Shown: positions 1 through 64,000 of the stretch, in pieces
Numbering within the stretch: position 1 is the first letter of the stretch
Layout of the letters: the number at the start of each line of letters is the position of its first letter
Source: a virus
IMG/VR virus record: IMGVR_UViG_3300025122_000008
Location: 1 to 64,000 of that record
Direction: 5' to 3' (one strand)
Length of the DNA: 64,000 bases
Notes under the pieces: model-generated
What the model was told of the DNA's origin: nothing
Seen by the model: only the letters and a program-made list of their open reading frames with translations
Database searches by the model: none
Position numbers and translations under genes: made by a program

Positions 1-1
1 T

Positions 2-148
2 AATAAATTTCTAGATGGACAATATAGAAAAGACGGAAGCAATAAAGAGTTGTTAAACCTAATTGGCAATTTTGAATTTACCCCTTTTAGAGATGGTATA
101 ATGAAGGTTTTTAAATGGTATAACGAGCAAAGGGTTTGTGAAAAATGA
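2..148 (+). CDS. fcl: GDP-L-fucose synthase, 3' end only (gene starts before the window)
   Basis: Manual translation of frame 2: NKFLDGQYRKDGSNKELLNLIGNFEFTPFRDGIMKVFKWYNEQRVCEK*. This matches the GMER/Fcl C-terminal pattern DGQx(R/K)K..SN..L.....F.FTP...G.....W. gmd lies 1.3 kb downstream, and the stop overlaps the next start (ATGA). Confidence 0.75.
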   Translation, partial: NKFLDGQYRKDGSNKELLNLIGNFEFTPFRDGIMKVFKWYNEQRVCEK

Positions 149-1446
149 AAATAGGCTGCTTAATATATGCCCTCGGTGCTGCTCACGAGAAGATAGCAAA
201 ATGCGCTGTTAATAGTTTTTCTAAATTTCATCCGGATGTTACACTTCATTTTGTAACAAACGACAATGTAGAAGAATATGAAACGACACAAGAATTTGAA
301 ACAGAATATCACAATAATCACGGCATTTTTCGTTATGCATTAGCACTAGAGTTAATGGAAAAAGAACAGTATGATAAATTAATTATTCTAGGCGCCGACA
401 CCATTACTTGCGCAAGATTATCTGAATTTGTAGAAGAAAATGATCATGATATATTAGGTACTTTAGATTACGACTATCAAATAACTTTTCCGTGGCGCCG
501 CGGCGACGGCGACGTTGTAACTATTTATGAACCTACGCTGATTTTACATTATGATGCCTTTACACCATTGCCCAAGCTTAAGTATGATTATTATTATAAT
601 GTAGATGTGCACGAAGCTCAAACGGAACTTATTAAATCCGACAAACAAGGTATCGTGCGCATATTCTACGAAAATATAAATGCTGATGTAATATGTTTTA
701 ATGGTACTTCCGGTTTAAAGGCTGTTGTTGATGCGTCTTTAGATTATTGGGAGCTTTTCTATAATCGAAAAATCAGACCTACCCATGAATTCTATGCCGA
801 ACAGGGTGGGGTAAATATTGTAAATATTTTATCAAAATTGTCAGTAGACTATGCCGGATCTGCACCTCAAGACACAGAGGGAATCACGGTATCTAGGGAA
901 CTTAACCATAGATATATGAAAGAACACCGTATGGTTATTCCCGATATTAAAATTAAAATAGTCGATTCCGATCATGATCGCCCTCGATCGAACCATTACA
1001 CGCCCGGGCGTCATCTCGAACCTCACGTGCCCATATACAACGTACAAGCGAAATTTTCGGATGATATAGAATTTTTTCTAAGAGGAGGCACCGCCCCTCA
1101 ACCGAAAGAATTTCCTAAAATTTTTAAGTTTCTGGAGGAACGTGGGCTTATGGCCCCTACCCCGGCCGAAATACCGCCTTTGAGATTCGACTACATAAGC
1201 TCGGCTATGCAAGAAAAATCAATAAATATTAGAAACTTTACAGTTAAAGATGGTAAACTATACTCTGTAGACGGAAGACAGATTAAAGTATGGCATTATT
1301 GTGATGGATTTTCTGAGGGCACCAAAGAAGAACTGGAGCGCTCGCTGAATTCGTATATCTTTTACTTATTCAATGATGAAACCAAAAACTTTTTTAAAAA
1401 TAATTGCAATTGTGGAAAATTTTTTGATAAACAATTTAAACTATAG
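145..1446 (+). CDS. Putative glycosyltransferase (GT-A / GT8-like, with insertions)
   Basis: Motif order LIILGADT (DxD-like), INADVICFN, EQGGVN, KVWHY resembles GT8-type nucleotide-sugar transferases. Located between fcl and gmd. Confidence 0.5.
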   Translation: MKIGCLIYALGAAHEKIAKCAVNSFSKFHPDVTLHFVTNDNVEEYETTQEFETEYHNNHGIFRYALALELMEKEQYDKLIILGADTITCARLSEFVEENDHDILGTLDYDYQITFPWRRGDGDVVTIYEPTLILHYDAFTPLPKLKYDYYYNVDVHEAQTELIKSDKQGIVRIFYENINADVICFNGTSGLKAVVDASLDYWELFYNRKIRPTHEFYAEQGGVNIVNILSKLSVDYAGSAPQDTEGITVSRELNHRYMKEHRMVIPDIKIKIVDSDHDRPRSNHYTPGRHLEPHVPIYNVQAKFSDDIEFFLRGGTAPQPKEFPKIFKFLEERGLMAPTPAEIPPLRFDYISSAMQEKSINIRNFTVKDGKLYSVDGRQIKVWHYCDGFSEGTKEELERSLNSYIFYLFNDETKNFFKNNCNCGKFFDKQFKL

Positions 1447-1458
1447 AGGGAAAAACAT

Positions 1459-2433
1459 ATGAAAACAGCACTAGTAACAGGAGTTACGGGCCAAGACGGA
1501 TCATATTTAGCGGAGCTTCTGCTATCAAAAGGATATCGTGTAATAGGCGTCAAAAGACGCACATCTTTATTAGCTACCGACAGAATAGATCATATATTTA
1601 ATAACGTTAATTTTATTTTAGAATACGGAAATCTACACGATGCAGGATGCTTTTGGAAGCTGCTATATAAACATATGCCCGACGAAATTTATAACATAGG
1701 GGCGCAATCGCACGTACGTGTTTCTTTTGATGTGCCAGAAGAAACGGTTGATACAATTGCAATGGGCACGTTGAGATTGTTAAACGCATACAAAGAAATT
1801 TGTCCGGACTCTAAATTTTACCAAGCATCATCTTCAGAAATGTTCGGTGATAATCCACTTCCTCCGTTTAATGAAGAGACCACTTTTAGCCCAGCGAGCC
1901 CTTATGCCTGCGCTAAAGTATTTGCACACAATTTGATAAGAAATTATAGAGAAAGCTATAATCTACACGCATCTAGTGGTATATTGTTTAATCACGAGTC
2001 TCCTCGTCGGGGAGAGACGTTTGTTACGAGAAAAATTACTATGGCGGCCGCCAAGATTAAACTGGGGTTACAAAAGGAATTGTATTTGGGCAACTTAAGC
2101 GCGCGCCGTGATTGGGGATATGCCGGAGATTACGTAGAGGCTATGTGGCTTATGTTACAACAGGATGCTCCGGAGGATTATGTTATCGCCACAGGAAAAA
2201 GCCATACGGTTAAAGAATTTTTAAACTATGTGTTTAAATACGCTGGTTTGGGAGATCCAAGCGACTATGTAAAAATAGACGCCAGGCTTTTTAGACCACA
2301 CGAGGTGCCCTTTTTACTTGGTGATCCGAGTAAGGCAAAAAAAGAATTAAATTGGAGTCCCAAAGTGGACTTTAAAGAATTAGCAGAAATGATGTATAAT
2401 GCTGATTATAGACTAATCAAGAAAGGAATATAA
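1459..2433 (+). CDS. gmd: GDP-mannose 4,6-dehydratase
   Basis: ALVTGVTGQDGSYLAELLL, AQSHVRVSF, FYQASSSEMFG, SPYACAK, GILFNHESPRRGETFVTRKIT, RDWGYAGDYVEAMWLMLQQ. Confidence 0.97.
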   Translation: MKTALVTGVTGQDGSYLAELLLSKGYRVIGVKRRTSLLATDRIDHIFNNVNFILEYGNLHDAGCFWKLLYKHMPDEIYNIGAQSHVRVSFDVPEETVDTIAMGTLRLLNAYKEICPDSKFYQASSSEMFGDNPLPPFNEETTFSPASPYACAKVFAHNLIRNYRESYNLHASSGILFNHESPRRGETFVTRKITMAAAKIKLGLQKELYLGNLSARRDWGYAGDYVEAMWLMLQQDAPEDYVIATGKSHTVKEFLNYVFKYAGLGDPSDYVKIDARLFRPHEVPFLLGDPSKAKKELNWSPKVDFKELAEMMYNADYRLIKKGI

Positions 2434-2607
2434 ATGTCTACCAAGAAAAAAAATGAAAATCTATTTAACTACGTCTCTGAGGCAGAGGTTAAAGAATTGG
2501 TCGAGGTAATGTTGGGGGATGCTTTTCGAGAACACTCACGTCAATTGGAAGCACATCTTCGAAGTATACACGATAGAATACAAAATCTAGAAACTACGAG
2601 GCGATAA
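2434..2607 (+). CDS. Small hypothetical protein, 57 aa (not in ORF track)
   Basis: MSTKKKNENLFNYVSEAEVKELVEVMLGDAFREHSRQLEAHLRSIHDRIQNLETTRR*. Starts directly after the gmd stop with AAGGA upstream, ends in a TAATG overlap, and fills the gap exactly. Confidence 0.7.
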   Translation: MSTKKKNENLFNYVSEAEVKELVEVMLGDAFREHSRQLEAHLRSIHDRIQNLETTRR

Positions 2608-2831
2608 TGAAATTATCGAGCCAAGCGATGGGCGCCCTCATGATGGCGCTTCAAAAGTGTCTTATGGAGGAAACTGATATAGTTCCTCTATTAGAAGAAA
2701 TGAATTTTCAAGTGGATGGCACCTCTCAATCAGAACTGGTCATAACCAACCCTCCCGTAGTAACTTTAGAAGATGTGGAAGTAAAAACTGTTCCCGATTT
2801 CGTTGAAAATGTTTTGAACGATACGGAGTAG
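2607..2831 (+). CDS. Hypothetical protein
   Basis: 74 aa ORF with GAGG upstream and a TAATG overlap. Confidence 0.7.
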   Translation: MKLSSQAMGALMMALQKCLMEETDIVPLLEEMNFQVDGTSQSELVITNPPVVTLEDVEVKTVPDFVENVLNDTE

Positions 2832-2845
2832 AGCACGCAATATAT

Positions 2846-3094
2846 ATGCCACGTTATGCCTATAGGTGCGCCCTGTGTAAGAGAGAGTTTATGACGATGC
2901 ATTCTTCTGACGAAGAATTAAAAAAGTGCGATCTCGACGACTGTGGAGGTGCCCTGGTGAAGCTTTTAACCAGGCCCTCTTATGGTAAAAAGAAGGCAAA
3001 GGGGAGAAAAATGGGTGACCTAACAGAAGAATTTATTAAGGATTCTAGAGAGGAATTAAAAAAGCAGCGGGATGAGTTAGAGCAAAACAGATGA
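2846..3094 (+). CDS. FmdB-family zinc-ribbon protein
   Basis: MPRYAYRCALCKREF...CDLDDCGGALVKLL matches the MPxYxYxCxxC...CxxCG ribbon pattern. Confidence 0.8.
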   Translation: MPRYAYRCALCKREFMTMHSSDEELKKCDLDDCGGALVKLLTRPSYGKKKAKGRKMGDLTEEFIKDSREELKKQRDELEQNR

Positions 3095-3435
3095 CATATT
3101 TAGTATTAGGTTTATTAGTATCGGTGGCTTTTAATATTATATTGATTTGGTATTTAAGTAATGTGTTATCTAAACTTTTATATACGTCGGATAATTTAGG
3201 AGATTTGTTTATTGCATTACGTATGTATGAAGGGTTTGTAACCTCTTTATATAATATGGATGCGTATCATGGTGAACCAATTATCGAGGAACTAATACTA
3301 AAAACCAAATTACTTCGTGAAGAAGTACAACGGTTTGATCAGATATATGGGCTTACAACAGATACAGATTCCCTTGAAGAGGTACTAGCGAATGACGATG
3401 ATAGAGAAGAAGAAGAAGCGGCGCAAGAGAACTAA
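3091..3435 (+). CDS. Hypothetical membrane-anchored protein
   Basis: N-terminal hydrophobic helix (YLVLGLLVSVAFNIILIWYL) and an acidic tail. Confidence 0.65.
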   Translation: MTYLVLGLLVSVAFNIILIWYLSNVLSKLLYTSDNLGDLFIALRMYEGFVTSLYNMDAYHGEPIIEELILKTKLLREEVQRFDQIYGLTTDTDSLEEVLANDDDREEEEAAQEN

Positions 3436-4102
3436 AAATTATTATTTTACTAAGGTTCACGAAGAAGCAATAGTAGAATATTCACAACCAAATACCACGA
3501 GAGAGCGCAAGTCTGAGCTTTATGTTGCGCTTATCCAGCCAGCACTCAACGAGATGGTTAATAAAATAGTTTTTACTTATAGGTTTACCTCACTTCCCAA
3601 CATTGACTCTCTAAGAGAGGACTGTAAGATTTGGCTTACTACAATACTTGATAAATATGATCCAGATAAGGGATCAAAAGCATTTTCATATTTTAGCGTT
3701 GTTACTAAAAACTGGTTTATTCACAAGGTAAAGAAAAACGCATCTCGTGCCAAAAAAGAGGTGTACCTTGAGGATATGATAAATAAAGTTGAAGAAGATG
3801 TGGTATCTTCTGAGAAACAATATGACCAAATAAGAGAAGAGCAGGAATTTTGGCAGAATTTTACTAAAGAGATGTCTAGTTGGGACGTGGATATGCTTAA
3901 GGATAATGAAAAAAAAGTTCTTGAAGCGGTTAAGATTATATTTGAGTCCTCGGCCGATATAGAAATTTTCAATAAAAAAGCTATTTATTTATACTTAAGA
4001 GAGATAACGGGTTTGAATACCAAACAAGTGGTTAATAACCTTAATAAGCTTCGTAAAAAATATAGGGTATTTAAAGGAAAATGGGAAAGCGGAGAAATTT
4101 AG
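3392..4102 (+). CDS. RNA polymerase sigma factor, T4 gp55-like (late transcription)
   Basis: Sigma region-2-like segment LDKYDPDKGSKAFSYFSVVTKNWFIHKVKK, N-terminal NYYFT, and a C-terminal HTH-like segment (YLREITGLNTKQVVNNLNKLRKKY). Sits directly upstream of structural genes. Confidence 0.7.
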   Translation: MTMIEKKKKRRKRTKNYYFTKVHEEAIVEYSQPNTTRERKSELYVALIQPALNEMVNKIVFTYRFTSLPNIDSLREDCKIWLTTILDKYDPDKGSKAFSYFSVVTKNWFIHKVKKNASRAKKEVYLEDMINKVEEDVVSSEKQYDQIREEQEFWQNFTKEMSSWDVDMLKDNEKKVLEAVKIIFESSADIEIFNKKAIYLYLREITGLNTKQVVNNLNKLRKKYRVFKGKWESGEI

Positions 4103-4377
4103 AAGATTATATCAACGAAGCAACCCGAAATATTCGGGAGGATCGTGCATTGGCCAAAACACTTCTTATGGAGGCCATGGGCGATATGAAGACTGGAGAA
4201 ACTACTCGCCGCGAACTTGGTCCAATCGCAGCCAAATACATTGAAAACTTACAGCGCTCTAATGAGCAGATGGTTAAGCTAACATCGCTTCTACAGAAAC
4301 AAAGCCATGGCATTGAGGGACTTTCAGAAGAAGACAAAGCAGATATATACGATGTGCTAAACAGAGAAACTGAATAG
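4081..4377 (+). CDS. Hypothetical helical protein
   Basis: 98 aa ORF overlapping both neighbours. Confidence 0.7.
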   Translation: MGKRRNLEDYINEATRNIREDRALAKTLLMEAMGDMKTGETTRRELGPIAAKYIENLQRSNEQMVKLTSLLQKQSHGIEGLSEEDKADIYDVLNRETE

Positions 4378-5621
4378 TGTCTCGTGGGAAAAAAACATCT
4401 CTTTTGGATATTAAATTTGGTGAGCTTAATAGCTCCTATCTTGAGGCCGAAAACGCACCAAACCAACACTCCTTAAGCCATCGGCGCACGTCCATTTCAA
4501 GTGCGTGGAGAGCGGCCAGATCAGACTGGTATACGCCTGATTTAAACGTGGGTCTTGATTCTCCCGCCTACGCCTTAATACTAAGGTCAACCCAACAAAA
4601 GAGGCCCTTGATGACAAATTCTGTACAGCTACTCAAGGCTAACTTTAATTCGACCTCCGTTAACGAAGAAGTGTTGGTTACCGAGGTGCCTAAATATTAT
4701 ACGTATAAAGTTTGGCCACTTGAATATAATTCAGCTGCTCACGAACCTCCTAAAAGCCTATCCGAGGTTAAAGGAATGCACCAGGGTAGAATTAATATGG
4801 CGCCAGACGCGTTTGCCGAAATGGGTTCTAGTCTAGAGGGGGTATCGCTGCCGCCGGGGCTGGTTTGTGAGTATAGATATGGGAATAAATATGGAATAGA
4901 CACTATAGTGCTTACTAAAGTTGCTGGCGAACAATTTCAATTTCAAGGCGTAAAAATAGATGATTCTTGGAAAGGTGCTGTATTACAAACACACATGAAT
5001 GTTCCCCCGGCTCCACAAGCCATTATCCCTGGAAACCTTATGTTGATTGGCGACAGTCAAACCTCGTCAGTCACTTTTAGATCTACTTTGAAAGCCGGGC
5101 TAAAAGCGAAGGGGATCACAATGCATGCGCAGTGGAAATCTGGTACTGGAGTGCTAGCTTGGGGACAGAAATCAGAAGGGGATTATTGGGAAATCGAGAA
5201 TCCGTATGGTAAATTATTTTCTGAAGTTAATAATTTTCGGCCAGAACACATTATCATAGAGCTTGGAGGAAACGACAGTCGTGTATATTTTAAGAAAGAA
5301 TCCGCGTATGGAATAAGATTAAGGTTGTGGGCAAAACTTCTTATTGCAACCGGTGCAAAGATTTATTGGTTCGGCCCTTCTTTTTCAACTCAGACTGGTT
5401 ATGACCCTTTGAGACAAAAGATAAGAGATTTTCAAAGAAATATATTCTCCAACACATCTGTAACCTGGTATGACATGGTACCACATACGACTGGCCTAAC
5501 TTATCAGGCTAATGATCCAGGGGTGCACTTTGATCAGAGTTCATATAAAACGTGGGCCGAGCGCTTGCTTGCCGCGGCGCCGCTAGCAAATATTTCTCAT
5601 ACGGCGGCCCCAAGCGCATAA
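4377..5621 (+). CDS. Baseplate-hub-associated paralogue 1: shared N-terminal domain plus SGNH/GDSL hydrolase
   Basis: First ~200 aa are homologous to the next two genes. C-terminal SGNH blocks: LMLIGDSQT, KSGTG, IIIELGGND, NDPGVHF. GTG start overlaps the previous TAG. Confidence 0.75.
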   Translation: MSRGKKTSLLDIKFGELNSSYLEAENAPNQHSLSHRRTSISSAWRAARSDWYTPDLNVGLDSPAYALILRSTQQKRPLMTNSVQLLKANFNSTSVNEEVLVTEVPKYYTYKVWPLEYNSAAHEPPKSLSEVKGMHQGRINMAPDAFAEMGSSLEGVSLPPGLVCEYRYGNKYGIDTIVLTKVAGEQFQFQGVKIDDSWKGAVLQTHMNVPPAPQAIIPGNLMLIGDSQTSSVTFRSTLKAGLKAKGITMHAQWKSGTGVLAWGQKSEGDYWEIENPYGKLFSEVNNFRPEHIIIELGGNDSRVYFKKESAYGIRLRLWAKLLIATGAKIYWFGPSFSTQTGYDPLRQKIRDFQRNIFSNTSVTWYDMVPHTTGLTYQANDPGVHFDQSSYKTWAERLLAAAPLANISHTAAPSA

Positions 5622-5665
5622 AAGTAAATGTTGGGGGTAATTATAGACGAACTACGGTATATAAC

Positions 5666-6295
5666 ATGGTAAACAAATATAAAAATATTTCAGACATTAA
5701 ATTTGGCCAACTTAACGATTCGCTTTTACAGGCAGAATTCAGCCCCGCTCAGCAAACTTTAAGCAGAAGACGAACCTCTACGACTCAGGCACTTAGGGCC
5801 CCCGTTAAAAGTCTTTATGAACAAGATTTGGCCAAGGGCACTGACCGCGCGGCCTTTGCCATAATATTAAGGGCTACCGAGCAAAAGAGGCCCTTGATGA
5901 CAAATTCTGCGCAATTGCTTAAGGCCAATTTTAACTCGACTTCTGTCGGTGAAGAGGTGTTGATTACTGAAGTACCCAGGTATTATACTTATAAAGTTTG
6001 GGTTTCGGAGGGGCCTTCCGCTGCCCACGAACCTCCTAAAAACCTATCCGAGGTTAAAGGAATGCACCAGGGTAGAATTAATATGGCGCCAGATGCGTTT
6101 GTTGCTTCGGGTACCGGCTTTGAAGGTACTAGGCTTCCCCCCGGATTAGTTTGTGAGTATAGATATGGAGATAAATATGCCCAGGCGCCCATAATATTAA
6201 CCAGGCCGGCCCCTATACAGTTTCAACTGCCGGGCGTCAAAATGGATGATACCTGGAAGAATCCCCTGAGGCCCCGGTCGGGTTTGGTGACTTAG
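5666..6295 (+). CDS. Baseplate-hub-associated paralogue 2: shared N-terminal domain only
   Basis: Start reassigned to ATG 5666 (MVNKYKNISDIKFGQLN), which aligns with the starts of paralogues 1 and 3. Ends shortly after the shared GVKMDDTWK motif. Confidence 0.7.
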   Translation: MVNKYKNISDIKFGQLNDSLLQAEFSPAQQTLSRRRTSTTQALRAPVKSLYEQDLAKGTDRAAFAIILRATEQKRPLMTNSAQLLKANFNSTSVGEEVLITEVPRYYTYKVWVSEGPSAAHEPPKNLSEVKGMHQGRINMAPDAFVASGTGFEGTRLPPGLVCEYRYGDKYAQAPIILTRPAPIQFQLPGVKMDDTWKNPLRPRSGLVT

Positions 6296-6296
6296 T

Positions 6297-7592
6297 ATGG
6301 CAAGAAAATATAAAACTATTTCAGATATTAAATTCGGAGAGCTTAATGGTTCGCTTCTCCAGGCGGAATTAAGCATGGAACAGGACTCTTTAAGTAAAAG
6401 GCGAACCTCTACGACTCAGACGCTTAGAGCGCCAGCTAAGGCACAATATGAACAAGATTTAGTCGGCGGATCCGATCGTCCTCAGCTTGCTATAATACTG
6501 AGAAGCACCGAACAAAAGAGGCCCTTGATGACAAGTCCGATACAATTACTTAGGGCCAACTTTAATTCAACCTCTGTCAGCGAAGAGGTGTTGATTACTG
6601 AAGTACCCAGGTATTATACTTATAAAGTTTGGCCGATCGAATATAATTCCGCAGCTCTAGAGCCACCCAAAAGTTTGTCCGCTGTTAAAGGAATACATCA
6701 GGGCAGAATTAACATGGCGCCAGATGCATTTTGTGCACCAGGATCTGATTTTGAGGGCGTCGGGCTTCCCGAAGGATTGGTTTGTGAGTATAGATATGGA
6801 GATAAATATTCTCTTTCTCCTATACTGTTAACGCGCCCGGCCGATATACAGTTTCAGCTACCGGGCGTTAAGATGGATGACACCTGGAAAAGTCACATGA
6901 AACAACGCTTTCAATTAGATCCCATGAATATTCCTGGTCCAGTGGTACCCGTAAAGGATACTATTGACTTTTTCAACAAAATGAAGGGAAGTGGCAAATT
7001 CCCCGGGTTCTGTGATGCTATGATTGCTGGCATGGTGGCGAATGCCAAAAGTGAATCCAATTTTAGGAACAATGCTGTTGGTGACAAAGTTAGCGATCTT
7101 GGCGCCAACGCCAGACGTACTGAACGAGCCATTTTTACTACTCCACGCCAGAAAACTAAATGGACTGGTACCGGCGGCGAAGATTATTATTGTTCTTTCG
7201 GATATTGGCAATTGAACGTTTGCGGCGGCGGTGGCGTAAGATTTGCAAAAAAATTTGGATTTTGGCCAACTCACGCGGGGAACAAACAAGCTCTTCTTAC
7301 GGCCATACACGACCCAGATAAACAATTTGACTTTATGTTTGAAGAGATGAAAAGAATATTTGGGAGTAAAGTATCGGACTGTTCTCTGGATGGCACATAC
7401 TGGGGCCAACAAATAGCAATAAAATTTGAAAAATGCGTTGGTTGCTTTGAGCCGGGGTACAGAAAAGTTACAGAATCAGGAAGAGTATTAGACGACAGGG
7501 GGACATTAAAACGTGGTGCAGTTGCTCAAGGTTTGCTTGAGGTTGTTAACAAGGGTGGGATCCCCGGCAGACCCATACCCCCCATTGATTAA
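6297..7592 (+). CDS. Baseplate-hub-associated paralogue 3: shared N-terminal domain plus phage-tail-lysozyme-like domain
   Basis: Shared N-terminal domain, then IAGMVANAKSESNF..NAVGD...SFGYWQLN...DPDKQFDFMFEEM...FEK, the pattern of the phage tail lysozyme (lysozyme-like, catalytic ES) family. Confidence 0.7.
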   Translation: MARKYKTISDIKFGELNGSLLQAELSMEQDSLSKRRTSTTQTLRAPAKAQYEQDLVGGSDRPQLAIILRSTEQKRPLMTSPIQLLRANFNSTSVSEEVLITEVPRYYTYKVWPIEYNSAALEPPKSLSAVKGIHQGRINMAPDAFCAPGSDFEGVGLPEGLVCEYRYGDKYSLSPILLTRPADIQFQLPGVKMDDTWKSHMKQRFQLDPMNIPGPVVPVKDTIDFFNKMKGSGKFPGFCDAMIAGMVANAKSESNFRNNAVGDKVSDLGANARRTERAIFTTPRQKTKWTGTGGEDYYCSFGYWQLNVCGGGGVRFAKKFGFWPTHAGNKQALLTAIHDPDKQFDFMFEEMKRIFGSKVSDCSLDGTYWGQQIAIKFEKCVGCFEPGYRKVTESGRVLDDRGTLKRGAVAQGLLEVVNKGGIPGRPIPPID

Positions 7593-7609
7593 AAAAAAGA
7601 TATAGGATA

Positions 7610-7616
7610 CTAATTA
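7610..7616 (+). promoter_or_regulatory. Putative late promoter motif CTAATTA
   Basis: Intergenic, 4 nt before ATG 7621. The same motif recurs in many intergenic gaps. Confidence 0.45.
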
Positions 7617-7620
7617 TATT

Positions 7621-8667
7621 ATGGCAGACGAAGACAACAGCTTCCTGACAAATCCAGGACCTGAAAACGACAATAGCGCAGGATCATTTGGGACCTTTAA
7701 ATTAAAGAAACCTTCAATGCTGGCACCACAAGGAAACAACAAGAGGCCCATACAATTGTCGATTTCTCCTGCTGTAAGACAACAGTTTGAGGAGATGACA
7801 GATGAGGCTAAACTTATGTATTCTGGGGTGGGAAATGCAAAAACTCCCCCCACCGACGTTCCAAACTATATCGCCGCAGAAGCAGAAGATATTATATCAA
7901 ATGGCAACTCTTGGATTGTGTTGGGTAAGGATCGGCCCGGAACTATTGGTGATGGGTTTGGCGGCCTAGGCAATACTCATTGTGCAGCGATTGATTTAGT
8001 CGCAGGTAGAATGGGCGGCCGAGCCACACAAATGGACGCACAGAACGAGGCCGTATATGTAAATCCTAATTTCACTATGGATGCCGCGCGCATATATATT
8101 TCTCAAAAATCTGATATTGATCATTATTTAGATCTTAGGCCCGGAACGGTGGGGAACACAACATATCTTAAGCCCGCATCCGCAGTAGCGCTCAAAGCGG
8201 ATGCCATACGAATCGTCGGACGAGAGGGTATAAAACTTGTTACATGTACAGATGTTGAGAACTCTCAAACAGGAGATGTGAATGTTAATGCCGGAATAGA
8301 CCTGATCGCGAACAATGACGACGAAGATATGCAGCCACTAGTTAAAGGCGATTATTTAGTTTCAGCATTGCAGGAGATATTTATACAGATAAATGATACT
8401 CGCGAAATATTATATAATTTTCTAGCAACCCAAAAGGATTTTAATCGCGAGATAATGTCACACACTCACCACTCTCCATTCTTTGGTATTCTAACATCTC
8501 CCTCTCCTGCGGTTTTGGCACAAGGGGTTAAGAACATGATTGATATTATCAAGGGTGCTGAGGTTCAGTGTTATAATCACCTTAATAACAGCAATATGGC
8601 CCAGCTGAAATATGCTAAAGAAACTGGAGCAGCGTACGTACTTAGTAAGTATAATCACACCAATTAA
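7621..8667 (+). CDS. Baseplate central spike-like protein (gp5 C-terminal / gpV-like)
   Basis: Alternating beta-strand segments (WIVLG, IDLVAG, RIYISQ, VALKADAIRIVGREGIKLVT), QPLVKGD, and SHTH, the HxH metal-binding tip motif of spikes. Precedes gp25/gp6. Confidence 0.55.
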   Translation: MADEDNSFLTNPGPENDNSAGSFGTFKLKKPSMLAPQGNNKRPIQLSISPAVRQQFEEMTDEAKLMYSGVGNAKTPPTDVPNYIAAEAEDIISNGNSWIVLGKDRPGTIGDGFGGLGNTHCAAIDLVAGRMGGRATQMDAQNEAVYVNPNFTMDAARIYISQKSDIDHYLDLRPGTVGNTTYLKPASAVALKADAIRIVGREGIKLVTCTDVENSQTGDVNVNAGIDLIANNDDEDMQPLVKGDYLVSALQEIFIQINDTREILYNFLATQKDFNREIMSHTHHSPFFGILTSPSPAVLAQGVKNMIDIIKGAEVQCYNHLNNSNMAQLKYAKETGAAYVLSKYNHTN

Positions 8668-8679
8668 CACAAAAATATT

Positions 8680-11600
8680 ATGGCCAATACACGACTAATC
8701 ACAGACTGGCTTTCTAAGGAAGTATTAATACCATATGCCGACGGTGAACTAAACTATATCATTGTTACGGCCCCGGCCGAATATTCCGACCTTTCAAAAG
8801 AAGAGATAATATCGGGCTTTGAAAATCGAATTTTCGGTGATGCAATACGGGGTTTTCTTAAATTCTATTATCCTGAGATGTACTACGCGGGAATGGATCC
8901 CGACGATCTTGCAGATCGACTAGAACAAAGGTTTTTAGCAACACTAGCTACGATAAACGAAAGGGCAGCCGGCGACGAAGACCTGCGCCAGATCGACCCG
9001 AATCGATTCCCTGCGGAAAACATGGGCCAGCTGTCCGCGGATTGGAATTATGAAAAAGCCGACGAACTCTATGATCAAATTAGAGCCGACGTATCAATAG
9101 TGTCGGCAAGAAAGAAGCGCCGCCCGGGTTCTCGTTGGCATTTTCTGGTTGCAACTAATTTAGACGTTGGTAATATCTACGACGTTCGATCACCCGCATA
9201 TGATACGGTGTCCACTAGCTTCGATCTTGCTAGAGAATGGTGGTATGAAAACAATGATATTACTGCTGGGAACTCCGGAACTGTAGTAACTTTAAAATGG
9301 GCCAACATCAATAAAGAATATCAAAAGATTGAAACTCTTTTTTCAAAATATAATATACAAAAAAGGCATTTTGATGGACAGATAATACCAGATATCGATT
9401 TTGGGCAAGAGGCTCTTCAACTGGCAGACGCAATAAGTATGATAAGAACAATTATCAGATTAAATGGGTTTAGCTCGAACACATCCCAAAACGATGAAGT
9501 TACAATACTTTTAGACGCCGCCTATAAATTAAAAAAAATCTCCTATATGCAACCAAACGTGTCCTTGAACTATGTTCAATGTAACGTGGGCTATTTTGTA
9601 TATAGCCTAAAAAATCCTTTCGATAATTTTCAGACCATGGTTTATTTGAGTAAATGGAAAAACTTACTCGATCTAACAGATCCTTCTTACAATTATGATA
9701 AACGATACAGCATTTTTATTAATTTTATAAAAGATTATTCCAGCTCTTATCTAAGAGAATATGAAATAAACTATTGTGGCACCCCCCACAGCCCGCCGGC
9801 GATGGCTGGCGTACAGGACAGTTTTACGACACCCATTCAAGATAATTCGGCTTTTGGCGGCCCGAATTCGATTGATGTTGATGGGACCATGGAGTCAACA
9901 GGCTTGTTCGGTGCCAAAAATAAAACCTTGTATTTAAGATTTTCCAACGTACAGTTACAAAGCAAGGTCATGAAAAACCCTGTAAACAAGAAGCTCATAT
10001 TGGAAGATCAGTATTCCAAGGTAGAACAGAAGGCAGAAGACGCGATTAAAAAAGTAATGGAAGGCCTCAGAAAGATTCAGAATTCTGAGGAGATGTCCAT
10101 TATCAAAGACGTTCTCAACAAAGTAGGCATTGATGTTATAATTATAGAAGCTATTAAATGTCTCGCGTTTAACTCCAATTTTGATCCGAATAGTGTTAGA
10201 TCAGACATACGAGATCTGGTGTCTGAAACCGGAGATCTCTGGGCCGGCCGAAAGCCACCCATGGGAATTAAATTGCCCGATATAGAAATAAAGATTCCTA
10301 TATTTTCCATGACTGGCGGTCTGGATAAGATCATGCTAAAGATGATCGAGGATGCGCTGATGGAGATTGTCGCCGCGCTGATTCAAGCCATGGCAGATAT
10401 AATTAGAGACTCGTGCGCGGCGAAGGATTTATCAGGAGGAGACTATGGTGAGTTAGATTTGTCGGACATGTTTAATATAAATCCGGATAAAGATACTCCT
10501 GATGTGCTAGGCGAAACAGAAGGAACTCCCTTACATGCGTGTTTTGAGGCAAATAATATTCCAACTGCAGTCGGAATGCAGTATATATCTCGGGTTTCGA
10601 ACATATTAAACCCTTCTGAGATTTGTCAACTTTTAAAAATGTCTGCTCCGGTTAATGTGGTGGAAGCGGTTAGAGAGTTTAATGAAGCCTATGAGGAGCC
10701 AGCAATTGTTGAAAATCTAAATACACATACGGCGATAGTGACCTTTTTTGGCTGTTTGGGCGATATGGTAGATATTGATTCTATTTGTGATACGCTAGTA
10801 AGCAATAATATCCTCCCCAATGTGGATGATGTTTGTTTTAATGAGTCTAACCTATTATCTGCGACCGATCTGTTTAATTTAAACAACCTCTTAGATATGC
10901 TTGAAAATGGAATACAGCTGGAAATTCCTGAAATAAACATAACATGCCCCACCAAGCCGGGGTATATACCAAACCCTCTTGTTGATAGGTCTATACCACA
11001 GTTAATAAGCGCTCTTGCGGAGTCTGTGGCGATTAATTTTTATCTATCTGTTGATGGCCTCAAGGCTGTTTTACTAACATCTACGACGTCAGCTGGGGAC
11101 TCCGCTGCCGCATGCGCACTTGAGCTTGCGCCCGAAGGTCCCGGCTTTACGACCCCAGAAGAGGGCGCGGGTGTCGACTCCGGCCCCAATAGCCCCATGG
11201 GGAAGATGGCCAAGGGCCTTCGTGACCTGGCTGATAAGTTTTCCGAGCCCAACGACTTCCGGGAGCTGATGAAGGACTGCGGCATGGCCGAGGATGGTTC
11301 CGATATATTTGGAGGAGCGGACAATCTCACCGCGGCCGTCGACGCGCTGGCCGAGCTTTTAGAAAACTTTGATTTTTCAGCAGCGGTTCAGCTGGGCAAC
11401 GATATGGATGCGGCTGCTGAGGCAAGCGCCAATGGTATTTTACCTTTAGCTAACTATGAATTTCCCCAATCCTATAAGGACGCTTTAAAAGACCTGGTTC
11501 CAGACATATCGTTTAATTCAATCAGGTACCGCCCGACCTTCGACTGGATCGAAGTTTTAAAAGACGAGCCGGAGCTGCACACCGACTTCTTTAGGGCGGG

Positions 11601-14600
11601 TAAGACCAGGTCCCACGGTACCGGGAGCCATGGCTCTCCAAAGCATCTTCACTTCCGATTTACGGATGGTGGGTGGTCGATGGCCAATATTGAAAAAGAG
11701 GTAATAAAATATGGCGGTGGTGGGTCCCCGCGCGCTGCCAGAGCAGCGCCGGGCCTCACAGGGGGGGACGAGATCATCTTATCGGTTTCCATTACCGGTC
11801 CGACCGTGTTTAGAGATAATCCAACTTTTATAGCCGAAACATATAATAGGCAAGAGCTTCTTGACAATCTGGGTACGGTAGCCGATAACTATGTCACTTC
11901 GAAGTTACACAACCCAGCACTTGATGCTTTTGCCGGTATGGCACTTTCTTCTTTTAAGAACTTCTTGGAAGGACACGAAAATGTTGTTGATACCCCCGAA
12001 TGCCGCGATAGTTGGCTAGAAGACTTCTTTAAAGCTAATCAAAGGAGTTATCATCATTCAGTAACTGCTGGACTTGTTAATGGCTTTACTGAGTATATAC
12101 TTGGACATGGTCGATTTAGTACTGAAAGCTTTATGAAAATGCTCCTTCGTCGCGACAATACAAATTGTATTAATGACCCATCAAAGGTGGGGGATCTGAT
12201 GGATATGAATGGTATTGTTAAAGACGTACAAGACGAATATAATGATTCAATGTGCAACGACACTATGTCGATGGAAGATACATTAGATGGGTGTATAATT
12301 TTCGGAGCACAACTTTTATTTTTCCAAATAGCCGCGGTTAAGTTTTTCTTGAAAAATGTGAGTGCCCTTTCCGCATTTAAATTGTCTGAAGTGTGGAAAT
12401 TAAATGTTGTAAGAGATTTTGTAACGGCTACTGTTTTTCGCGAGGCTCAACGCTATATAGAAAATTCAAGTGCCTCTACCTCTGTAGGAGACTTTACGAC
12501 CAAATTTGTTGAACACGCAAATGAATGGATGGGAAGAAAAATAAATCGGGAGGATCCAAAACTCGACCGGGACGTATTAGATACATTGGGTATTAATTCT
12601 GATAGGCTTAGCGATCTTTTGATCGATAATAACGCACTTAAGTATATTTTGATGTGGAGAATGAAAAGATCAGCCACCGCTGTCGGTAATATAATATCTA
12701 AGCCCGGCGCCGGCCCGCAGGACGCAAGGTCGATAGAGGATATTTTTATAAGATTTATTCTTGGGTTTGCAGCACCACTCGGTGGTGTACCTTTTCACAA
12801 AGGTACGGTGGATGTGGAGAACGCGTTGGCCACCTCTACTAATATTTGGAATCATAAAATTTCTATCGACAGCACCGTTCCCGGTATTAAGGAATTATTT
12901 GCATACGGTGGATTCAAACTAGAGCCTTACTTAACGTGGGACGCGAACACCTGGGACATCCAGCCCGGCGACACGGGCGTAGAAAATATTATTGCTTCTA
13001 AGCCAGTTTATACCAGCAGACTTATGTTAACCGGCGTCGAAGACGAAGACGGCGCCTCTCTATCGAAATTACGACGCTATATACAAATTAATGATCCCCA
13101 TGCATCGGCCCGGGCGGCCGCCGCTGCCGCCGCAGGAATCCCGGAGCCCCCGGGGCCCATGGACTATAAAACACTTATCAATCCCAAACTCAAATATCGA
13201 CTGGTATATTATGTCCCGGCTGAATACGATCGAAACTTTGGGGACGTCGAGGCGAAGAAGCGCAAATTTAGAACAATTTCCACCTTGCTAAAGGAATATA
13301 TCGAGCTTGATTACAGTGAAGAAGACGAAGACGCCGCCCTCGAATCGGGTATTCTTGACACTAGCAAGCTTAATAAGATATTCAATGATCGTGAAGCGTT
13401 TATTCCGCTTTCTATATATAAACCTCGGGTTCAATCTTCTGAACAGGTGGATTCGACTATAAGTCTTTCGCTTCCACAATGGGAGCCGTATTATTCAGCT
13501 GACGATCCCGACACCGGCTGCGGCTACATGAATCGCACGCATTCTGGCCACTTCGGTCAGTACCGAGACCCTTCGAACGGGCACCTCCACGGCGAACCAC
13601 CAGCTTTCTGCAATGATCCCGGGTATCCCGAATCGACGCCTCTACAAGAAGGTCATGGGTGGGCCTGGATAAGAGATAAGGGCCTGGACACCGACGACGA
13701 CGGGGATGTAGACGCATCGGAGTTGCCCTGGGATGATCCCGCCGGCCACTACGAACAGCAGCCGCTTACTGAAGAAGTAACCGAGACGATGGACACCTCT
13801 ATACCGGCAAACTTTAGAAATGAGGTAGCCAGCTTTGGTATACCAATAATGGAATTTTCGGTACCAGAGCTAGATCGAGGTGAAATTACTTTGGCCGAAG
13901 TGAAAGACTATTATCCAACTAAATCTAGCCAGCACTCACACAACTTAAAGAGTTCTCCGGATTATCCAAAATTTCAATATTTCTTCTCAAAGATTTTTGA
14001 TAGAGACCTGGCCCTGACAACTGCGTTAATGAATAATTTCTATCAATCAGAAACCAGATTCTCTTCCGGAATCAATGAGTTGTTTTATGGTACCGTTGAT
14101 TCAGCGGCATATTTGTTTTTGACAGCGATGGAGACCCCACGCGGCTCGGGCATCCGAGAGGACAGGTCCGTGGGTATTCCCGGAGTTCAAAATCCTACTG
14201 GTGGTGCCCCCGCGATTGACATGAGAGGATATATACTCAAGGCCCTAATGGAAACGCCCCTTAAAATTCTTAGAGGAGTGTGCGAAACTATGGACCCTCA
14301 CGTGGCAATCATGAAAATAATACGAGACGTTACTGGTCAAGTTATAGACCAGGTTATTGACGGAATGGAGATGGGGCTAGAAGTTGCCGGTGAAGCGGAT
14401 CCAACCGGGGTATTAAATGCAATTGATATAAAAGCAGAAGGCCTCGTCGATTTAATGTTCTGCGGGATTAACGAAGCCAATGAGGAAATGATTGATGATT
14501 TATGGGACCCTGCTGAACTTTCTGCCAACGACGCATGTTTTGATATTGGTATCAATGCACCCCCGCCACCGTCTCTGCTTCCCAAATTTGAGAAGACGGG

Positions 14601-14742
14601 TATAGATTTTACCGGAACATTACCAGGATTGTTTATGATGCCTCCTGGCCCATTTGGTATATTGTATTTTCTTTTGGGCCTTTTGGACCTAGACAAGGCA
14701 GAAGACGAGGCCCTTCTAGAAGAAGAAGAGGATTCTTGTTAA
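8680..14742 (+). CDS. Very large hypothetical virion/baseplate-region protein (2020 aa)
   Basis: Long open frame between the spike-like gene and gp25. Helical and acidic, with GC-rich patches and an EF-hand-like loop. No family recognised. Confidence 0.6.
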   Translation: MANTRLITDWLSKEVLIPYADGELNYIIVTAPAEYSDLSKEEIISGFENRIFGDAIRGFLKFYYPEMYYAGMDPDDLADRLEQRFLATLATINERAAGDEDLRQIDPNRFPAENMGQLSADWNYEKADELYDQIRADVSIVSARKKRRPGSRWHFLVATNLDVGNIYDVRSPAYDTVSTSFDLAREWWYENNDITAGNSGTVVTLKWANINKEYQKIETLFSKYNIQKRHFDGQIIPDIDFGQEALQLADAISMIRTIIRLNGFSSNTSQNDEVTILLDAAYKLKKISYMQPNVSLNYVQCNVGYFVYSLKNPFDNFQTMVYLSKWKNLLDLTDPSYNYDKRYSIFINFIKDYSSSYLREYEINYCGTPHSPPAMAGVQDSFTTPIQDNSAFGGPNSIDVDGTMESTGLFGAKNKTLYLRFSNVQLQSKVMKNPVNKKLILEDQYSKVEQKAEDAIKKVMEGLRKIQNSEEMSIIKDVLNKVGIDVIIIEAIKCLAFNSNFDPNSVRSDIRDLVSETGDLWAGRKPPMGIKLPDIEIKIPIFSMTGGLDKIMLKMIEDALMEIVAALIQAMADIIRDSCAAKDLSGGDYGELDLSDMFNINPDKDTPDVLGETEGTPLHACFEANNIPTAVGMQYISRVSNILNPSEICQLLKMSAPVNVVEAVREFNEAYEEPAIVENLNTHTAIVTFFGCLGDMVDIDSICDTLVSNNILPNVDDVCFNESNLLSATDLFNLNNLLDMLENGIQLEIPEINITCPTKPGYIPNPLVDRSIPQLISALAESVAINFYLSVDGLKAVLLTSTTSAGDSAAACALELAPEGPGFTTPEEGAGVDSGPNSPMGKMAKGLRDLADKFSEPNDFRELMKDCGMAEDGSDIFGGADNLTAAVDALAELLENFDFSAAVQLGNDMDAAAEASANGILPLANYEFPQSYKDALKDLVPDISFNSIRYRPTFDWIEVLKDEPELHTDFFRAGKTRSHGTGSHGSPKHLHFRFTDGGWSMANIEKEVIKYGGGGSPRAARAAPGLTGGDEIILSVSITGPTVFRDNPTFIAETYNRQELLDNLGTVADNYVTSKLHNPALDAFAGMALSSFKNFLEGHENVVDTPECRDSWLEDFFKANQRSYHHSVTAGLVNGFTEYILGHGRFSTESFMKMLLRRDNTNCINDPSKVGDLMDMNGIVKDVQDEYNDSMCNDTMSMEDTLDGCIIFGAQLLFFQIAAVKFFLKNVSALSAFKLSEVWKLNVVRDFVTATVFREAQRYIENSSASTSVGDFTTKFVEHANEWMGRKINREDPKLDRDVLDTLGINSDRLSDLLIDNNALKYILMWRMKRSATAVGNIISKPGAGPQDARSIEDIFIRFILGFAAPLGGVPFHKGTVDVENALATSTNIWNHKISIDSTVPGIKELFAYGGFKLEPYLTWDANTWDIQPGDTGVENIIASKPVYTSRLMLTGVEDEDGASLSKLRRYIQINDPHASARAAAAAAAGIPEPPGPMDYKTLINPKLKYRLVYYVPAEYDRNFGDVEAKKRKFRTISTLLKEYIELDYSEEDEDAALESGILDTSKLNKIFNDREAFIPLSIYKPRVQSSEQVDSTISLSLPQWEPYYSADDPDTGCGYMNRTHSGHFGQYRDPSNGHLHGEPPAFCNDPGYPESTPLQEGHGWAWIRDKGLDTDDDGDVDASELPWDDPAGHYEQQPLTEEVTETMDTSIPANFRNEVASFGIPIMEFSVPELDRGEITLAEVKDYYPTKSSQHSHNLKSSPDYPKFQYFFSKIFDRDLALTTALMNNFYQSETRFSSGINELFYGTVDSAAYLFLTAMETPRGSGIREDRSVGIPGVQNPTGGAPAIDMRGYILKALMETPLKILRGVCETMDPHVAIMKIIRDVTGQVIDQVIDGMEMGLEVAGEADPTGVLNAIDIKAEGLVDLMFCGINEANEEMIDDLWDPAELSANDACFDIGINAPPPPSLLPKFEKTGIDFTGTLPGLFMMPPGPFGILYFLLGLLDLDKAEDEALLEEEEDSC

Positions 14743-14767
14743 TTTGTGTACAATTCTATTAACAATT

Positions 14768-14774
14768 CTATTTA
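14768..14774 (+). promoter_or_regulatory. Putative late promoter motif CTATTTA
   Basis: Intergenic, upstream of the AAGGAG RBS of gp25, inside a tandem ACAATTCTATT duplication. Confidence 0.45.
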
Positions 14775-14798
14775 TTTTAAAAAGGAGTATGGTTACTA

Positions 14799-15203
14799 AT
14801 GTCAGCAAATGATCAAGGTTTATCTGTGGCACTTCCTCTGACTGTAGATCCTACATTCGGCCCATATGGTTTAAACACCACATATGAAGACCTAGCAAAA
14901 CAAAATCTTAAAATGCTTTTGTTAACCAACAGGGGTGAAAGAATAATGCATCCCAATTTTGGTGTAGGCCTTAGATCTTATTTATTTGAACAAAACTCGC
15001 CCGTAACTTTTGGAGAGATTGATAGGACTATAAGAAAACAGGTTGATAGATATCTTCCATACATTGGAATTAATACAATAAAGTTTTCTACTTCGGAGGT
15101 TGGCAACGAATTTGATCCTAATTTTATGGGGGTAACAATATATTTTACAATATTACCAATACAGGTATCAACATTTTTGCAGATAAGTGCCGACGAAGGC
15201 TAA
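14799..15203 (+). CDS. Baseplate wedge subunit, gp25-like
   Basis: QNLKMLLLTNRGERIMHPNFGVGLRSYLFE...RYLPYI, the GPW/gp25 signature. Confidence 0.92.
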   Translation: MSANDQGLSVALPLTVDPTFGPYGLNTTYEDLAKQNLKMLLLTNRGERIMHPNFGVGLRSYLFEQNSPVTFGEIDRTIRKQVDRYLPYIGINTIKFSTSEVGNEFDPNFMGVTIYFTILPIQVSTFLQISADEG

Positions 15204-15206
15204 TTA
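15200..15206 (+). promoter_or_regulatory. Putative late promoter motif CTAATTA
   Basis: Overlaps the gp25 stop, upstream of gp6. Confidence 0.35.
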
Positions 15207-15231
15207 AATAGAATAATTGGAACTTTAACTT

Positions 15232-17031
15232 ATGCCCAAGAAACTACAACCCATTAACTATACTAGCCGTAATTTTGATAGTATCCGTCGGGATTTAGAA
15301 AATTATGCTAAAAGATATTACCCCAACACTTTTAAGGATTTTAATGAGGCTAGCTTCGGCTCGCTAATGCTGGACACTGTTTCGTATGTTGGGGATATAT
15401 TATCTTTTTATTTAGATTATCAAACAAACGAATCTTTTTTAGATAGTGCTATTGAATACAACAACGTTATTCGATTAGCTCGCCAAATGGGCTTTAAATT
15501 AAGTCCAAGCCCTTCTTCATATGGCCTTGTTACATTTTATATTGAAATTCCTTCTACTACAACTGCTGGTGGAACACCTAACACCAATTATGCACCCATA
15601 CTCAAAGCGGGCTCACAGTTTTCTTCTGTTGGTGGCGGCACGTATACGCTTTTAGAAAATGTAGATTTCGCCAAGTCATCAAATTTAATGGTAGCCGGCG
15701 CAGTAAATTCTACTACTGGCGCACCCACAACGTATGTTATTCGCGCACAGGGTCGTATAGTTTCGGGAAGAGTTACTAGAGAAACCATCACATTAGGAGG
15801 TTTCCAGAGATTTTTAAAGATACCACTGAAATCTAACAAGGTAGCTGACATTATTTCTGTAAAAGATTCCGAAAGTCATATGTACTACGAAGTTGACAAT
15901 TTATCACAAAATGTGATTTATAAGGCAATTAACAACAACAACTCCGATCGAAATACCGCTCCGTCTATTTTGAAAGCTGTTCCGGTTGCACGAAGGTTTG
16001 TGTTGGAATATGATGGCGAAACTGCGTATATGCAGTTTGGGTACGGATCTGACTCAGAGCTTTTGTCTGAATCAATAGTCGACCCCTCAGAGGTGGTTTT
16101 AGACCTACATGGGCGTAATTATATTACTGATACAGAATTTGATCCAACCAGACTTATAAGTACAGACAAATTTGGCATTGCTCCGTCAAATACAACTCTC
16201 ACCATAGCTTATCGAGTTAATACCACGCAGGATGTTAATGCCGCGGTTAACAGCGTAACGCAAGTTGGTGCTGCCAATTTTAAGTTTAGAAATGCCGGAG
16301 CCCTTAGTCTTGATACCAGAGAGACGGTTAGAACATCGTTAGAGCTTACGAATGAAAATCCGATAGTGGGGGACGTTTCTCTTCCATCATCCGACGAAAT
16401 ACGTCAAAGGGTAATTGCGCATTATGCGGCCCAACACCGCGCCGTGACATTAGAAGACTATCAGGCAATCACTTATGGCATGCCGGCAAAATATGGATCT
16501 TTAAAGAGATGCGTTGCATCGCGTGATTTCAGCGAGTTTAAACGAAATATTAATTTATATGTTATATCAGAAGACCCAGAGACGATGAGATTAACTTCTG
16601 CCAACAGTACACTTAAATTGAATTTAAAAACTTGGCTTTCGCGGTATAAAATGGTGAATGACACCATTGACATATTAAACGCGAGAATAGTCAACTTTGG
16701 AGTGGAGTATATAATAGTCACTGATTACGAAACCAATAGATTTACGGCCCTTAATCTGGCTAACGCTGCGCTTAGAAAATACTTTAGCAAGGTGGGCGAC
16801 ATTGGTGAGCCTGTATATATTTCTGATATGTATAGGGTACTTCAGGATGTTCCCGGGATTATTGACGTTTTAACAGTTAGGGCTGTTAATAAATCCGGCG
16901 GTATTTATTCCAGTTATGCATATGATTTTGATGGTGCGACGTCGGCCGACGGCCGTCGTATTGATGGTGCAAAGGATATTATTTTTGAATTAAAATATCC
17001 AGACGCTGATATTAAAGGATCGGTAAGATAA
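15232..17031 (+). CDS. Baseplate wedge subunit, gp6-like (baseplate J family)
   Basis: NYTSRNFDSIRRDL, DFNEASFG.LMLD..SYVGDILSFYLD, ESFLDSA, LARQMG, QFGYG, RAVTLEDY. Confidence 0.9.
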   Translation: MPKKLQPINYTSRNFDSIRRDLENYAKRYYPNTFKDFNEASFGSLMLDTVSYVGDILSFYLDYQTNESFLDSAIEYNNVIRLARQMGFKLSPSPSSYGLVTFYIEIPSTTTAGGTPNTNYAPILKAGSQFSSVGGGTYTLLENVDFAKSSNLMVAGAVNSTTGAPTTYVIRAQGRIVSGRVTRETITLGGFQRFLKIPLKSNKVADIISVKDSESHMYYEVDNLSQNVIYKAINNNNSDRNTAPSILKAVPVARRFVLEYDGETAYMQFGYGSDSELLSESIVDPSEVVLDLHGRNYITDTEFDPTRLISTDKFGIAPSNTTLTIAYRVNTTQDVNAAVNSVTQVGAANFKFRNAGALSLDTRETVRTSLELTNENPIVGDVSLPSSDEIRQRVIAHYAAQHRAVTLEDYQAITYGMPAKYGSLKRCVASRDFSEFKRNINLYVISEDPETMRLTSANSTLKLNLKTWLSRYKMVNDTIDILNARIVNFGVEYIIVTDYETNRFTALNLANAALRKYFSKVGDIGEPVYISDMYRVLQDVPGIIDVLTVRAVNKSGGIYSSYAYDFDGATSADGRRIDGAKDIIFELKYPDADIKGSVR

Positions 17032-18575
17032 TGGCAATTAAAAGATATGTAGCCGCTGTGGACAACACGATAGCCAATGCTTTTGAGGCCAACCTGTCAA
17101 CTCGGGGCACCGGTTCAAATATGGGCGCTGCTGATAGCTTGGAGGTTTTTTCCTTGTACGGGCAGGTTTCTTCATCGACAGGCCCCAGTAACGAACTTTC
17201 TAGAATACTTATAAAATTTCCTATTGCAGGCACTCTAACCGCTAGCGCGCCAGATATACTTGCTGATCGAAATGCTAGTAAAATTCCTGCTAGTGGTAGT
17301 GTTAATTTTTATTTGAAGCTTTATAACGCGGAACATCCCTATACCCTTGGAAAGGATTACCAATTAAATATTTATCCCGTTTCTTCTTCTTGGGAAGAGG
17401 GATATGGTCTAGATATGGAGGAGTATAAAGATCTCACCTATGATAGTACCGGGTCTAATTGGGATCGCCGCGGGAACGCAGGCGCCTGGAATACAGGTAG
17501 CGGCGGCGGAGATTATAGATCTGATTATAATTTTACAGCTAGCTTCCTAAATGGTTGGGAAGATCTTGAAGTTGATGTAACGCCCGCGGTGGAAAGGTGG
17601 ATGCAAACGTCTGGGACCTCGCTACACTTTGACAATCACGGATTTTTAATTAAGCTCACCAACAATCAAGAGTCTGCTAGCTTTTCATATTACACAAAAA
17701 AGTTTTTCGCTCGTTCAACAGAGTTTTTCTATAAAAGACCAGTTATTGAAGCGCGTTGGGATTCTCGCACAAAAGATGATCGTGGAGATTTTTATTATAG
17801 TAGTTCGTTGGCGCCTGCCGCAGATAATTTGAATACAATATATATGTATAATTATGTAAGAGGTCGTTTAATAGATATTCCCAATTCTTCTAGTGTGGGC
17901 CTTACGGGATCTCTGCTGGTAAGTGTTTATTCGGGATCTACAGTCCCGACCGCCTCAAAATTACTTTTGCCGGCTGGCGGAGGAGTTGCTGCAGCATCGG
18001 ATTACAATATCACAGGCGGGTGGGTATCAACTGGAATTTATTCGGCATCCCTTGCTTTAACGGCAGCCGCCACTTCTTTAACAAAAATTTTTGATGTTTG
18101 GCATGATGGTACGGAAGAAACTAAAGGAAGCAATATTGAATATTATACAAGCTCATTTGCTCCTCAAAAACTAAGCGCCCATAATAATGCGCCCACTTTT
18201 GAGTATGTTTCTAATATAACAAATCTTAGATCTCAATATATGCGTACGGAAGACGCGCGCTTTCGATTTTTTATTAGAGAAAGAAACTGGAACCCAACCA
18301 TATATTCAGTTGCTACGGCGGCAATATCGAACACAACGCTAGTAAGCGCCTCATATAAGGTTTTAAGATTGACGGACGAGCTAGAAGTAATTCCATACGG
18401 CACCGGTAGTGATTATCAAACATATCTTTCTTATGATGTTTCCGGAAACTATTTTGATTTAGACATGAATCTTCTCGAAAAGGATTATGCATATGGTATT
18501 AAACTGGCATATTACAACAACTCGATTGGTTCTTGGGTAGAACAACCAGAGATGTTTAAATTTAGAGTAGAATAA
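17031..18575 (+). CDS. Virion structural protein with DNRLRE-like beta-sandwich
   Basis: SRILIKF, FYLKLYN, SWEEG.G, DLEVDVTPAVERW, NHGFLIKL, KKFFARSTE, RPVIEARWD. Baseplate context. Confidence 0.55.
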   Translation: MAIKRYVAAVDNTIANAFEANLSTRGTGSNMGAADSLEVFSLYGQVSSSTGPSNELSRILIKFPIAGTLTASAPDILADRNASKIPASGSVNFYLKLYNAEHPYTLGKDYQLNIYPVSSSWEEGYGLDMEEYKDLTYDSTGSNWDRRGNAGAWNTGSGGGDYRSDYNFTASFLNGWEDLEVDVTPAVERWMQTSGTSLHFDNHGFLIKLTNNQESASFSYYTKKFFARSTEFFYKRPVIEARWDSRTKDDRGDFYYSSSLAPAADNLNTIYMYNYVRGRLIDIPNSSSVGLTGSLLVSVYSGSTVPTASKLLLPAGGGVAAASDYNITGGWVSTGIYSASLALTAAATSLTKIFDVWHDGTEETKGSNIEYYTSSFAPQKLSAHNNAPTFEYVSNITNLRSQYMRTEDARFRFFIRERNWNPTIYSVATAAISNTTLVSASYKVLRLTDELEVIPYGTGSDYQTYLSYDVSGNYFDLDMNLLEKDYAYGIKLAYYNNSIGSWVEQPEMFKFRVE

Positions 18576-21500
18576 TGTCTTTACGCAAATACTTTCAAAA
18601 AGCGCAGGAGATAAAAAATCTTTCCAATCTAAGCGAAGAAGAGGTTGCTGGAGAAGTAGAGTCTGTTGGCTTTCACGAAGCTGATGTTGTAAAAGACAAC
18701 CGGTTTATACCGGCGGTAGATTACTCAGATCCAGCAAATTTTGCCAGGTATGGATCTGCAGTAGAGTATTACGATCGATCAATAAAATGGATTTATGGAG
18801 ACTATCCTTATGATGGTTCACTTAGAGAGAAACTAGAGTGGGAAAATAGTTCTTCGTACGTAGATCTATATATATTTGAAAATAAATATCCCAGATCTAA
18901 TGGATATGCACTGTTTTCTGCTGATGGTTGGGGCGCCCTCGCAAGTACTGCCCACCAGTACGGCACCCCCTCTAATTTAGAATACATTTATATAAAAGGA
19001 GGGCCCAACACCAACCCAGATGGGATGTCACCGTTCCGCCTTGCATTTACGGGATCAAACTATCATGAAACCGCCTCTAATCGTGCATCAAACCTAGAAT
19101 TTGATTTAGTGAATAAGGGGGCAAGTGTTGAGTTTTGGCTGAAGAAGACCGCTTTTGATGAAGATCTGACTGGTCGTGAGGTTATATTTGATCTGTGGAA
19201 CCTTAAAAACTCTGGTAGTGACGGATATGGAAGACTTAGAGTAGAGGTTACGGGTGGTGTAGGGTATAAAGGATCGCCCTTCCTCATCACTTGTCATTCC
19301 GGGTCTAGTACGACACCATATGGATTCGTAACCGAATCCGTTGGGCTAAGTTTGACGGGCGCCCTAGAAACCTGGAGCCATTATGCCGTTACTTTTAAAT
19401 CAGCTTCTGACGGCGTTGATGTTCGCCTCTATAAGGATGGCGCTCTAAACCATTCGGTTACCACGGGGAGCAATATTGGTATCGTCACAGGCGCCCTAAA
19501 CGCCACCATTGGTGCGTTAATTGTCCCCCCCAACAATATCAGTGAATCAGGTTCCGCAGGCGCTGGAAAACTGTCTGGTTCAATCGACGAGTTTAGATAT
19601 TGGAAAACACAAAGATCTTCTAAAGATATTGGTCGTTATTGGTTTACACAAGTAGGTGGCGGCACCAACAGCGATCCGACGCCTGGCCGCATTGTTACAT
19701 CCGCAAGCCTAGCCAATACCAGATTGGGTGTATATTATAAATTTAATGAAGGGATTACGGGTGATGCCACTACCGATGCTAAAGTTCTAGATTATTCTGG
19801 TCGTATTAGTAATGGTACTTGGACGGGGTATGATTCATATTCTAGGAATACTGGTTCAGCTATACTCTCAGCCAGCGCCGCAATTAGGGAATTTGAAGAT
19901 CCAATTATTTACGACGCTCACCCCGATGTAGTGTCCCTTAGTGCTGAACTAGCCGCGTCTGGCTCTCAGCATGATGCAACAAATAACGCCTCCCTTTTTA
20001 ATGCGATGCCCACGTGGGTTATAGAAGAGGATGAACTTGGGAGCAAAGATTTAAAATATTTAACCCAAATAATGGGCAGTTATTTTGATACCCTACACCT
20101 TCAAATAGAATCTCTCAACAGACTTAAGGATAAAACATATATAACCGGTAGTGATAAGCCTCTAACATTTGCAAATAGGCTCCTAGAACAGGCCGGCCTA
20201 ATATCCCCAGAAATGTTTTTGGATGTTGATATATTAGAAAAATTAGCTGATCGATCAGAAAAAAGGCTATATGAGAAAAACTTAACTGATATTAAAAATT
20301 CAATTTATCAAAACATATACAACAATCTATCGTATATATACAAATCAAAAGGCGCCGAAAAATCATTCCGGAACCTGATTCGTTGCTACGGAATAGATGA
20401 CGAGCTTATTAAATTTAATATGTATGCAAATAATATTGAATTTGAATTACGCAATAACGTTACGAGCCACGTTTTAGCAAAAAGATATGCAGACTTTAAT
20501 ACCACATCGAGTATAGAAGCAACAGTATACCAGTCAGGAAGTTATATAAGCGGTAGCCGCAATTTGTCTGATGGCTTTGCTTTTACGGCCGAAGCAAATG
20601 TTATATTCCCCGAGAAACTATCGCGGACCGATAAAAAGTTTATTGGTCTGCAGTTTATTTCTGCTTCTATATTTGGTTTACACAGTTCCTCACACGAGAC
20701 TCAAGACGCGATGGATCCGGAGTGGGCAGAACAAGATGCTGTAAACTTCCAAGTATATGCCGTACGTGATGAGCTGGGGTCTCCAAACGCAAAATTTGTG
20801 TTAACCGGTACAGCCGGCGGCTATGTTCCGCGACTTACTAGTAGTTTATACGAAGATGTTTATGATAATACAAATTGGAATTTGGCCGTAAGAATCAAGC
20901 CAGAAAAGTATCCTTATGCAAATCTGATTATGGAACCATCAACTGGTTCCGTTGGCCCGACTTATATTGTTGAATTCCATGGTATAAACATGCAAGATGG
21001 TACCATCATTAATGAATTTAATGCAACGGGAAGTATTACGGCTCCGCCAAAAATGTTTGTCACAGGATCCCGAAGACTATATGGGGGCGCCCATCGTACA
21101 AACTTTACTGGTTCGTTATTACAGTATTCCGATATCAAGCTGGGTTCTATACGCTATTGGTTTAATTATCTAGAGAACACCACGTTGGCTGCCCACGCGA
21201 AAGATATACAGAATCATGGTACTTTGCGTGCTGCTTCATATCCATATTTGTTTCAGCCCTCAGCTTCTTTTGGAGAGTTAAGCGAACAAGAGACATTGGC
21301 GCTTAATTGGGAATTTACTAATATTACTGGTTCTGATGCTAATGGGCAATTTACGGTATATGATATATCAACAGACTCTACAAGTCCATCAACAGGTTCA
21401 TATGGGTGGCTTGGACCCCTATTGTTGAGCGATCACGAAGGAAAGGGCTATGGATTTGCTTCGAATGATACGACTGCAATTGATAAAGATTATGTTACAG

Positions 21501-24500
21501 CGGTAAGACAGAATCTTCCGGAGAACCTTAAATCTCAGGATATGATAACCATCTATAATGAAATAGAGAGGGACTTGTTTACTAAGGAAACGCGCCCTGT
21601 TAATTTCTCTTTTGCTTTCGAAAAAAGCATTTACCAGAATATTTCTGAACAAATGTTGAATTATTTTTCAACTTTACACGAATTCCATAATTTAATTGGT
21701 GAGCCAGTAAACAGATATCGTATGAACTATAAGTTGATGGAAAAGGCTCGTACGGCCTTTTTCGAGAAGGTTCAAAACAATAAGATAGATTTTGAGAAGT
21801 TTTATGAGTTTTATAAGTGGTTTGATAGCTCTTTGTCCATAATGCTTAATCAACTGGCGCCAGCATCGGCCGACATTGTAGAAAATATTCGTACGATGAT
21901 TGAGAGTCACGCACTAGAAAGAAATAAATATCAATTTAAGTTCCCCACTTTAGAGGATAAATCTCCCGGCGCATGCAACAGTAAATGTGCCCTGGAGATT
22001 GGTACTGTATATATGGCCAGCGAGATGGCGCCCGGCGGCAAGCCCGGGAATGCTGGTAGTTTGGGTACCAAAGAATATACTCCAAGACAAGTTGGCACTT
22101 ACGACTGTAGAAAGCAAGGTGGCTGGAAGTGGCAATACGCACCAGTTGACGGGGATCAAAAGAAGAATAAAGATTGGTGGAAATATCGGGCCGAAAAATA
22201 TGGTGAGAAATATGGTGGTAAAACTAGCGTCAATTATTCTCGTCAAGGTATTTTTAAGAAAATGGCATGCGAGGTGGGCGACAGAATATCAAAGATATAC
22301 AGATTCTCAGTATCTGAGGAACCAACCTTCCCTTCGACCAATCTACATCCGAGTAAGCGTTGGGGTGCAATATATAATGTAGTTGCACCAGCGGGCCCAC
22401 TAATCGAGGGCCTGAATATTCCGGCTAACGTAGCGTTGATATCTGAAGTGGAAAAGTTAATAGATTCAAATGATAATCCGGTTCCACACCGCAAACAAAG
22501 ACTTGGGTTTTCTTTAAATGCCAGAATAAACAAACCCAGTGGTCACGATTATTTGAATGCTGATGGCAATATAATAGCTCCATTTAGTATATACAGTTCT
22601 TCTGTAACCACGGGCCAGAATGCTCAGGTGGTAAACAAATTCACCGGCAATGTTGAAATTACCAATCTGCACCACGACATGTATGGTACTTATACGGAAA
22701 CTCCTTTACAGGGTCCGTTTTCTGAAACGTGGGTGGGTGGCAGAGAGCATAGGCACGTACGCATTAATCGATATGATCCAGCAAAAAAAGGTGACAACAA
22801 TTTAGATTCCGCCTTGGATCGACCAGAAGGGTTTAAGTTATTGTTGGGCCCAGACTTGGGGCCCCAGGGCCTTGATGGGGCCTATATTGGCGGCATAGTG
22901 GGTCCACAATATCCCGAGCCGGAATCCCCGGAAGTGACGCCTCCTTATCTTTTTTATAGGCCCAAGGGCAATATGACGCGCGGCTTAATAACCAAACGAC
23001 CGGTTAATATTAAAAATATTTTAATGACTTCCGCATCCCTTAGTCAATCGCTTTCTGGCGTCCTGACACACGGGAGAGTTGGTAACTATCAACATAATTA
23101 TCAAGTCATTCAGTCTGTCGGCCGTAGCACCAATGATCCTTTTTGGCAAGACCAATCGTTTACTTTTGCTGCAAACCCGCAAAGTCCCTACCCCCGATTA
23201 TCTAATGTGGACCAGTTACCCGTACAAAACATTAGAGTCAAAAATACAAAAGCTGCCTCGATTAATGATAATTCTCCTTATAATTGTTATGTTTTTGCTT
23301 CTGATTCCGCGATGAATGCAAACAGCGCCGAAACATGGGCTTTTTGGCTGAATCTTACAAATCCGGACGAACTTAATTTTATTTTTGCGGACAATGCGGC
23401 CGGTGATCGTTATATATCTTTAACGGCAGCCAACACCCTGGCCTTTAAAGCTTATCACTCCACTACCGATGGAGTTTGGCAAACAGACGCTGCAATAACT
23501 ACCGGTAATGAGTGGGTTCATGTTGCCGTAACATATAACGGCAACTCTAACGCGAATGATGCAGTATTCTATATTAATGGTGAAAAAGTTGCATCCACCA
23601 ACAGTACATCCCCTGTTGGTACGCTGGAGGCTTATGGTGGCAACATAAACCTTGGTTATCCCAATGCAAATGGTTTTGAGGGGTATATGTCCGATGTGGC
23701 CTTTTACAATATCAATTTAACTGCATGCGAAATTAAGGCAATTTATAGTAATTCGACGTTAGACTTAATTAACCACGGGCCCCCGCGAGCTGCCTCCAAT
23801 CTTATATTCTGGTGGAGAATGGGCGACGGCGCCGGAGATGTCGCAGCCACCATTGTTGACCAGAAAGGAAATGCAAATTTGACTGCTGTTAATTCTCCAA
23901 CAATTATTGGTATTAGTCCTGATGATTGTTTGGTTACTGCAAATGATAACAATTTTGCTCTTCCAAATCGGCAAGGCGCGAATTCAAATAAGACTATATT
24001 TGTTAATCTGTTTAGTGCCCCGGGGTCATATGAGACATTATCGCGCGGATATCTTGATACTGCTCACGAGGAGAAGTCGGTTTATAATGCATTACCATTC
24101 CGTAACCTGTCTATTAGGGCATCTGGAAGTGGTGAATCGGGATCGCTACATGTTCAGTCTCATATTACCGGTACCGCTGGCCGTCGGGCTCTAAGAACGT
24201 TGCTCACCCTACACGCTGGCCCATTTGGGACCGATGCTCAATATGGTAGTGTATTATCTGCTATATATAATACGACCCCCTCTTTTCACAAGGTTAATAG
24301 AAATAGAAAATATCGATATGAGCTGAAACCCGTAGCCGCGTCCGCAGTAGATTGCATTGATACAACTGGTCTCCTAGCTGATCGATACAACGATGCTTCG
24401 TTTACAATATCGATCTCAGTGTCGGCCGGTGGTCTAGGTGGCACGGCTGTTACAATTTTACTTGATGCCAGCGAGTCCACCAGCGGCACTGGAGGCGCAA

Positions 24501-27500
24501 ATCAAATCATGATTGGCACCGATGATGGCATTACCGATGCAGCCCGGGCAGCTCTCATTATCAAAGCCATTAATGGAGATACCGATTCCAAAGTCAATTA
24601 TGCAACGTCAGGAAATGGCCAAGCCGGCGACGACCTGGGCATTACAGCGGCCGAAGGTTCAAGCGATACTCAAATTACGCTGACGATGGATGCTGCCGGC
24701 GCAGCGGGCAATATTGCTAGTGCGTTAGCCAGCGCATCAGGCGTCGACATAATTGACGTAACGTATTTTACCGGCGGTGGCAACGAGTCCGAAGGTGATG
24801 CCGCAGCTACTTTAACCGGCTCGGTTCGAGATAATTGGTGGGTACAGCATCCTATCCCGCGGGCAGCAAGAAATTATGCTTGGATAACTGCCAGCTTACC
24901 ACTTAGTAGTGATTATTACACATACATTGAACTGAGTGGCGGATTTCTGACAAGCACGCCAAGCATCAGTGGCGCCGATATTTTAACCACTGAATTGAAT
25001 AGTACCACTCCGGGGTATATTCGTGATTTTATTGGAACAAATACATTAATAAAAGAGCCAGTAAGCTGCTCACAAAACCAATTGGGGTATGCACCTTCAA
25101 TTGGTCTCGGCTCTCTTGCTACATTAAATCCGGCCGGTTCTACGGCAATTGATAAATTTAGTTCACTAGCCTCTAATTTTAATATGTTGATGCTTCATAG
25201 AAATGGTCCATATCAATACCCCTCATGGAAACAAATAAGAACAGGTGAGCACCCCGTCGTACGAGATCAAAAAGAAATAAATATTATGTCCGTAAGAGAC
25301 GAGCCGACCCAATTTACATACCTATCTTCATTAGGAAGTGTTTCGGTCGCCGGCCTGAAAGGAAATACTTTTACGTCTTATATAGAACAGCCTGTTAGTA
25401 GCCGACATCATCCTGTGGCGTTTTTCTATAAGACTGGGGATGTTGCTGCACTATCTAGAGTTACGTGGGCTAATAATTTAGACTACCTATCCAACGAAAG
25501 CCTTAATAATAAATTGGATATAGCGAAAGATGTTGAGCTTAGTCAGCCATATTATACAATAGTCAATACCGTATTAAACACGGTGCAGAACAACGAACAG
25601 GTAGTAGAATATTCTGAGAGGATTTATCCACGAGAAGTTAATGCATACCAGAATAGAGTGCGCGCGCGTACACAATATACTGTGGGAATGGGACTACAGA
25701 GTTCGGCTACTTCGGCCTCAATATGGAATTCATCAAGAAGTATAAGGTCTAACGTAAACACTATAAATTCTCAGGGGCATACAATAAACAATATGTCACG
25801 CTGGCCTTTAGATGGTCATATAGACTTTACCACCACTTACACCCTAGCTACGTCTTCTGACGCGGGCACCAATGGTCGCGAAGGAGAATTGTTAAATAAA
25901 TTCTGCAGATATGGGACTACTGGAAGTTTTTCAATTAGTGCTAGTGCACTTTATGCAATGCCGGTACCCGTTGGTTCGGCTTCGGTTAATGGTGACCCAA
26001 TTTATAACGGAGACGCCTTGTGGCAGTTGGGCACAGGCAGCAATGCCCCTTATCGTACATATGAAGATTATATGATATATCTCAGATTAACCGGGAAGGA
26101 CCACACCATTGTACCCGAATTTAGGATTAGTGACCACATAGAACGATATATCAATGCATCCGCCTCTAACTGGTTAACTGCGCTTGATAATAGTACACCA
26201 GGGATGTTTGAAATTACTGGTGCTTACATAGATAATAGTTTTGATGATGGTGTAAAAGTTTGCGAAGTTGTCGATACCGATAAGTTTTATAATGTTTATG
26301 GCCATACTGATTTCTTGAAATATTTTAAGGTAATAGACGACGATCTTAATAATAGAGAAACGGCAGACGGTACAAAGATTAGAAAATCATTATTATTAGA
26401 ATGCTCTGCAAAATTAAAATTTTTGCCATACAAGGGATTTTATCCGGTTGAAAGAACTGTTGAATTGGCGCGCCTTTTTTCTCAATCATATGGGCCTCAA
26501 ATTTCGGCAAGCAATCCACAGGCATATCGAGCAGTTTTAGAACCGTTATATGCCCCCGGAATTATGTATAATACGATCAAGTCAGGAATTGGTGTGGGAA
26601 GCTTTATAGTTTATAATGCAAGCTATGACCCAGACGACTCGGAAAGCGCAGTGTTTGATGTATCTAAAAAGAATGCGCTAAACTCCGCAGACACCACGCT
26701 TCCAGAGGGTACAATTAATTTTGGACAAAAATCAATATTAAGTATGAGTGCCTATCCCGAAAAAGAGGGCTCGACGGGCGGCTATAGTCTTCAGAGAATA
26801 CCTTTTGAGGCGATTCTTAAGCCCGAGGCTTATTTAAATACCGGCCTGCGTGGAAATGTTAGTGGTTCTGTTATTTTTGATAGTGGTATCGGTAGTGCTA
26901 GTTTATCTGGAAATACGGCGGGCGCCTCAGCGCTTAATCATATACGATTTTATGGCGCCGGATCCAAACTATATGGGATGGCGATCGATAATTTCTTATG
27001 CAATACTGCTGATTTCTTTTTGGAAAAAAGCCACCACAGCCCCAATGGGCTAACGACGTTGCTGGCCAGCAAAGAAGAAACTCAGTATACACCGCTAGTC
27101 GAGGATCAGGTATATGCTGTTACAATTAATTTGTATCGGACCCTGAAAAGCAAGAACGGCATTTCTAAAGCTGATTTTGATTCATTTAGTTTATATAATA
27201 ATGCTGGTGCTTTTGGGCCACCCTTCTGCTTGGATTGCGCAGATGCGGACGCTTCAACTGGAAACTTTAAGGCAAGTTTTGCTCCTGTTACACCATCATA
27301 TTTTTATGGAACAAGCTCGGTAACCATTATTTATAAAGCTCCTTTTACGGGGCAGCCCACATTTGATGATATAAGGTCTAGAGCTACGTTTGTTTACTCG
27401 CGTCAAATGGAAGAACAGACCACAAGCACAAGCGCGACTGGATATTGGTTTGCTCAACAAATTACCGGTAGTCTGAAGGTAATGGAGAAAGTAAATGCCA

Positions 27501-28744
27501 ATGGAGTTCGTTGGATGATTCAAAGTAAATTCGAAACCCCTGTTTTAAATTTTGCCGATAGTAATGCCGAAGCCCCGCTTACGTCTCCTAAGTTTTCGAT
27601 TACGGGTTCTAATCCGATTAGTACAAAGGGAATTTGGCATCAACTAGGAGAAGTACCAAAAGACTCTTCGAAGGGTATTTTTGTAAGCGTTACGACTCCG
27701 GAAACTGTAATAGATACTGATGGTACAACTTATAGAAGAGTTAAGCCGTTGGCGCCAGTGGTTGGTCTTGATGATTTTGAAGGGCGCCCCGTTCGTATTG
27801 GAGACGTGGCGACGAAGCGCACTCTAGAAGAAGCTGTGGTAGCTATACCATTTACTGTCAAAAAAGGCAGAAGAAAGTTCTTCAACATGCAGCAAGGTAA
27901 CCCACAGTACCCCCTTTCAACAGCACTGCTACAGAAGTATATTTTTCCTCCTACATTTGATTATGTATTGAACAATACAAAACCCATACTATTTTATGCC
28001 TTTGAGTTTACTATGGATATTGACCGGGAAGACATCAGTAAACTATGGCAAAATATTATGTTTGATAGCGGGGCCTCATCTACCGATTTTGATTTAGGAG
28101 AGTGTGCCACCATCAACAACCAACTATCCTCTTGCGTCTTAGAAGATCAAGATCTTATCAAACAAATATATGGATGCATTGATGACCTGAAGTGGCTTGT
28201 TTTTAAGGTTAAAAAGCGCGGCGTGCGCGATTATAATAGATATATAAAGGGAAATATTCCTGGGATCCCCACGAATCAAATATCTAAAATCGCACCCAAC
28301 GTGACAGAAAAATATACCTATAACTGGCCATATGATTATTTTTCATTAGTTGAGCTAGTCAAAATGGATGCCACGGTTAGATATTCTGCAACAGATGCCG
28401 AGAGGATCATACAGCCGGCATTTACTCCTGCGCAAACTCCCACTGCCGAACTATATACACCAGGGAGAATCATGGAACAGGCGAAGGGAGAAGTGCTGGC
28501 CGATATCGATACTAAAGATTTGGGAGGCTTGCGACTACCCGATCTGATAGCTACTACTAACGTTACTACAGTGGACATAGGTAAAGATTATTCTGTAGCA
28601 GATGCTACCCCGGGCCAGATTTCGATTCCCGGTGATCCCTTCCAGTCGGATCGTGGGATGTCCGATGCCGCGGCCGCCGCCAAGGCCAAAGCCGCGGCTG
28701 CCGCTAAGTACCTCCAAGGCAAGAGCGACAAGGGAAATAAATAA
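18575..28744 (+). CDS. Giant baseplate wedge (gp7/gpI-like) protein with several LamG/ConA-like domains (3389 aa)
   Basis: LamG signatures (SVEFWLK...WSHYAVTF...LYKDG...SGSIDEFRYW and TWAFWLN...WVHVAVTY...FYING...FEGYMSDVAFYN). Segment MGSYFDTL...IYNNLSYIYKSKG..KSFRNLIRCYGI resembles gp7/P2 gpI wedge proteins. Confidence 0.6.
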   Translation: MSLRKYFQKAQEIKNLSNLSEEEVAGEVESVGFHEADVVKDNRFIPAVDYSDPANFARYGSAVEYYDRSIKWIYGDYPYDGSLREKLEWENSSSYVDLYIFENKYPRSNGYALFSADGWGALASTAHQYGTPSNLEYIYIKGGPNTNPDGMSPFRLAFTGSNYHETASNRASNLEFDLVNKGASVEFWLKKTAFDEDLTGREVIFDLWNLKNSGSDGYGRLRVEVTGGVGYKGSPFLITCHSGSSTTPYGFVTESVGLSLTGALETWSHYAVTFKSASDGVDVRLYKDGALNHSVTTGSNIGIVTGALNATIGALIVPPNNISESGSAGAGKLSGSIDEFRYWKTQRSSKDIGRYWFTQVGGGTNSDPTPGRIVTSASLANTRLGVYYKFNEGITGDATTDAKVLDYSGRISNGTWTGYDSYSRNTGSAILSASAAIREFEDPIIYDAHPDVVSLSAELAASGSQHDATNNASLFNAMPTWVIEEDELGSKDLKYLTQIMGSYFDTLHLQIESLNRLKDKTYITGSDKPLTFANRLLEQAGLISPEMFLDVDILEKLADRSEKRLYEKNLTDIKNSIYQNIYNNLSYIYKSKGAEKSFRNLIRCYGIDDELIKFNMYANNIEFELRNNVTSHVLAKRYADFNTTSSIEATVYQSGSYISGSRNLSDGFAFTAEANVIFPEKLSRTDKKFIGLQFISASIFGLHSSSHETQDAMDPEWAEQDAVNFQVYAVRDELGSPNAKFVLTGTAGGYVPRLTSSLYEDVYDNTNWNLAVRIKPEKYPYANLIMEPSTGSVGPTYIVEFHGINMQDGTIINEFNATGSITAPPKMFVTGSRRLYGGAHRTNFTGSLLQYSDIKLGSIRYWFNYLENTTLAAHAKDIQNHGTLRAASYPYLFQPSASFGELSEQETLALNWEFTNITGSDANGQFTVYDISTDSTSPSTGSYGWLGPLLLSDHEGKGYGFASNDTTAIDKDYVTAVRQNLPENLKSQDMITIYNEIERDLFTKETRPVNFSFAFEKSIYQNISEQMLNYFSTLHEFHNLIGEPVNRYRMNYKLMEKARTAFFEKVQNNKIDFEKFYEFYKWFDSSLSIMLNQLAPASADIVENIRTMIESHALERNKYQFKFPTLEDKSPGACNSKCALEIGTVYMASEMAPGGKPGNAGSLGTKEYTPRQVGTYDCRKQGGWKWQYAPVDGDQKKNKDWWKYRAEKYGEKYGGKTSVNYSRQGIFKKMACEVGDRISKIYRFSVSEEPTFPSTNLHPSKRWGAIYNVVAPAGPLIEGLNIPANVALISEVEKLIDSNDNPVPHRKQRLGFSLNARINKPSGHDYLNADGNIIAPFSIYSSSVTTGQNAQVVNKFTGNVEITNLHHDMYGTYTETPLQGPFSETWVGGREHRHVRINRYDPAKKGDNNLDSALDRPEGFKLLLGPDLGPQGLDGAYIGGIVGPQYPEPESPEVTPPYLFYRPKGNMTRGLITKRPVNIKNILMTSASLSQSLSGVLTHGRVGNYQHNYQVIQSVGRSTNDPFWQDQSFTFAANPQSPYPRLSNVDQLPVQNIRVKNTKAASINDNSPYNCYVFASDSAMNANSAETWAFWLNLTNPDELNFIFADNAAGDRYISLTAANTLAFKAYHSTTDGVWQTDAAITTGNEWVHVAVTYNGNSNANDAVFYINGEKVASTNSTSPVGTLEAYGGNINLGYPNANGFEGYMSDVAFYNINLTACEIKAIYSNSTLDLINHGPPRAASNLIFWWRMGDGAGDVAATIVDQKGNANLTAVNSPTIIGISPDDCLVTANDNNFALPNRQGANSNKTIFVNLFSAPGSYETLSRGYLDTAHEEKSVYNALPFRNLSIRASGSGESGSLHVQSHITGTAGRRALRTLLTLHAGPFGTDAQYGSVLSAIYNTTPSFHKVNRNRKYRYELKPVAASAVDCIDTTGLLADRYNDASFTISISVSAGGLGGTAVTILLDASESTSGTGGANQIMIGTDDGITDAARAALIIKAINGDTDSKVNYATSGNGQAGDDLGITAAEGSSDTQITLTMDAAGAAGNIASALASASGVDIIDVTYFTGGGNESEGDAAATLTGSVRDNWWVQHPIPRAARNYAWITASLPLSSDYYTYIELSGGFLTSTPSISGADILTTELNSTTPGYIRDFIGTNTLIKEPVSCSQNQLGYAPSIGLGSLATLNPAGSTAIDKFSSLASNFNMLMLHRNGPYQYPSWKQIRTGEHPVVRDQKEINIMSVRDEPTQFTYLSSLGSVSVAGLKGNTFTSYIEQPVSSRHHPVAFFYKTGDVAALSRVTWANNLDYLSNESLNNKLDIAKDVELSQPYYTIVNTVLNTVQNNEQVVEYSERIYPREVNAYQNRVRARTQYTVGMGLQSSATSASIWNSSRSIRSNVNTINSQGHTINNMSRWPLDGHIDFTTTYTLATSSDAGTNGREGELLNKFCRYGTTGSFSISASALYAMPVPVGSASVNGDPIYNGDALWQLGTGSNAPYRTYEDYMIYLRLTGKDHTIVPEFRISDHIERYINASASNWLTALDNSTPGMFEITGAYIDNSFDDGVKVCEVVDTDKFYNVYGHTDFLKYFKVIDDDLNNRETADGTKIRKSLLLECSAKLKFLPYKGFYPVERTVELARLFSQSYGPQISASNPQAYRAVLEPLYAPGIMYNTIKSGIGVGSFIVYNASYDPDDSESAVFDVSKKNALNSADTTLPEGTINFGQKSILSMSAYPEKEGSTGGYSLQRIPFEAILKPEAYLNTGLRGNVSGSVIFDSGIGSASLSGNTAGASALNHIRFYGAGSKLYGMAIDNFLCNTADFFLEKSHHSPNGLTTLLASKEETQYTPLVEDQVYAVTINLYRTLKSKNGISKADFDSFSLYNNAGAFGPPFCLDCADADASTGNFKASFAPVTPSYFYGTSSVTIIYKAPFTGQPTFDDIRSRATFVYSRQMEEQTTSTSATGYWFAQQITGSLKVMEKVNANGVRWMIQSKFETPVLNFADSNAEAPLTSPKFSITGSNPISTKGIWHQLGEVPKDSSKGIFVSVTTPETVIDTDGTTYRRVKPLAPVVGLDDFEGRPVRIGDVATKRTLEEAVVAIPFTVKKGRRKFFNMQQGNPQYPLSTALLQKYIFPPTFDYVLNNTKPILFYAFEFTMDIDREDISKLWQNIMFDSGASSTDFDLGECATINNQLSSCVLEDQDLIKQIYGCIDDLKWLVFKVKKRGVRDYNRYIKGNIPGIPTNQISKIAPNVTEKYTYNWPYDYFSLVELVKMDATVRYSATDAERIIQPAFTPAQTPTAELYTPGRIMEQAKGEVLADIDTKDLGGLRLPDLIATTNVTTVDIGKDYSVADATPGQISIPGDPFQSDRGMSDAAAAAKAKAAAAAKYLQGKSDKGNK

Positions 28745-29749
28745 ATGGTAGCATTTTTCAACAAAAAAGAAGAGGTTATAGACCTTCAACTTACGGAATA
28801 TGGAAAATATCTCCTTTCACTAGGAAAGTTTCGGCCAGAGTATTATTCTTTTCATGATGATGATATATTATATGATTCACAGTATGGAGGTTTCTCCGAG
28901 GCACAAAACGATACGAATGGTCGAATCTTGGACGACACTCCATCTCTAAAAGTTATACGACAAATTACAAGCGCCGAAACAAGAGTGAATCAATTTGTTA
29001 GTTCGGTTGAAACTAGTTATGACGAATCCACCATCGCGACGGCTAGTTCTGATATAGCGTTTGCGTTTGATCAACAGACGTTTGAAGATAGAATAAATTT
29101 ATTAAATGAGCCGCTGGGTACAAGTACTTTATCTAATCAATATGTACCGGCATGGTCTATTGATGTGGCAATGAACAATATTTCGTCGAGTGCTAATCAA
29201 ATTTCTGTTCGGAATGAGTCTTGGGATGCTGGCGTACCCACCTTTACTAGCGGGACAATACAACAGATTCCACAACTTAATATTGTAATCGACTATAAAA
29301 CATACGCCAGAGACGGAGAATATACAGTAAACGCAATAAGTGATTATTTGAATGCGGAGATATATCTTGCGCTGAAGCCCAATTATTTATTTTTGGATGT
29401 TTTGGAGGAAAATACTGATTATCTTAAAGAGAATTTTGATATCGAAGTGTTCCATTCTGGCTCAGTTCAGGAAGATAACCAGGTATTGCAGCCAGAAGAC
29501 CCGAATCTAGAACTAATCCAAATGGCATTTTTAAACGACGATAGCGTTAACGAGCCTCAAAAACTAGATAATCCAGATGATACTTATCCCAATGTAGAAT
29601 ATTATATGGACATACTTGTTGATAATGAGATACCAGATTCTATAATGAAAGAGGCTGGAGTTCTTAGTTCTCAGGCATCGCGGACATCAAAGCGTCTAAG
29701 ACTTACGCGAGATCTATATACCACAGAAGAACAGGATCCTTGTGACTAA
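28745..29749 (+). CDS. Baseplate-region structural protein (N-terminus paralogous to 37541..38482)
   Basis: FFNKKEEVIDLQLTEYGKYLLSLGKF...YSFHDDDILYD aligns with FLDNSGDIILDAVLTDEGRKRLAKG..F...FALGDDEINY. Confidence 0.55.
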   Translation: MVAFFNKKEEVIDLQLTEYGKYLLSLGKFRPEYYSFHDDDILYDSQYGGFSEAQNDTNGRILDDTPSLKVIRQITSAETRVNQFVSSVETSYDESTIATASSDIAFAFDQQTFEDRINLLNEPLGTSTLSNQYVPAWSIDVAMNNISSSANQISVRNESWDAGVPTFTSGTIQQIPQLNIVIDYKTYARDGEYTVNAISDYLNAEIYLALKPNYLFLDVLEENTDYLKENFDIEVFHSGSVQEDNQVLQPEDPNLELIQMAFLNDDSVNEPQKLDNPDDTYPNVEYYMDILVDNEIPDSIMKEAGVLSSQASRTSKRLRLTRDLYTTEEQDPCD

Positions 29750-32700
29750 TGGCTAATATAAGCAAACATTCTTTTAATCAAACTATACCTAATGTATATT
29801 TAAGAACGGCTAAATTGTATAAAAACGGTAATAATACAATTACGGTTGATTTAAATATACTTTTTAAAGTTATAGATAATGCTGGTTTGAATAGTATAAG
29901 AAAACGCCTTCGTTTGGCTGTTTGTTTGGTTACAAATCAAGATGGGATGATGCGTATGTTACATCTAAAAAACTACGCTCGTCGTATTATTAAAAATTCT
30001 ATTTCAACAAACACAATAAAAACAAAAATTGCTTCTTTTGAAGATTCCTGTTTTTGTTCGTGCGAAGACGAAGCCCGCGGAAAAAATATTGAAATCATAA
30101 ACAATAAGAACGATTTTATTAAAAATTATAACCTTTCTGTCAAATTTGAATATGATGATGTTCCCTACAATTATATGGGGTGTTTTTTGGTACCATACTT
30201 GGCAGACCCCAATGCTGGAGTCGTTTCGGGCGTTACGCGAATTAATTTTGCTATTGGGAATGTTGTGGCAGAAAATATTTTAGTGGATAATGTGTTCCCA
30301 GCCAGGAGTTTGATTTATACTTTGGGTGAAACCGTCAAGGGCTATGGATCCACGGGCCAGCTTTGGGCCGGCCCCTATCACGTACAGGCACAGACGGCGG
30401 AGGCAGCCCGTGAGCTTCGGGCATACCCGAATCTTAAGGCGCCCATTGCGGATGCACATGTAATGGCTGGGGCCGGCCACGTTGGCCGACCCCACCCTCG
30501 CCTGCAGGAAGAAACGGTACCCAATATGAAGATAAGAGATCTCAGATATGCCCTCAACTATCATGCCATATTGGGCGCTCAAGCTAGAGACTCGCGTATG
30601 CAAGATATTAACTCAACTTTTCGTCATGCCGAAAACAGATTATTTGAAGATTTAGAAGTGTTAAAAACATTTAAGAGTAGAGATTATTTTTCTCCCATAA
30701 ACTATTCTAGAAATTTGGATGATTCTGTGACGGTGATGTTTAGTGCCGATATGTATAAGCTGTCAAAAAATATAGCAAAATATTCATTTTTATATAATCC
30801 ATCGAATTTTTCAAATTCAGTTGCTATTAAGGGCGTGGAGGTCTTCCGCCGACGCGTACAACACGATCCGTTGAATAATAAATTAACCGGAGTACCATAC
30901 GCTAATCGATGGTTTGATGTTAACGAAGAAGATGAGATAATCGCCTCTTTTCGTGATATAGATTCCCTACAATTTTTTACGTCTCCGAATTCTCCCGGGA
31001 TACATCACTGGACCGCAACGGATACTGGAATGTCTTCTATTACTGATGGGTTATATCGATATGGTGTACGCTTGAAGCTGGTGGACAAATCAATTCTAAA
31101 ATTAAATAATATGGTTAACACGCTAACTTCTGCTTTGGATAATTATAAGATTTATATAAAAAAGGCTGATGTTCTTGGGGGCGTTGATTGTGGGTCCAAT
31201 TCATTGAGCGAAGATCGCATTAAACAACTACTTTCTATGCCAGGAAGGCCGTGGGGAGCTTTGCTTAATGCTTATATATCTGTTTATGATCTAATTAATC
31301 CTCTTCGATCTGGTCACGTATTATTGTCTCATCTCCTGGCAAGTCTAGCATTTCCTCGTTTTGCAACGTCTGAAAGTCTTGTAGTGGCACAACAGATAGT
31401 AGAATCACTAACCAATAGACTTAGTCGTCTTTTGAATAAACCGCCCACATCTAATAACTCACAAGCTATGAGCTACAGATCCAAGGTGGACAATGTTTCG
31501 CTTAATTTGGCAATTATAGACGTAGAACATGAATTTATGTCTGCTTATAATGCTCGAATTACACATGGCCGCGGCCTAAGTTATACTCCGGGTCTGAAAC
31601 ACTCCGCCGGATCCCTTATGAAATACAGTCGTGCCGCCTGGAGGGGCAGAGTTAATCAAGAGTTAACCAAGTACGGTTCCTCCGACGTCAAATCAAAAAA
31701 TTCTAATATTCATGGATATTTATCGCCAACTACGATTGTAATGCCAAAGGGTGTTAATAATATAGCAATATCAAAAAAAATGAAATTTGATACCTCTTTG
31801 CAAATTTTACTAGCAAATAATAATCCGGCCGAAGTTGGTTTAGACTTGGCTCCTGGCTCCGGGGGTTCTATAGCGGCCGCTAAAATGGCCTTATTGGCTA
31901 AAAGTGGTATTAGTATGCAACTTTTTCGGCAAGGAGCGAGAGAATTCATTTCTAGAGATCGATCTTGCATGAATCTGCTTGATTCCAAGGAATATTTTGG
32001 AGCCAAGTCCGCTTTTGTTCAAGATACTAAGAAGCAGGAAGATGACCCAAATTTAAAGGGGCACAAAGATGCGGATTTGCGAGCATCTGATAGTACTGTG
32101 GTTAAAAATATAATACAGGATTACGCCAATGGATTTAAAAAAGAAGAAATGGATAATTTAAATAATATTTCTAACTCCATTGCTGTAAAAAATATGAAAG
32201 ACGCATCGAAAATGAATAATTTTACCTTCAATATGGTTTATAATTCTTTGCAAAAAGTCCAATATATATCTGGATATAGAGATGGATATGTGGCAGATCC
32301 TATATGGACCAAGCTGGACAAAGAAACGGTTGAAAATATGGATGGTGATTCGTATTTGATTTGCAGACTTAAGGAAGCCGGCTCTATTACTAAAACTAAA
32401 AATGCATATACTAAATCATTTTCTCCTTATAACCAACTATTTCTCATCGGATCCGATCCGCCATATAAGACGGGAGTGGCTGCAACGCTTCCGGGGGACT
32501 ATGGAGTGGCTGCGCCGGCCGGCGAAGGAATGGGTAGCTCTGGCACGGGCGCCCCGATCGCCGGCGATTTACAAAGGACCTTCGTGGCGCCTGTTGATAT
32601 CCCAGTTGAGTATTATAGGGCTCCCCCCAGCCCTGTTAGTGATTATTCCACCGGTTACACCCCCGGAATGCGTCGAACAAAGACCGCCCCCCAAGCGCCC

Positions 32701-32853
32701 GCGGGCCCGACCCGAGCCCTAGGCCGCCAGGGATCCCCTAGCTCCACTTCCAGGAAGACCACCACAAGCGCAGGATCTTTGCGTCGTACTATGGGTAGCT
32801 CGGGCCGTACTCCACGAGGCGGCTCCGGCGGCTCCCGCGGCGGCGGATATTAG
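29749..32853 (+). CDS. Large hypothetical virion-region protein with His motif and disordered Gly/Ser/Arg tail
   Basis: 1034 aa. Contains WAGPYH...MAGAGH....HP.L and ends GGSGGSRGGGY. Confidence 0.6.
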   Translation: MANISKHSFNQTIPNVYLRTAKLYKNGNNTITVDLNILFKVIDNAGLNSIRKRLRLAVCLVTNQDGMMRMLHLKNYARRIIKNSISTNTIKTKIASFEDSCFCSCEDEARGKNIEIINNKNDFIKNYNLSVKFEYDDVPYNYMGCFLVPYLADPNAGVVSGVTRINFAIGNVVAENILVDNVFPARSLIYTLGETVKGYGSTGQLWAGPYHVQAQTAEAARELRAYPNLKAPIADAHVMAGAGHVGRPHPRLQEETVPNMKIRDLRYALNYHAILGAQARDSRMQDINSTFRHAENRLFEDLEVLKTFKSRDYFSPINYSRNLDDSVTVMFSADMYKLSKNIAKYSFLYNPSNFSNSVAIKGVEVFRRRVQHDPLNNKLTGVPYANRWFDVNEEDEIIASFRDIDSLQFFTSPNSPGIHHWTATDTGMSSITDGLYRYGVRLKLVDKSILKLNNMVNTLTSALDNYKIYIKKADVLGGVDCGSNSLSEDRIKQLLSMPGRPWGALLNAYISVYDLINPLRSGHVLLSHLLASLAFPRFATSESLVVAQQIVESLTNRLSRLLNKPPTSNNSQAMSYRSKVDNVSLNLAIIDVEHEFMSAYNARITHGRGLSYTPGLKHSAGSLMKYSRAAWRGRVNQELTKYGSSDVKSKNSNIHGYLSPTTIVMPKGVNNIAISKKMKFDTSLQILLANNNPAEVGLDLAPGSGGSIAAAKMALLAKSGISMQLFRQGAREFISRDRSCMNLLDSKEYFGAKSAFVQDTKKQEDDPNLKGHKDADLRASDSTVVKNIIQDYANGFKKEEMDNLNNISNSIAVKNMKDASKMNNFTFNMVYNSLQKVQYISGYRDGYVADPIWTKLDKETVENMDGDSYLICRLKEAGSITKTKNAYTKSFSPYNQLFLIGSDPPYKTGVAATLPGDYGVAAPAGEGMGSSGTGAPIAGDLQRTFVAPVDIPVEYYRAPPSPVSDYSTGYTPGMRRTKTAPQAPAGPTRALGRQGSPSSTSRKTTTSAGSLRRTMGSSGRTPRGGSGGSRGGGY

Positions 32854-32877
32854 ATGTTTAATATTTTTTTAAAAAAG

Positions 32878-32884
32878 CTAATTA
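32878..32884 (+). promoter_or_regulatory. Putative late promoter motif CTAATTA
   Basis: Intergenic, upstream of the Hint-domain gene. Confidence 0.45.
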
Positions 32885-32929
32885 GTAGGAAATAATGGCT
32901 ATTGAAAATCAAATGGAAGGTGAAACAAT

Positions 32930-35900
32930 ATGACTCCTCTCTCGACCGGACCCATATGCTTTGTAATGCCCTATATTGACAGAAGAGCAGTGGGACGAGC
33001 ACCATCAGGTGATTGGTGGGCCCACGGACAGGGTCACCCGGCTCTGAGGACTGCAGACGGCTGGCTAGCGCTTGATAGATTTCGTGCTGCCATGGGTTTT
33101 CATTTTTGGGAAGGCGACCTCTACGGCGAGGATTGGTCATGGAGACATGGCCTGGCTTCACCAGTCTTAGCCGGGGATGGCTATAGCCTCGCGAACGGCC
33201 GATTATTAAGCCCCGTGGGCGACGGGCTGGAGGCCCCGTCGTCGTCGCCCGTTGGCTCCCTCCGACGGGAGTATCCTATCGCCTTTATTTACAGGACCTT
33301 CATCTTGGCCGACCCGGCTGGGCAGCCGACGATCCAGCCATCTTCGATATGGGCAGGACAACGGGACCAAGGTACCATGTTTCATGGATACCCATCTGAC
33401 TTCCCCGAGGGTCTACTAGACGAATTAAATGGCCTAGGCCACCCTTATTTCGAAAATTGGGTCTACAATAAAGTCCACTTGCCCACCAGTGAACGAGGAA
33501 TCCCCTCTGATGATGCCCTCGTTGGTCAATATTTAGATGATAATATTCCGGGCCTCCTTTCGCCGGTGTGGGGATCCTATGGCTATAAAGCAGATTACAC
33601 TACTTTTTGTCCTTCACCAACCCCGGTTGGCCCCACGCCCGACGCAGCCGCCGGCCCGGACGACACCACACTCTTTGATATTAGTGTGCGCGGGGTCTAT
33701 AATTCATATAGTCGTGCTCTAGAGGAGACGTTTACATCCCTTAATTTGGGCGAGCATTGTCTTCCAAATTATTATATGATGTTTTATGTTCCTTCGCAAG
33801 ATAGCACTAATACTGTAGAGATGCCGACGATATATCAGAGACAAATAGATCTCGCCCAAGCCGCCAATTGGGGTCACGGGCCCGCTGACGAAGGCGGCGC
33901 CGACCCGAACGGGGTACCCAGTCTCGATCAGCCGGCTTCTTTCTACCAAGAATTAAATGCTGCATATGCTGCACTAAGAGATAACGGCGAAAGCCGCGGC
34001 ACCACCATCAGCGAAGTTACCGCTGCTATGGAAAAATATAAAGTTATTGTGGTAAGACCCCGGGCCCATTCAGAAATAACGTCCCCGGGTAGCGATATAA
34101 ACAATCAATTTAAGATAGACACTTTACCATATTATATAGATATCCAATATAACGATAATGGTGCGGATGTTGCCCCGCTGACTCACCCCCCGAGTTTGTT
34201 TAATCCTAGTGGAGATTTTATATACGAAAGGGTTAGTAGTTTTTTTAGGAGATGGGGAATGTATGACATTCTGATGGATTTGATAGTTGAGGGCGATACC
34301 GGCGCTCGTTCTACTCCCGTAAATCCGTCCAGCAGCGAGATCCTTCCCGATAACTCCGTCGAATTCGGTATATTTGCTGACTCCGGCGACACAACATACG
34401 TAAATCTTACATGGATTATCCGCCAACTCGGCCGTTCTAATCTCTGGAATGACGGCGACCCGGCTACCGAGCCAGCTGGAGGCCTACCGGGCGCTAGCTC
34501 CTCATGGCCGAAGATGGACCTCCCAACGGGATACACAGACGCGTTCCTTAGTATTCAGCCGGGAGCGGATCCTGATGCAGACGCTACGGGAGTTTATTTG
34601 GACAAGCCATCATTTTGGACTGGCCGGAGCCCATTCCCCGGCCCGACTCCGCCGGCGACCGGCGTTTATAATGACGCCATCTCCGCTACTTTGGGTGAGA
34701 CCACGAACCTTGCCGCGGCAACTCCGGGCATCATTGCGTTCTCTCAATTCGCCCAATTTGACTCCATGAAAGACGACCTAAGGACCCTTATTGTAAATTT
34801 GCAACGTACCCCCGCGGAGTTGTTCGAAGGTGTGGGTTGTTATTCTGAAACAGTTGCTTATAAAATAGAGAAGTATAGGGTCCACCCCTCCACAGGAAAT
34901 CGTACGAACGTTCAGACATTTTATATCCCCTGTATGCCGAATCCTGCAGATGATAGTTGTAGCTTCAGGTATATTGATACACAAGTAATTTATGGGTTTG
35001 AATATGTATATGACATACACCCAATAAAGATTGTTGTTGGGACAGTGTATGGTTACGCTGACGTAAATGTTTCTACGACAGCCACTAAGGGTAATGGGCG
35101 CGCCCTAGGAAACGCATTGGGATTTTATGAAGACCTCGCGGGCCCGGGCGGCATGCCCGGGCCACACAACGCGAACCGTTGGTCGACGTGGATGGATGAT
35201 TATTTACGTGATAATGAAGACACCTCCGACGCTTCCATGCACCGGGGCTCTTTTGTATTAGCACATCCATCCCTGGACGGCATACTCTGTGGTTTGGGTG
35301 AGAATGAAATCCCCTTCACCGAGTCCTACAAGTCCGGAATCAGACTGAACGAGCAGGACGTACAGCCCTTTATCAAAGAACGAGTTTCGCTACAACTCCG
35401 GCCCGGCGACGGTGTCGACAAGAACGAGGACGGCGGTGCGATTGCCGAGGCCCTAGGCGCCTGGAAGCCCGCGGTGCCGTACGTGATGACCGAGGCCGAG
35501 GAGACCTGGTGTATCTTCAACGACGCTATGGACGTGGATGAAGAGTGCTTCGTTGCCGGTACGAAGGTAGCCGCTATTATCGATGGACAAATTCAACTTG
35601 TTAATATTGAAGATCTTCAATCTGGAGATTTGGTGATGTCTTATAATCTTGTTAGCAGGAGCACAGAAGCAAAATCGATTGTACGAACCAGTTCCCCGAT
35701 TCACAGTGATATTGTCGAGTTTGGATTCTCAAACGGAACCACAACCCAACACACTTATGATCATCCATATTATGTAGAAAATAAGGGCTGGTCTTCATAT
35801 ACACCGGAAAAGACTATCGAAACATATAAAAATCCTGAACTTGAGAATACTTCAAGAATTGAGATTGGAGATCGGTGTAGACTGATTAGTGGAGAACTTG

Positions 35901-36130
35901 TAACGTTAGTGGCCATAACAGAAGTGTTTAGCGGCCCAACACAAACCTACAATATTGTGGTTGAGGACAATCACAATTACTTTGCCGATGAAATTTTAGT
36001 GCACAACAAGACGGTGGAAGGCACCCCAGGCCCAGGACCGGGCGATCCGGACGATCCTCCAATGGGCGGTGAACAGGGGCCCGAGGACGACGACACCGAC
36101 CCCGATGACCAGCGGATGCTTGAGGACTAA
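32930..36130 (+). CDS. Large virion-region protein with C-terminal Hint (intein-like) domain
   Basis: 1066 aa with a GAAGGTG RBS. Hint domain CFVAGT...TYDHPYY...TYNIVVEDNHNYFADEILVHN near the C-terminus. Confidence 0.7.
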   Translation: MTPLSTGPICFVMPYIDRRAVGRAPSGDWWAHGQGHPALRTADGWLALDRFRAAMGFHFWEGDLYGEDWSWRHGLASPVLAGDGYSLANGRLLSPVGDGLEAPSSSPVGSLRREYPIAFIYRTFILADPAGQPTIQPSSIWAGQRDQGTMFHGYPSDFPEGLLDELNGLGHPYFENWVYNKVHLPTSERGIPSDDALVGQYLDDNIPGLLSPVWGSYGYKADYTTFCPSPTPVGPTPDAAAGPDDTTLFDISVRGVYNSYSRALEETFTSLNLGEHCLPNYYMMFYVPSQDSTNTVEMPTIYQRQIDLAQAANWGHGPADEGGADPNGVPSLDQPASFYQELNAAYAALRDNGESRGTTISEVTAAMEKYKVIVVRPRAHSEITSPGSDINNQFKIDTLPYYIDIQYNDNGADVAPLTHPPSLFNPSGDFIYERVSSFFRRWGMYDILMDLIVEGDTGARSTPVNPSSSEILPDNSVEFGIFADSGDTTYVNLTWIIRQLGRSNLWNDGDPATEPAGGLPGASSSWPKMDLPTGYTDAFLSIQPGADPDADATGVYLDKPSFWTGRSPFPGPTPPATGVYNDAISATLGETTNLAAATPGIIAFSQFAQFDSMKDDLRTLIVNLQRTPAELFEGVGCYSETVAYKIEKYRVHPSTGNRTNVQTFYIPCMPNPADDSCSFRYIDTQVIYGFEYVYDIHPIKIVVGTVYGYADVNVSTTATKGNGRALGNALGFYEDLAGPGGMPGPHNANRWSTWMDDYLRDNEDTSDASMHRGSFVLAHPSLDGILCGLGENEIPFTESYKSGIRLNEQDVQPFIKERVSLQLRPGDGVDKNEDGGAIAEALGAWKPAVPYVMTEAEETWCIFNDAMDVDEECFVAGTKVAAIIDGQIQLVNIEDLQSGDLVMSYNLVSRSTEAKSIVRTSSPIHSDIVEFGFSNGTTTQHTYDHPYYVENKGWSSYTPEKTIETYKNPELENTSRIEIGDRCRLISGELVTLVAITEVFSGPTQTYNIVVEDNHNYFADEILVHNKTVEGTPGPGPGDPDDPPMGGEQGPEDDDTDPDDQRMLED
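35546..36007 (+). other. Hint domain (154 aa, no endonuclease, C-terminal HN followed by Lys)
   Basis: Block A CFVAGTKV, IEDLQSGDLVMS, block B TYDHPY, blocks F/G TYNIVVEDNHNYFADEILVHN|K. Confidence 0.9.
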
Positions 36131-36503
36131 GAGGTATCGATAATGATTATTATAAATAGGAGAAATAAATAATGGATCCACACCATGCCTACCGCGAGCC
36201 CGGAAATTTAGGGTGGTGGCTCGACATTACAGAGACGGGGCTAAATGGTGCAGTCGCGAATCGATTTTCTGTACCATTGCCGTTTGACAAGGGCCAAATC
36301 ACCCTGTGGAACTTCGAGGACGAGATGAATTATGTTCTGCAGAATTTTCTTCCTGATCTTGAAGTAACCGAGCGCTCGTATAGTTACTCCCTGGTGCCGA
36401 AAAGGCTCCATGCCGGCACATCCGCTCAAGACACGCGCATGTTAATTCTACATTATATCAGGTGCACCGCGGCCGACCCCGAGGACCCCGAGGACGACGA
36501 CAC
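36080..36503 (+). repeat. 17 bp exact direct repeat CCCGAGGACGACGACAC (36080-36096 and 36487-36503)
   Basis: Both copies are codon-aligned and encode PEDDDT, one in each of two adjacent ORFs. Spacing 407 bp. Confidence 0.8.
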
Positions 36504-37494
36504 ATACAAGAAATTTAGTGTTAAATTTATTAATGGTCCTCATGGTCTAAACGGGGTCAACGAGATGGAATGGGATCCTAGCTTGATCCCCGATGTTGGC
36601 GCGCCGCTAGTAGATATCCCAGACGAGTACTATGTTACCTCAAAAATGAAAATGTATGCTCGAACTAACGTTGGTGCGTTTTCACCATTTTACAGTACAT
36701 CTGTCATGGTACAGGATAAACCACCGATGTCTCCTGACGCTGAATTTGTTCCCTATAGAAATATTAACAATAGGATGCTTATTATATTGAGCGGCCAAAC
36801 CGGAGTCAAAGAAGAGGTGCCAGTTCTTATTTTGGATGCCGATAATCAAAAATTTAATAATGTGTATATATCACAAGGCAAAAGTGCAAATGATTTTACC
36901 CAGACAATGGAATTTTCAAGCGATGACCCTGTCTATACGTATCAATTGTTTAGAACGACGGTGCCACCAACCACATACTCAGATTTTAGTGAAAACTTGT
37001 TGTCTGAATATACAGAATTTGCCGGCGACGAAACACCAGCTACATTGGCAACCTATGTGGATCATATTCTGCCGAATACAAAATATTATTATTGCTTTAG
37101 ATCTGTGGATATACATGGTAATATATCTAATCCAACTGCAATATATCAGGTGGAGATGATTGATAACAATGGGCAGATATATCCAGATATTCGTTTGTAT
37201 GGTGGTTGCGCAGATATTAATCAAAAAGATTTAGCAAAACCTGGAAGACGATTTATTTATATTGCACCCTCGACGAGTCAAACTAACCTGGAAGGAGATA
37301 CCGACATCAACCTGCCGTTGGGCAACTCGCTGCCACTAAACCCATTGGTGGCACCTAGTAATAATATTCTTGGTACTCCCGGAGAAGACCCGGTATGGGA
37401 TAAAATCTTCAAGATTAGATTGACTAGTAAAAAAACGGGTCGAAAGACGGATCTTAATTTGATCTTTAAAAATACAGGGGTAATAGATCCTTAG
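36172..37494 (+). CDS. Virion-region protein with Fn3-like segment
   Basis: AGGAG RBS. DKPPMSP...YQLFRT...YVDHILPNTKYYYCFRSVDIHGNISNPT is an Fn3-like C-terminal strand pattern. Confidence 0.6.
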   Translation: MDPHHAYREPGNLGWWLDITETGLNGAVANRFSVPLPFDKGQITLWNFEDEMNYVLQNFLPDLEVTERSYSYSLVPKRLHAGTSAQDTRMLILHYIRCTAADPEDPEDDDTYKKFSVKFINGPHGLNGVNEMEWDPSLIPDVGAPLVDIPDEYYVTSKMKMYARTNVGAFSPFYSTSVMVQDKPPMSPDAEFVPYRNINNRMLIILSGQTGVKEEVPVLILDADNQKFNNVYISQGKSANDFTQTMEFSSDDPVYTYQLFRTTVPPTTYSDFSENLLSEYTEFAGDETPATLATYVDHILPNTKYYYCFRSVDIHGNISNPTAIYQVEMIDNNGQIYPDIRLYGGCADINQKDLAKPGRRFIYIAPSTSQTNLEGDTDINLPLGNSLPLNPLVAPSNNILGTPGEDPVWDKIFKIRLTSKKTGRKTDLNLIFKNTGVIDP

Positions 37495-37515
37495 GGAAAC
37501 TTATCGATTTTATTA

Positions 37516-37522
37516 CTATTTA
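37516..37522 (+). promoter_or_regulatory. Putative late promoter motif CTATTTA
   Basis: Intergenic, upstream of the GAGG RBS of 37541. Confidence 0.45.
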
Positions 37523-37540
37523 TAGAAAGAGGAAACTTTT

Positions 37541-38482
37541 ATGGGATTTTTAGACAATTCGGGAGATATTATTTTAGATGCCGTTTTAACGGACGAGGGC
37601 AGAAAACGATTAGCAAAGGGGGATTGTAGTTTCAATATTTCTAAGTTTGCTCTCGGAGATGATGAAATTAATTATACACTATACAATAAGAACCACCCTA
37701 GCGGTTCTCAATATTATGATTTGGAGATCCTTCAGACTCCAGTACTTGAGGCATTTACCAACAACACCTCTACTATGAATTCTAGACTTGTTTCAATACC
37801 CAGAAATAATGTTTATTATCTTCCCATAATGAAATTGTATAATCGTTCCAATTTTTCGCAACATGCTAATGGAAGTTATAATGTTTTGGTTGATATGGCC
37901 ACGGTTGATTATGCAAAAGAAAGCAATAGCGTTAAATATGCTGGCCAATTGGGTTCTGGTCTTCTAAACGGATATCAGCCGGGCGCAACGGAGAATGCAG
38001 TTGCGATTGATCAAGGAATAGACAATGCCCTTCACCCCCGAACGGTGGCCATACCAAATGATTTAAGAGAGACCGCTTTTATAGTTCAAATGGATAATCG
38101 GTTAATTTCGTTGGTTTCGGCAGCTAGCGCGAACCAACAGACCTATTCTTTTATCGATGATGACCAAATAGCAATGTATTATGTACAATCGCCTAGCGAT
38201 CTTATAGGATTTTTAGGAACGGATGCAACCACTGATTCAACAATATTGGGCTCCCGGGGAGCAAGATTTTCATTTAGACTTAAGGCCAGCAACGAAGTAG
38301 CCAGCTCTTATAGTCTGTTCGAGAGAATCGGAAGACAAACCGCTTCTGGTGCCAATATCGCAAACGCCGATGGGACCGCCATAACTCAGTATTGGTCAAT
38401 AGATACTAATGTGCGCATCACCGGGATTACCACTGGGTATCGTATAGATATTCCCGTTAAACTAGTTAAGTATTATACTTAG
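37541..38482 (+). CDS. Baseplate / tail-collar-like structural protein
   Basis: DAVLTDEGRKRLAKG...ISKFALGDDEINY, LQTPVLEAF. GAGG RBS. Confidence 0.55.
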   Translation: MGFLDNSGDIILDAVLTDEGRKRLAKGDCSFNISKFALGDDEINYTLYNKNHPSGSQYYDLEILQTPVLEAFTNNTSTMNSRLVSIPRNNVYYLPIMKLYNRSNFSQHANGSYNVLVDMATVDYAKESNSVKYAGQLGSGLLNGYQPGATENAVAIDQGIDNALHPRTVAIPNDLRETAFIVQMDNRLISLVSAASANQQTYSFIDDDQIAMYYVQSPSDLIGFLGTDATTDSTILGSRGARFSFRLKASNEVASSYSLFERIGRQTASGANIANADGTAITQYWSIDTNVRITGITTGYRIDIPVKLVKYYT

Positions 38483-38495
38483 GAAGGAATAGAAA

Positions 38496-39575
38496 ATGAC
38501 TACGACTACATTTAAAGAATTGGGCCCGGGCGATATTGTTTCTAGCCGCACCCTACTACACGAGAGTGTTCCCCTCACCGGCACGATCATGTCAGGGACG
38601 TATACAGACTCAGCAGGTACCGAATACAATGTTAAGACATTTGCGCATGGAATGTTTCAATCTATGTACGATTATCCCTATCTAAGTTCATCTGCAAATC
38701 ATGTTGTAGATTTAACGGTGGGATACTCAAGTCAAGCTGGATCTTTAACCCTTTCTTCCTCTACAAATGTTCAAAATTCAAAGAAGTGCAACATATACAA
38801 CCAGATGGCGCAAGTTTTAGTAGGGCACGATATAACAGGGGGAATTAGAAGATTTGATCAAGATGGCCTGTTAGAATCTGGTGTAAAGATTGATAATGCG
38901 TTCTTTGTCAATTTCACGCGACTTTTATCAAAAGATGAGATTAAAAAAGGCTCTTTCCAGATGACAGTTTATACTGGCAGCGTTGTGAATGCTCCAACTG
39001 GAGGTTTGACGCTTTATGATGCATCGGTCGACAGATACCTGGTTAATTCACCCGCAGGCGAATACACCTTACTACACACCTCTTCTGATGGAGGCGCCAA
39101 TAGCGATGATGTTCCGGTCGGACTTCTCTATTATCAGGCTGGAATTGCGGTTTTAACCTCCAGCATATTTACTTTTGAAGAAAGTCAGGGTGAAAGCGCG
39201 AAATATTTTGGAGACGTCTTGTCTTCTTCGTGGAGCGTAAGCGGCTCCTTCACTGGTTCCTCCATTGATAACGCATGCGACGGATTTAGAAACAGATTAA
39301 AGAACATACAGTTTAACAACACCACCGAATTGAACTCTACAATTTACTTCTGCAGGGTACACCACAACGAGTTTAACTATAGCTCTAATCCCACATATTT
39401 AAGTGCTAGCACCATTAGGGTTAAGAATGTGGCAGGAGATATTCCAATATCATATATTACTACGGTTGGGCTGTATTCTGCCGACAACGAGTTGATGGCA
39501 ACAGCTAAGCTATCTGAGCCCTTAAGAAAAGATTCTAACAACGAATTTACTTTGCGTGTTAGATTGGATTATTAA
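38496..39575 (+). CDS. Baseplate / tail-collar-like structural protein
   Basis: C-terminal EFNYSSNPT...YITTVGLYSADNELMATAKLSEPLRK...RVRLDY. Paralogous to the next gene. Confidence 0.6.
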   Translation: MTTTTFKELGPGDIVSSRTLLHESVPLTGTIMSGTYTDSAGTEYNVKTFAHGMFQSMYDYPYLSSSANHVVDLTVGYSSQAGSLTLSSSTNVQNSKKCNIYNQMAQVLVGHDITGGIRRFDQDGLLESGVKIDNAFFVNFTRLLSKDEIKKGSFQMTVYTGSVVNAPTGGLTLYDASVDRYLVNSPAGEYTLLHTSSDGGANSDDVPVGLLYYQAGIAVLTSSIFTFEESQGESAKYFGDVLSSSWSVSGSFTGSSIDNACDGFRNRLKNIQFNNTTELNSTIYFCRVHHNEFNYSSNPTYLSASTIRVKNVAGDIPISYITTVGLYSADNELMATAKLSEPLRKDSNNEFTLRVRLDY

Positions 39576-39583
39576 GGAATGAG

Positions 39584-41020
39584 ATGCCATTTTATAAGTT
39601 TGACCCAACAGATAAATTTATAAACACCGTTGTAACCTACCCCTCCGTAGAATTTGTAATATACGATCAGGCGGTACATTATAATAAAGAGATTGCCGTG
39701 TCGGGCGCCCGGGCACCATCTGTACGACATGTACCAGCCGGCAATATAAGTCTTTACGAATACAATATCGATCGAGAGACGGGAAGTTATGGGGAGTTCC
39801 TGGCTTCGAATGGTGTGGTTAATACCGGATTGGTGCAGCCATGGTCAGTAAAAGATGGCACTAGAATTTCTTTTAAAACAGTAAGCATAACGGGATACAA
39901 TGGCCTACAGCCGGGAGACGTTGTAAGCGGCTCTTATCCAATGTCGGCTACGATAAGTAAAGAATATTACCCAACAAGCTTTGCTAGAAAAAATGCGGCT
40001 GTAATTTTTGACGCCCCAACCTGGGGGGCGTCAGTCATAGGCTTTGCCGATTCTGGTTCTCAAAACAATAACCCATCCTCGATAACTGGTGCGTATCATG
40101 TTGATAGTAACGATAATGGCATTAGATCTGTTGCTAACGTATCACATCTTTTTGCTCTTCGCAATACAATGGAAAGATATCGACACGTAAGTCCTCATTA
40201 TACTGTTTCTTCTTCTGTTGTCGGAGGTGGTAGGGACTTGACAGCTTCATCGGGCGATGTCGATCCCGACGGCAACGTCATCGCGCGCCCAAGTCCAGAC
40301 CCAGCGCCCCCCATTAATGTGGGCTTAGTATCTGTTCCTTCCATTTTTTATGGATCAGGCATCAAAAAAGGATCAGTAAAACTACAGTTTTATATTACGG
40401 GCGCACTACATGGCACTCTAGAGGATTCTGATAGAAACGGGGAACTAATACAGACCGGCCCAACTGGAAGCCCATATTCTGGTAGTGTTGCTGGCGTTGT
40501 ACTTTACAACGAGGGCATTATGGTACTAACGGGTGGTTGGGATTTATCTGACGGTGCACATAGTGAGAAGTACTGGACCACGACAGCCGGCGTCGACACC
40601 GCCGCGGCTCCTTCGTGGGCACTCTTCGGTCAATCTCTTTCTGGTACCATTACGGCGCCCTCATCCTCCTTCACCATGTATTTTTCTGGCACAACCAAAA
40701 CCCAGACCTTGACGATGTTTGCAAACGCCAATAAAGGAGAATTAAATCATTCTAACAACCCCACCAATATACGATATGGAAATATGCGATCTGGTTCGGT
40801 GGGATATTTTGGATATACACAATCAGACAAACAAATAATTAAAAATATTGTCAGTTCATCGTATAATGATCCTACTGGAAGTTTTAAAAAGACGACCTAT
40901 ATTTCTAAAATGGGCATATACGATTATAATAAAAATCTTATTGCAATTGCCAAGGTTGCAACTCCGGTTAAAAAAACGGAAGAAAGAGACTTTACTTTTA
41001 AATTAAAGTTAGATATTTAA
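39584..41020 (+). CDS. Baseplate / tail-collar-like structural protein
   Basis: GIKKGSVKL, GVVLYNEGI, ELNHSNNPT...YISKMGIYDYNKNLIAIAKVATPVKK...KLKLDI. Confidence 0.6.
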   Translation: MPFYKFDPTDKFINTVVTYPSVEFVIYDQAVHYNKEIAVSGARAPSVRHVPAGNISLYEYNIDRETGSYGEFLASNGVVNTGLVQPWSVKDGTRISFKTVSITGYNGLQPGDVVSGSYPMSATISKEYYPTSFARKNAAVIFDAPTWGASVIGFADSGSQNNNPSSITGAYHVDSNDNGIRSVANVSHLFALRNTMERYRHVSPHYTVSSSVVGGGRDLTASSGDVDPDGNVIARPSPDPAPPINVGLVSVPSIFYGSGIKKGSVKLQFYITGALHGTLEDSDRNGELIQTGPTGSPYSGSVAGVVLYNEGIMVLTGGWDLSDGAHSEKYWTTTAGVDTAAAPSWALFGQSLSGTITAPSSSFTMYFSGTTKTQTLTMFANANKGELNHSNNPTNIRYGNMRSGSVGYFGYTQSDKQIIKNIVSSSYNDPTGSFKKTTYISKMGIYDYNKNLIAIAKVATPVKKTEERDFTFKLKLDI

Positions 41021-41553
41021 TGATTATTGGTTTTGATATTAGTACTAGTATTATAGGCATATCCTGTATTGACAAAGAGGGGCGAATAGTATTTTGCGAT
41101 CATTGCGATTTGCGAAAACATCAAGGATTGTTTGCGAAAGCAGATGTTTTTAAAAAATTTTTAGACGACCATAGATATTTACAGGCAGTAGTACGAGAGG
41201 CGTGGATAGAACAGCCGTTTACTTTTTTTAGGAGCGGAGGCTCTAGTGCTAAAACAATGGCTATCTTACAAAAGTTTAATGGAATGGCATCTTTGCTTAT
41301 TCGAGATACTTTTGGAATGGAACCACAATACGTGGGTGCCTCTCGCGCAAGAAAATTAAATAATATAAAGATTCCAAGAGGAACAAAAGCAAAAGAAAAA
41401 GTATTAAATTATATCCTTGACACGGTAGATGGTTTTCATGTAGAATATACTAAGCATGGGAATCCGAAACCGGGCTATGGCGATAGAGCCGATAGTTTAG
41501 TGGTGGCCCGTGCTGGATTGAGTTTATGGAATCAGAAAAATTTAGAATCTTAA
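41020..41553 (+). CDS. RuvC-like Holliday junction resolvase / RNase H-fold nuclease
   Basis: IIGFDISTS, WIEQP and DRADSLVVA supply the acidic catalytic residues of the RuvC fold. Confidence 0.8.
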   Translation: MIIGFDISTSIIGISCIDKEGRIVFCDHCDLRKHQGLFAKADVFKKFLDDHRYLQAVVREAWIEQPFTFFRSGGSSAKTMAILQKFNGMASLLIRDTFGMEPQYVGASRARKLNNIKIPRGTKAKEKVLNYILDTVDGFHVEYTKHGNPKPGYGDRADSLVVARAGLSLWNQKNLES

Positions 41554-42452
41554 AGAGTGTTTTAGGTTCAAATCGCAGATCAAATCAAGAATATCTTTTT
41601 TATTGTCCCTATTGTGAACACCACAAGCCTAAATTATCCGTTAATCTAGAAAAGAACGTTTATAAATGCTGGGTTTGTGACACGAAGGGTCGTAATTTAT
41701 ACCACATAATACGTAAATTTGGAGAGTATAAACATAAACAAGAGTGGTTACAGCTTGAATCAGAAATAGATTATGTCGATCTTGAAGATTTTTTTACAAA
41801 GGCCAAAAAGATAGAACAAGTAATTTCTTTACCAAATGAATATATTTCGTTGGCAAATAGTAATCTTGCCGCAACAGGATTTATGGCGAGGAAGTATTTA
41901 AAAGAGAGAGGTATAACAAAACGGGATATTATTTGGTGGAAAATGGGATATTGCCCTTCCGGCGAATATGAAAATAGAATTATCATTCCCTCGTTTAATG
42001 AAAATGGAGAAGTTAATTATTTTGTATCAAGGTCATATGATAACAGTTATCCGAAATATAAAAATCCTCCCGTCAATCGAGATGTTGTCTTTAATGATCT
42101 TTTTATTGACTGGACCACAGATGTAATTTTGGTGGAGGGTATATTTGATGCAATTGTGGCAGGCCGCAATAGTGTTCCTTTGTTGGGTTCTACTCTGCGG
42201 GTGGATTCTAGTCTCTTCCGAAAAATTGTCCAGAAAGACGCCTCCGTCTACATTGCCCTCGACCCAGACGCCGAAAAAAAAGCACTAGAAATTATTAAAA
42301 ACTTCTTGACATATGATGTCGAGTTGTATAAGATAGACTTATATCCCTATAAAGATTTGGGAGAGATGCCAAGAGAAGAGTTTAGGACGCGCAAAGCCTC
42401 CGCAGTAAGAATGAATTTCGATAATCTTCTTCAACAATCTATATTGGCCTAA
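41526..42452 (+). CDS. DNA primase (Zn-binding plus TOPRIM)
   Basis: CPYC...KCWVC zinc domain, YLKERGI, RIIIP, KYKNP, LVEGIFDAI, LLGS, LDPDA. Confidence 0.9.
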   Translation: MESEKFRILKSVLGSNRRSNQEYLFYCPYCEHHKPKLSVNLEKNVYKCWVCDTKGRNLYHIIRKFGEYKHKQEWLQLESEIDYVDLEDFFTKAKKIEQVISLPNEYISLANSNLAATGFMARKYLKERGITKRDIIWWKMGYCPSGEYENRIIIPSFNENGEVNYFVSRSYDNSYPKYKNPPVNRDVVFNDLFIDWTTDVILVEGIFDAIVAGRNSVPLLGSTLRVDSSLFRKIVQKDASVYIALDPDAEKKALEIIKNFLTYDVELYKIDLYPYKDLGEMPREEFRTRKASAVRMNFDNLLQQSILA

Positions 42453-42464
42453 AGGAAAACCTAT

Positions 42465-45400
42465 ATGTATAAAATTGCACACTGTGCAGACGTTCATATT
42501 AAAAATTTAAAATATCATTTCGAATATAGAAAAATATTCGATCAAATGTATGAATCATTAAGAGAAGAAGAAGTAGACTTCATTTATGTTGGAGGCGACA
42601 TTGCACACACAAAGACACAAATATCCCCAGAATTTGTTGAGATGTGTTCAAAATTTTTATCATCTTTGGCGGATATTGCGCCAACCTATGTGATACTGGG
42701 GAATCACGATGGTAATTTACGAAATTCTTCTAGACAGGATGCGATTACTCCAATCGTCGATGCACTACAACATCCGAGACTACACCTTCTGAAAAATTCC
42801 GGTGAGGTTTTGTTGGCACCCGATCTTTCTATGAACGTTCTTTCTGTTTTCGATGAAGAAAATTGGGTAAAGCCATCCGATCCGAATAAAATTAATATAG
42901 CCGTATACCACGGTTCAATTGCCGGCGTACAGACAGACATTGGTTGGATAATGGATCATGGTGATCACGATGTTTCTATTTTTGAAGATCATGATTATGC
43001 CATGCTTGGTGACATACACAAAACAAATCAAATATTAGACACTGAGGGGAAGGTGCGCTATAGCGGTTCTATAGTACAACAGAACCATGGCGAGACTAAT
43101 GATAAAGGTTTCTTGATTTGGGAAATTGTTGATAAAGACGACTTTACTGTGAAGCACATAAAGTTGCTTAATCCAAAGCCCTTTGTTACTATTGAATTAA
43201 CTCCCAAGGGCAGAATGCCGCGCGGATTAACGATTCCCGCGGGGGCACGAATTAGGCTTGTTAGTAACAACAACCTTCCCTTGAATGTTATGAAAAAGGC
43301 GGTTTCGGTTGCAAAACATAGGTTCAATCCAGAAAGCATCACCTTTCTCAATAGGGCGGCCGGCCAACGTGGTAGCATCGATGTCAGTGGAAATGGATTT
43401 TTTAAAGAAAATCTTAGAGACATCTCGGTGCAAGAGAGACTGATGAAAGAATATCTTAGCGATTTCGAAGCCTCTACGGAGATGATGGAACGCGTTAATC
43501 ATTTAAATAAAAAATACAACTCGTTGGTTGAAGCCGAGGAAGATGTTGCAAGAAATATCAACTGGAAACTAAACAGCTTTGAGTGGGATAATTTGTTTAA
43601 CTATGGCGAAGACAATAAAATTAATTTTGAAAAATTGAGCGGCATAGTTGGGATCTTTGGAAAAAATTATTCAGGTAAATCTAGTATTATTGATGGGCTA
43701 CTTTATTCAATATTTAACACTACATCTAAAAACGAAAGAAAAAATTTAAATGTAATAAACCAACATAAGGCCGCATGTAGTACCAAAGTGGAACTTCAAA
43801 TAGGAGACAAAATTTATACTATCAATAGGCGGTCCGAAAAATATGTCAAGAAACTAAAGGGTGAGGTTACTGACGAGGCACGCACTGATTTGGATTTTGA
43901 TTATTATGATCCGGTTCTAGATGAAAGTCATAGTCTTAACGATACCAGCAGAATAAAAACTGATGCCGCTATCCGTAAACATTTTGGTACGATAGAAGAT
44001 TTTCTTTTAACATCGATGGCATCACAATTAGATTCCCTTTCTTTTATTAAGGAGGGCTCCACCCGTCGAAAAGAAATTTTAGCAAAATTTTTGGATTTAG
44101 AGGTTTTTGAAAAGAAATATAAATTTGCTAAAGAAGATAGTGCCGATCTTAAGGGTGTGTTGCGCAGGGTAGGTGACCGGAATTTCGAAGAAGAAATCGC
44201 TGAAGTCGCTAGAGATATAAAAAAGACCAATAGTCAATTATCCGAACAGGAAGATAAGTGCGAAAATATACAAGAAGAAATTAAGGAAAAAGAGAGACAG
44301 CTAGAAGAAATAGAGAAATTATTGGACCTGATTCCCGTGGATGCGGTTAATATTATTGAGGTTGAACAAAAAAGGCTAGATCTTAATTCAAAACTAGGAG
44401 CGCTCACGGAAGAAAATGAACAGCGCACCAAAGAAATACAGGAGCTGAGGACTCTGGTTCGGAATGTGAATGAGTTTATCAATGAATTTGATATTGATGA
44501 GTTGAATAAAAAATATGAGTTAATAGTTTTAAAGCAAGAAAAGTTAGATGCGATTGTCAACGAGGCCAAGTTTTTGCAAAAAGATTTTAATATTAAAAAC
44601 CTTAAGCTTAGGTTATTGGACGAGGTACCATGCGGAGATGAATATTCACAATGTAAGTTTATTCGAGACGCCCACAAGGCAAAAAGAGAAGTGGCTCCCC
44701 TGCAGGCTAAAATAGTAGAAAATATTGAATGTGCCAAAGAATTCAAGATCGATCTTGGCAATCTAAATCCGAAAGAGGTATCACAAAATAGGCTTAAGCA
44801 TGGTACTCTAATTGATCAGCGTTCTGTTGCAGAAAATAAAATTAAGGATTTAGAATTATTGTATGCGCGCACCAAGAATAAAATTATATCTTTTATGAGT
44901 GATATAACATCTCTTCAAAGTAAAATAGAAAAGTATGAAGACTATTCCGAGAGCATCGAAAATTTTGAGTGTCTAACTGCACAACGGCAAGATATTTTGG
45001 AGGCTGTTGGTTCATTGGCCACAGAGAATAAAAACTGTCAAGGCATGGTTTTAGAATATTATAAGCTCAAAGGCTCATATGAACAAAAGGTTAGCAATCT
45101 AATAGAACAACAAAAAGAATTTAAAGATATTCAACAAGAATATGCTGCTTATGATTTATATATGAGATGCATGCATTCAAATGGTATTGCTTATGATATT
45201 ATAAAAAAACAGCTGCCATTTATTAATGAAGAGGTTGCAAAGGTATTAGCAAATATAGTAAATTTTGAGATTTTTTTTGAAGATGATGGCAAGCGCCTCA
45301 ACATATTTATTAAACACCCCAAACACGAACCCCGCCCCCTAGAGATGGGTTCTGGAGCAGAAAAGACCATAGCAGCTATGGCCATTAGACTGGCCTTGTT

Positions 45401-45620
45401 GAGCGTTTCTAATTTGCCAAAGGGGGATATTTTTATCTTAGATGAACCCGGGACTGCCCTGGATGCTGACAATATGGAAGGTTTTGTACGTATACTTGAA
45501 CTGATTAAGTCGTATTTTAAAACTGTTATATTAATTTCGCATCTTGATAGTTTAAAGGACTGTGTTGACACACAAATCATAATAGAGAAAATAGATACAT
45601 ATGCTCATGTAGAAGTATAA
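42465..45620 (+). CDS. Fused Mre11/SbcD nuclease - Rad50/SbcC ATPase (gp47-gp46-like recombination exonuclease)
   Basis: N-terminal phosphoesterase motifs HCADVH, GGDIAH, GNHD, YHG, GDIH. Then Walker A GKNYSGKSS, a long coiled coil, signature GSGAEK, Walker B FILDEP and ISH. Confidence 0.92.
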   Translation: MYKIAHCADVHIKNLKYHFEYRKIFDQMYESLREEEVDFIYVGGDIAHTKTQISPEFVEMCSKFLSSLADIAPTYVILGNHDGNLRNSSRQDAITPIVDALQHPRLHLLKNSGEVLLAPDLSMNVLSVFDEENWVKPSDPNKINIAVYHGSIAGVQTDIGWIMDHGDHDVSIFEDHDYAMLGDIHKTNQILDTEGKVRYSGSIVQQNHGETNDKGFLIWEIVDKDDFTVKHIKLLNPKPFVTIELTPKGRMPRGLTIPAGARIRLVSNNNLPLNVMKKAVSVAKHRFNPESITFLNRAAGQRGSIDVSGNGFFKENLRDISVQERLMKEYLSDFEASTEMMERVNHLNKKYNSLVEAEEDVARNINWKLNSFEWDNLFNYGEDNKINFEKLSGIVGIFGKNYSGKSSIIDGLLYSIFNTTSKNERKNLNVINQHKAACSTKVELQIGDKIYTINRRSEKYVKKLKGEVTDEARTDLDFDYYDPVLDESHSLNDTSRIKTDAAIRKHFGTIEDFLLTSMASQLDSLSFIKEGSTRRKEILAKFLDLEVFEKKYKFAKEDSADLKGVLRRVGDRNFEEEIAEVARDIKKTNSQLSEQEDKCENIQEEIKEKERQLEEIEKLLDLIPVDAVNIIEVEQKRLDLNSKLGALTEENEQRTKEIQELRTLVRNVNEFINEFDIDELNKKYELIVLKQEKLDAIVNEAKFLQKDFNIKNLKLRLLDEVPCGDEYSQCKFIRDAHKAKREVAPLQAKIVENIECAKEFKIDLGNLNPKEVSQNRLKHGTLIDQRSVAENKIKDLELLYARTKNKIISFMSDITSLQSKIEKYEDYSESIENFECLTAQRQDILEAVGSLATENKNCQGMVLEYYKLKGSYEQKVSNLIEQQKEFKDIQQEYAAYDLYMRCMHSNGIAYDIIKKQLPFINEEVAKVLANIVNFEIFFEDDGKRLNIFIKHPKHEPRPLEMGSGAEKTIAAMAIRLALLSVSNLPKGDIFILDEPGTALDADNMEGFVRILELIKSYFKTVILISHLDSLKDCVDTQIIIEKIDTYAHVEV

Positions 45621-45638
45621 TTCGAGATACTTTGTGTT

Positions 45639-45658
45639 TCCGTTCTAATTAGAACGGA
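45639..45658. promoter_or_regulatory. Perfect 20 bp palindrome TCCGTTCTAATTAGAACGGA, centred on a CTAATTA motif and overlapping the RBS of the holin-like gene
   Basis: Sequence is its own reverse complement. Its 3' arm includes the start of GGAGGG, which ends 10 nt before ATG 45672. Confidence 0.65.
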
Positions 45659-45671
45659 GGGTTTATAAACC

Positions 45672-45857
45672 ATGAGACATATAGTCGATAAAGGATTAGA
45701 AAAATTAGTATCGCGCAAGCTTCTAGCCTGGGCCACAGCAACGGGTCTGTTGCTATTCTCGGATCTTACTTCACCAGATTGGGTTATGATTACGTGTGTA
45801 TACATTGGCGGCCAAACGGTTGTTGATACAGTGGCGCGTCTTAAGGGGCTTAAATGA
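45672..45857 (+). CDS. Putative holin (small two-TM protein)
   Basis: 61 aa with SRKLLAW, two hydrophobic helices and a basic C-terminus. Strong GGAGG RBS. Confidence 0.5.
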   Translation: MRHIVDKGLEKLVSRKLLAWATATGLLLFSDLTSPDWVMITCVYIGGQTVVDTVARLKGLK

Positions 45858-46270
45858 GCCTGCTTTTGTTAAAAAATAAAATTAAAAAATGCTGGGTGTG
45901 GCTTAAACACCATTGGTATGTTCCTTTGGTTGTTATGGGGCTTATAATTGCGTTGTTAATCTGGGCTCTTACCAAAAATGGCGCTTTTGTGGCAAGCCTT
46001 ATGGACGTATTGGAAAATTCTCGCAAGTCACATCAAAAAGAAGTAGAAAAATTAAATGAAATTCACAATCGAGAATCAGAAGAGAGAAAACGTATATTAG
46101 AGGAATATAATAAAAATATCGATATTTTAAAAAAAGAGTATGCTGATAAGGATCGAGAACTAGATAGTGAAAAAAAGAAAGAAATTAAAAAACTGGTCGA
46201 AGAGGGCTATAATGACCCTGAAAAATTATCTCGCGAATTGGCTAAGTTATATGGGCTTGAGTATGGTTAG
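45854..46270 (+). CDS. Membrane protein, N-terminal TM plus coiled coil (i-spanin-like topology)
   Basis: WYVPLVVMGLIIALLIWAL followed by a charged coiled coil. ATGA overlap with the holin-like gene. Confidence 0.5.
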   Translation: MSLLLLKNKIKKCWVWLKHHWYVPLVVMGLIIALLIWALTKNGAFVASLMDVLENSRKSHQKEVEKLNEIHNRESEERKRILEEYNKNIDILKKEYADKDRELDSEKKKEIKKLVEEGYNDPEKLSRELAKLYGLEYG

Positions 46271-46724
46271 AAAAATATTATCTTTAATTTTAATTTCTCT
46301 TTTGGCTTTTCCTCCGATAGCAATTGCCGAGGGATCAGAAGAGGCAACATATGAAGTGACGTCATTAAAGGCCGGCGAACCGGCCCCATTTGATGGCGTG
46401 TTGCTATCATCGGCGGCCGCAGCTAAAATAGCAGTGGATAAAAAATTTGAAGACGCAGAGTGTGATCTTCGTATCGACTATGAGCTTCGCATACAAGAGC
46501 AGCGCTATAGCCTACAATTGGACTTTAAAGATGTTGAGATTCATTCGTGGAAAGATAAATATGAGTCTATGATGATTCTTAAGACTGCGGAGAATGATTA
46601 TTTAATGGAGTTGGTTTTAAAGCAGAAGCCTGCCAAAGATCCATTCTTGGTTGCCTTAGGATTTGGAATTGGTACCCTGACTTCTTTGGGGATATTTGCT
46701 TTATCAACCGAAATAGCTAGGTGA
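46263..46724 (+). CDS. Exported protein: signal peptide, coiled coil, C-terminal TM (spanin-partner candidate)
   Basis: Start reassigned to ATG 46263, giving MVRKILSLILISLLAFPPIAIA|E. Contains GEPAPFDGVLL and C-terminal FLVALGFGIGTLTSLGIFAL. Confidence 0.55.
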   Translation: MVRKILSLILISLLAFPPIAIAEGSEEATYEVTSLKAGEPAPFDGVLLSSAAAAKIAVDKKFEDAECDLRIDYELRIQEQRYSLQLDFKDVEIHSWKDKYESMMILKTAENDYLMELVLKQKPAKDPFLVALGFGIGTLTSLGIFALSTEIAR

Positions 46725-46731
46725 CCAACAG

Positions 46732-48303
46732 GTGCCTAAATTAATACCAGAAGCTACTAGTCGAGCGAAGCTCCTTTCTTTTATAAGAAACCACAGGCAC
46801 GCGGCCGGAATCGTATCCGGTGCTGCGGGTTCTGGTGATGAAATTCAATTTAACGAGGGTGGCCAACTCGGAGGCTCCACACAGTTTGTTTTTGACAAAA
46901 CCACTGGTAAGGTTGGTATAGGTCTAACAGATCCTGATTGCTTCCTAGAGATTATGGCTGAGACCGGAAATCAGTTAAAACTATCTGAGAATGGCACCGA
47001 CAATGTTACTTTTGATCATAGGCTCGGTAAATTTACGATATCGGTTGACGGCGGCGGGGGCGACCCCATGGTGGTTCAAGCAGGACAAGTGGGCGTTGTA
47101 GACGGGGGCAACCAACTTACACCTACGGCAATGTTTCATGCTTCGTCTTCTACTGATAGCGCTCTCTTGCGTCTAGAAGCTGCGGACTGTAGTAAGCCCA
47201 TATTGTTTGCCACCGGTTCTATACGTGGTGTTGGCATTAACACAGCCTCTCCCAATCACGCCCTAACGGTGAGTGGTGCAATATCTGCTTCTATTGATAT
47301 TTCGGCTTCCTCTTTCTATGGTGACGGGTCCGGTATTACGGGCCTTACAGTTACATCAGTTTCGGGCACCACTGCACAATTAACAACGGGCATAATCAAT
47401 TCCGGATACTTAAATGTTTCTGGAGTGGTTACTCTTGAAAACGATATCACCGGTGCCAAAGGCTATGTTAATTTTAAGAATGGCCATTTTTCTATTACAG
47501 GATCCCCCGAGATTGCAGGCGCCGTTTATATAAAGACAGGCAACTCACTATCATTTAACGGCTTAACGAATACTGCCAAAATTACTAACAATGGTACAAA
47601 CCTTGATATTAATTCGCCGGGCCTTATTAATCTCAATGCCGGTAGCCCGGCAGTTGTTTCAAGTTCCGATTCACTACAAATAGTTGGTAACTCTATCTTC
47701 GGGGGCGCCCTAGACGTAAGCGGCGTTGTGAAGGCGGCGTCTGGTGTCCGGTCCGCTGGACTGCTTTCCGGATCGAATTCGCTGCAAATAGTTGGCGATT
47801 CCATCTTCGGTGGGAAGCTTAACATCTCGGGAGGCCTCGGTTTAGGAAAGGTCCCTAAGATTACATTAGATACTCATTTCACAGGGGCCCTGAACCCAAT
47901 TAATCTTGAAAACGATACCGGTGGTGGCGACGTGATATATTTTGGTACCTCCTCCGCAGGCTTAACAGCGGGCGCCCTCTATTATCTTAATAGTGATGGC
48001 GGGTGGTCGTCTGCATCGGCCGGAGCGACGGGGAGCGGCCATAATCAACTTCTTGGGATTTCAATAGGCGCCAAGGCAATTGCCAATGGAATGCTGCTTC
48101 GTGGATTTTTTGATATGAGTACCTATTATTCAGGGACCTTTGTAAAAGGGGGTCCGGTTTATATACTTTCCGGAAGCAAGGGGTACGTGAGTGACCAAGC
48201 CCCGTCAGCTAGCGATGCTTTTGTGAGGGCCGTGGGCTTTAGCACCGATACGGCGAATGTAATTTATTTTAATCCGGACCCTACATATGTTGAGATCGCA
48301 TAA
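46732..48303 (+). CDS. Fibre-like virion protein
   Basis: IQFNEGG..GGS, GKVGIG..P and VGINTASP fibre repeats, Gly/Ser-rich beta repeats, and a C-terminal LLRG...PVY...AP....VRAVG...IYFNPD module. Shares a repeat unit with 60575..63370. Confidence 0.7.
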   Translation: MPKLIPEATSRAKLLSFIRNHRHAAGIVSGAAGSGDEIQFNEGGQLGGSTQFVFDKTTGKVGIGLTDPDCFLEIMAETGNQLKLSENGTDNVTFDHRLGKFTISVDGGGGDPMVVQAGQVGVVDGGNQLTPTAMFHASSSTDSALLRLEAADCSKPILFATGSIRGVGINTASPNHALTVSGAISASIDISASSFYGDGSGITGLTVTSVSGTTAQLTTGIINSGYLNVSGVVTLENDITGAKGYVNFKNGHFSITGSPEIAGAVYIKTGNSLSFNGLTNTAKITNNGTNLDINSPGLINLNAGSPAVVSSSDSLQIVGNSIFGGALDVSGVVKAASGVRSAGLLSGSNSLQIVGDSIFGGKLNISGGLGLGKVPKITLDTHFTGALNPINLENDTGGGDVIYFGTSSAGLTAGALYYLNSDGGWSSASAGATGSGHNQLLGISIGAKAIANGMLLRGFFDMSTYYSGTFVKGGPVYILSGSKGYVSDQAPSASDAFVRAVGFSTDTANVIYFNPDPTYVEIA

Positions 48304-49124
48304 TGGCCCAGGCCATCGCAAGTATATCAGGAGTAAGTATGGCGAATATTAAAAGTATTGCTGGCGTTGACTATAGCGGCTGGGAAGAAACATATTCGAT
48401 CGACTTTGCTGACTATGATAGTGATGGAAATATGAGTGATGATGACACTATCAGTATTAATGGTGTTACGTGGACTGCCGACGTCGTCAACGGCACAATT
48501 GAGGTTAAACCGGATCACGGCCTTCTTATAGTTGCGGGCTCTAGTAGCGATATGTTCGGCGGCACCTTTGCTGTTCCTCGCTTCTCGGCCGATGTGAGTG
48601 ATCTGGTGCCCAACTTAAGTGCACGTGATGTTGTGTGCATGCAATGGGTTCAGAGTTACCCCGAAGCCCTCCCCGCGGCTAATTATGAAGCAGCCGGCTC
48701 GCAATTTTGGAACGGTTCCACGGGGGGAGGCTGGAGAGGGATGGGCTTACGAATGCTGTACAACGGTGGTCAAAAATGGTGCCCGATGCGGGGAACCACC
48801 AATGAATTGAAAACTAGTGTAGCAGCTGACGATGAATATAATGCATTTGAGGTGGTATGGTATTTTACTGGCCAGGCTAGCGTAATGTCTTCTCCGGCTG
48901 TTGATGTAACGACACTATCGGATCCCTTGGTTATGAACTCACAACGCGCTTATTCCAACTATATGGGCTCGGTCACCCCCACGGCGACCGAGGCAAGTGT
49001 TGCGGGCGCAGAGATTACAATTGCTAATGCGAAAGTGATGTTCTATGCCATGAAGGTTAGCTCGGGGAATGATTTTTCAGGCCTTACTACAAAATTTAGA
49101 ATGTTTAGGGCCCGCGTAGGGTAG
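48303..49124 (+). CDS. Fibre-associated hypothetical protein
   Basis: N-terminal IASISGV..ANIKSIAGV repeat, beta-rich body, TAATG coupling to the fibre gene. Confidence 0.55.
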   Translation: MAQAIASISGVSMANIKSIAGVDYSGWEETYSIDFADYDSDGNMSDDDTISINGVTWTADVVNGTIEVKPDHGLLIVAGSSSDMFGGTFAVPRFSADVSDLVPNLSARDVVCMQWVQSYPEALPAANYEAAGSQFWNGSTGGGWRGMGLRMLYNGGQKWCPMRGTTNELKTSVAADDEYNAFEVVWYFTGQASVMSSPAVDVTTLSDPLVMNSQRAYSNYMGSVTPTATEASVAGAEITIANAKVMFYAMKVSSGNDFSGLTTKFRMFRARVG

Positions 49125-49142
49125 TTAAATCTTGGAAATATA

Positions 49143-49532
49143 ATGAAAAAAAACAAACAAGAATATATTGCTAAATTAGAAAAAGCCATCTCGCAAAAAT
49201 ATGGGGATGACGCAATAAACAATCCGCGGCGTTTTTGGGACGAAGAGAAAGAAAAAAAATACATAGCGCAATCTCAAGAAGAGCAAAGGAAGTTTGCCAA
49301 ATTATCTGAAACACAAGACAAAGTAGAAACAGGCGGATTTTTAGTAAACAAAAAACTACTTAGTAGAGATACAAACAGGCTTTGTCCCGTTTGCAGTAAA
49401 TATTCATTTGACGTGCGCGACGATTTATATTTAAATAAGTTTGAATGTTGTTGGAGATGTCACATTCAATGGGTAGAGGGTAGAGAAGAAAGATGGGCAA
49501 CAGGATGGCGCCCAAATAAAGAGGATAAATAA
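49143..49532 (+). CDS. Hypothetical protein with Cys cluster (CPVC...CCWRC)
   Basis: 129 aa, putative Zn finger. Confidence 0.65.
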   Translation: MKKNKQEYIAKLEKAISQKYGDDAINNPRRFWDEEKEKKYIAQSQEEQRKFAKLSETQDKVETGGFLVNKKLLSRDTNRLCPVCSKYSFDVRDDLYLNKFECCWRCHIQWVEGREERWATGWRPNKEDK

Positions 49533-50074
49533 TGGCGACAACACTAGAAATTATTAGAGGAATTGCGCAGGCCGCGGCCAATGCATATGATGGTTCTCAC
49601 GAGGAATCACTAAGCGCAGATGGCAAGGCAAGAAAGGTTGGTCTACACCGAGAAGAGGGGCACCTCATTAATGATCGTCGTGTCATAGACGGGTTTAACG
49701 TAAGATTTAGTGGCCCGATCCTAACAATTACATATCAATCGGAAATTAGACTTAAAGAAGTAGCTCAGCCGGGCTTTGAAAATGAAGTGGTGGGGATGAT
49801 TAGGAAGGTTGCCTCCTTTTTAAAGAAGGAGTACAAAAGTATTACCGGCGACACCCTATCTCTGACTAAGGTCGGTGAGCCAGCCGTATTGGTACAAAAA
49901 ATTTCCAATTTCCGATCGGACGTTCAAGCCTCATGTAATTATAAAATTGGTGGCATGGGCGATGTAGAGGAAAACAAAATGCCCTCAGAAGATCGTCTGG
50001 ACAAAGCAGTCCGAGACTGGCTAGCCCTGGGCCCAGGCAAAAAGCGGCCTTCAAACGACACTCGCAAAGGGTAG
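49532..50074 (+). CDS. Hypothetical protein upstream of terminase
   Basis: 180 aa with a GAGG RBS and a TAATG overlap. Confidence 0.7.
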   Translation: MATTLEIIRGIAQAAANAYDGSHEESLSADGKARKVGLHREEGHLINDRRVIDGFNVRFSGPILTITYQSEIRLKEVAQPGFENEVVGMIRKVASFLKKEYKSITGDTLSLTKVGEPAVLVQKISNFRSDVQASCNYKIGGMGDVEENKMPSEDRLDKAVRDWLALGPGKKRPSNDTRKG

Positions 50075-50086
50075 TAATAGCGTGTT

Positions 50087-51673
50087 ATGGGGTATAGTCC
50101 TACTAAACAGGAGATAGTCAAGGAGGTAGTTAAATCTGGCAAAAGTCCAGTTTATTTTATTACAAATTATTGTAAGATATCGCATCCCCAACAAGGTTTA
50201 ATCCCATTTAAAACTTATGATTTCCAGGACAACCTTTTAAAAGATTTTAACGATCATCGATTTAATATAGTATTAAAGGCGCGCCAATTAGGTATATCCA
50301 CAATTACTGCAGCCTATATCGTGTGGCTGATGTTGTTCCATCGTGACAAAAATATTCTAGTTGTTGCAACTAAATTACAAACCGCAACAAATCTGGTAAG
50401 AAAAGTTAAAAAAATAATGAAATCTCTTCCCCCATGGGTGAAGATATCTCAAATTAGCATAGACAATAGGACTTCTTTTGAGCTTACAAACGGATCTCAG
50501 ATTAAGGCATCTTCGACCTCGTCAGATGCTGGTCGTTCAGAGGCCTTATCGTTATTAGTAGTAGACGAAGCCGCACACGTTGAGAATCTTGAAGAAATAT
50601 GGACCGCTTTGTATCCGACTTTATCTACCGGTGGTCGATGTATCGCTCTTTCTACCCCCAATGGGGTTGGCAATTGGTTTCACAAGGCATGTGTTGAGGC
50701 CGAAGCAGGTATAAATAATTTTTATATGACGACGCTTATGTGGGATATGCATCCCGATAGGGATCAAGCTTGGTATGAAAGAGAAACAAGAAATATGTCC
50801 CAGCGCCAGATTGCGCAGGAGCTAGAATGTAACTTCAACGTTTCTGGAGAAACAGTAATACATGCAGATGATCTATCTTATTATCTTAATAATGTGAATG
50901 AGCCAAAATATCGTACCGGCTTTGATCGTAATTATTGGATATGGGAGGAGTATAAAGACGAGTCGTCTTATTTAATTGCTGCTGATATTGCACGTGGAGA
51001 TGGTCAAGACAATTCAGCATTTCACGTATTCAAGTTGGATACCCTGGAAATAGTTGCAGAATATATTGGTAAACCAAATCCAGACGATTTTTCTGATATA
51101 TTATTTGATGCTGGAAAAGAATATGGCACCTGTATGATTGTCGCAGAAAATAATAACATAGGGTTTGCTGTACTTAATAAGTTAAAAGATAAGGAGTATA
51201 ATAATATATATCATTCTACGAAAACTTCTCATGATTACGTTGATCCAATCCAAGCACAGTGGATGTCTAATATTGTCCCGGGTTTTACAACCTCTTCTAA
51301 AACAAGGCCGCTGGTGATTGCCAAGATGGAAGAGTTTATGCGGAACAAACTAGTTAAGATTAATTCTAATCGATTGCTTTCTGAAATGAAAACGTTTATA
51401 TGGCACCACGGAAGGGCCCAGGCGATGAGATCTTATAATGATGATTTGATTATGTCGTTTGCAATTGGGTGCTGGGTACGAGATACAGTGCTTATAGAAA
51501 ATCAAAGATTAACCGAATATAATAGAAATGCTCTTTTGTCAATATCGACCTCTTCAAAGAAAATGAACACAACAATACCTGGAATGATCGGGTATAAAAA
51601 ACATACCGAAGGCCCGCGCCAGCAGGAAGCGGCACAGTTTAATGAACAATATGCTGCGATTATTAAAGGATAG
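50087..51673 (+). CDS. terL: Terminase large subunit (T4 gp17-like)
   Basis: YDFQ, LKARQLGIST (Walker A), LLVVDEAAHV (Walker B), LSTPNG, QELEC, AADIARGDGQDNS, NDDLIMSFAI. Confidence 0.96.
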   Translation: MGYSPTKQEIVKEVVKSGKSPVYFITNYCKISHPQQGLIPFKTYDFQDNLLKDFNDHRFNIVLKARQLGISTITAAYIVWLMLFHRDKNILVVATKLQTATNLVRKVKKIMKSLPPWVKISQISIDNRTSFELTNGSQIKASSTSSDAGRSEALSLLVVDEAAHVENLEEIWTALYPTLSTGGRCIALSTPNGVGNWFHKACVEAEAGINNFYMTTLMWDMHPDRDQAWYERETRNMSQRQIAQELECNFNVSGETVIHADDLSYYLNNVNEPKYRTGFDRNYWIWEEYKDESSYLIAADIARGDGQDNSAFHVFKLDTLEIVAEYIGKPNPDDFSDILFDAGKEYGTCMIVAENNNIGFAVLNKLKDKEYNNIYHSTKTSHDYVDPIQAQWMSNIVPGFTTSSKTRPLVIAKMEEFMRNKLVKINSNRLLSEMKTFIWHHGRAQAMRSYNDDLIMSFAIGCWVRDTVLIENQRLTEYNRNALLSISTSSKKMNTTIPGMIGYKKHTEGPRQQEAAQFNEQYAAIIKG

Positions 51674-51677
51674 ATAG

Positions 51678-53684
51678 ATGCCACCAGATAAAAAGATAGA
51701 TCACAGAAACAATCCGAGAAACCCGGCATCACCTCTTTTTAAGAGACTAACGAGGCTTTTTACGGGCCCCCTCATTAATTATCGGGCCCAATTTACGAGA
51801 GAAGAACGACGATCTGCGTTAGATAAATATAAATATAGATTTAGAAGTTTAAGCGGCCAGCAGTTCAAACGTTCCGCAGACAATTTATCTCGTAATTATA
51901 ATATGTTAACTTCCGCGGCAATGCGGAATCAAAACAGAAACGAAAGATATATTGATTTTGATCAGATGGAATATATGCCAGAGATTGCGTCTGCACTAGA
52001 TATTTACGCAGACGAGATGACAACCTCTAACGGATACAATCCACTTCTTAAGATTGAATGTAGAAATGAAGAAATTAAAACAATTTTGCATGGTCTTTTT
52101 TATGATGCGCTAAATGTTGAGTTTAATGCGTTCGGCTGGGCGAGAACCATGTCTAAATATGGCGACTTCTTTTTGTATTTAGATGTAGATGAAATATTAG
52201 GTGTAAAATCGGTTATTGGATTACCTTCTGGAGAAGTAGAGAGGCTGGAAGGGCAGGATCCTACAAACCCAAATTACGTACAGTATCAATGGAATTCTGC
52301 TGGGATGACTTTTGAAAATTGGCAAGTTGGCCACTTTAGAATTCTTGGTAATGATAAGCACGCCCCATATGGTACTTCTGTTTTAGACCCTGCTCGACGT
52401 ATTTGGCGTCAATTGGTTTTAATTGAAGATGCTATGCTGGCTTATCGTGTTGTTCGTGCGCCAGAACGACGAATGTTTAAAATCGATGTGGGCAATATTC
52501 CGCCCCAAGAGGTGGAACAATATATGGAAAAGGTTAAGACCTCTTTGAAAAGAAATTCTTTGGTTGATGCATCGACCGGTCGAGTAGATTTGCGATATAA
52601 TCCGTTATCTGTTGAAGAAGATTATTTTATTCCAATTCGTGGTGGTGTAGGATCCGATATTACAACTTTGGCGGGGGCATCTCAACTCAATGATATTGAC
52701 GATGTAAAGTATATCCGAGATAAATTATTCTCGGCCATCAAGATACCTCAAGAGTATTTGTCAATGACAGAGGGATCCGGCCAAGGAGAAACCACGTTAG
52801 CACAAAAAGATGTACGATTTGCGCGCACCATACAGAGACTTCAGAGGGCCTTTGTTTCAGAGCTTGAAAAAATTGCTGTTGTACACTTATTTACGTTGGG
52901 CTATCGTGGTCAGGATTTAATTTCTTTTAAGTTGGCCCTAAATAATCCCTCTAAACTAGCAGAATTGCAAGAGATTGAACATCTTCGTAGCAAATTTGAT
53001 TTGGCCAACAATGTTGTTGAGGGCATGTTTAGTAAGTATTGGATCTCAAAAAACATACTTCGCATGTCCGATGAAGAATTTTTACGAAATCAACGAGAGG
53101 CGTTCTATGATCGCAAATATCAAGTGGCCCTCGATGCGGTGACCGAAGAGGGCGCTGCGGAAGCTGCCGGTGGTGGACTTGGCGCTGCGGATCTGGGTGG
53201 AGGCGACCTAGGCCTTGAGGGCGGCGCCGACGCCGGTCTTGATTTGGGCGGAGAAGAAGGTGCTGGCGAACTAGGCGGAGAAGAAGGTGCCGGCGAACTA
53301 GGCGGAGAAGCTGCCGCTGGTGAAGAGTCAACCCTATTGGCGGCTCCTGCGCGCGTCGAGGATCGACCCACAATAGCCAGTCTTGAGCCGCAGGCTAAGG
53401 GTAAGAAATATTATAGAAGAAAGGAAGATACCAGAAAAACAAACAAGAAGGGCCCTACTAGCAGAAAAGTACGCCCGCGCGCGAAGACTTCCACTCGCGA
53501 TGTTTTCCCAGGTAACAAGCTTTTGAACATCAACGCACTTTATGAGGATTATGAATCTATTTATATTAATAAGTCTGATGATCAAGAGGTGAAACTGTTT
53601 GAGAACACCAAAGATATTCGTAAATTGATAACAGAGTTGGAAATAAAAGAAGCGGAGACAGATAACGGTGAAGACAAAGCATAA
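51678..53684 (+). CDS. Portal protein (T4 gp20-like)
   Basis: PEIASALDIYADE, YGTSVL..ARRIWRQLVLIEDAMLAYRVVRAPERRMFKIDVGNIP, EEDYFIPIRG, IDDVKYIRDKLFSAIKIP, DVRFARTIQRLQ. Confidence 0.95.
   Translation: MPPDKKIDHRNNPRNPASPLFKRLTRLFTGPLINYRAQFTREERRSALDKYKYRFRSLSGQQFKRSADNLSRNYNMLTSAAMRNQNRNERYIDFDQMEYMPEIASALDIYADEMTTSNGYNPLLKIECRNEEIKTILHGLFYDALNVEFNAFGWARTMSKYGDFFLYLDVDEILGVKSVIGLPSGEVERLEGQDPTNPNYVQYQWNSAGMTFENWQVGHFRILGNDKHAPYGTSVLDPARRIWRQLVLIEDAMLAYRVVRAPERRMFKIDVGNIPPQEVEQYMEKVKTSLKRNSLVDASTGRVDLRYNPLSVEEDYFIPIRGGVGSDITTLAGASQLNDIDDVKYIRDKLFSAIKIPQEYLSMTEGSGQGETTLAQKDVRFARTIQRLQRAFVSELEKIAVVHLFTLGYRGQDLISFKLALNNPSKLAELQEIEHLRSKFDLANNVVEGMFSKYWISKNILRMSDEEFLRNQREAFYDRKYQVALDAVTEEGAAEAAGGGLGAADLGGGDLGLEGGADAGLDLGGEEGAGELGGEEGAGELGGEAAAGEESTLLAAPARVEDRPTIASLEPQAKGKKYYRRKEDTRKTNKKGPTSRKVRPRAKTSTRDVFPGNKLLNINALYEDYESIYINKSDDQEVKLFENTKDIRKLITELEIKEAETDNGEDKA
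53247..53310 (+). repeat. 27 bp tandem repeat (about 2.4 copies) encoding GGEEGAGEL in the portal C-terminal linker
   Basis: GGCGGAGAAGAAGGTGC(T/C)GGCGAACTA twice, plus a partial GGCGGAGAAG. Confidence 0.85.
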
Positions 53685-54492
53685 TAAAAAAAGAAATACT
53701 GCAATTCTGTATGAACTGGTAACCAGGGAATTAACTGATTCTATTGTTAAAAAAGACAATGATAGATATAAATTTACTTTATCTGTTCTAAAAGAGTCTT
53801 TCGGAGAAAAAACCATACTTGGTCGTGAACTTCGATGCTATCGCGACGTTTTAGAAACAAGGGACGTTGAAAAATATACAGCAGAGAGAATAATACACGA
53901 AACGAGGGGTGTTCATGGGCGCCTAAATTCTAAGAAAATATTTGATTCTCAAACAAAAGTTATTAATAAAATTAACAAAGCCCTGTCAAAGGATATATGG
54001 AGCACCTTTATTCCTAATTTTAAAACCCTTGCAACAATATCAGCGGTTTTTAATTCAAATACTTCTGCAAAGCAAAGAGTGCTGCACGAAGATATTTTAA
54101 TAAAAATTATGAGTTCGGCTGAGAAATTAGAAGAGGGAATATTACAGCCGATGGATGATATAATTTATCATTCGTTCGTAAAAAAGTTTAATGATAAATA
54201 CTCGTTACTTCTTAAAGAACAGAAAAATTTACTCAACAGATATATAGCATCTTTTTCTGATAATGGGTTAGAGCTGAATCTGTATCTTAATGAAGAGATA
54301 GGTCGTTTAAAAAATATTATGACCGACGCACTTCAAACACAAGAGGTCAAGTCGGACGAGACTATGATTGAAAAAACAAAAAAAGTTTTAAGCATATTAG
54401 AGAGCTTTAAAGAGATTTTCCCAACTAAAGAGACGATTGAAAAAGTATTACAAATTCAACAGCTAGCCGGGGAAATATGCTCCGATGATTAA
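53668..54492 (+). CDS. Hypothetical head-region protein
   Basis: 274 aa, helical, starting KHNKKRNTAILYELV. Overlaps the portal stop. Confidence 0.7.
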   Translation: MKTKHNKKRNTAILYELVTRELTDSIVKKDNDRYKFTLSVLKESFGEKTILGRELRCYRDVLETRDVEKYTAERIIHETRGVHGRLNSKKIFDSQTKVINKINKALSKDIWSTFIPNFKTLATISAVFNSNTSAKQRVLHEDILIKIMSSAEKLEEGILQPMDDIIYHSFVKKFNDKYSLLLKEQKNLLNRYIASFSDNGLELNLYLNEEIGRLKNIMTDALQTQEVKSDETMIEKTKKVLSILESFKEIFPTKETIEKVLQIQQLAGEICSDD

Positions 54493-54991
54493 TATTAATA
54501 TTGGGGGCCCCCAGGCGACAAAAAGTTTCAGGGCCAGAAAAACTCTTGATGGTAATTTAATGATTATGGATCATGATATTATCGATATTGTACTGTTACC
54601 AGAGAGTAGTAAAATCTTAACATTTCCTAAAAGTCGATCAGTCGAAGATGCCTATAATACTCAGGCCAGGTTTTTTGATTTTTTATCCGACAAGGGAGTA
54701 GTCGATCGAGAGACAGTTCAGGGTGGAAACATCTTTCGTTCTTTGGAGGCTCTTTTACCCGAGGGCAAAGGGGCGAATTCGCTACAAGCGGCCGTTTATG
54801 TAATATCGGAGTTTCTACGGGAAGAACTGGACGCCTTAAATAAGGCCGAAGAATACGAAAAAGAATTAGAAAATTATTTTGTGGATCCCACCGATAGGGA
54901 CTCTACAGAGTTGGGCGAGGTACCACAACATGCAGAGAAGGGTGCGATGATACCTGGGTATTACTATATCCCATTGCGATACAGATTATAG
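54485..54991 (+). CDS. Hypothetical head-region protein
   Basis: 168 aa ORF overlapping its neighbours. Confidence 0.7.
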   Translation: MININIGGPQATKSFRARKTLDGNLMIMDHDIIDIVLLPESSKILTFPKSRSVEDAYNTQARFFDFLSDKGVVDRETVQGGNIFRSLEALLPEGKGANSLQAAVYVISEFLREELDALNKAEEYEKELENYFVDPTDRDSTELGEVPQHAEKGAMIPGYYYIPLRYRL

Positions 54992-55323
54992 TGGAGATGC
55001 AAGTGATAATGTGGCCAACATTAGAGAGTCTCGCAATCTTTATATTGTGTGCTTATGGCCTTACACAGCTTCTTTGTTTTTCAAAACTTTTAGATAAGAT
55101 TAGGCCCAAACATTATTTCTTTTCTTGCCCCATGTGTATAGGATTTTGGGTTGGTGCGTTTCTATGGGGCGTTAATAGTTATACTGAACTATTTATGTTT
55201 GATGGCAATAATCTCTTAACTGGGTTTTTGCTTGGATGCCTGAGTTCGGGTACATCATATGCTTTAAATGTGATTATCTGTGATGACGGAATACAAATAG
55301 GAAGAGGAGAACATCATGACTAA
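54991..55323 (+). CDS. Small membrane protein with CxxC (DUF1360-like)
   Basis: Three hydrophobic helices around FFSCPMCIGFWVG. Confidence 0.6.
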   Translation: MEMQVIMWPTLESLAIFILCAYGLTQLLCFSKLLDKIRPKHYFFSCPMCIGFWVGAFLWGVNSYTELFMFDGNNLLTGFLLGCLSSGTSYALNVIICDDGIQIGRGEHHD

Positions 55324-55366
55324 ATGGATGCTACAGCCAGTAAGACGATGCTGCAAAGGCAGTTGA
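55316..55366 (+). CDS. Candidate 16 aa micro-ORF MTKWMLQPVRRCCKGS
   Basis: GAGGAG a few nt upstream of ATG 55316. Overlaps the previous stop and fills the gap before 55390. Confidence 0.4.
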   Translation: MTKWMLQPVRRCCKGS

Positions 55367-55389
55367 CTACTTTACTAAAGGAATAAAAA

Positions 55390-55809
55390 ATGAGCAAATA
55401 TTCAAGCTTTAAAGAATTTCAATTGATAACCGAGAACTGGCGTAAGTATTTCTTGCACGAGACAGTATTGCGCGAGGCCGGCGGAGGCGCAGGCGCTATT
55501 CCACACTTTTCGCCTCTTAGTGCAACGAAGCCAGGGGAGCGTATTCCGGTACCGGGATCTCAGCGACCCTATGAACAGCGGGATATCGATGGGAATGTTG
55601 CCGCTATAGCGGAGGCATTCGCAGATGTTGATGAGCGCTTCGAGGCTCTCGTTGCCGTCGTCGCGAAACCCGACGCGGATGGCTACCGAGGCGCCCCACC
55701 GGAGTTGTGGGAGTTGCGCAATGCAATAGAACTTGCAAGCGCCCGCTTCGCGAGCTTGCAAAATCGTATTGGAGAGGACCCTCGGGCCCCTCGCCTAGAA
55801 GAGGAATAA
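55390..55809 (+). CDS. Putative internal head protein (leader ...ITENWRKYFLHETVLRE)
   Basis: AAGGA RBS, LxE-type motifs, located next to the prohead protease. Confidence 0.55.
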   Translation: MSKYSSFKEFQLITENWRKYFLHETVLREAGGGAGAIPHFSPLSATKPGERIPVPGSQRPYEQRDIDGNVAAIAEAFADVDERFEALVAVVAKPDADGYRGAPPELWELRNAIELASARFASLQNRIGEDPRAPRLEEE

Positions 55810-55813
55810 AACC

Positions 55814-56281
55814 ATGGCACGTTATAAAAAAAATGTAAAAAGAATAGACCCAAGATACTTCTTGAACGAGACAGTATTGCGGGAAGGGGATGAGGCTGCA
55901 CTTGCCCAAGCCGGCGAGGAAGCACTCGCAGATATGGGTGAAGAGGGAATCCTTGCCCAGCTGGGGCAACTGCCTCCAGAAACGCAGGCAGAAATCCAGG
56001 CAGCTGCAGCAGCTACGGCAGAAGAAGCCTCACAAATGAACGAATCCGGGGAACTTGATGATTCATATCTCGCCGGCCCTCGGGGAAGCGCAATGGCCAC
56101 CGGCGGCGTTGCCGGCGCAGGACTTGGCGCCGCTGCCGGAGCAGTAACTTCATCTCTTATGAGTCTTGCCACCGCCAATGCGGTGGGAACTGTGCTTGGC
56201 GCCGCTGCCTTTGGCGCCTCCGGTGGAATTATCGCAGCTGCCGTCTATATTCTGGCTAAGAGGATGCTCCAAGGGAAATAA
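55814..56281 (+). CDS. Putative internal head protein with C-terminal glycine-zipper helices
   Basis: Leader RIDPRYFLNETVLRE, acidic middle, then GGVAGAGLGAAAG...GTVLGAAAFGASGGIIAAAVYIL. Confidence 0.55.
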   Translation: MARYKKNVKRIDPRYFLNETVLREGDEAALAQAGEEALADMGEEGILAQLGQLPPETQAEIQAAAAATAEEASQMNESGELDDSYLAGPRGSAMATGGVAGAGLGAAAGAVTSSLMSLATANAVGTVLGAAAFGASGGIIAAAVYILAKRMLQGK

Positions 56282-56284
56282 ACA

Positions 56285-56884
56285 ATGGCACAACTTCTCC
56301 GAGAATACTATGAACTATGCGAAGGCGGCGTCTGTCAGGATCTTCTGACGGAGGATGAAAAACGCTTTGTTCGTGATGGTGGTATGATGTTATCGGGGAT
56401 GATGCAGATGGCAGAGACCCAAAACGGCAATGGTCGCGTGTATCCTCAAGCAATATTGGAGAGAGAAGTTAAAAATTATAAAAAATTAGTAAAAGATAAG
56501 CGCGCCTTGGGCGAACTTGATCATCCGGAAGATTCCGTTATTAATCTTAGAAATGTTTCTCATCAAATTACTGATATCTGGATGGACGACAATAAAGTTA
56601 TGGGCAAAATGAAGGTATTGGACACGCCTTCCGGCGGCATCCTTCGTTCACTGGTTGATTCCGGTGTTTCTATAGGCATTTCTTCAAGGGGACTCGGTTC
56701 GGTTACCGAGAACGCCGGCAAGACCATTGTCGAGGACGACTTTCAGTTGATTTGTTTTGATATGGTTTCTGAACCATCAACCCCGGGCGCATTTATGATG
56801 AGAGAGAACAAAAATAGAATTGAAGAAATTTTTACCAAGGCGGATCGAATTAATCGTGCTTTAAACGAAGTATTAGAGGAATAA
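56285..56884 (+). CDS. Prohead core protease (T4 gp21-like)
   Basis: NGNGRVYP, ALGELDHP, NVSH, LDTPSG, GISSRGLGS, DDFQLICFDMVSEPSTPGAFM. Confidence 0.96.
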   Translation: MAQLLREYYELCEGGVCQDLLTEDEKRFVRDGGMMLSGMMQMAETQNGNGRVYPQAILEREVKNYKKLVKDKRALGELDHPEDSVINLRNVSHQITDIWMDDNKVMGKMKVLDTPSGGILRSLVDSGVSIGISSRGLGSVTENAGKTIVEDDFQLICFDMVSEPSTPGAFMMRENKNRIEEIFTKADRINRALNEVLEE

Positions 56885-56887
56885 GAG

Positions 56888-59398
56888 ATGAGTTCAGCTA
56901 TGATTTTAACCGAGTCACAAATTAAGGAAGCCATAAGAGAGGAGTTCGCCAAAAGCGGCGTAATTCTCACCGAGGAAGAGCTTAACGAACTGTTTGGAAT
57001 GTTCGGTAAGAGTAAGTTAATTAAACAAATTAAAAAGTTAGATCCCGACGGCAAAGCCATGGATAAGCTGGGATACGATGCGGAAGAGGTTTTTGCCGGC
57101 CGCGCTGGCTCGGGCACGATTAAAGCAATATTGGCCGATCTTAAAAGTGAGGTTGGAGAACCCGAGGAAGAGGATGATCGCGGCTTCGTTAAAAAAGGCC
57201 TCGCGCGTATGCGCGGCGCTCTTGATATCTTAGATCCGCGAAGTGAAGCTGGAACTCTCCTTGGTGGCGATGAAGTTTTCGACATGAAGAAGCGTCGACA
57301 ATTGATGGGCGATGCTAAAGCGGCCCTTAAAGATACACTGAGTAAACTGAGGAAGGTCGACCCTGAGGGCTCCAACCAATTAAAGAAATTGCGCATGGCG
57401 TTGGAAAAGAATGGTTTTCCAAATATGCGCGGCAATGGCAATTTCAAGACAGCTGCGACTGATATTGATATTGCTTATGATCAAATTATAAAAGATTTCG
57501 AAGAAAAGAAAATTGATTGTACGACAGCTAATGTTCGCATCGCGGTGTTGCGCTATATAGTTATTTATTACCAAGATTTCCGAATGGGGGATCAATATTA
57601 TTACCGAAACGAGGCGTTGACGCCCGAAGATTTGATACTTTTGACGGAAGAAGAACAAGAACAGCTTGGTGTGAAACAGGGTGCGGCCGCCAAGGGTTAT
57701 GAAACCGCATATGGTATGAAGTTTCCTAAAGTCCTCGCTGCTGTGGGCGTCGGCGCATTGGCCGCAGGCTTTTTAGCGGACTCAGACTTTTTCCAGAATC
57801 TTTTAGAAAGATTCAAAGATGTGGACGAAATCACGGATACCAAGATAATCAAAGATACGGTCATCGAAGTCTCCGGCCTAGGCGAAATTGAGAGCGGCGA
57901 AGGTATCATCAAAGTTGTTCGTCGGCTTGGTGGCGAATCGATGAAAAACTTTGGCCGTTCAGGTGGACCCGGAATGGCTGAGCTGGGCGATCCCAAATAT
58001 AGTTTAGTGGTCAAGTTACTTGGTGCTGCCATGATGTCCAAGCAGGGCCCGGGCGCCCTTCAGCAAGCAATTCAGCAAAACGCTGATCCTGTAAAATTAT
58101 TTATTAGCGGGCCCGCCTCGGGGACCGGCCGCGCCGGAGAAGAACTATTTGGACTCAACAAAGGCGTTTTTGAGGAGAATCTATCAAAGGTTATCGAGGA
58201 CAAGACAGAAACTTTTCTAAAGGTCCCAGCAAAAACTCTTAAAAATAAATTTTTGAGCGGATTGGGTGAATTTGCCGGTCCGGTTCTTAAGGCCCTCGGC
58301 CTCAGCGCTCTAGCCGGCGCCGGAGCTTCCGCGGCGATGCGTTATAGTGGTAAAGGTGAGGGAAGATTCGCTTTGGGCTCGCGCATGTCCTTCCTTAAGA
58401 AAAAAGTTGATGAGATGGAAGACGTCCCCTGCAAGGAGACGGAAGAACCCAAGTGCCCTGATGGATCTGATCCTCCCTGTAAGGATGAGCCCCCGCCACC
58501 ACCGGGCGAATGCAGCGACGAAGAAAAAGAACAAGGTAAAGTTTGGAACCCGGGTACCGGCAAGTGCGAATGTCCCGAAGATCAAGCCTTCAACGACGAG
58601 ACCGGCAAGTGTGAAGAGAAGAAGCCCGACTGTGATCCTGACACTCAAATGGTCGACCCCGATACGGGCGAGTGCATTGATATACCCAAGTGTCCCGACG
58701 GCACCGTTTATAATCCCGCGACCGGCAAATGCCGTCGCCCCAGACAGTTGGTTCAGCCGCAACGTTTAGAGATTACGATATACAGTGAGATAGTCGGAAA
58801 ACCTGGCCGACCTTCGGTAGAAAAGGTTGTTCGCGAATTCGGCGCCGCAAATGGATACAAGATCGATGATGAGAACTTAGAAGATACATTAGGAAAGATT
58901 GAGCAATGGGTTGAGTGGACGAATTTGCGGGCTTATGGTTTGCCTCGAAACGCGAAGGCCCAGCCCGTGAACCCGAAGGCGCTTCTAGGTCTAAAGGAAG
59001 ACAATCCGCTAAACGAGTTGTCACCCGCTCCAGGCTCGGAAGGGGAAGAGACAGAAAAAGATCCGCAGAATAGTTTCATGCCTCGTTCAAAGAGTGATGT
59101 TCGTGATGGAAAAATCTTAATCTTTGTTAAGAAAAATGGAAAAGGAAAAATAAGAAGAAGTTTGCGCAATTTCCTTTTTACTAATATTTTTATGAGCCAA
59201 GGCCAAGATACTCCATTTGATAGACCGCTAGATCGCAAGGATGCAAAAGCGCTGGCAATTGCTATAGGTGACTTTGTTTTTGATGAACTTCAGCAACAAG
59301 GTGGAGAAGTTGTGCAACAACAACAGCAACAAGAGGCGAAGCAATTGTCCGAATCGTTACAGCTTAATCGATGGAAGGTGTTAGCGGGTATAAAATGA
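56888..59398 (+). CDS. Large head-region protein with hydrophobic helices and Cys-rich repeats (possible internal/ejection protein)
   Basis: LTE/LNE motifs, two hydrophobic Gly/Ala helices, four (N/D)xxTG(K/E)C repeats, poly-Q, and C-terminal RWKVLAGIK. Confidence 0.55.
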   Translation: MSSAMILTESQIKEAIREEFAKSGVILTEEELNELFGMFGKSKLIKQIKKLDPDGKAMDKLGYDAEEVFAGRAGSGTIKAILADLKSEVGEPEEEDDRGFVKKGLARMRGALDILDPRSEAGTLLGGDEVFDMKKRRQLMGDAKAALKDTLSKLRKVDPEGSNQLKKLRMALEKNGFPNMRGNGNFKTAATDIDIAYDQIIKDFEEKKIDCTTANVRIAVLRYIVIYYQDFRMGDQYYYRNEALTPEDLILLTEEEQEQLGVKQGAAAKGYETAYGMKFPKVLAAVGVGALAAGFLADSDFFQNLLERFKDVDEITDTKIIKDTVIEVSGLGEIESGEGIIKVVRRLGGESMKNFGRSGGPGMAELGDPKYSLVVKLLGAAMMSKQGPGALQQAIQQNADPVKLFISGPASGTGRAGEELFGLNKGVFEENLSKVIEDKTETFLKVPAKTLKNKFLSGLGEFAGPVLKALGLSALAGAGASAAMRYSGKGEGRFALGSRMSFLKKKVDEMEDVPCKETEEPKCPDGSDPPCKDEPPPPPGECSDEEKEQGKVWNPGTGKCECPEDQAFNDETGKCEEKKPDCDPDTQMVDPDTGECIDIPKCPDGTVYNPATGKCRRPRQLVQPQRLEITIYSEIVGKPGRPSVEKVVREFGAANGYKIDDENLEDTLGKIEQWVEWTNLRAYGLPRNAKAQPVNPKALLGLKEDNPLNELSPAPGSEGEETEKDPQNSFMPRSKSDVRDGKILIFVKKNGKGKIRRSLRNFLFTNIFMSQGQDTPFDRPLDRKDAKALAIAIGDFVFDELQQQGGEVVQQQQQQEAKQLSESLQLNRWKVLAGIK

Positions 59399-59853
59399 AC
59401 AAGACGGAATTAAAAAAACTTTTAAAACCACTCATAAAAGAATGCATAAAGGAGGTGATGTTTGAAGATGGCGTTCTTTCAAAGGTAGTTTCGGAGGTGG
59501 CTCAAGGTATATCAGCCCCTCGGCTTGTTGAATCACAAAGTTCTGTAACAAAGATACAAAAAGATGAACAGAGTCAGCAGACAAATCTAATGAAAAGATC
59601 TACAGAACAGACAAAAAATAAATTTAATAAACGTCGACAAAAATTAATGACGGCCATCGGAAAAGATGCCTATAACGGCATTGATCTTTTCGAGGGTACT
59701 GCGCCGCTATCCTCAGGAGGAAACACCAGCAATGCAGTAACCCCGCAGGGGCCCTTGGCTAATATCTCTTCCGGCGATCCCGGGGTCGATATTAATAATT
59801 TGTTAGGAAACGTGGGGGCACACTGGAAAGCTCATATGGATTCTGGAAGTTAG
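59395..59853 (+). CDS. Hypothetical head-region protein
   Basis: Start reassigned to ATG 59395 (ATGA overlap with the previous stop): MNKTELKKLLKPLIKECIKEVMFE. Confidence 0.65.
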   Translation: MNKTELKKLLKPLIKECIKEVMFEDGVLSKVVSEVAQGISAPRLVESQSSVTKIQKDEQSQQTNLMKRSTEQTKNKFNKRRQKLMTAIGKDAYNGIDLFEGTAPLSSGGNTSNAVTPQGPLANISSGDPGVDINNLLGNVGAHWKAHMDSGS

Positions 59854-59862
59854 AGGTGAAAA

Positions 59863-60078
59863 GTGGCAATTAATGTATCAGTTCATCGTAAACACAATGA
59901 GAGTACGGAACGCTTAATTAGACGATTTATTAAAAAAGTTAAGCGAGAGGGCGTTTTAACGAAATATAGAGAACGTTGTTCTTATTATATAAAACCGGCC
60001 GTCAAAAGAAAGATAAAATCAGAAAAAGCTCGTCGAGAGCGTGAGCGCGTAGAAAGAAAGCGCAATAAAAGGAAATAG
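59863..60078 (+). CDS. rpsU: Ribosomal protein bS21 (phage-encoded)
   Basis: V.V...NESTERLIRRFIKKVKREGVL..YRER.YYIKPAVKRK...ARR is the bS21 signature. GAGGTG RBS, GTG start. Confidence 0.88.
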   Translation: MAINVSVHRKHNESTERLIRRFIKKVKREGVLTKYRERCSYYIKPAVKRKIKSEKARRERERVERKRNKRK

Positions 60079-60091
60079 TTATAATTTGAGA

Positions 60092-60098
60092 CTATTTA
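60092..60098 (+). promoter_or_regulatory. Putative late promoter motif CTATTTA
   Basis: Intergenic, between rpsU and 60122. Confidence 0.45.
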
Positions 60099-60121
60099 AA
60101 ACAGTTTGGAGTTAGGTACAT

Positions 60122-60568
60122 ATGACACAACAATATAAAGTAGGATTACACAACGTTGGATCTTATCAGGTTTCTGGTAAACCATTCGCCACAGGGTCTA
60201 TAGATTGTCGCACCGGTGTTACAGGAGTTGGACAGATTGATTTCCCACAGGTGACCTCGTGGGTAATGATATCCAATCACGATAGCGGCAATCGTAATGT
60301 CAGGGTGGGATTTTCAAGCAAGGGGGTGTTGGGTTCGAATACAGAACAGGGGAACAGATTTATAGAAGTTCCCTCCACTAGCGGATCGGGCCCCGTTCGA
60401 CTTGATTTAAAATTAACTCAGCTTTTTGTTAGTGGTTCCGATAACGTTTCTGTTGTTGCTGGCCTTACATTTATCAGTACGGGATCTATTAATAACATAG
60501 CTATCTCCCCGGCAGCCGATGAAGGGTCTCACGTTGGTAAGAACTGGTCCGGATCTACGGGAATATAA
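60122..60568 (+). CDS. Hypothetical beta-rich virion-region protein
   Basis: 148 aa (GLHNVGSYQVSGKPF...RVGFS...VVAGLT), preceded by CTATTTA and GGAG. Confidence 0.6.
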   Translation: MTQQYKVGLHNVGSYQVSGKPFATGSIDCRTGVTGVGQIDFPQVTSWVMISNHDSGNRNVRVGFSSKGVLGSNTEQGNRFIEVPSTSGSGPVRLDLKLTQLFVSGSDNVSVVAGLTFISTGSINNIAISPAADEGSHVGKNWSGSTGI

Positions 60569-60574
60569 TCGATC

Positions 60575-63370
60575 ATGGCCGGTTGGGCATTCGTCAATGT
60601 CGATCTTGCTTCGGGTAGCGGGCCTACTGGTTCTGTACAGTATCACGTTGAGGGAAGAGGAGTTTCCGGTAGTGAACAATTTATGTTTCACACCGCTTCG
60701 GTGCATGGTTATGCAGCAAATACCTTAGTTTTAACCGGAGCCCTTGTTGTATCTGGTGCGATTAGCGCCAGTAGTTATACAATAAAAGACATCACACATA
60801 TTGATGTATCTGGTTCAACCAGATTTGGTGATGATGCCGGCGACTCTCACATATTCACCGGTAGCCTATATGTGTCAAACACATCATCTCTTTCTTCGAT
60901 AGCCGTATCGAGTTCTATTTCCGGCTCAAGCACCCTGCAGGCCGTCGGAGCCACCACTTTGGGAGGCACATTAGGTGTTAGCGGTAATGTTGGCATCGGA
61001 ACTGCCACCCCGGGCGGCCCACTTCATGTATATAAAGCGGCTGCCAACCAAGACCACACACCCATGGAATTACTGAGACTGGAGCAGCAAGATGAAGGCG
61101 TTGACATGGCCGCTGGACACGGACCTGCCATTACTTTTTACGTTGGAGAAACTGCCGGCTCGGATCACGGCGGCAGTGTGGCGGTTGTTAGAGAAGAGCA
61201 AGGCGATGCGGATTCTGCTGCTGCCATGTCCTTTTATACTGCGGCCGATGATAGTGCCCCAACAGAAAAAATGCGAGTTACCAGTACTGGCAAAGTCGGC
61301 ATCGGAACGACAAGTCCGACCGACACACTTACTGTCGTTGGTACGGTTTCTGGCTCCTCAACTTTACAGGCAGTCGGAGCCACCACTTTGGGAGGTGCCC
61401 TGAATGTTTCTGGAGCCAGCACACTCAAGGGGGCCATTTCTGGCGCATCCACATTGCAAGCTGTTGGTGCTACTGTTTTGGGAGGCGCCCTGAATGTTTC
61501 TGGCGCTGTTACGATGGCTGGTGGGCAATCTCTCATCTATGGCAACGCAAACGCCAAAATTACCAACAATGGTACTAACCTTGATATTAATTCCCCCGGC
61601 CTTATTAACCTTAACGCTGGTAACCCGGCCATTGTTTCAAGCTCTGATGGGCTGCAAATAGTTAGTGACTCCATCTTTGGTGGAAGACTGAAGGTTTCTG
61701 GAGCCAGCACACTCAAGGGGGCCATTTCTGGCGCATCCACATTGCAAGCTGTTGGTGCTACTGTTTTGGGAGGCGCCCTGAATGTTTCTGGCGCTGTTAC
61801 GATGGCTGGCGGGAATGCACTCATTTATGGCAATGCAAACGCCAAAATTACCAACAATGGCACCAATCTAGATATTAATTCACCAGGCCTCATTAACCTT
61901 AACGCTGGTAACCCGGCCATTGTTTCAAGCTCTGATGGGCTACAAATAGTTAGCGATTCCATCTTCGGCGGAAAACTGCAGGTAAGCGGCGCCCAGTCCT
62001 GGGCTGCAAAGGTTTCAAGTTCAGCCGGCGCAGAAATTGTGGGTAACTCGATATTCGTCGGTAATCTCGCCACTTCGGGTACCTTCACATCGAAGGGCGA
62101 TACACAATTGGCTGCAGCAGGCGTTGGCACGACTGTCAACGGCGACCTCACGGTCGCTCAACCGGCTACTTTCCAAGATAGTATTAGCGGCTCTTCAACC
62201 TTACAAATGGTTGGTGCTTCCATCTTTGGTAACAACCTTAGTGTTTCGGGTACCTTCACATCGAAGGGCGATACACAATTGGCTGCAGCCGGCGTTGGCA
62301 CTACTGTCAACGGTGACCTCACGGTCGATCAAGGGGCTACTTTCAGTTCCACTTTGACACTCGCCGGCAAACTTTCGAGTTCTGCTGCGATGGAAGTTGT
62401 TGGTGCTACTGTTTTGGGAGGTGCCCTGAATGTTTCTGGCACTGTTACGATGGCTGGTGGGCAATCTCTCATCTATGGCAACGCAAACGCCAAAATTACC
62501 AACAATGGTACTAACCTTGATATTAATTCCCCCGGCCTTATTAACCTTAACGCTGGTAACCCGGCCATTGTTTCAAGCTCTGATGGGCTACAAATAGTTA
62601 GCGATTCTATCTTCGGCGGAAAGCTCAACGTAAGTGGCGCAATGGTCGTGGCAGGCATTTCCGGCTCAAGCACCCTGCAGGCCGTCGGAGCCACCACTTT
62701 GGGAGGTGCCCTAAATGTTTCTGGAGCCAGCACATTCAAGGGGGCCATTTCTGGCGCATCCACATTGCAAGCTGTTGGTGCTACTGTTTTGGGAGGTGCC
62801 CTAAATGTTTCTGGCACTGTTACGATGGCTGGTGGGCAATCTCTCATCTATGGCAACGCAAACGCCAAAATTACCAACAATGGCACCAATCTAGATATTA
62901 ATTCACCAGGCCTCATTAACCTTAACGCTGGTAACCCGGCCATTGTTTCAAGCTCTGATGGGCTACAAATAGTTAGCGATTCTATCTTCGGCGGAAATCT
63001 GGACGTCAGTGGCGGGATGTCCATTGGTGCTTCGTCTGCCAATCAAGTGAATGTCAAGGCTGCGATCGCTTTCGCTGGCCCCGAGGCACATAAGTTAGGT
63101 ACGATTACAGCAGCTGCCGAACTCACCGCATCGACATCGAGGTCTTATCAGATTGTTAGTGGCGGGGCGAGCGCTGTTACAGTTATTTTGCCCTCCGCTA
63201 GTAACTACAACTACACGTATATGATTAAGCGCCACTCGCTTATGAGTGGGAATGTTGTGATTGAAGGCGGTGGATCCGAGAAGGTTGATGGAAGTGCAAA
63301 TAAAACTTTGTCTTCTGCTGGGGACGCTGTGTTCTTGATCTCTGATGGTACTCGGTGGAATACCTTCTAG
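60575..63370 (+). CDS. Long repeat-rich fibre protein (head- or tail-associated)
   Basis: SGSTRFGDD, GNVGIGT.TP and GKVGIGTTSP repeats, many L.V.G...LGG beta repeats, and a C-terminal TVILPSA...YMIK...KVDG...LISDGTRW module. Confidence 0.75.
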   Translation: MAGWAFVNVDLASGSGPTGSVQYHVEGRGVSGSEQFMFHTASVHGYAANTLVLTGALVVSGAISASSYTIKDITHIDVSGSTRFGDDAGDSHIFTGSLYVSNTSSLSSIAVSSSISGSSTLQAVGATTLGGTLGVSGNVGIGTATPGGPLHVYKAAANQDHTPMELLRLEQQDEGVDMAAGHGPAITFYVGETAGSDHGGSVAVVREEQGDADSAAAMSFYTAADDSAPTEKMRVTSTGKVGIGTTSPTDTLTVVGTVSGSSTLQAVGATTLGGALNVSGASTLKGAISGASTLQAVGATVLGGALNVSGAVTMAGGQSLIYGNANAKITNNGTNLDINSPGLINLNAGNPAIVSSSDGLQIVSDSIFGGRLKVSGASTLKGAISGASTLQAVGATVLGGALNVSGAVTMAGGNALIYGNANAKITNNGTNLDINSPGLINLNAGNPAIVSSSDGLQIVSDSIFGGKLQVSGAQSWAAKVSSSAGAEIVGNSIFVGNLATSGTFTSKGDTQLAAAGVGTTVNGDLTVAQPATFQDSISGSSTLQMVGASIFGNNLSVSGTFTSKGDTQLAAAGVGTTVNGDLTVDQGATFSSTLTLAGKLSSSAAMEVVGATVLGGALNVSGTVTMAGGQSLIYGNANAKITNNGTNLDINSPGLINLNAGNPAIVSSSDGLQIVSDSIFGGKLNVSGAMVVAGISGSSTLQAVGATTLGGALNVSGASTFKGAISGASTLQAVGATVLGGALNVSGTVTMAGGQSLIYGNANAKITNNGTNLDINSPGLINLNAGNPAIVSSSDGLQIVSDSIFGGNLDVSGGMSIGASSANQVNVKAAIAFAGPEAHKLGTITAAAELTASTSRSYQIVSGGASAVTVILPSASNYNYTYMIKRHSLMSGNVVIEGGGSEKVDGSANKTLSSAGDAVFLISDGTRWNTF
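60917..63010 (+). repeat. Internal nucleotide repeats of the fibre gene
   Basis: Four near-identical copies of the GNANAKITNNGTNLDINSPGLINLNAGNPAIVSSSDGLQIVSDSIFGG unit (near 61540, 61828, 62476, 62851; first offset 288 bp). Two copies of SGTFTSKGDTQLAAAGVGTTVNGDLTV (~62074 and ~62245). A ~50 bp identical block at ~60917 and ~62657. Confidence 0.9.
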
Positions 63371-63442
63371 GAGGCCGGCCAGTATTGCATTGCGGTTTCA
63401 CAAGAGAGTTATGCAAAAATTGTCTTTTCTTAATGTACATAA

Positions 63443-63462
63443 CTAATTAACATGACTAATTA
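63443..63462 (+). promoter_or_regulatory. Tandem putative late promoter motifs CTAATTA (63443-63449 and 63456-63462)
   Basis: Two copies 13 bp apart, upstream of the AGGAG RBS of the scaffold gene. Confidence 0.5.
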
Positions 63463-63483
63463 CATGTGGATAGGAGTATATAT

Positions 63484-64000
63484 ATGTCTTCGTTGTTAAA
63501 GCAAGCTATTATAGACGCATCAGCCTTGAAGGAGGCCGCGCTTAAAAATGCGGAGAGTACAGTTCTAGAAAAGTATTCTTTAGAAGTAAAAGAGGCGCTT
63601 TCAACACTTTTGGAACAAGAGGAAGATCTTGGCCTAGGTGCTCCCGCCGATACTTCTCCCACAGCCGACGCTTCTTTTATGGACGACGTTCCTCTTGGCC
63701 ACGAAGACCCAGAGATAGACGGGCCCGCCGAAGATGAAGTTATTGAAATCGATTTTGATGATTTAAAGGCGCGCCTTCACACGGATGAAGAAGCCGGCGC
63801 CGAACCAGAAGCCTCTGAACTATTGGGATCCGAAGAAACTGCCGAAGAAATTTTTGGGGGTATGGAAGAACCAGAGTTAGCCGCGCCCGCGGGAGCCGAA
63901 GAGCCCCTAGCAGAGGAAGTAGAAATTAGTGATCAGCTCATCGATGCTATAGCCGAAGAGCTTACAGTCGATGTTGCCGCGAGACTGCAAGGCTGGTCGT
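63484..64000 (+). CDS. Prohead scaffold/core protein (gp22-like), 5' part; runs off the window
   Basis: Manual translation MSSLLKQAIIDASALKEAALKNAESTVLEKYSLEVKEALSTLLEQEEDLGLG...EVIEIDFDDLKARL..., very acidic. AGGAG RBS and tandem CTAATTA upstream. Position downstream of the protease fits a scaffold gene. Confidence 0.65.
   Translation, partial: MSSLLKQAIIDASALKEAALKNAESTVLEKYSLEVKEALSTLLEQEEDLGLGAPADTSPTADASFMDDVPLGHEDPEIDGPAEDEVIEIDFDDLKARLHTDEEAGAEPEASELLGSEETAEEIFGGMEEPELAAPAGAEEPLAEEVEISDQLIDAIAEELTVDVAARLQGWS

Follow-up and report, generated by a model that had tools for sequence, protein, structure and literature searches.

A triplicated N-terminal domain with interchangeable enzymatic cargo in the baseplate gene cluster of an uncultured marine T4-like phage

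In the baseplate gene cluster of an uncultured marine T4-like phage (IMG/VR record IMGVR_UViG_3300025122_000008, about 53% complete), we found three tandem genes that begin with the same N-terminal domain (N-domain) and continue into an SGNH/GDSL-type esterase, no cargo, and a lysozyme-like domain, respectively. The N-domain is a carrier with swappable cargo. On balance, we favor reading the trio as a modular tail-tip tool-holder of a T4-like myophage, a gp5-like spike base split genetically from its shaft, which would be the next gene product, P0004. The window, meaning the whole stretch of DNA analyzed, is 64,000 nucleotides long (positions 1 to 64,000 of the record), and the searches covered 98 kb of the record. 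The genes concerned are the following.

4377..5621, + strand: gene 1 (P0001, 414 aa), N-domain plus SGNH/GDSL-type esterase
4377..4973, + strand: N-domain of gene 1 (residues 1-199), from the paralogue alignment
5666..6295, + strand: gene 2 (P0007, 209 aa), N-domain plus an 11-aa tail, without cargo
6297..7592, + strand: gene 3 (P0003, 431 aa), N-domain plus lysozyme/lytic-transglycosylase-like domain
6945..7556, + strand: lysozyme-like catalytic domain of gene 3 (residues ~217-420), from a structure match to phi29 gp13
7621..8667, + strand: P0004 (348 aa), putative shaft/apex protein of the spike, with an invariant H281-x-H283

The shared domain is about 198 aa long, with 109 invariant columns and protein identities of 65% between genes 1 and 2, 66% between genes 1 and 3, and 76% between genes 2 and 3. 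Similarity among the paralogues stops just past DD(S/T)WK, at residue 199 in gene 1 and residue 198 in genes 2 and 3. A search of the phage's own genome found exactly three copies. The three genes run in the same direction and are closely spaced, the stop codon of gene 2 ending 1 nt ahead of the ATG of gene 3. The start of gene 2 is most likely ATG 5666 rather than the longest-ORF GTG 5552, because homology to the paralogues begins at that methionine and public annotation likewise gives a protein of 209 aa. A sequence-only reading of the window had described an N-terminal domain of about 200 aa with a sharp end in three tandem genes, an SGNH hydrolase on gene 1, no cargo on gene 2, a tail-lysozyme-like domain on gene 3, and an HxH-bearing gene after the trio; each of these was borne out, with an altered block V in the SGNH domain.

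The C terminus of gene 1 gave sub-threshold matches to Pfam DUF459 (8.4e-5) and Lipase_GDSL_2 (4e-4); the two SGNH-type Pfam scores of P0001 were 22.5 bits against a cutoff of 27.2 and 21.3 against 32.9. Two homologues of this C-domain, P0143 and P0144 (36 to 39% identity), have precomputed PF13472/PF00657 matches and share its GDSQT, GGND, and GVH blocks, in which P0001 has the residues of SGNH blocks I, III, and V (Ser227, Asn299, and His384, respectively). The Asp of block V (DxxH) is absent from P0001, which reads D-P-G-V-H with Pro381 at the Asp position of P0143 and P0144; the third genes of the related loci L004 and L006 have DGLH there. P0001 had no match in PDB sequences or in NCBIfam, and O-acetyl-peptidoglycan is a purely conjectural candidate for the SGNH substrate.

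The C terminus of gene 3 matched Phage_lysozyme2 (PF18013) with 22 bits (2e-4), under the cutoff of 28.2, which is exceeded by its homologues P0010 (29.5 bits) and L006 gene 2 (70.5 bits). The cargo model aligned to the lysozyme domain of phi29 gp13 (3csq_A) with a Z of 12.5 and an rmsd of 3.3 over 139 residues (VIA-align), and the gene 3 model aligned to the lysozyme domain of phage A-1(L) (8kea_A) with a Z of 7.6. Two motifs conserved in the lysozyme family, ES (Glu253) and GYWQ (302), are present.

The N-domain family is rare, with 14 matches among 1.84 billion representative proteins, and all 14 members have the N-domain first and a variable C terminus. The cargo among homologues is Phage_lysozyme2, a second lysozyme type (GRYQ) also found in annotated cyanophage endolysins, Amidase_2, VanY, M23, SGNH/GDSL, or none. 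The closest N-domains bear unlike cargo: in the N-domain tree, L004 gene 1 (Phage_lysozyme2) pairs with P0015 (GRYQ; support, 98/97) and L004 gene 2 (GRYQ) with P0017 (VanY). The L004 and L006 trios have positionally orthologous cargo (52% identity between the first genes and 46% between the third), yet the L006 N-domains cluster by genome (support, 96/93). Swappable C-terminal cargo, as proposed from the sequence, is thus what the homologues show, since they carry several cargo types or none rather than always the same one. Our survey of N-domain homologues for cargo and copy number found three copies in the window, L004, and L006 and one copy in L007/L016, L012, and L013, so that the trio recurs in two other lineages.

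The module lies within a conserved neighborhood, of which the following genes flank the trio and P0004.

4081..4377, + strand: 98-aa gene directly upstream of the trio; syntenic, with no family match in Pfam, PHROG, or NCBIfam
8680..14742, + strand: 2020-aa ORF between P0004 and gp25, syntenic in relatives
14799..15203, + strand: gp25-like baseplate wedge or sheath-initiator protein (Pfam GPW_gp25, 4e-12; phrog_261, 1.5e-17)
15232..17031, + strand: gp6-like baseplate wedge subunit (phrog_10646, 2.8e-19; phrog_219, 7.3e-17)

The order of a 237-aa gene, the 98-aa gene, N-domain gene(s), a P0004-like gene, an ORF of ~2000 aa, gp25, and gp6 is kept in L004, L006, L007, and L016. ORFs of 98 to 100 aa also precede the module in L004, L006, and L007, and the counterparts of the 2020-aa ORF have >2011 aa (L004), 2144 aa (L006), and 2164 aa (L007). 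With gp25 and gp6 downstream, the module sits where a T4-type baseplate cluster has gp5, in agreement with the sequence-only reading. Sheath, tube, and gp26-like hub genes are found elsewhere in the record; ORFs of 765 and 380 aa without assignment adjoin the gp26-like hub gene.

This placement bears on whether the genes are modular endolysins, in which the N-domain would be a cell-wall-binding domain and three lysis enzymes would act from within, late in infection. The cargo set (lysozyme, Amidase_2, VanY, M23, and SGNH) is the usual catalytic repertoire of endolysins, and the GRYQ cargo matches annotated cyanophage endolysins. However, virion-associated hydrolases use the same repertoire (PMC10966104), and the genes lie inside the baseplate module in every relative, occur in three copies per genome with one conserved copy lacking a catalytic domain, have their shared domain at the N terminus, and have no lysis-cassette neighbors that we could see. 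We therefore regard endolysins as a very improbable explanation.

The N-domain had no Pfam, PHROG, or NCBIfam match. In the model of P0003, which is of moderate quality (pLDDT 63.7; first 57 residues poorly modeled), a conserved leader with a short helix precedes a five-strand barrel at residues 58 to 196 (pLDDT about 70 to 82), and this core models as an OB-type barrel. Its matches included residues 3-82 of the P1 baseplate chain 9vzk_q (Z 6.5), residues 6-124 of the KP1 baseplate chain 9f4a_BB (Z 5.5), residues 365-456 of VgrG1 (4uhv_A; Z 5.5), which form its gp5-like OB, and also uS12 OB-folds; unrelated OB-folds (PAN, YjeQ, and Nmd3) equal the baseplate and VgrG1 scores, which are middling, a Z of 5.5 to 6.5 lying in what the tool treats as the range of common folds. 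Weak structure matches in BFVD included cyanophage "baseplate hub + tail lysozyme" proteins and a "Gp5 N-terminal OB-fold domain" protein. A motif of the N-domain family presumably resembles the GDPxxP signature of VgrG. Profile searches of PDB sequences gave no match, and hhalign of the family alignment against T4 gp5 gave an E of 0.63, i.e., no kinship. Six-frame searches of the record found nothing for Gp5_OB (PF06714) at an E of ≤1 or for Gp5_C (PF06715), and Phage_base_V (PF04717) had no match in the record itself or, at an E of ≤10, in G001-G003; for none of these three families was there another candidate in the 98 kb. Of the expectation that the shared domain is a gp5/VgrG-like OB-fold, the structural part may hold, in that the modeled barrel has phage baseplate and VgrG1 OBs among its middling matches, as well as generic OB-folds; for the part concerning descent, no sequence kinship to gp5, gpV, or VgrG was found. 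A gp5-like hub role of the N-domain is plausible.

The same data can be read as placing the N-domain outside the central spike, in the tail lumen, among tape-measure-associated ejection proteins, or at six-fold baseplate sites (3 x 2 copies), with P0004 alone or another protein as the spike. That no sequence kinship to gp5, gpV, and VgrG was found points this way, as does the nondiagnostic range of Z 5.5 to 6.5 for a fold as common as OB; the 765-aa and 380-aa ORFs could be the real hub or spike base, and the record is only about half complete. Nevertheless, within the baseplate cluster the P0004-like gene is in every case directly preceded by an N-domain gene, the order of N-terminal helix, OB-fold, and enzyme is that of gp5-type proteins, and no other spike-like OB candidate was detected in the 98 kb of the record. 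We judge a location outside the spike to be unlikely and retain the split spike base as the favored reading.

P0004 contains HTHH, with H281 and H283 invariant in 45 homologues. It belongs to a family of more than 1,393 marine proteins without a name, and a P0004-like gene is always directly downstream of the N-domain gene(s). An HxH near the C terminus has been used as a marker of the spike apex but is found in fibers and tailspikes too (bioRxiv 10.1101/2023.02.25.529910); in P0004, it lies 65 residues from the C terminus, between two predicted helices. The monomer model was poor (pLDDT 57.8), no spike fold was recovered in it, and the part predicted with confidence, a helical hairpin at the C terminus, is atypical for a spike apex. 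Comparison of the P0004 family with T4 gp5 by hhalign gave an E of 0.085, and atlas leads to DUF2345 and Gp5_C (0.82 to 0.84) were weak. Position, the HxH motif, and these leads are what make P0004, most likely, a candidate spike.

T4 gp5 and the cyanophage "baseplate hub + tail lysozyme" proteins have an N-terminal OB-type barrel, of the kind predicted for the trio, followed by a muralytic domain and, like the trio, are encoded near baseplate wedge genes. T4 gp5 is cleaved proteolytically into gp5* and gp5C, and the piercing part stays associated; a separate, associated piercing part would be common to both systems. The trio differs from T4 gp5 in having no sequence similarity to Gp5_OB or Gp5_C, a phi29-gp13/Phage_lysozyme2-like rather than a T4L-like lysozyme on gene 3, chains that stop at the enzyme or the N-domain and have no beta-helix of their own, and, in place of a single gene, three paralogues that differ in cargo. 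Evolved VgrGs of type VI secretion likewise combine a conserved spike/docking part with swappable C-terminal effectors, including peptidoglycan hydrolases, and VgrG paralogues can mix in one trimer (PMC10433429). In VgrG, however, the cargo follows the beta-helix, at the tip, whereas in the trio it comes right after the OB module and the shaft would be encoded by a separate gene, and the sequences of the trio match none of Phage_base_V, Phage_GPD, and DUF2345.

The protein that the gene 3 cargo resembles most in structure, phi29 gp13 (lysozyme plus M23 peptidase), is a tail-tip protein with different wall-degrading activities, but both are on one chain of a podophage knob without an OB-type N-domain. 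Similarly, the hub protein gp15 of the Anabaena myophage A-1(L) is a baseplate-center protein with several wall-degrading activities, namely, lysozyme, endoglucanase, and peptidase domains (PMC10966104); these are inserted in one gp27-like hub polypeptide, whereas in the trio each activity has a paralogue of the small docking domain to itself. CBB_240 of jumbo phage CBB consists of the gp5 OB and lysozyme without the helix (PMC5259590) and P1 gp5 of the OB and helix without lysozyme (PMC9024508), and there is therefore precedent for splitting gp5 functions among genes. Both are single genes recognizable by gp5 profiles, unlike the trio. To our knowledge, no paralogous array with different cargo has been described for either.

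Contractile-tail phages must pass the peptidoglycan, and in the known cases the enzyme or enzymes for this are built into one polypeptide of the spike, hub, or tape measure. Here, the part that holds the enzyme seems to have turned into a small docking module of its own, triplicated and exchanging catalytic cassettes between lineages. The three paralogues would be virion proteins of the tail tip, each anchored by the same N-terminal docking module, which may be likened to the N terminus that anchors central spike proteins (T4 gp5, P2 gpV, and VgrG) in the hub. Past the sharp boundary, this module would bear an interchangeable periplasm-acting enzyme, and P0004 would most likely supply the piercing shaft and apex, which in T4 belong to the gp5 chain itself. 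Once the sheath has contracted, the module would reach the periplasm; there, the glycosidase would cut glycan strands and the esterase would remove an ester modification, with O-acetyl on peptidoglycan as one candidate. Every trio (window, L004, and L006) has one SGNH protein and at least one glycosidase, a recurring pairing that raises the idea of an ester modification that shields the host wall and is taken off by these phages. Confirmation in virions would establish a threefold site with a mixed enzyme set, parallel to type VI secretion spikes, and would make the N-domain a new family by which tail-tip enzymes can be recognized across a large group of uncultured marine myophages.

The three N-domains are old paralogues (dS 1 to 2), and all are under purifying selection (dN/dS 0.13 to 0.17), with the same range of 0.13 to 0.17 for gene 2 against its paralogues. 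Genes 1 and 2 share a gene-conversion tract, delimited by local nucleotide identity.

4731..4808 (gene 1) and 6017-6094 (gene 2), + strand: gene-conversion tract

Nucleotide identity between the two genes is 95 to 97% in the tract versus 65% overall (permutation p about 1e-4), and pS is 0.16 in the tract versus 0.76 to 0.82 in other segments. The N-domain tree has trios in each of its two major clades, and the multi-copy lineages (window, L004, and L006) always have three copies, never two or four.

These data could tentatively be explained by an obligate 1:1:1 heterotrimer on the threefold tail axis, so that each virion would deliver exactly one copy each of the esterase, the lysozyme, and the subunit without cargo; for L004 and L006, the load would be three different enzymes. 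Selection and gene conversion might then hold the docking ring to one form as cargo cassettes pass between phages, a scenario we consider possible but doubtful. We know of no heterotrimeric central spike complex described in a phage, and such a complex, if real, would be the phage counterpart of mixed specialized VgrG trimers, which provide a precedent (PMC10433429). The constant copy number of three, its occurrence in both clades, the tight packing in one orientation, the combination of SGNH protein and glycosidase in every trio, and the likeness of the N-domain cores, preserved by selection and conversion as expected for one common docking site, all argue for it. Against it, only three trio genomes are known, two of them of shared ancestry; the single-copy relatives (L007/L016, L012, and L013) must use homotrimers, and a homotrimer therefore suffices in some phages; and a fixed subunit order would tend toward divergence at the interfaces, not homogenization.

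Somewhat less likely, in our view, are interchangeable homotrimers or random mixed trimers, with an enzyme load that varies among virions, as bet-hedging across host walls or stochastically. The single-copy relatives show a viable homotrimer, the subunits stay equivalent through the conserved core and the conversion tract, and cargo is freely swapped between lineages, as this arrangement would have it. It leaves the repeated number three and the constant SGNH/glycosidase pairing unexplained, however, and a trimer made solely of the gene 2 product would bring no enzyme, yet purifying selection acts on gene 2. Such selection fits gene 2 as a structural subunit.

The window represents the first 64 kb of a 98,425-bp IMG/VR virus record that CheckV rates as about 53% complete. 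A large terminase, a portal and a prohead protease, which belong to a T4-type morphogenesis set, are also encoded, and the sheath, tube and gp26-like hub protein are located beyond the window in the same record. An unassigned 380-aa ORF (L008, 13156-14298) is a candidate gp27-like hub. Three tandem genes and the gene for P0004 (348 aa), a candidate spike protein, lie immediately 5' of a 2020-aa open reading frame (ORF), which is followed by gp25. The features are as follows.

4377-5621, gene 1, 414 aa, N-terminal, probable docking domain (N-domain) plus SGNH-type domain
5666-6295, gene 2, 209 aa, N-domain without an enzyme domain (cargo)
6297-7592, gene 3, 431 aa, N-domain plus lysozyme-like domain
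7621-8667 (+), P0004
8680-14742, giant ORF (related contigs: L004, 6355-12387; L006, 14101-20535; L007, 4548-11042)
14799-15203, gp25-like baseplate gene
15232-17031, gp6-like baseplate gene

As the sequence-only reading had described, the three genes share an N-domain of about 198 residues with 65 to 76% identity, and the similarity breaks off right behind DD(S/T)WK. Gene 2 carries no cargo and ends with an 11-residue tail past this boundary; its stop is 1 base ahead of the gene 3 ATG, and its start is likely ATG 5666, not GTG 5552. A search of the phage's own genome found no N-domain copy beyond these three. The observation on the trio was thus confirmed, and its interpretation as a split gp5 with a heterotrimeric or interchangeable hub was partly supported.

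The assignments of both cargo domains held up. The gene 1 C-terminal domain shares 36 to 39% identity with P0143 and P0144, both of which have precomputed GDSL Pfam matches, and aligns with their SGNH blocks at Ser227 in GDSQT, Asn299 in GGND and His384 in GVH; the block V Asp of the two homologues is replaced by Pro381. Gene 1's own Pfam matches (DUF459, 8.4e-5; Lipase_GDSL_2, 4e-4) are under the cut-off. For the predicted structure of the gene 3 product, the match was to the lysozyme domain of gp13, a phi29 tail protein, at Z 12.5 with an rmsd of 3.3 across 139 residues, and lytic transglycosylases ranked clearly lower. This cargo has conserved ES and GYWQ motifs, which are typical of the lysozyme superfamily, and the Phage_lysozyme2 match is under the cut-off for gene 3 and over it for its homologues. 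In BFVD, the three viral proteins structurally closest to the gene 3 model, A0A1B1IUR3, A0A1B1IUR4 and A0A1B1IUT8 (456, 472 and 440 aa), have neighbouring accessions; they may represent a further trio, from the deposited genome of an uncultured virus.

The docking family itself was previously unrecognised. When 1.84 billion representative proteins were searched exhaustively with a profile, only 14 matched, all of them 400 to 494 aa long and carrying the domain at the N terminus or close to it, and a broader HMM also picked up P0143 and P0144. The Tara protein P0006 was rejected as a member, as it has the same lysozyme cargo but its N terminus fails the family HMM. The N-domain has no sequence match in Pfam, PHROG, NCBIfam or PDB; none of the gene 1 to 3 and P0004 proteins matches PHROGs or NCBIfam, and PDB sequence searches were equally empty, whether run with single proteins or with profiles. 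For the N-domain-only protein, ESM Atlas offered neither a usable match nor a model. Among 50,697 deposited phage records, searched at the DNA and protein levels with the region, the gene 3 product and P0004, there was no match and no cultured relative of the N-domain; with P0021 and the family member P0008 as queries, the cargo domains alone matched cyanophage endolysins/lysozymes.

Cargo was proposed to be swappable, and the family bears this out. Its members carry Amidase_2 (P0014, 1.7e-27), VanY (P0017, 6.9e-14), Peptidase_M23 (P0018, 6.3e-12), Phage_lysozyme2-type or GDSL/SGNH domains or none, and some have a second lysozyme type which matches annotated cyanophage endolysins. In the N-domain tree, the first gene of the L004 trio (lysozyme2 cargo) is sister to P0015 (second lysozyme type) with support of 98/97, and the second L004 gene groups with P0017; therefore, close docking domains bear different enzymes, and homologues do not always carry the same cargo. 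A Cys/Lys/Arg-rich extension of about 45 aa precedes the N-domain in a single-copy subgroup (P0009, P0010, P0011, P0013 and contig L013, 1329-2834); neither the trio genes nor the L007 copy have it.

We compared synteny on related contigs, which came from IMG/VR and from JGI/Tara metagenomes. The common order is a gene of about 237 aa, a gene of about 98 aa, the N-domain gene(s), a P0004-like gene, an ORF of about 2000 to 2160 aa, gp25 and gp6. The giant ORF, always found between the P0004-like gene and gp25, has no Pfam or PHROG match and is a conserved baseplate-region protein. The 236-aa gene at 3392-4102, two genes upstream of the module and kept in all relatives, weakly matches a late sigma factor in PHROG (phrog_234, 8.5e-4); for the equivalent genes of L004 and L006, the only matches are weak ones to SlyX-like coiled coils. 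N-domain copies number one or three per genome, with no other number among the cases read. L004 encodes, in order, lysozyme2-like, second-type lysozyme and SGNH cargo, and L006 two lysozyme2-type domains followed by GDSL/SGNH; L007/L016, L012 and L013 have a single copy with lysozyme2 cargo. Two further arrays are hinted at by P0015 and P0017 on one 10,071-bp contig and by P0144 (SGNH) with an Amidase_2 member on one 15,104-bp contig; IMG/VR searches with P0144 and P0017 gave no match.

Every trio has one SGNH domain and at least one glycosidase. Because of this constant pairing, O-acetyl-peptidoglycan is an attractive candidate substrate of the gene 1 esterase, with acetylated polysaccharides or lipids as the alternative. 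BLAST detects no similarity between the window SGNH domain and those of L004 and L006, and its gene is first in the trio rather than third, so the pairing may have arisen twice.

The sequence-only reading had asked whether the N-domain is a gp5/VgrG-like OB-fold. An AlphaFold model built from the 14-sequence alignment was of moderate quality (pLDDT 63.7), with five strands and two helices at residues 58-196 (pLDDT about 70 to 82) and a poorly modelled residue 1-57 segment containing one helix. Foldseek gave weak matches to uS12-type OB-folds. A Foldseek-independent search with residues 58-196 retrieved phage P1 baseplate chain 9vzk_q (residues 3-82, Z 6.5), Klebsiella phage KP1 baseplate chain 9f4a_BB (564 aa; residues 6-124, Z 5.5) and the gp5-like OB domain of VgrG1 (4uhv_A, residues 365-456, Z 5.5), and the unrelated OB-folds of PAN, YjeQ, Nmd3 and RNase II scored at the same level as these spike-type matches. 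P1 gp5 consists of an OB-fold and a beta-helix needle (PMC9024508), a description that fits 9vzk_q as a candidate. Gp5_OB, Phage_base_V and Gp5_C profiles found no match across the own record and three related records, and hhalign of the family against T4 gp5 was not significant (E 0.63). The model thus gives reasonable support for an OB-type barrel and hints that it may be related specifically to spike OB domains; the gp5/gpV-type profile and T4 gp5 sequence tests were all negative.

The P0004 family comprises more than 1,393 proteins from marine metagenomes, none of which has a name; 37 of its alignment columns are invariant, among them those of HxH, D-R-P and G-R-x-G motifs. The HxH noted in the gene after the trio corresponds to the invariant H281 and H283. 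A conserved C-terminal HxH is described as the sole universal sequence feature of contractile-tail spikes and is found in fibres too (bioRxiv 10.1101/2023.02.25.529910). The monomer model was poor, with a beta-rich low-confidence middle; a helical hairpin at the C terminus was modelled with confidence and carries HTHH in its turn. Fold searches found nothing spike-like, and no fold was assigned: VIA returned generic helical hairpins and BFVD one unnamed homologue. The nearest named atlas clusters, DUF2345, Gp5_C and Gp5_trimer_C (0.82 to 0.84), are leads only by the tool's own rating. On the basis of position, HxH and constant adjacency to N-domain genes, P0004 is probably the spike shaft and apex. 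Since P0004-like proteins occur much more widely than N-domain proteins, most relatives must have another upstream partner, such as P0006, with a different N terminus and the same lysozyme.

The best-supported reading is that the trio and P0004 form a genetically split gp5-like tail-tip unit, in which a small docking module, made up of a leader and an OB-type barrel, would hold a periplasm-acting enzyme and the separate P0004 would supply the shaft and apex. Phages CBB (PMC5259590) and P1 (PMC9024508) are precedents for gp5 functions divided among genes. Baseplate centres with several enzymes are known in phi29 and in A-1(L) (PMC10966104), and type VI secretion uses spikes with exchangeable cargo and mixed trimers (PMC10433429). 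What is new is a docking module in triplicate, each copy with different cargo, and a conserved copy without any. Assembly of the three paralogues into one heterotrimer is favoured by the copy number, which is three each time the gene is multiplied, and by the uniformity of the docking core; single-copy relatives and the small sample call for caution, and we regard it as less likely than not.

The window N-domains are monophyletic (97/97), as are those of L006 (96/93). L004 and L006 cargo is orthologous by position (52% identity between first genes, 46% between third genes); for this pair, one ancestral trio with N-domains evolving in concert would be the simplest account. Within the window, dS is about 1 for genes 2 and 3 and about 2 for gene 1 against either, and dN/dS is 0.13 to 0.17 for every pair; the copies are therefore old, their similarity held by purifying selection, which argues that the cargo-less gene 2 is functional. 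Wholesale gene conversion as the cause of the clustering of the window N-domains was rejected, since dS of 1 to 2 indicates old paralogues with local conversion only. One such tract joins 4731-4808 in gene 1 and 6017-6094 in gene 2, with 95 to 97% nucleotide identity versus 65% overall (permutation p ~1e-4) and pS of 0.16 versus 0.76 to 0.82 in other segments.

Across the window, the CTAWTTA motif is not enriched (22 found, 31.7 expected), and so we make no promoter claim. A GDP-mannose 4,6-dehydratase gene (1459-2433; Pfam, 5.5e-126) is an auxiliary sugar-nucleotide gene just 5' of the structural module. A 1066-aa protein (32930-36130) has a Hint/intein-like domain near its C terminus (AXH, 3.8e-11; PT-HINT, 1.6e-6; Intein_splicing, 6e-5). 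The 3389-aa ORF at 18575-28744 comes after the gp6-like gene and another of 514 aa; it may encode a giant wedge protein like gp7 or a giant fibre protein.
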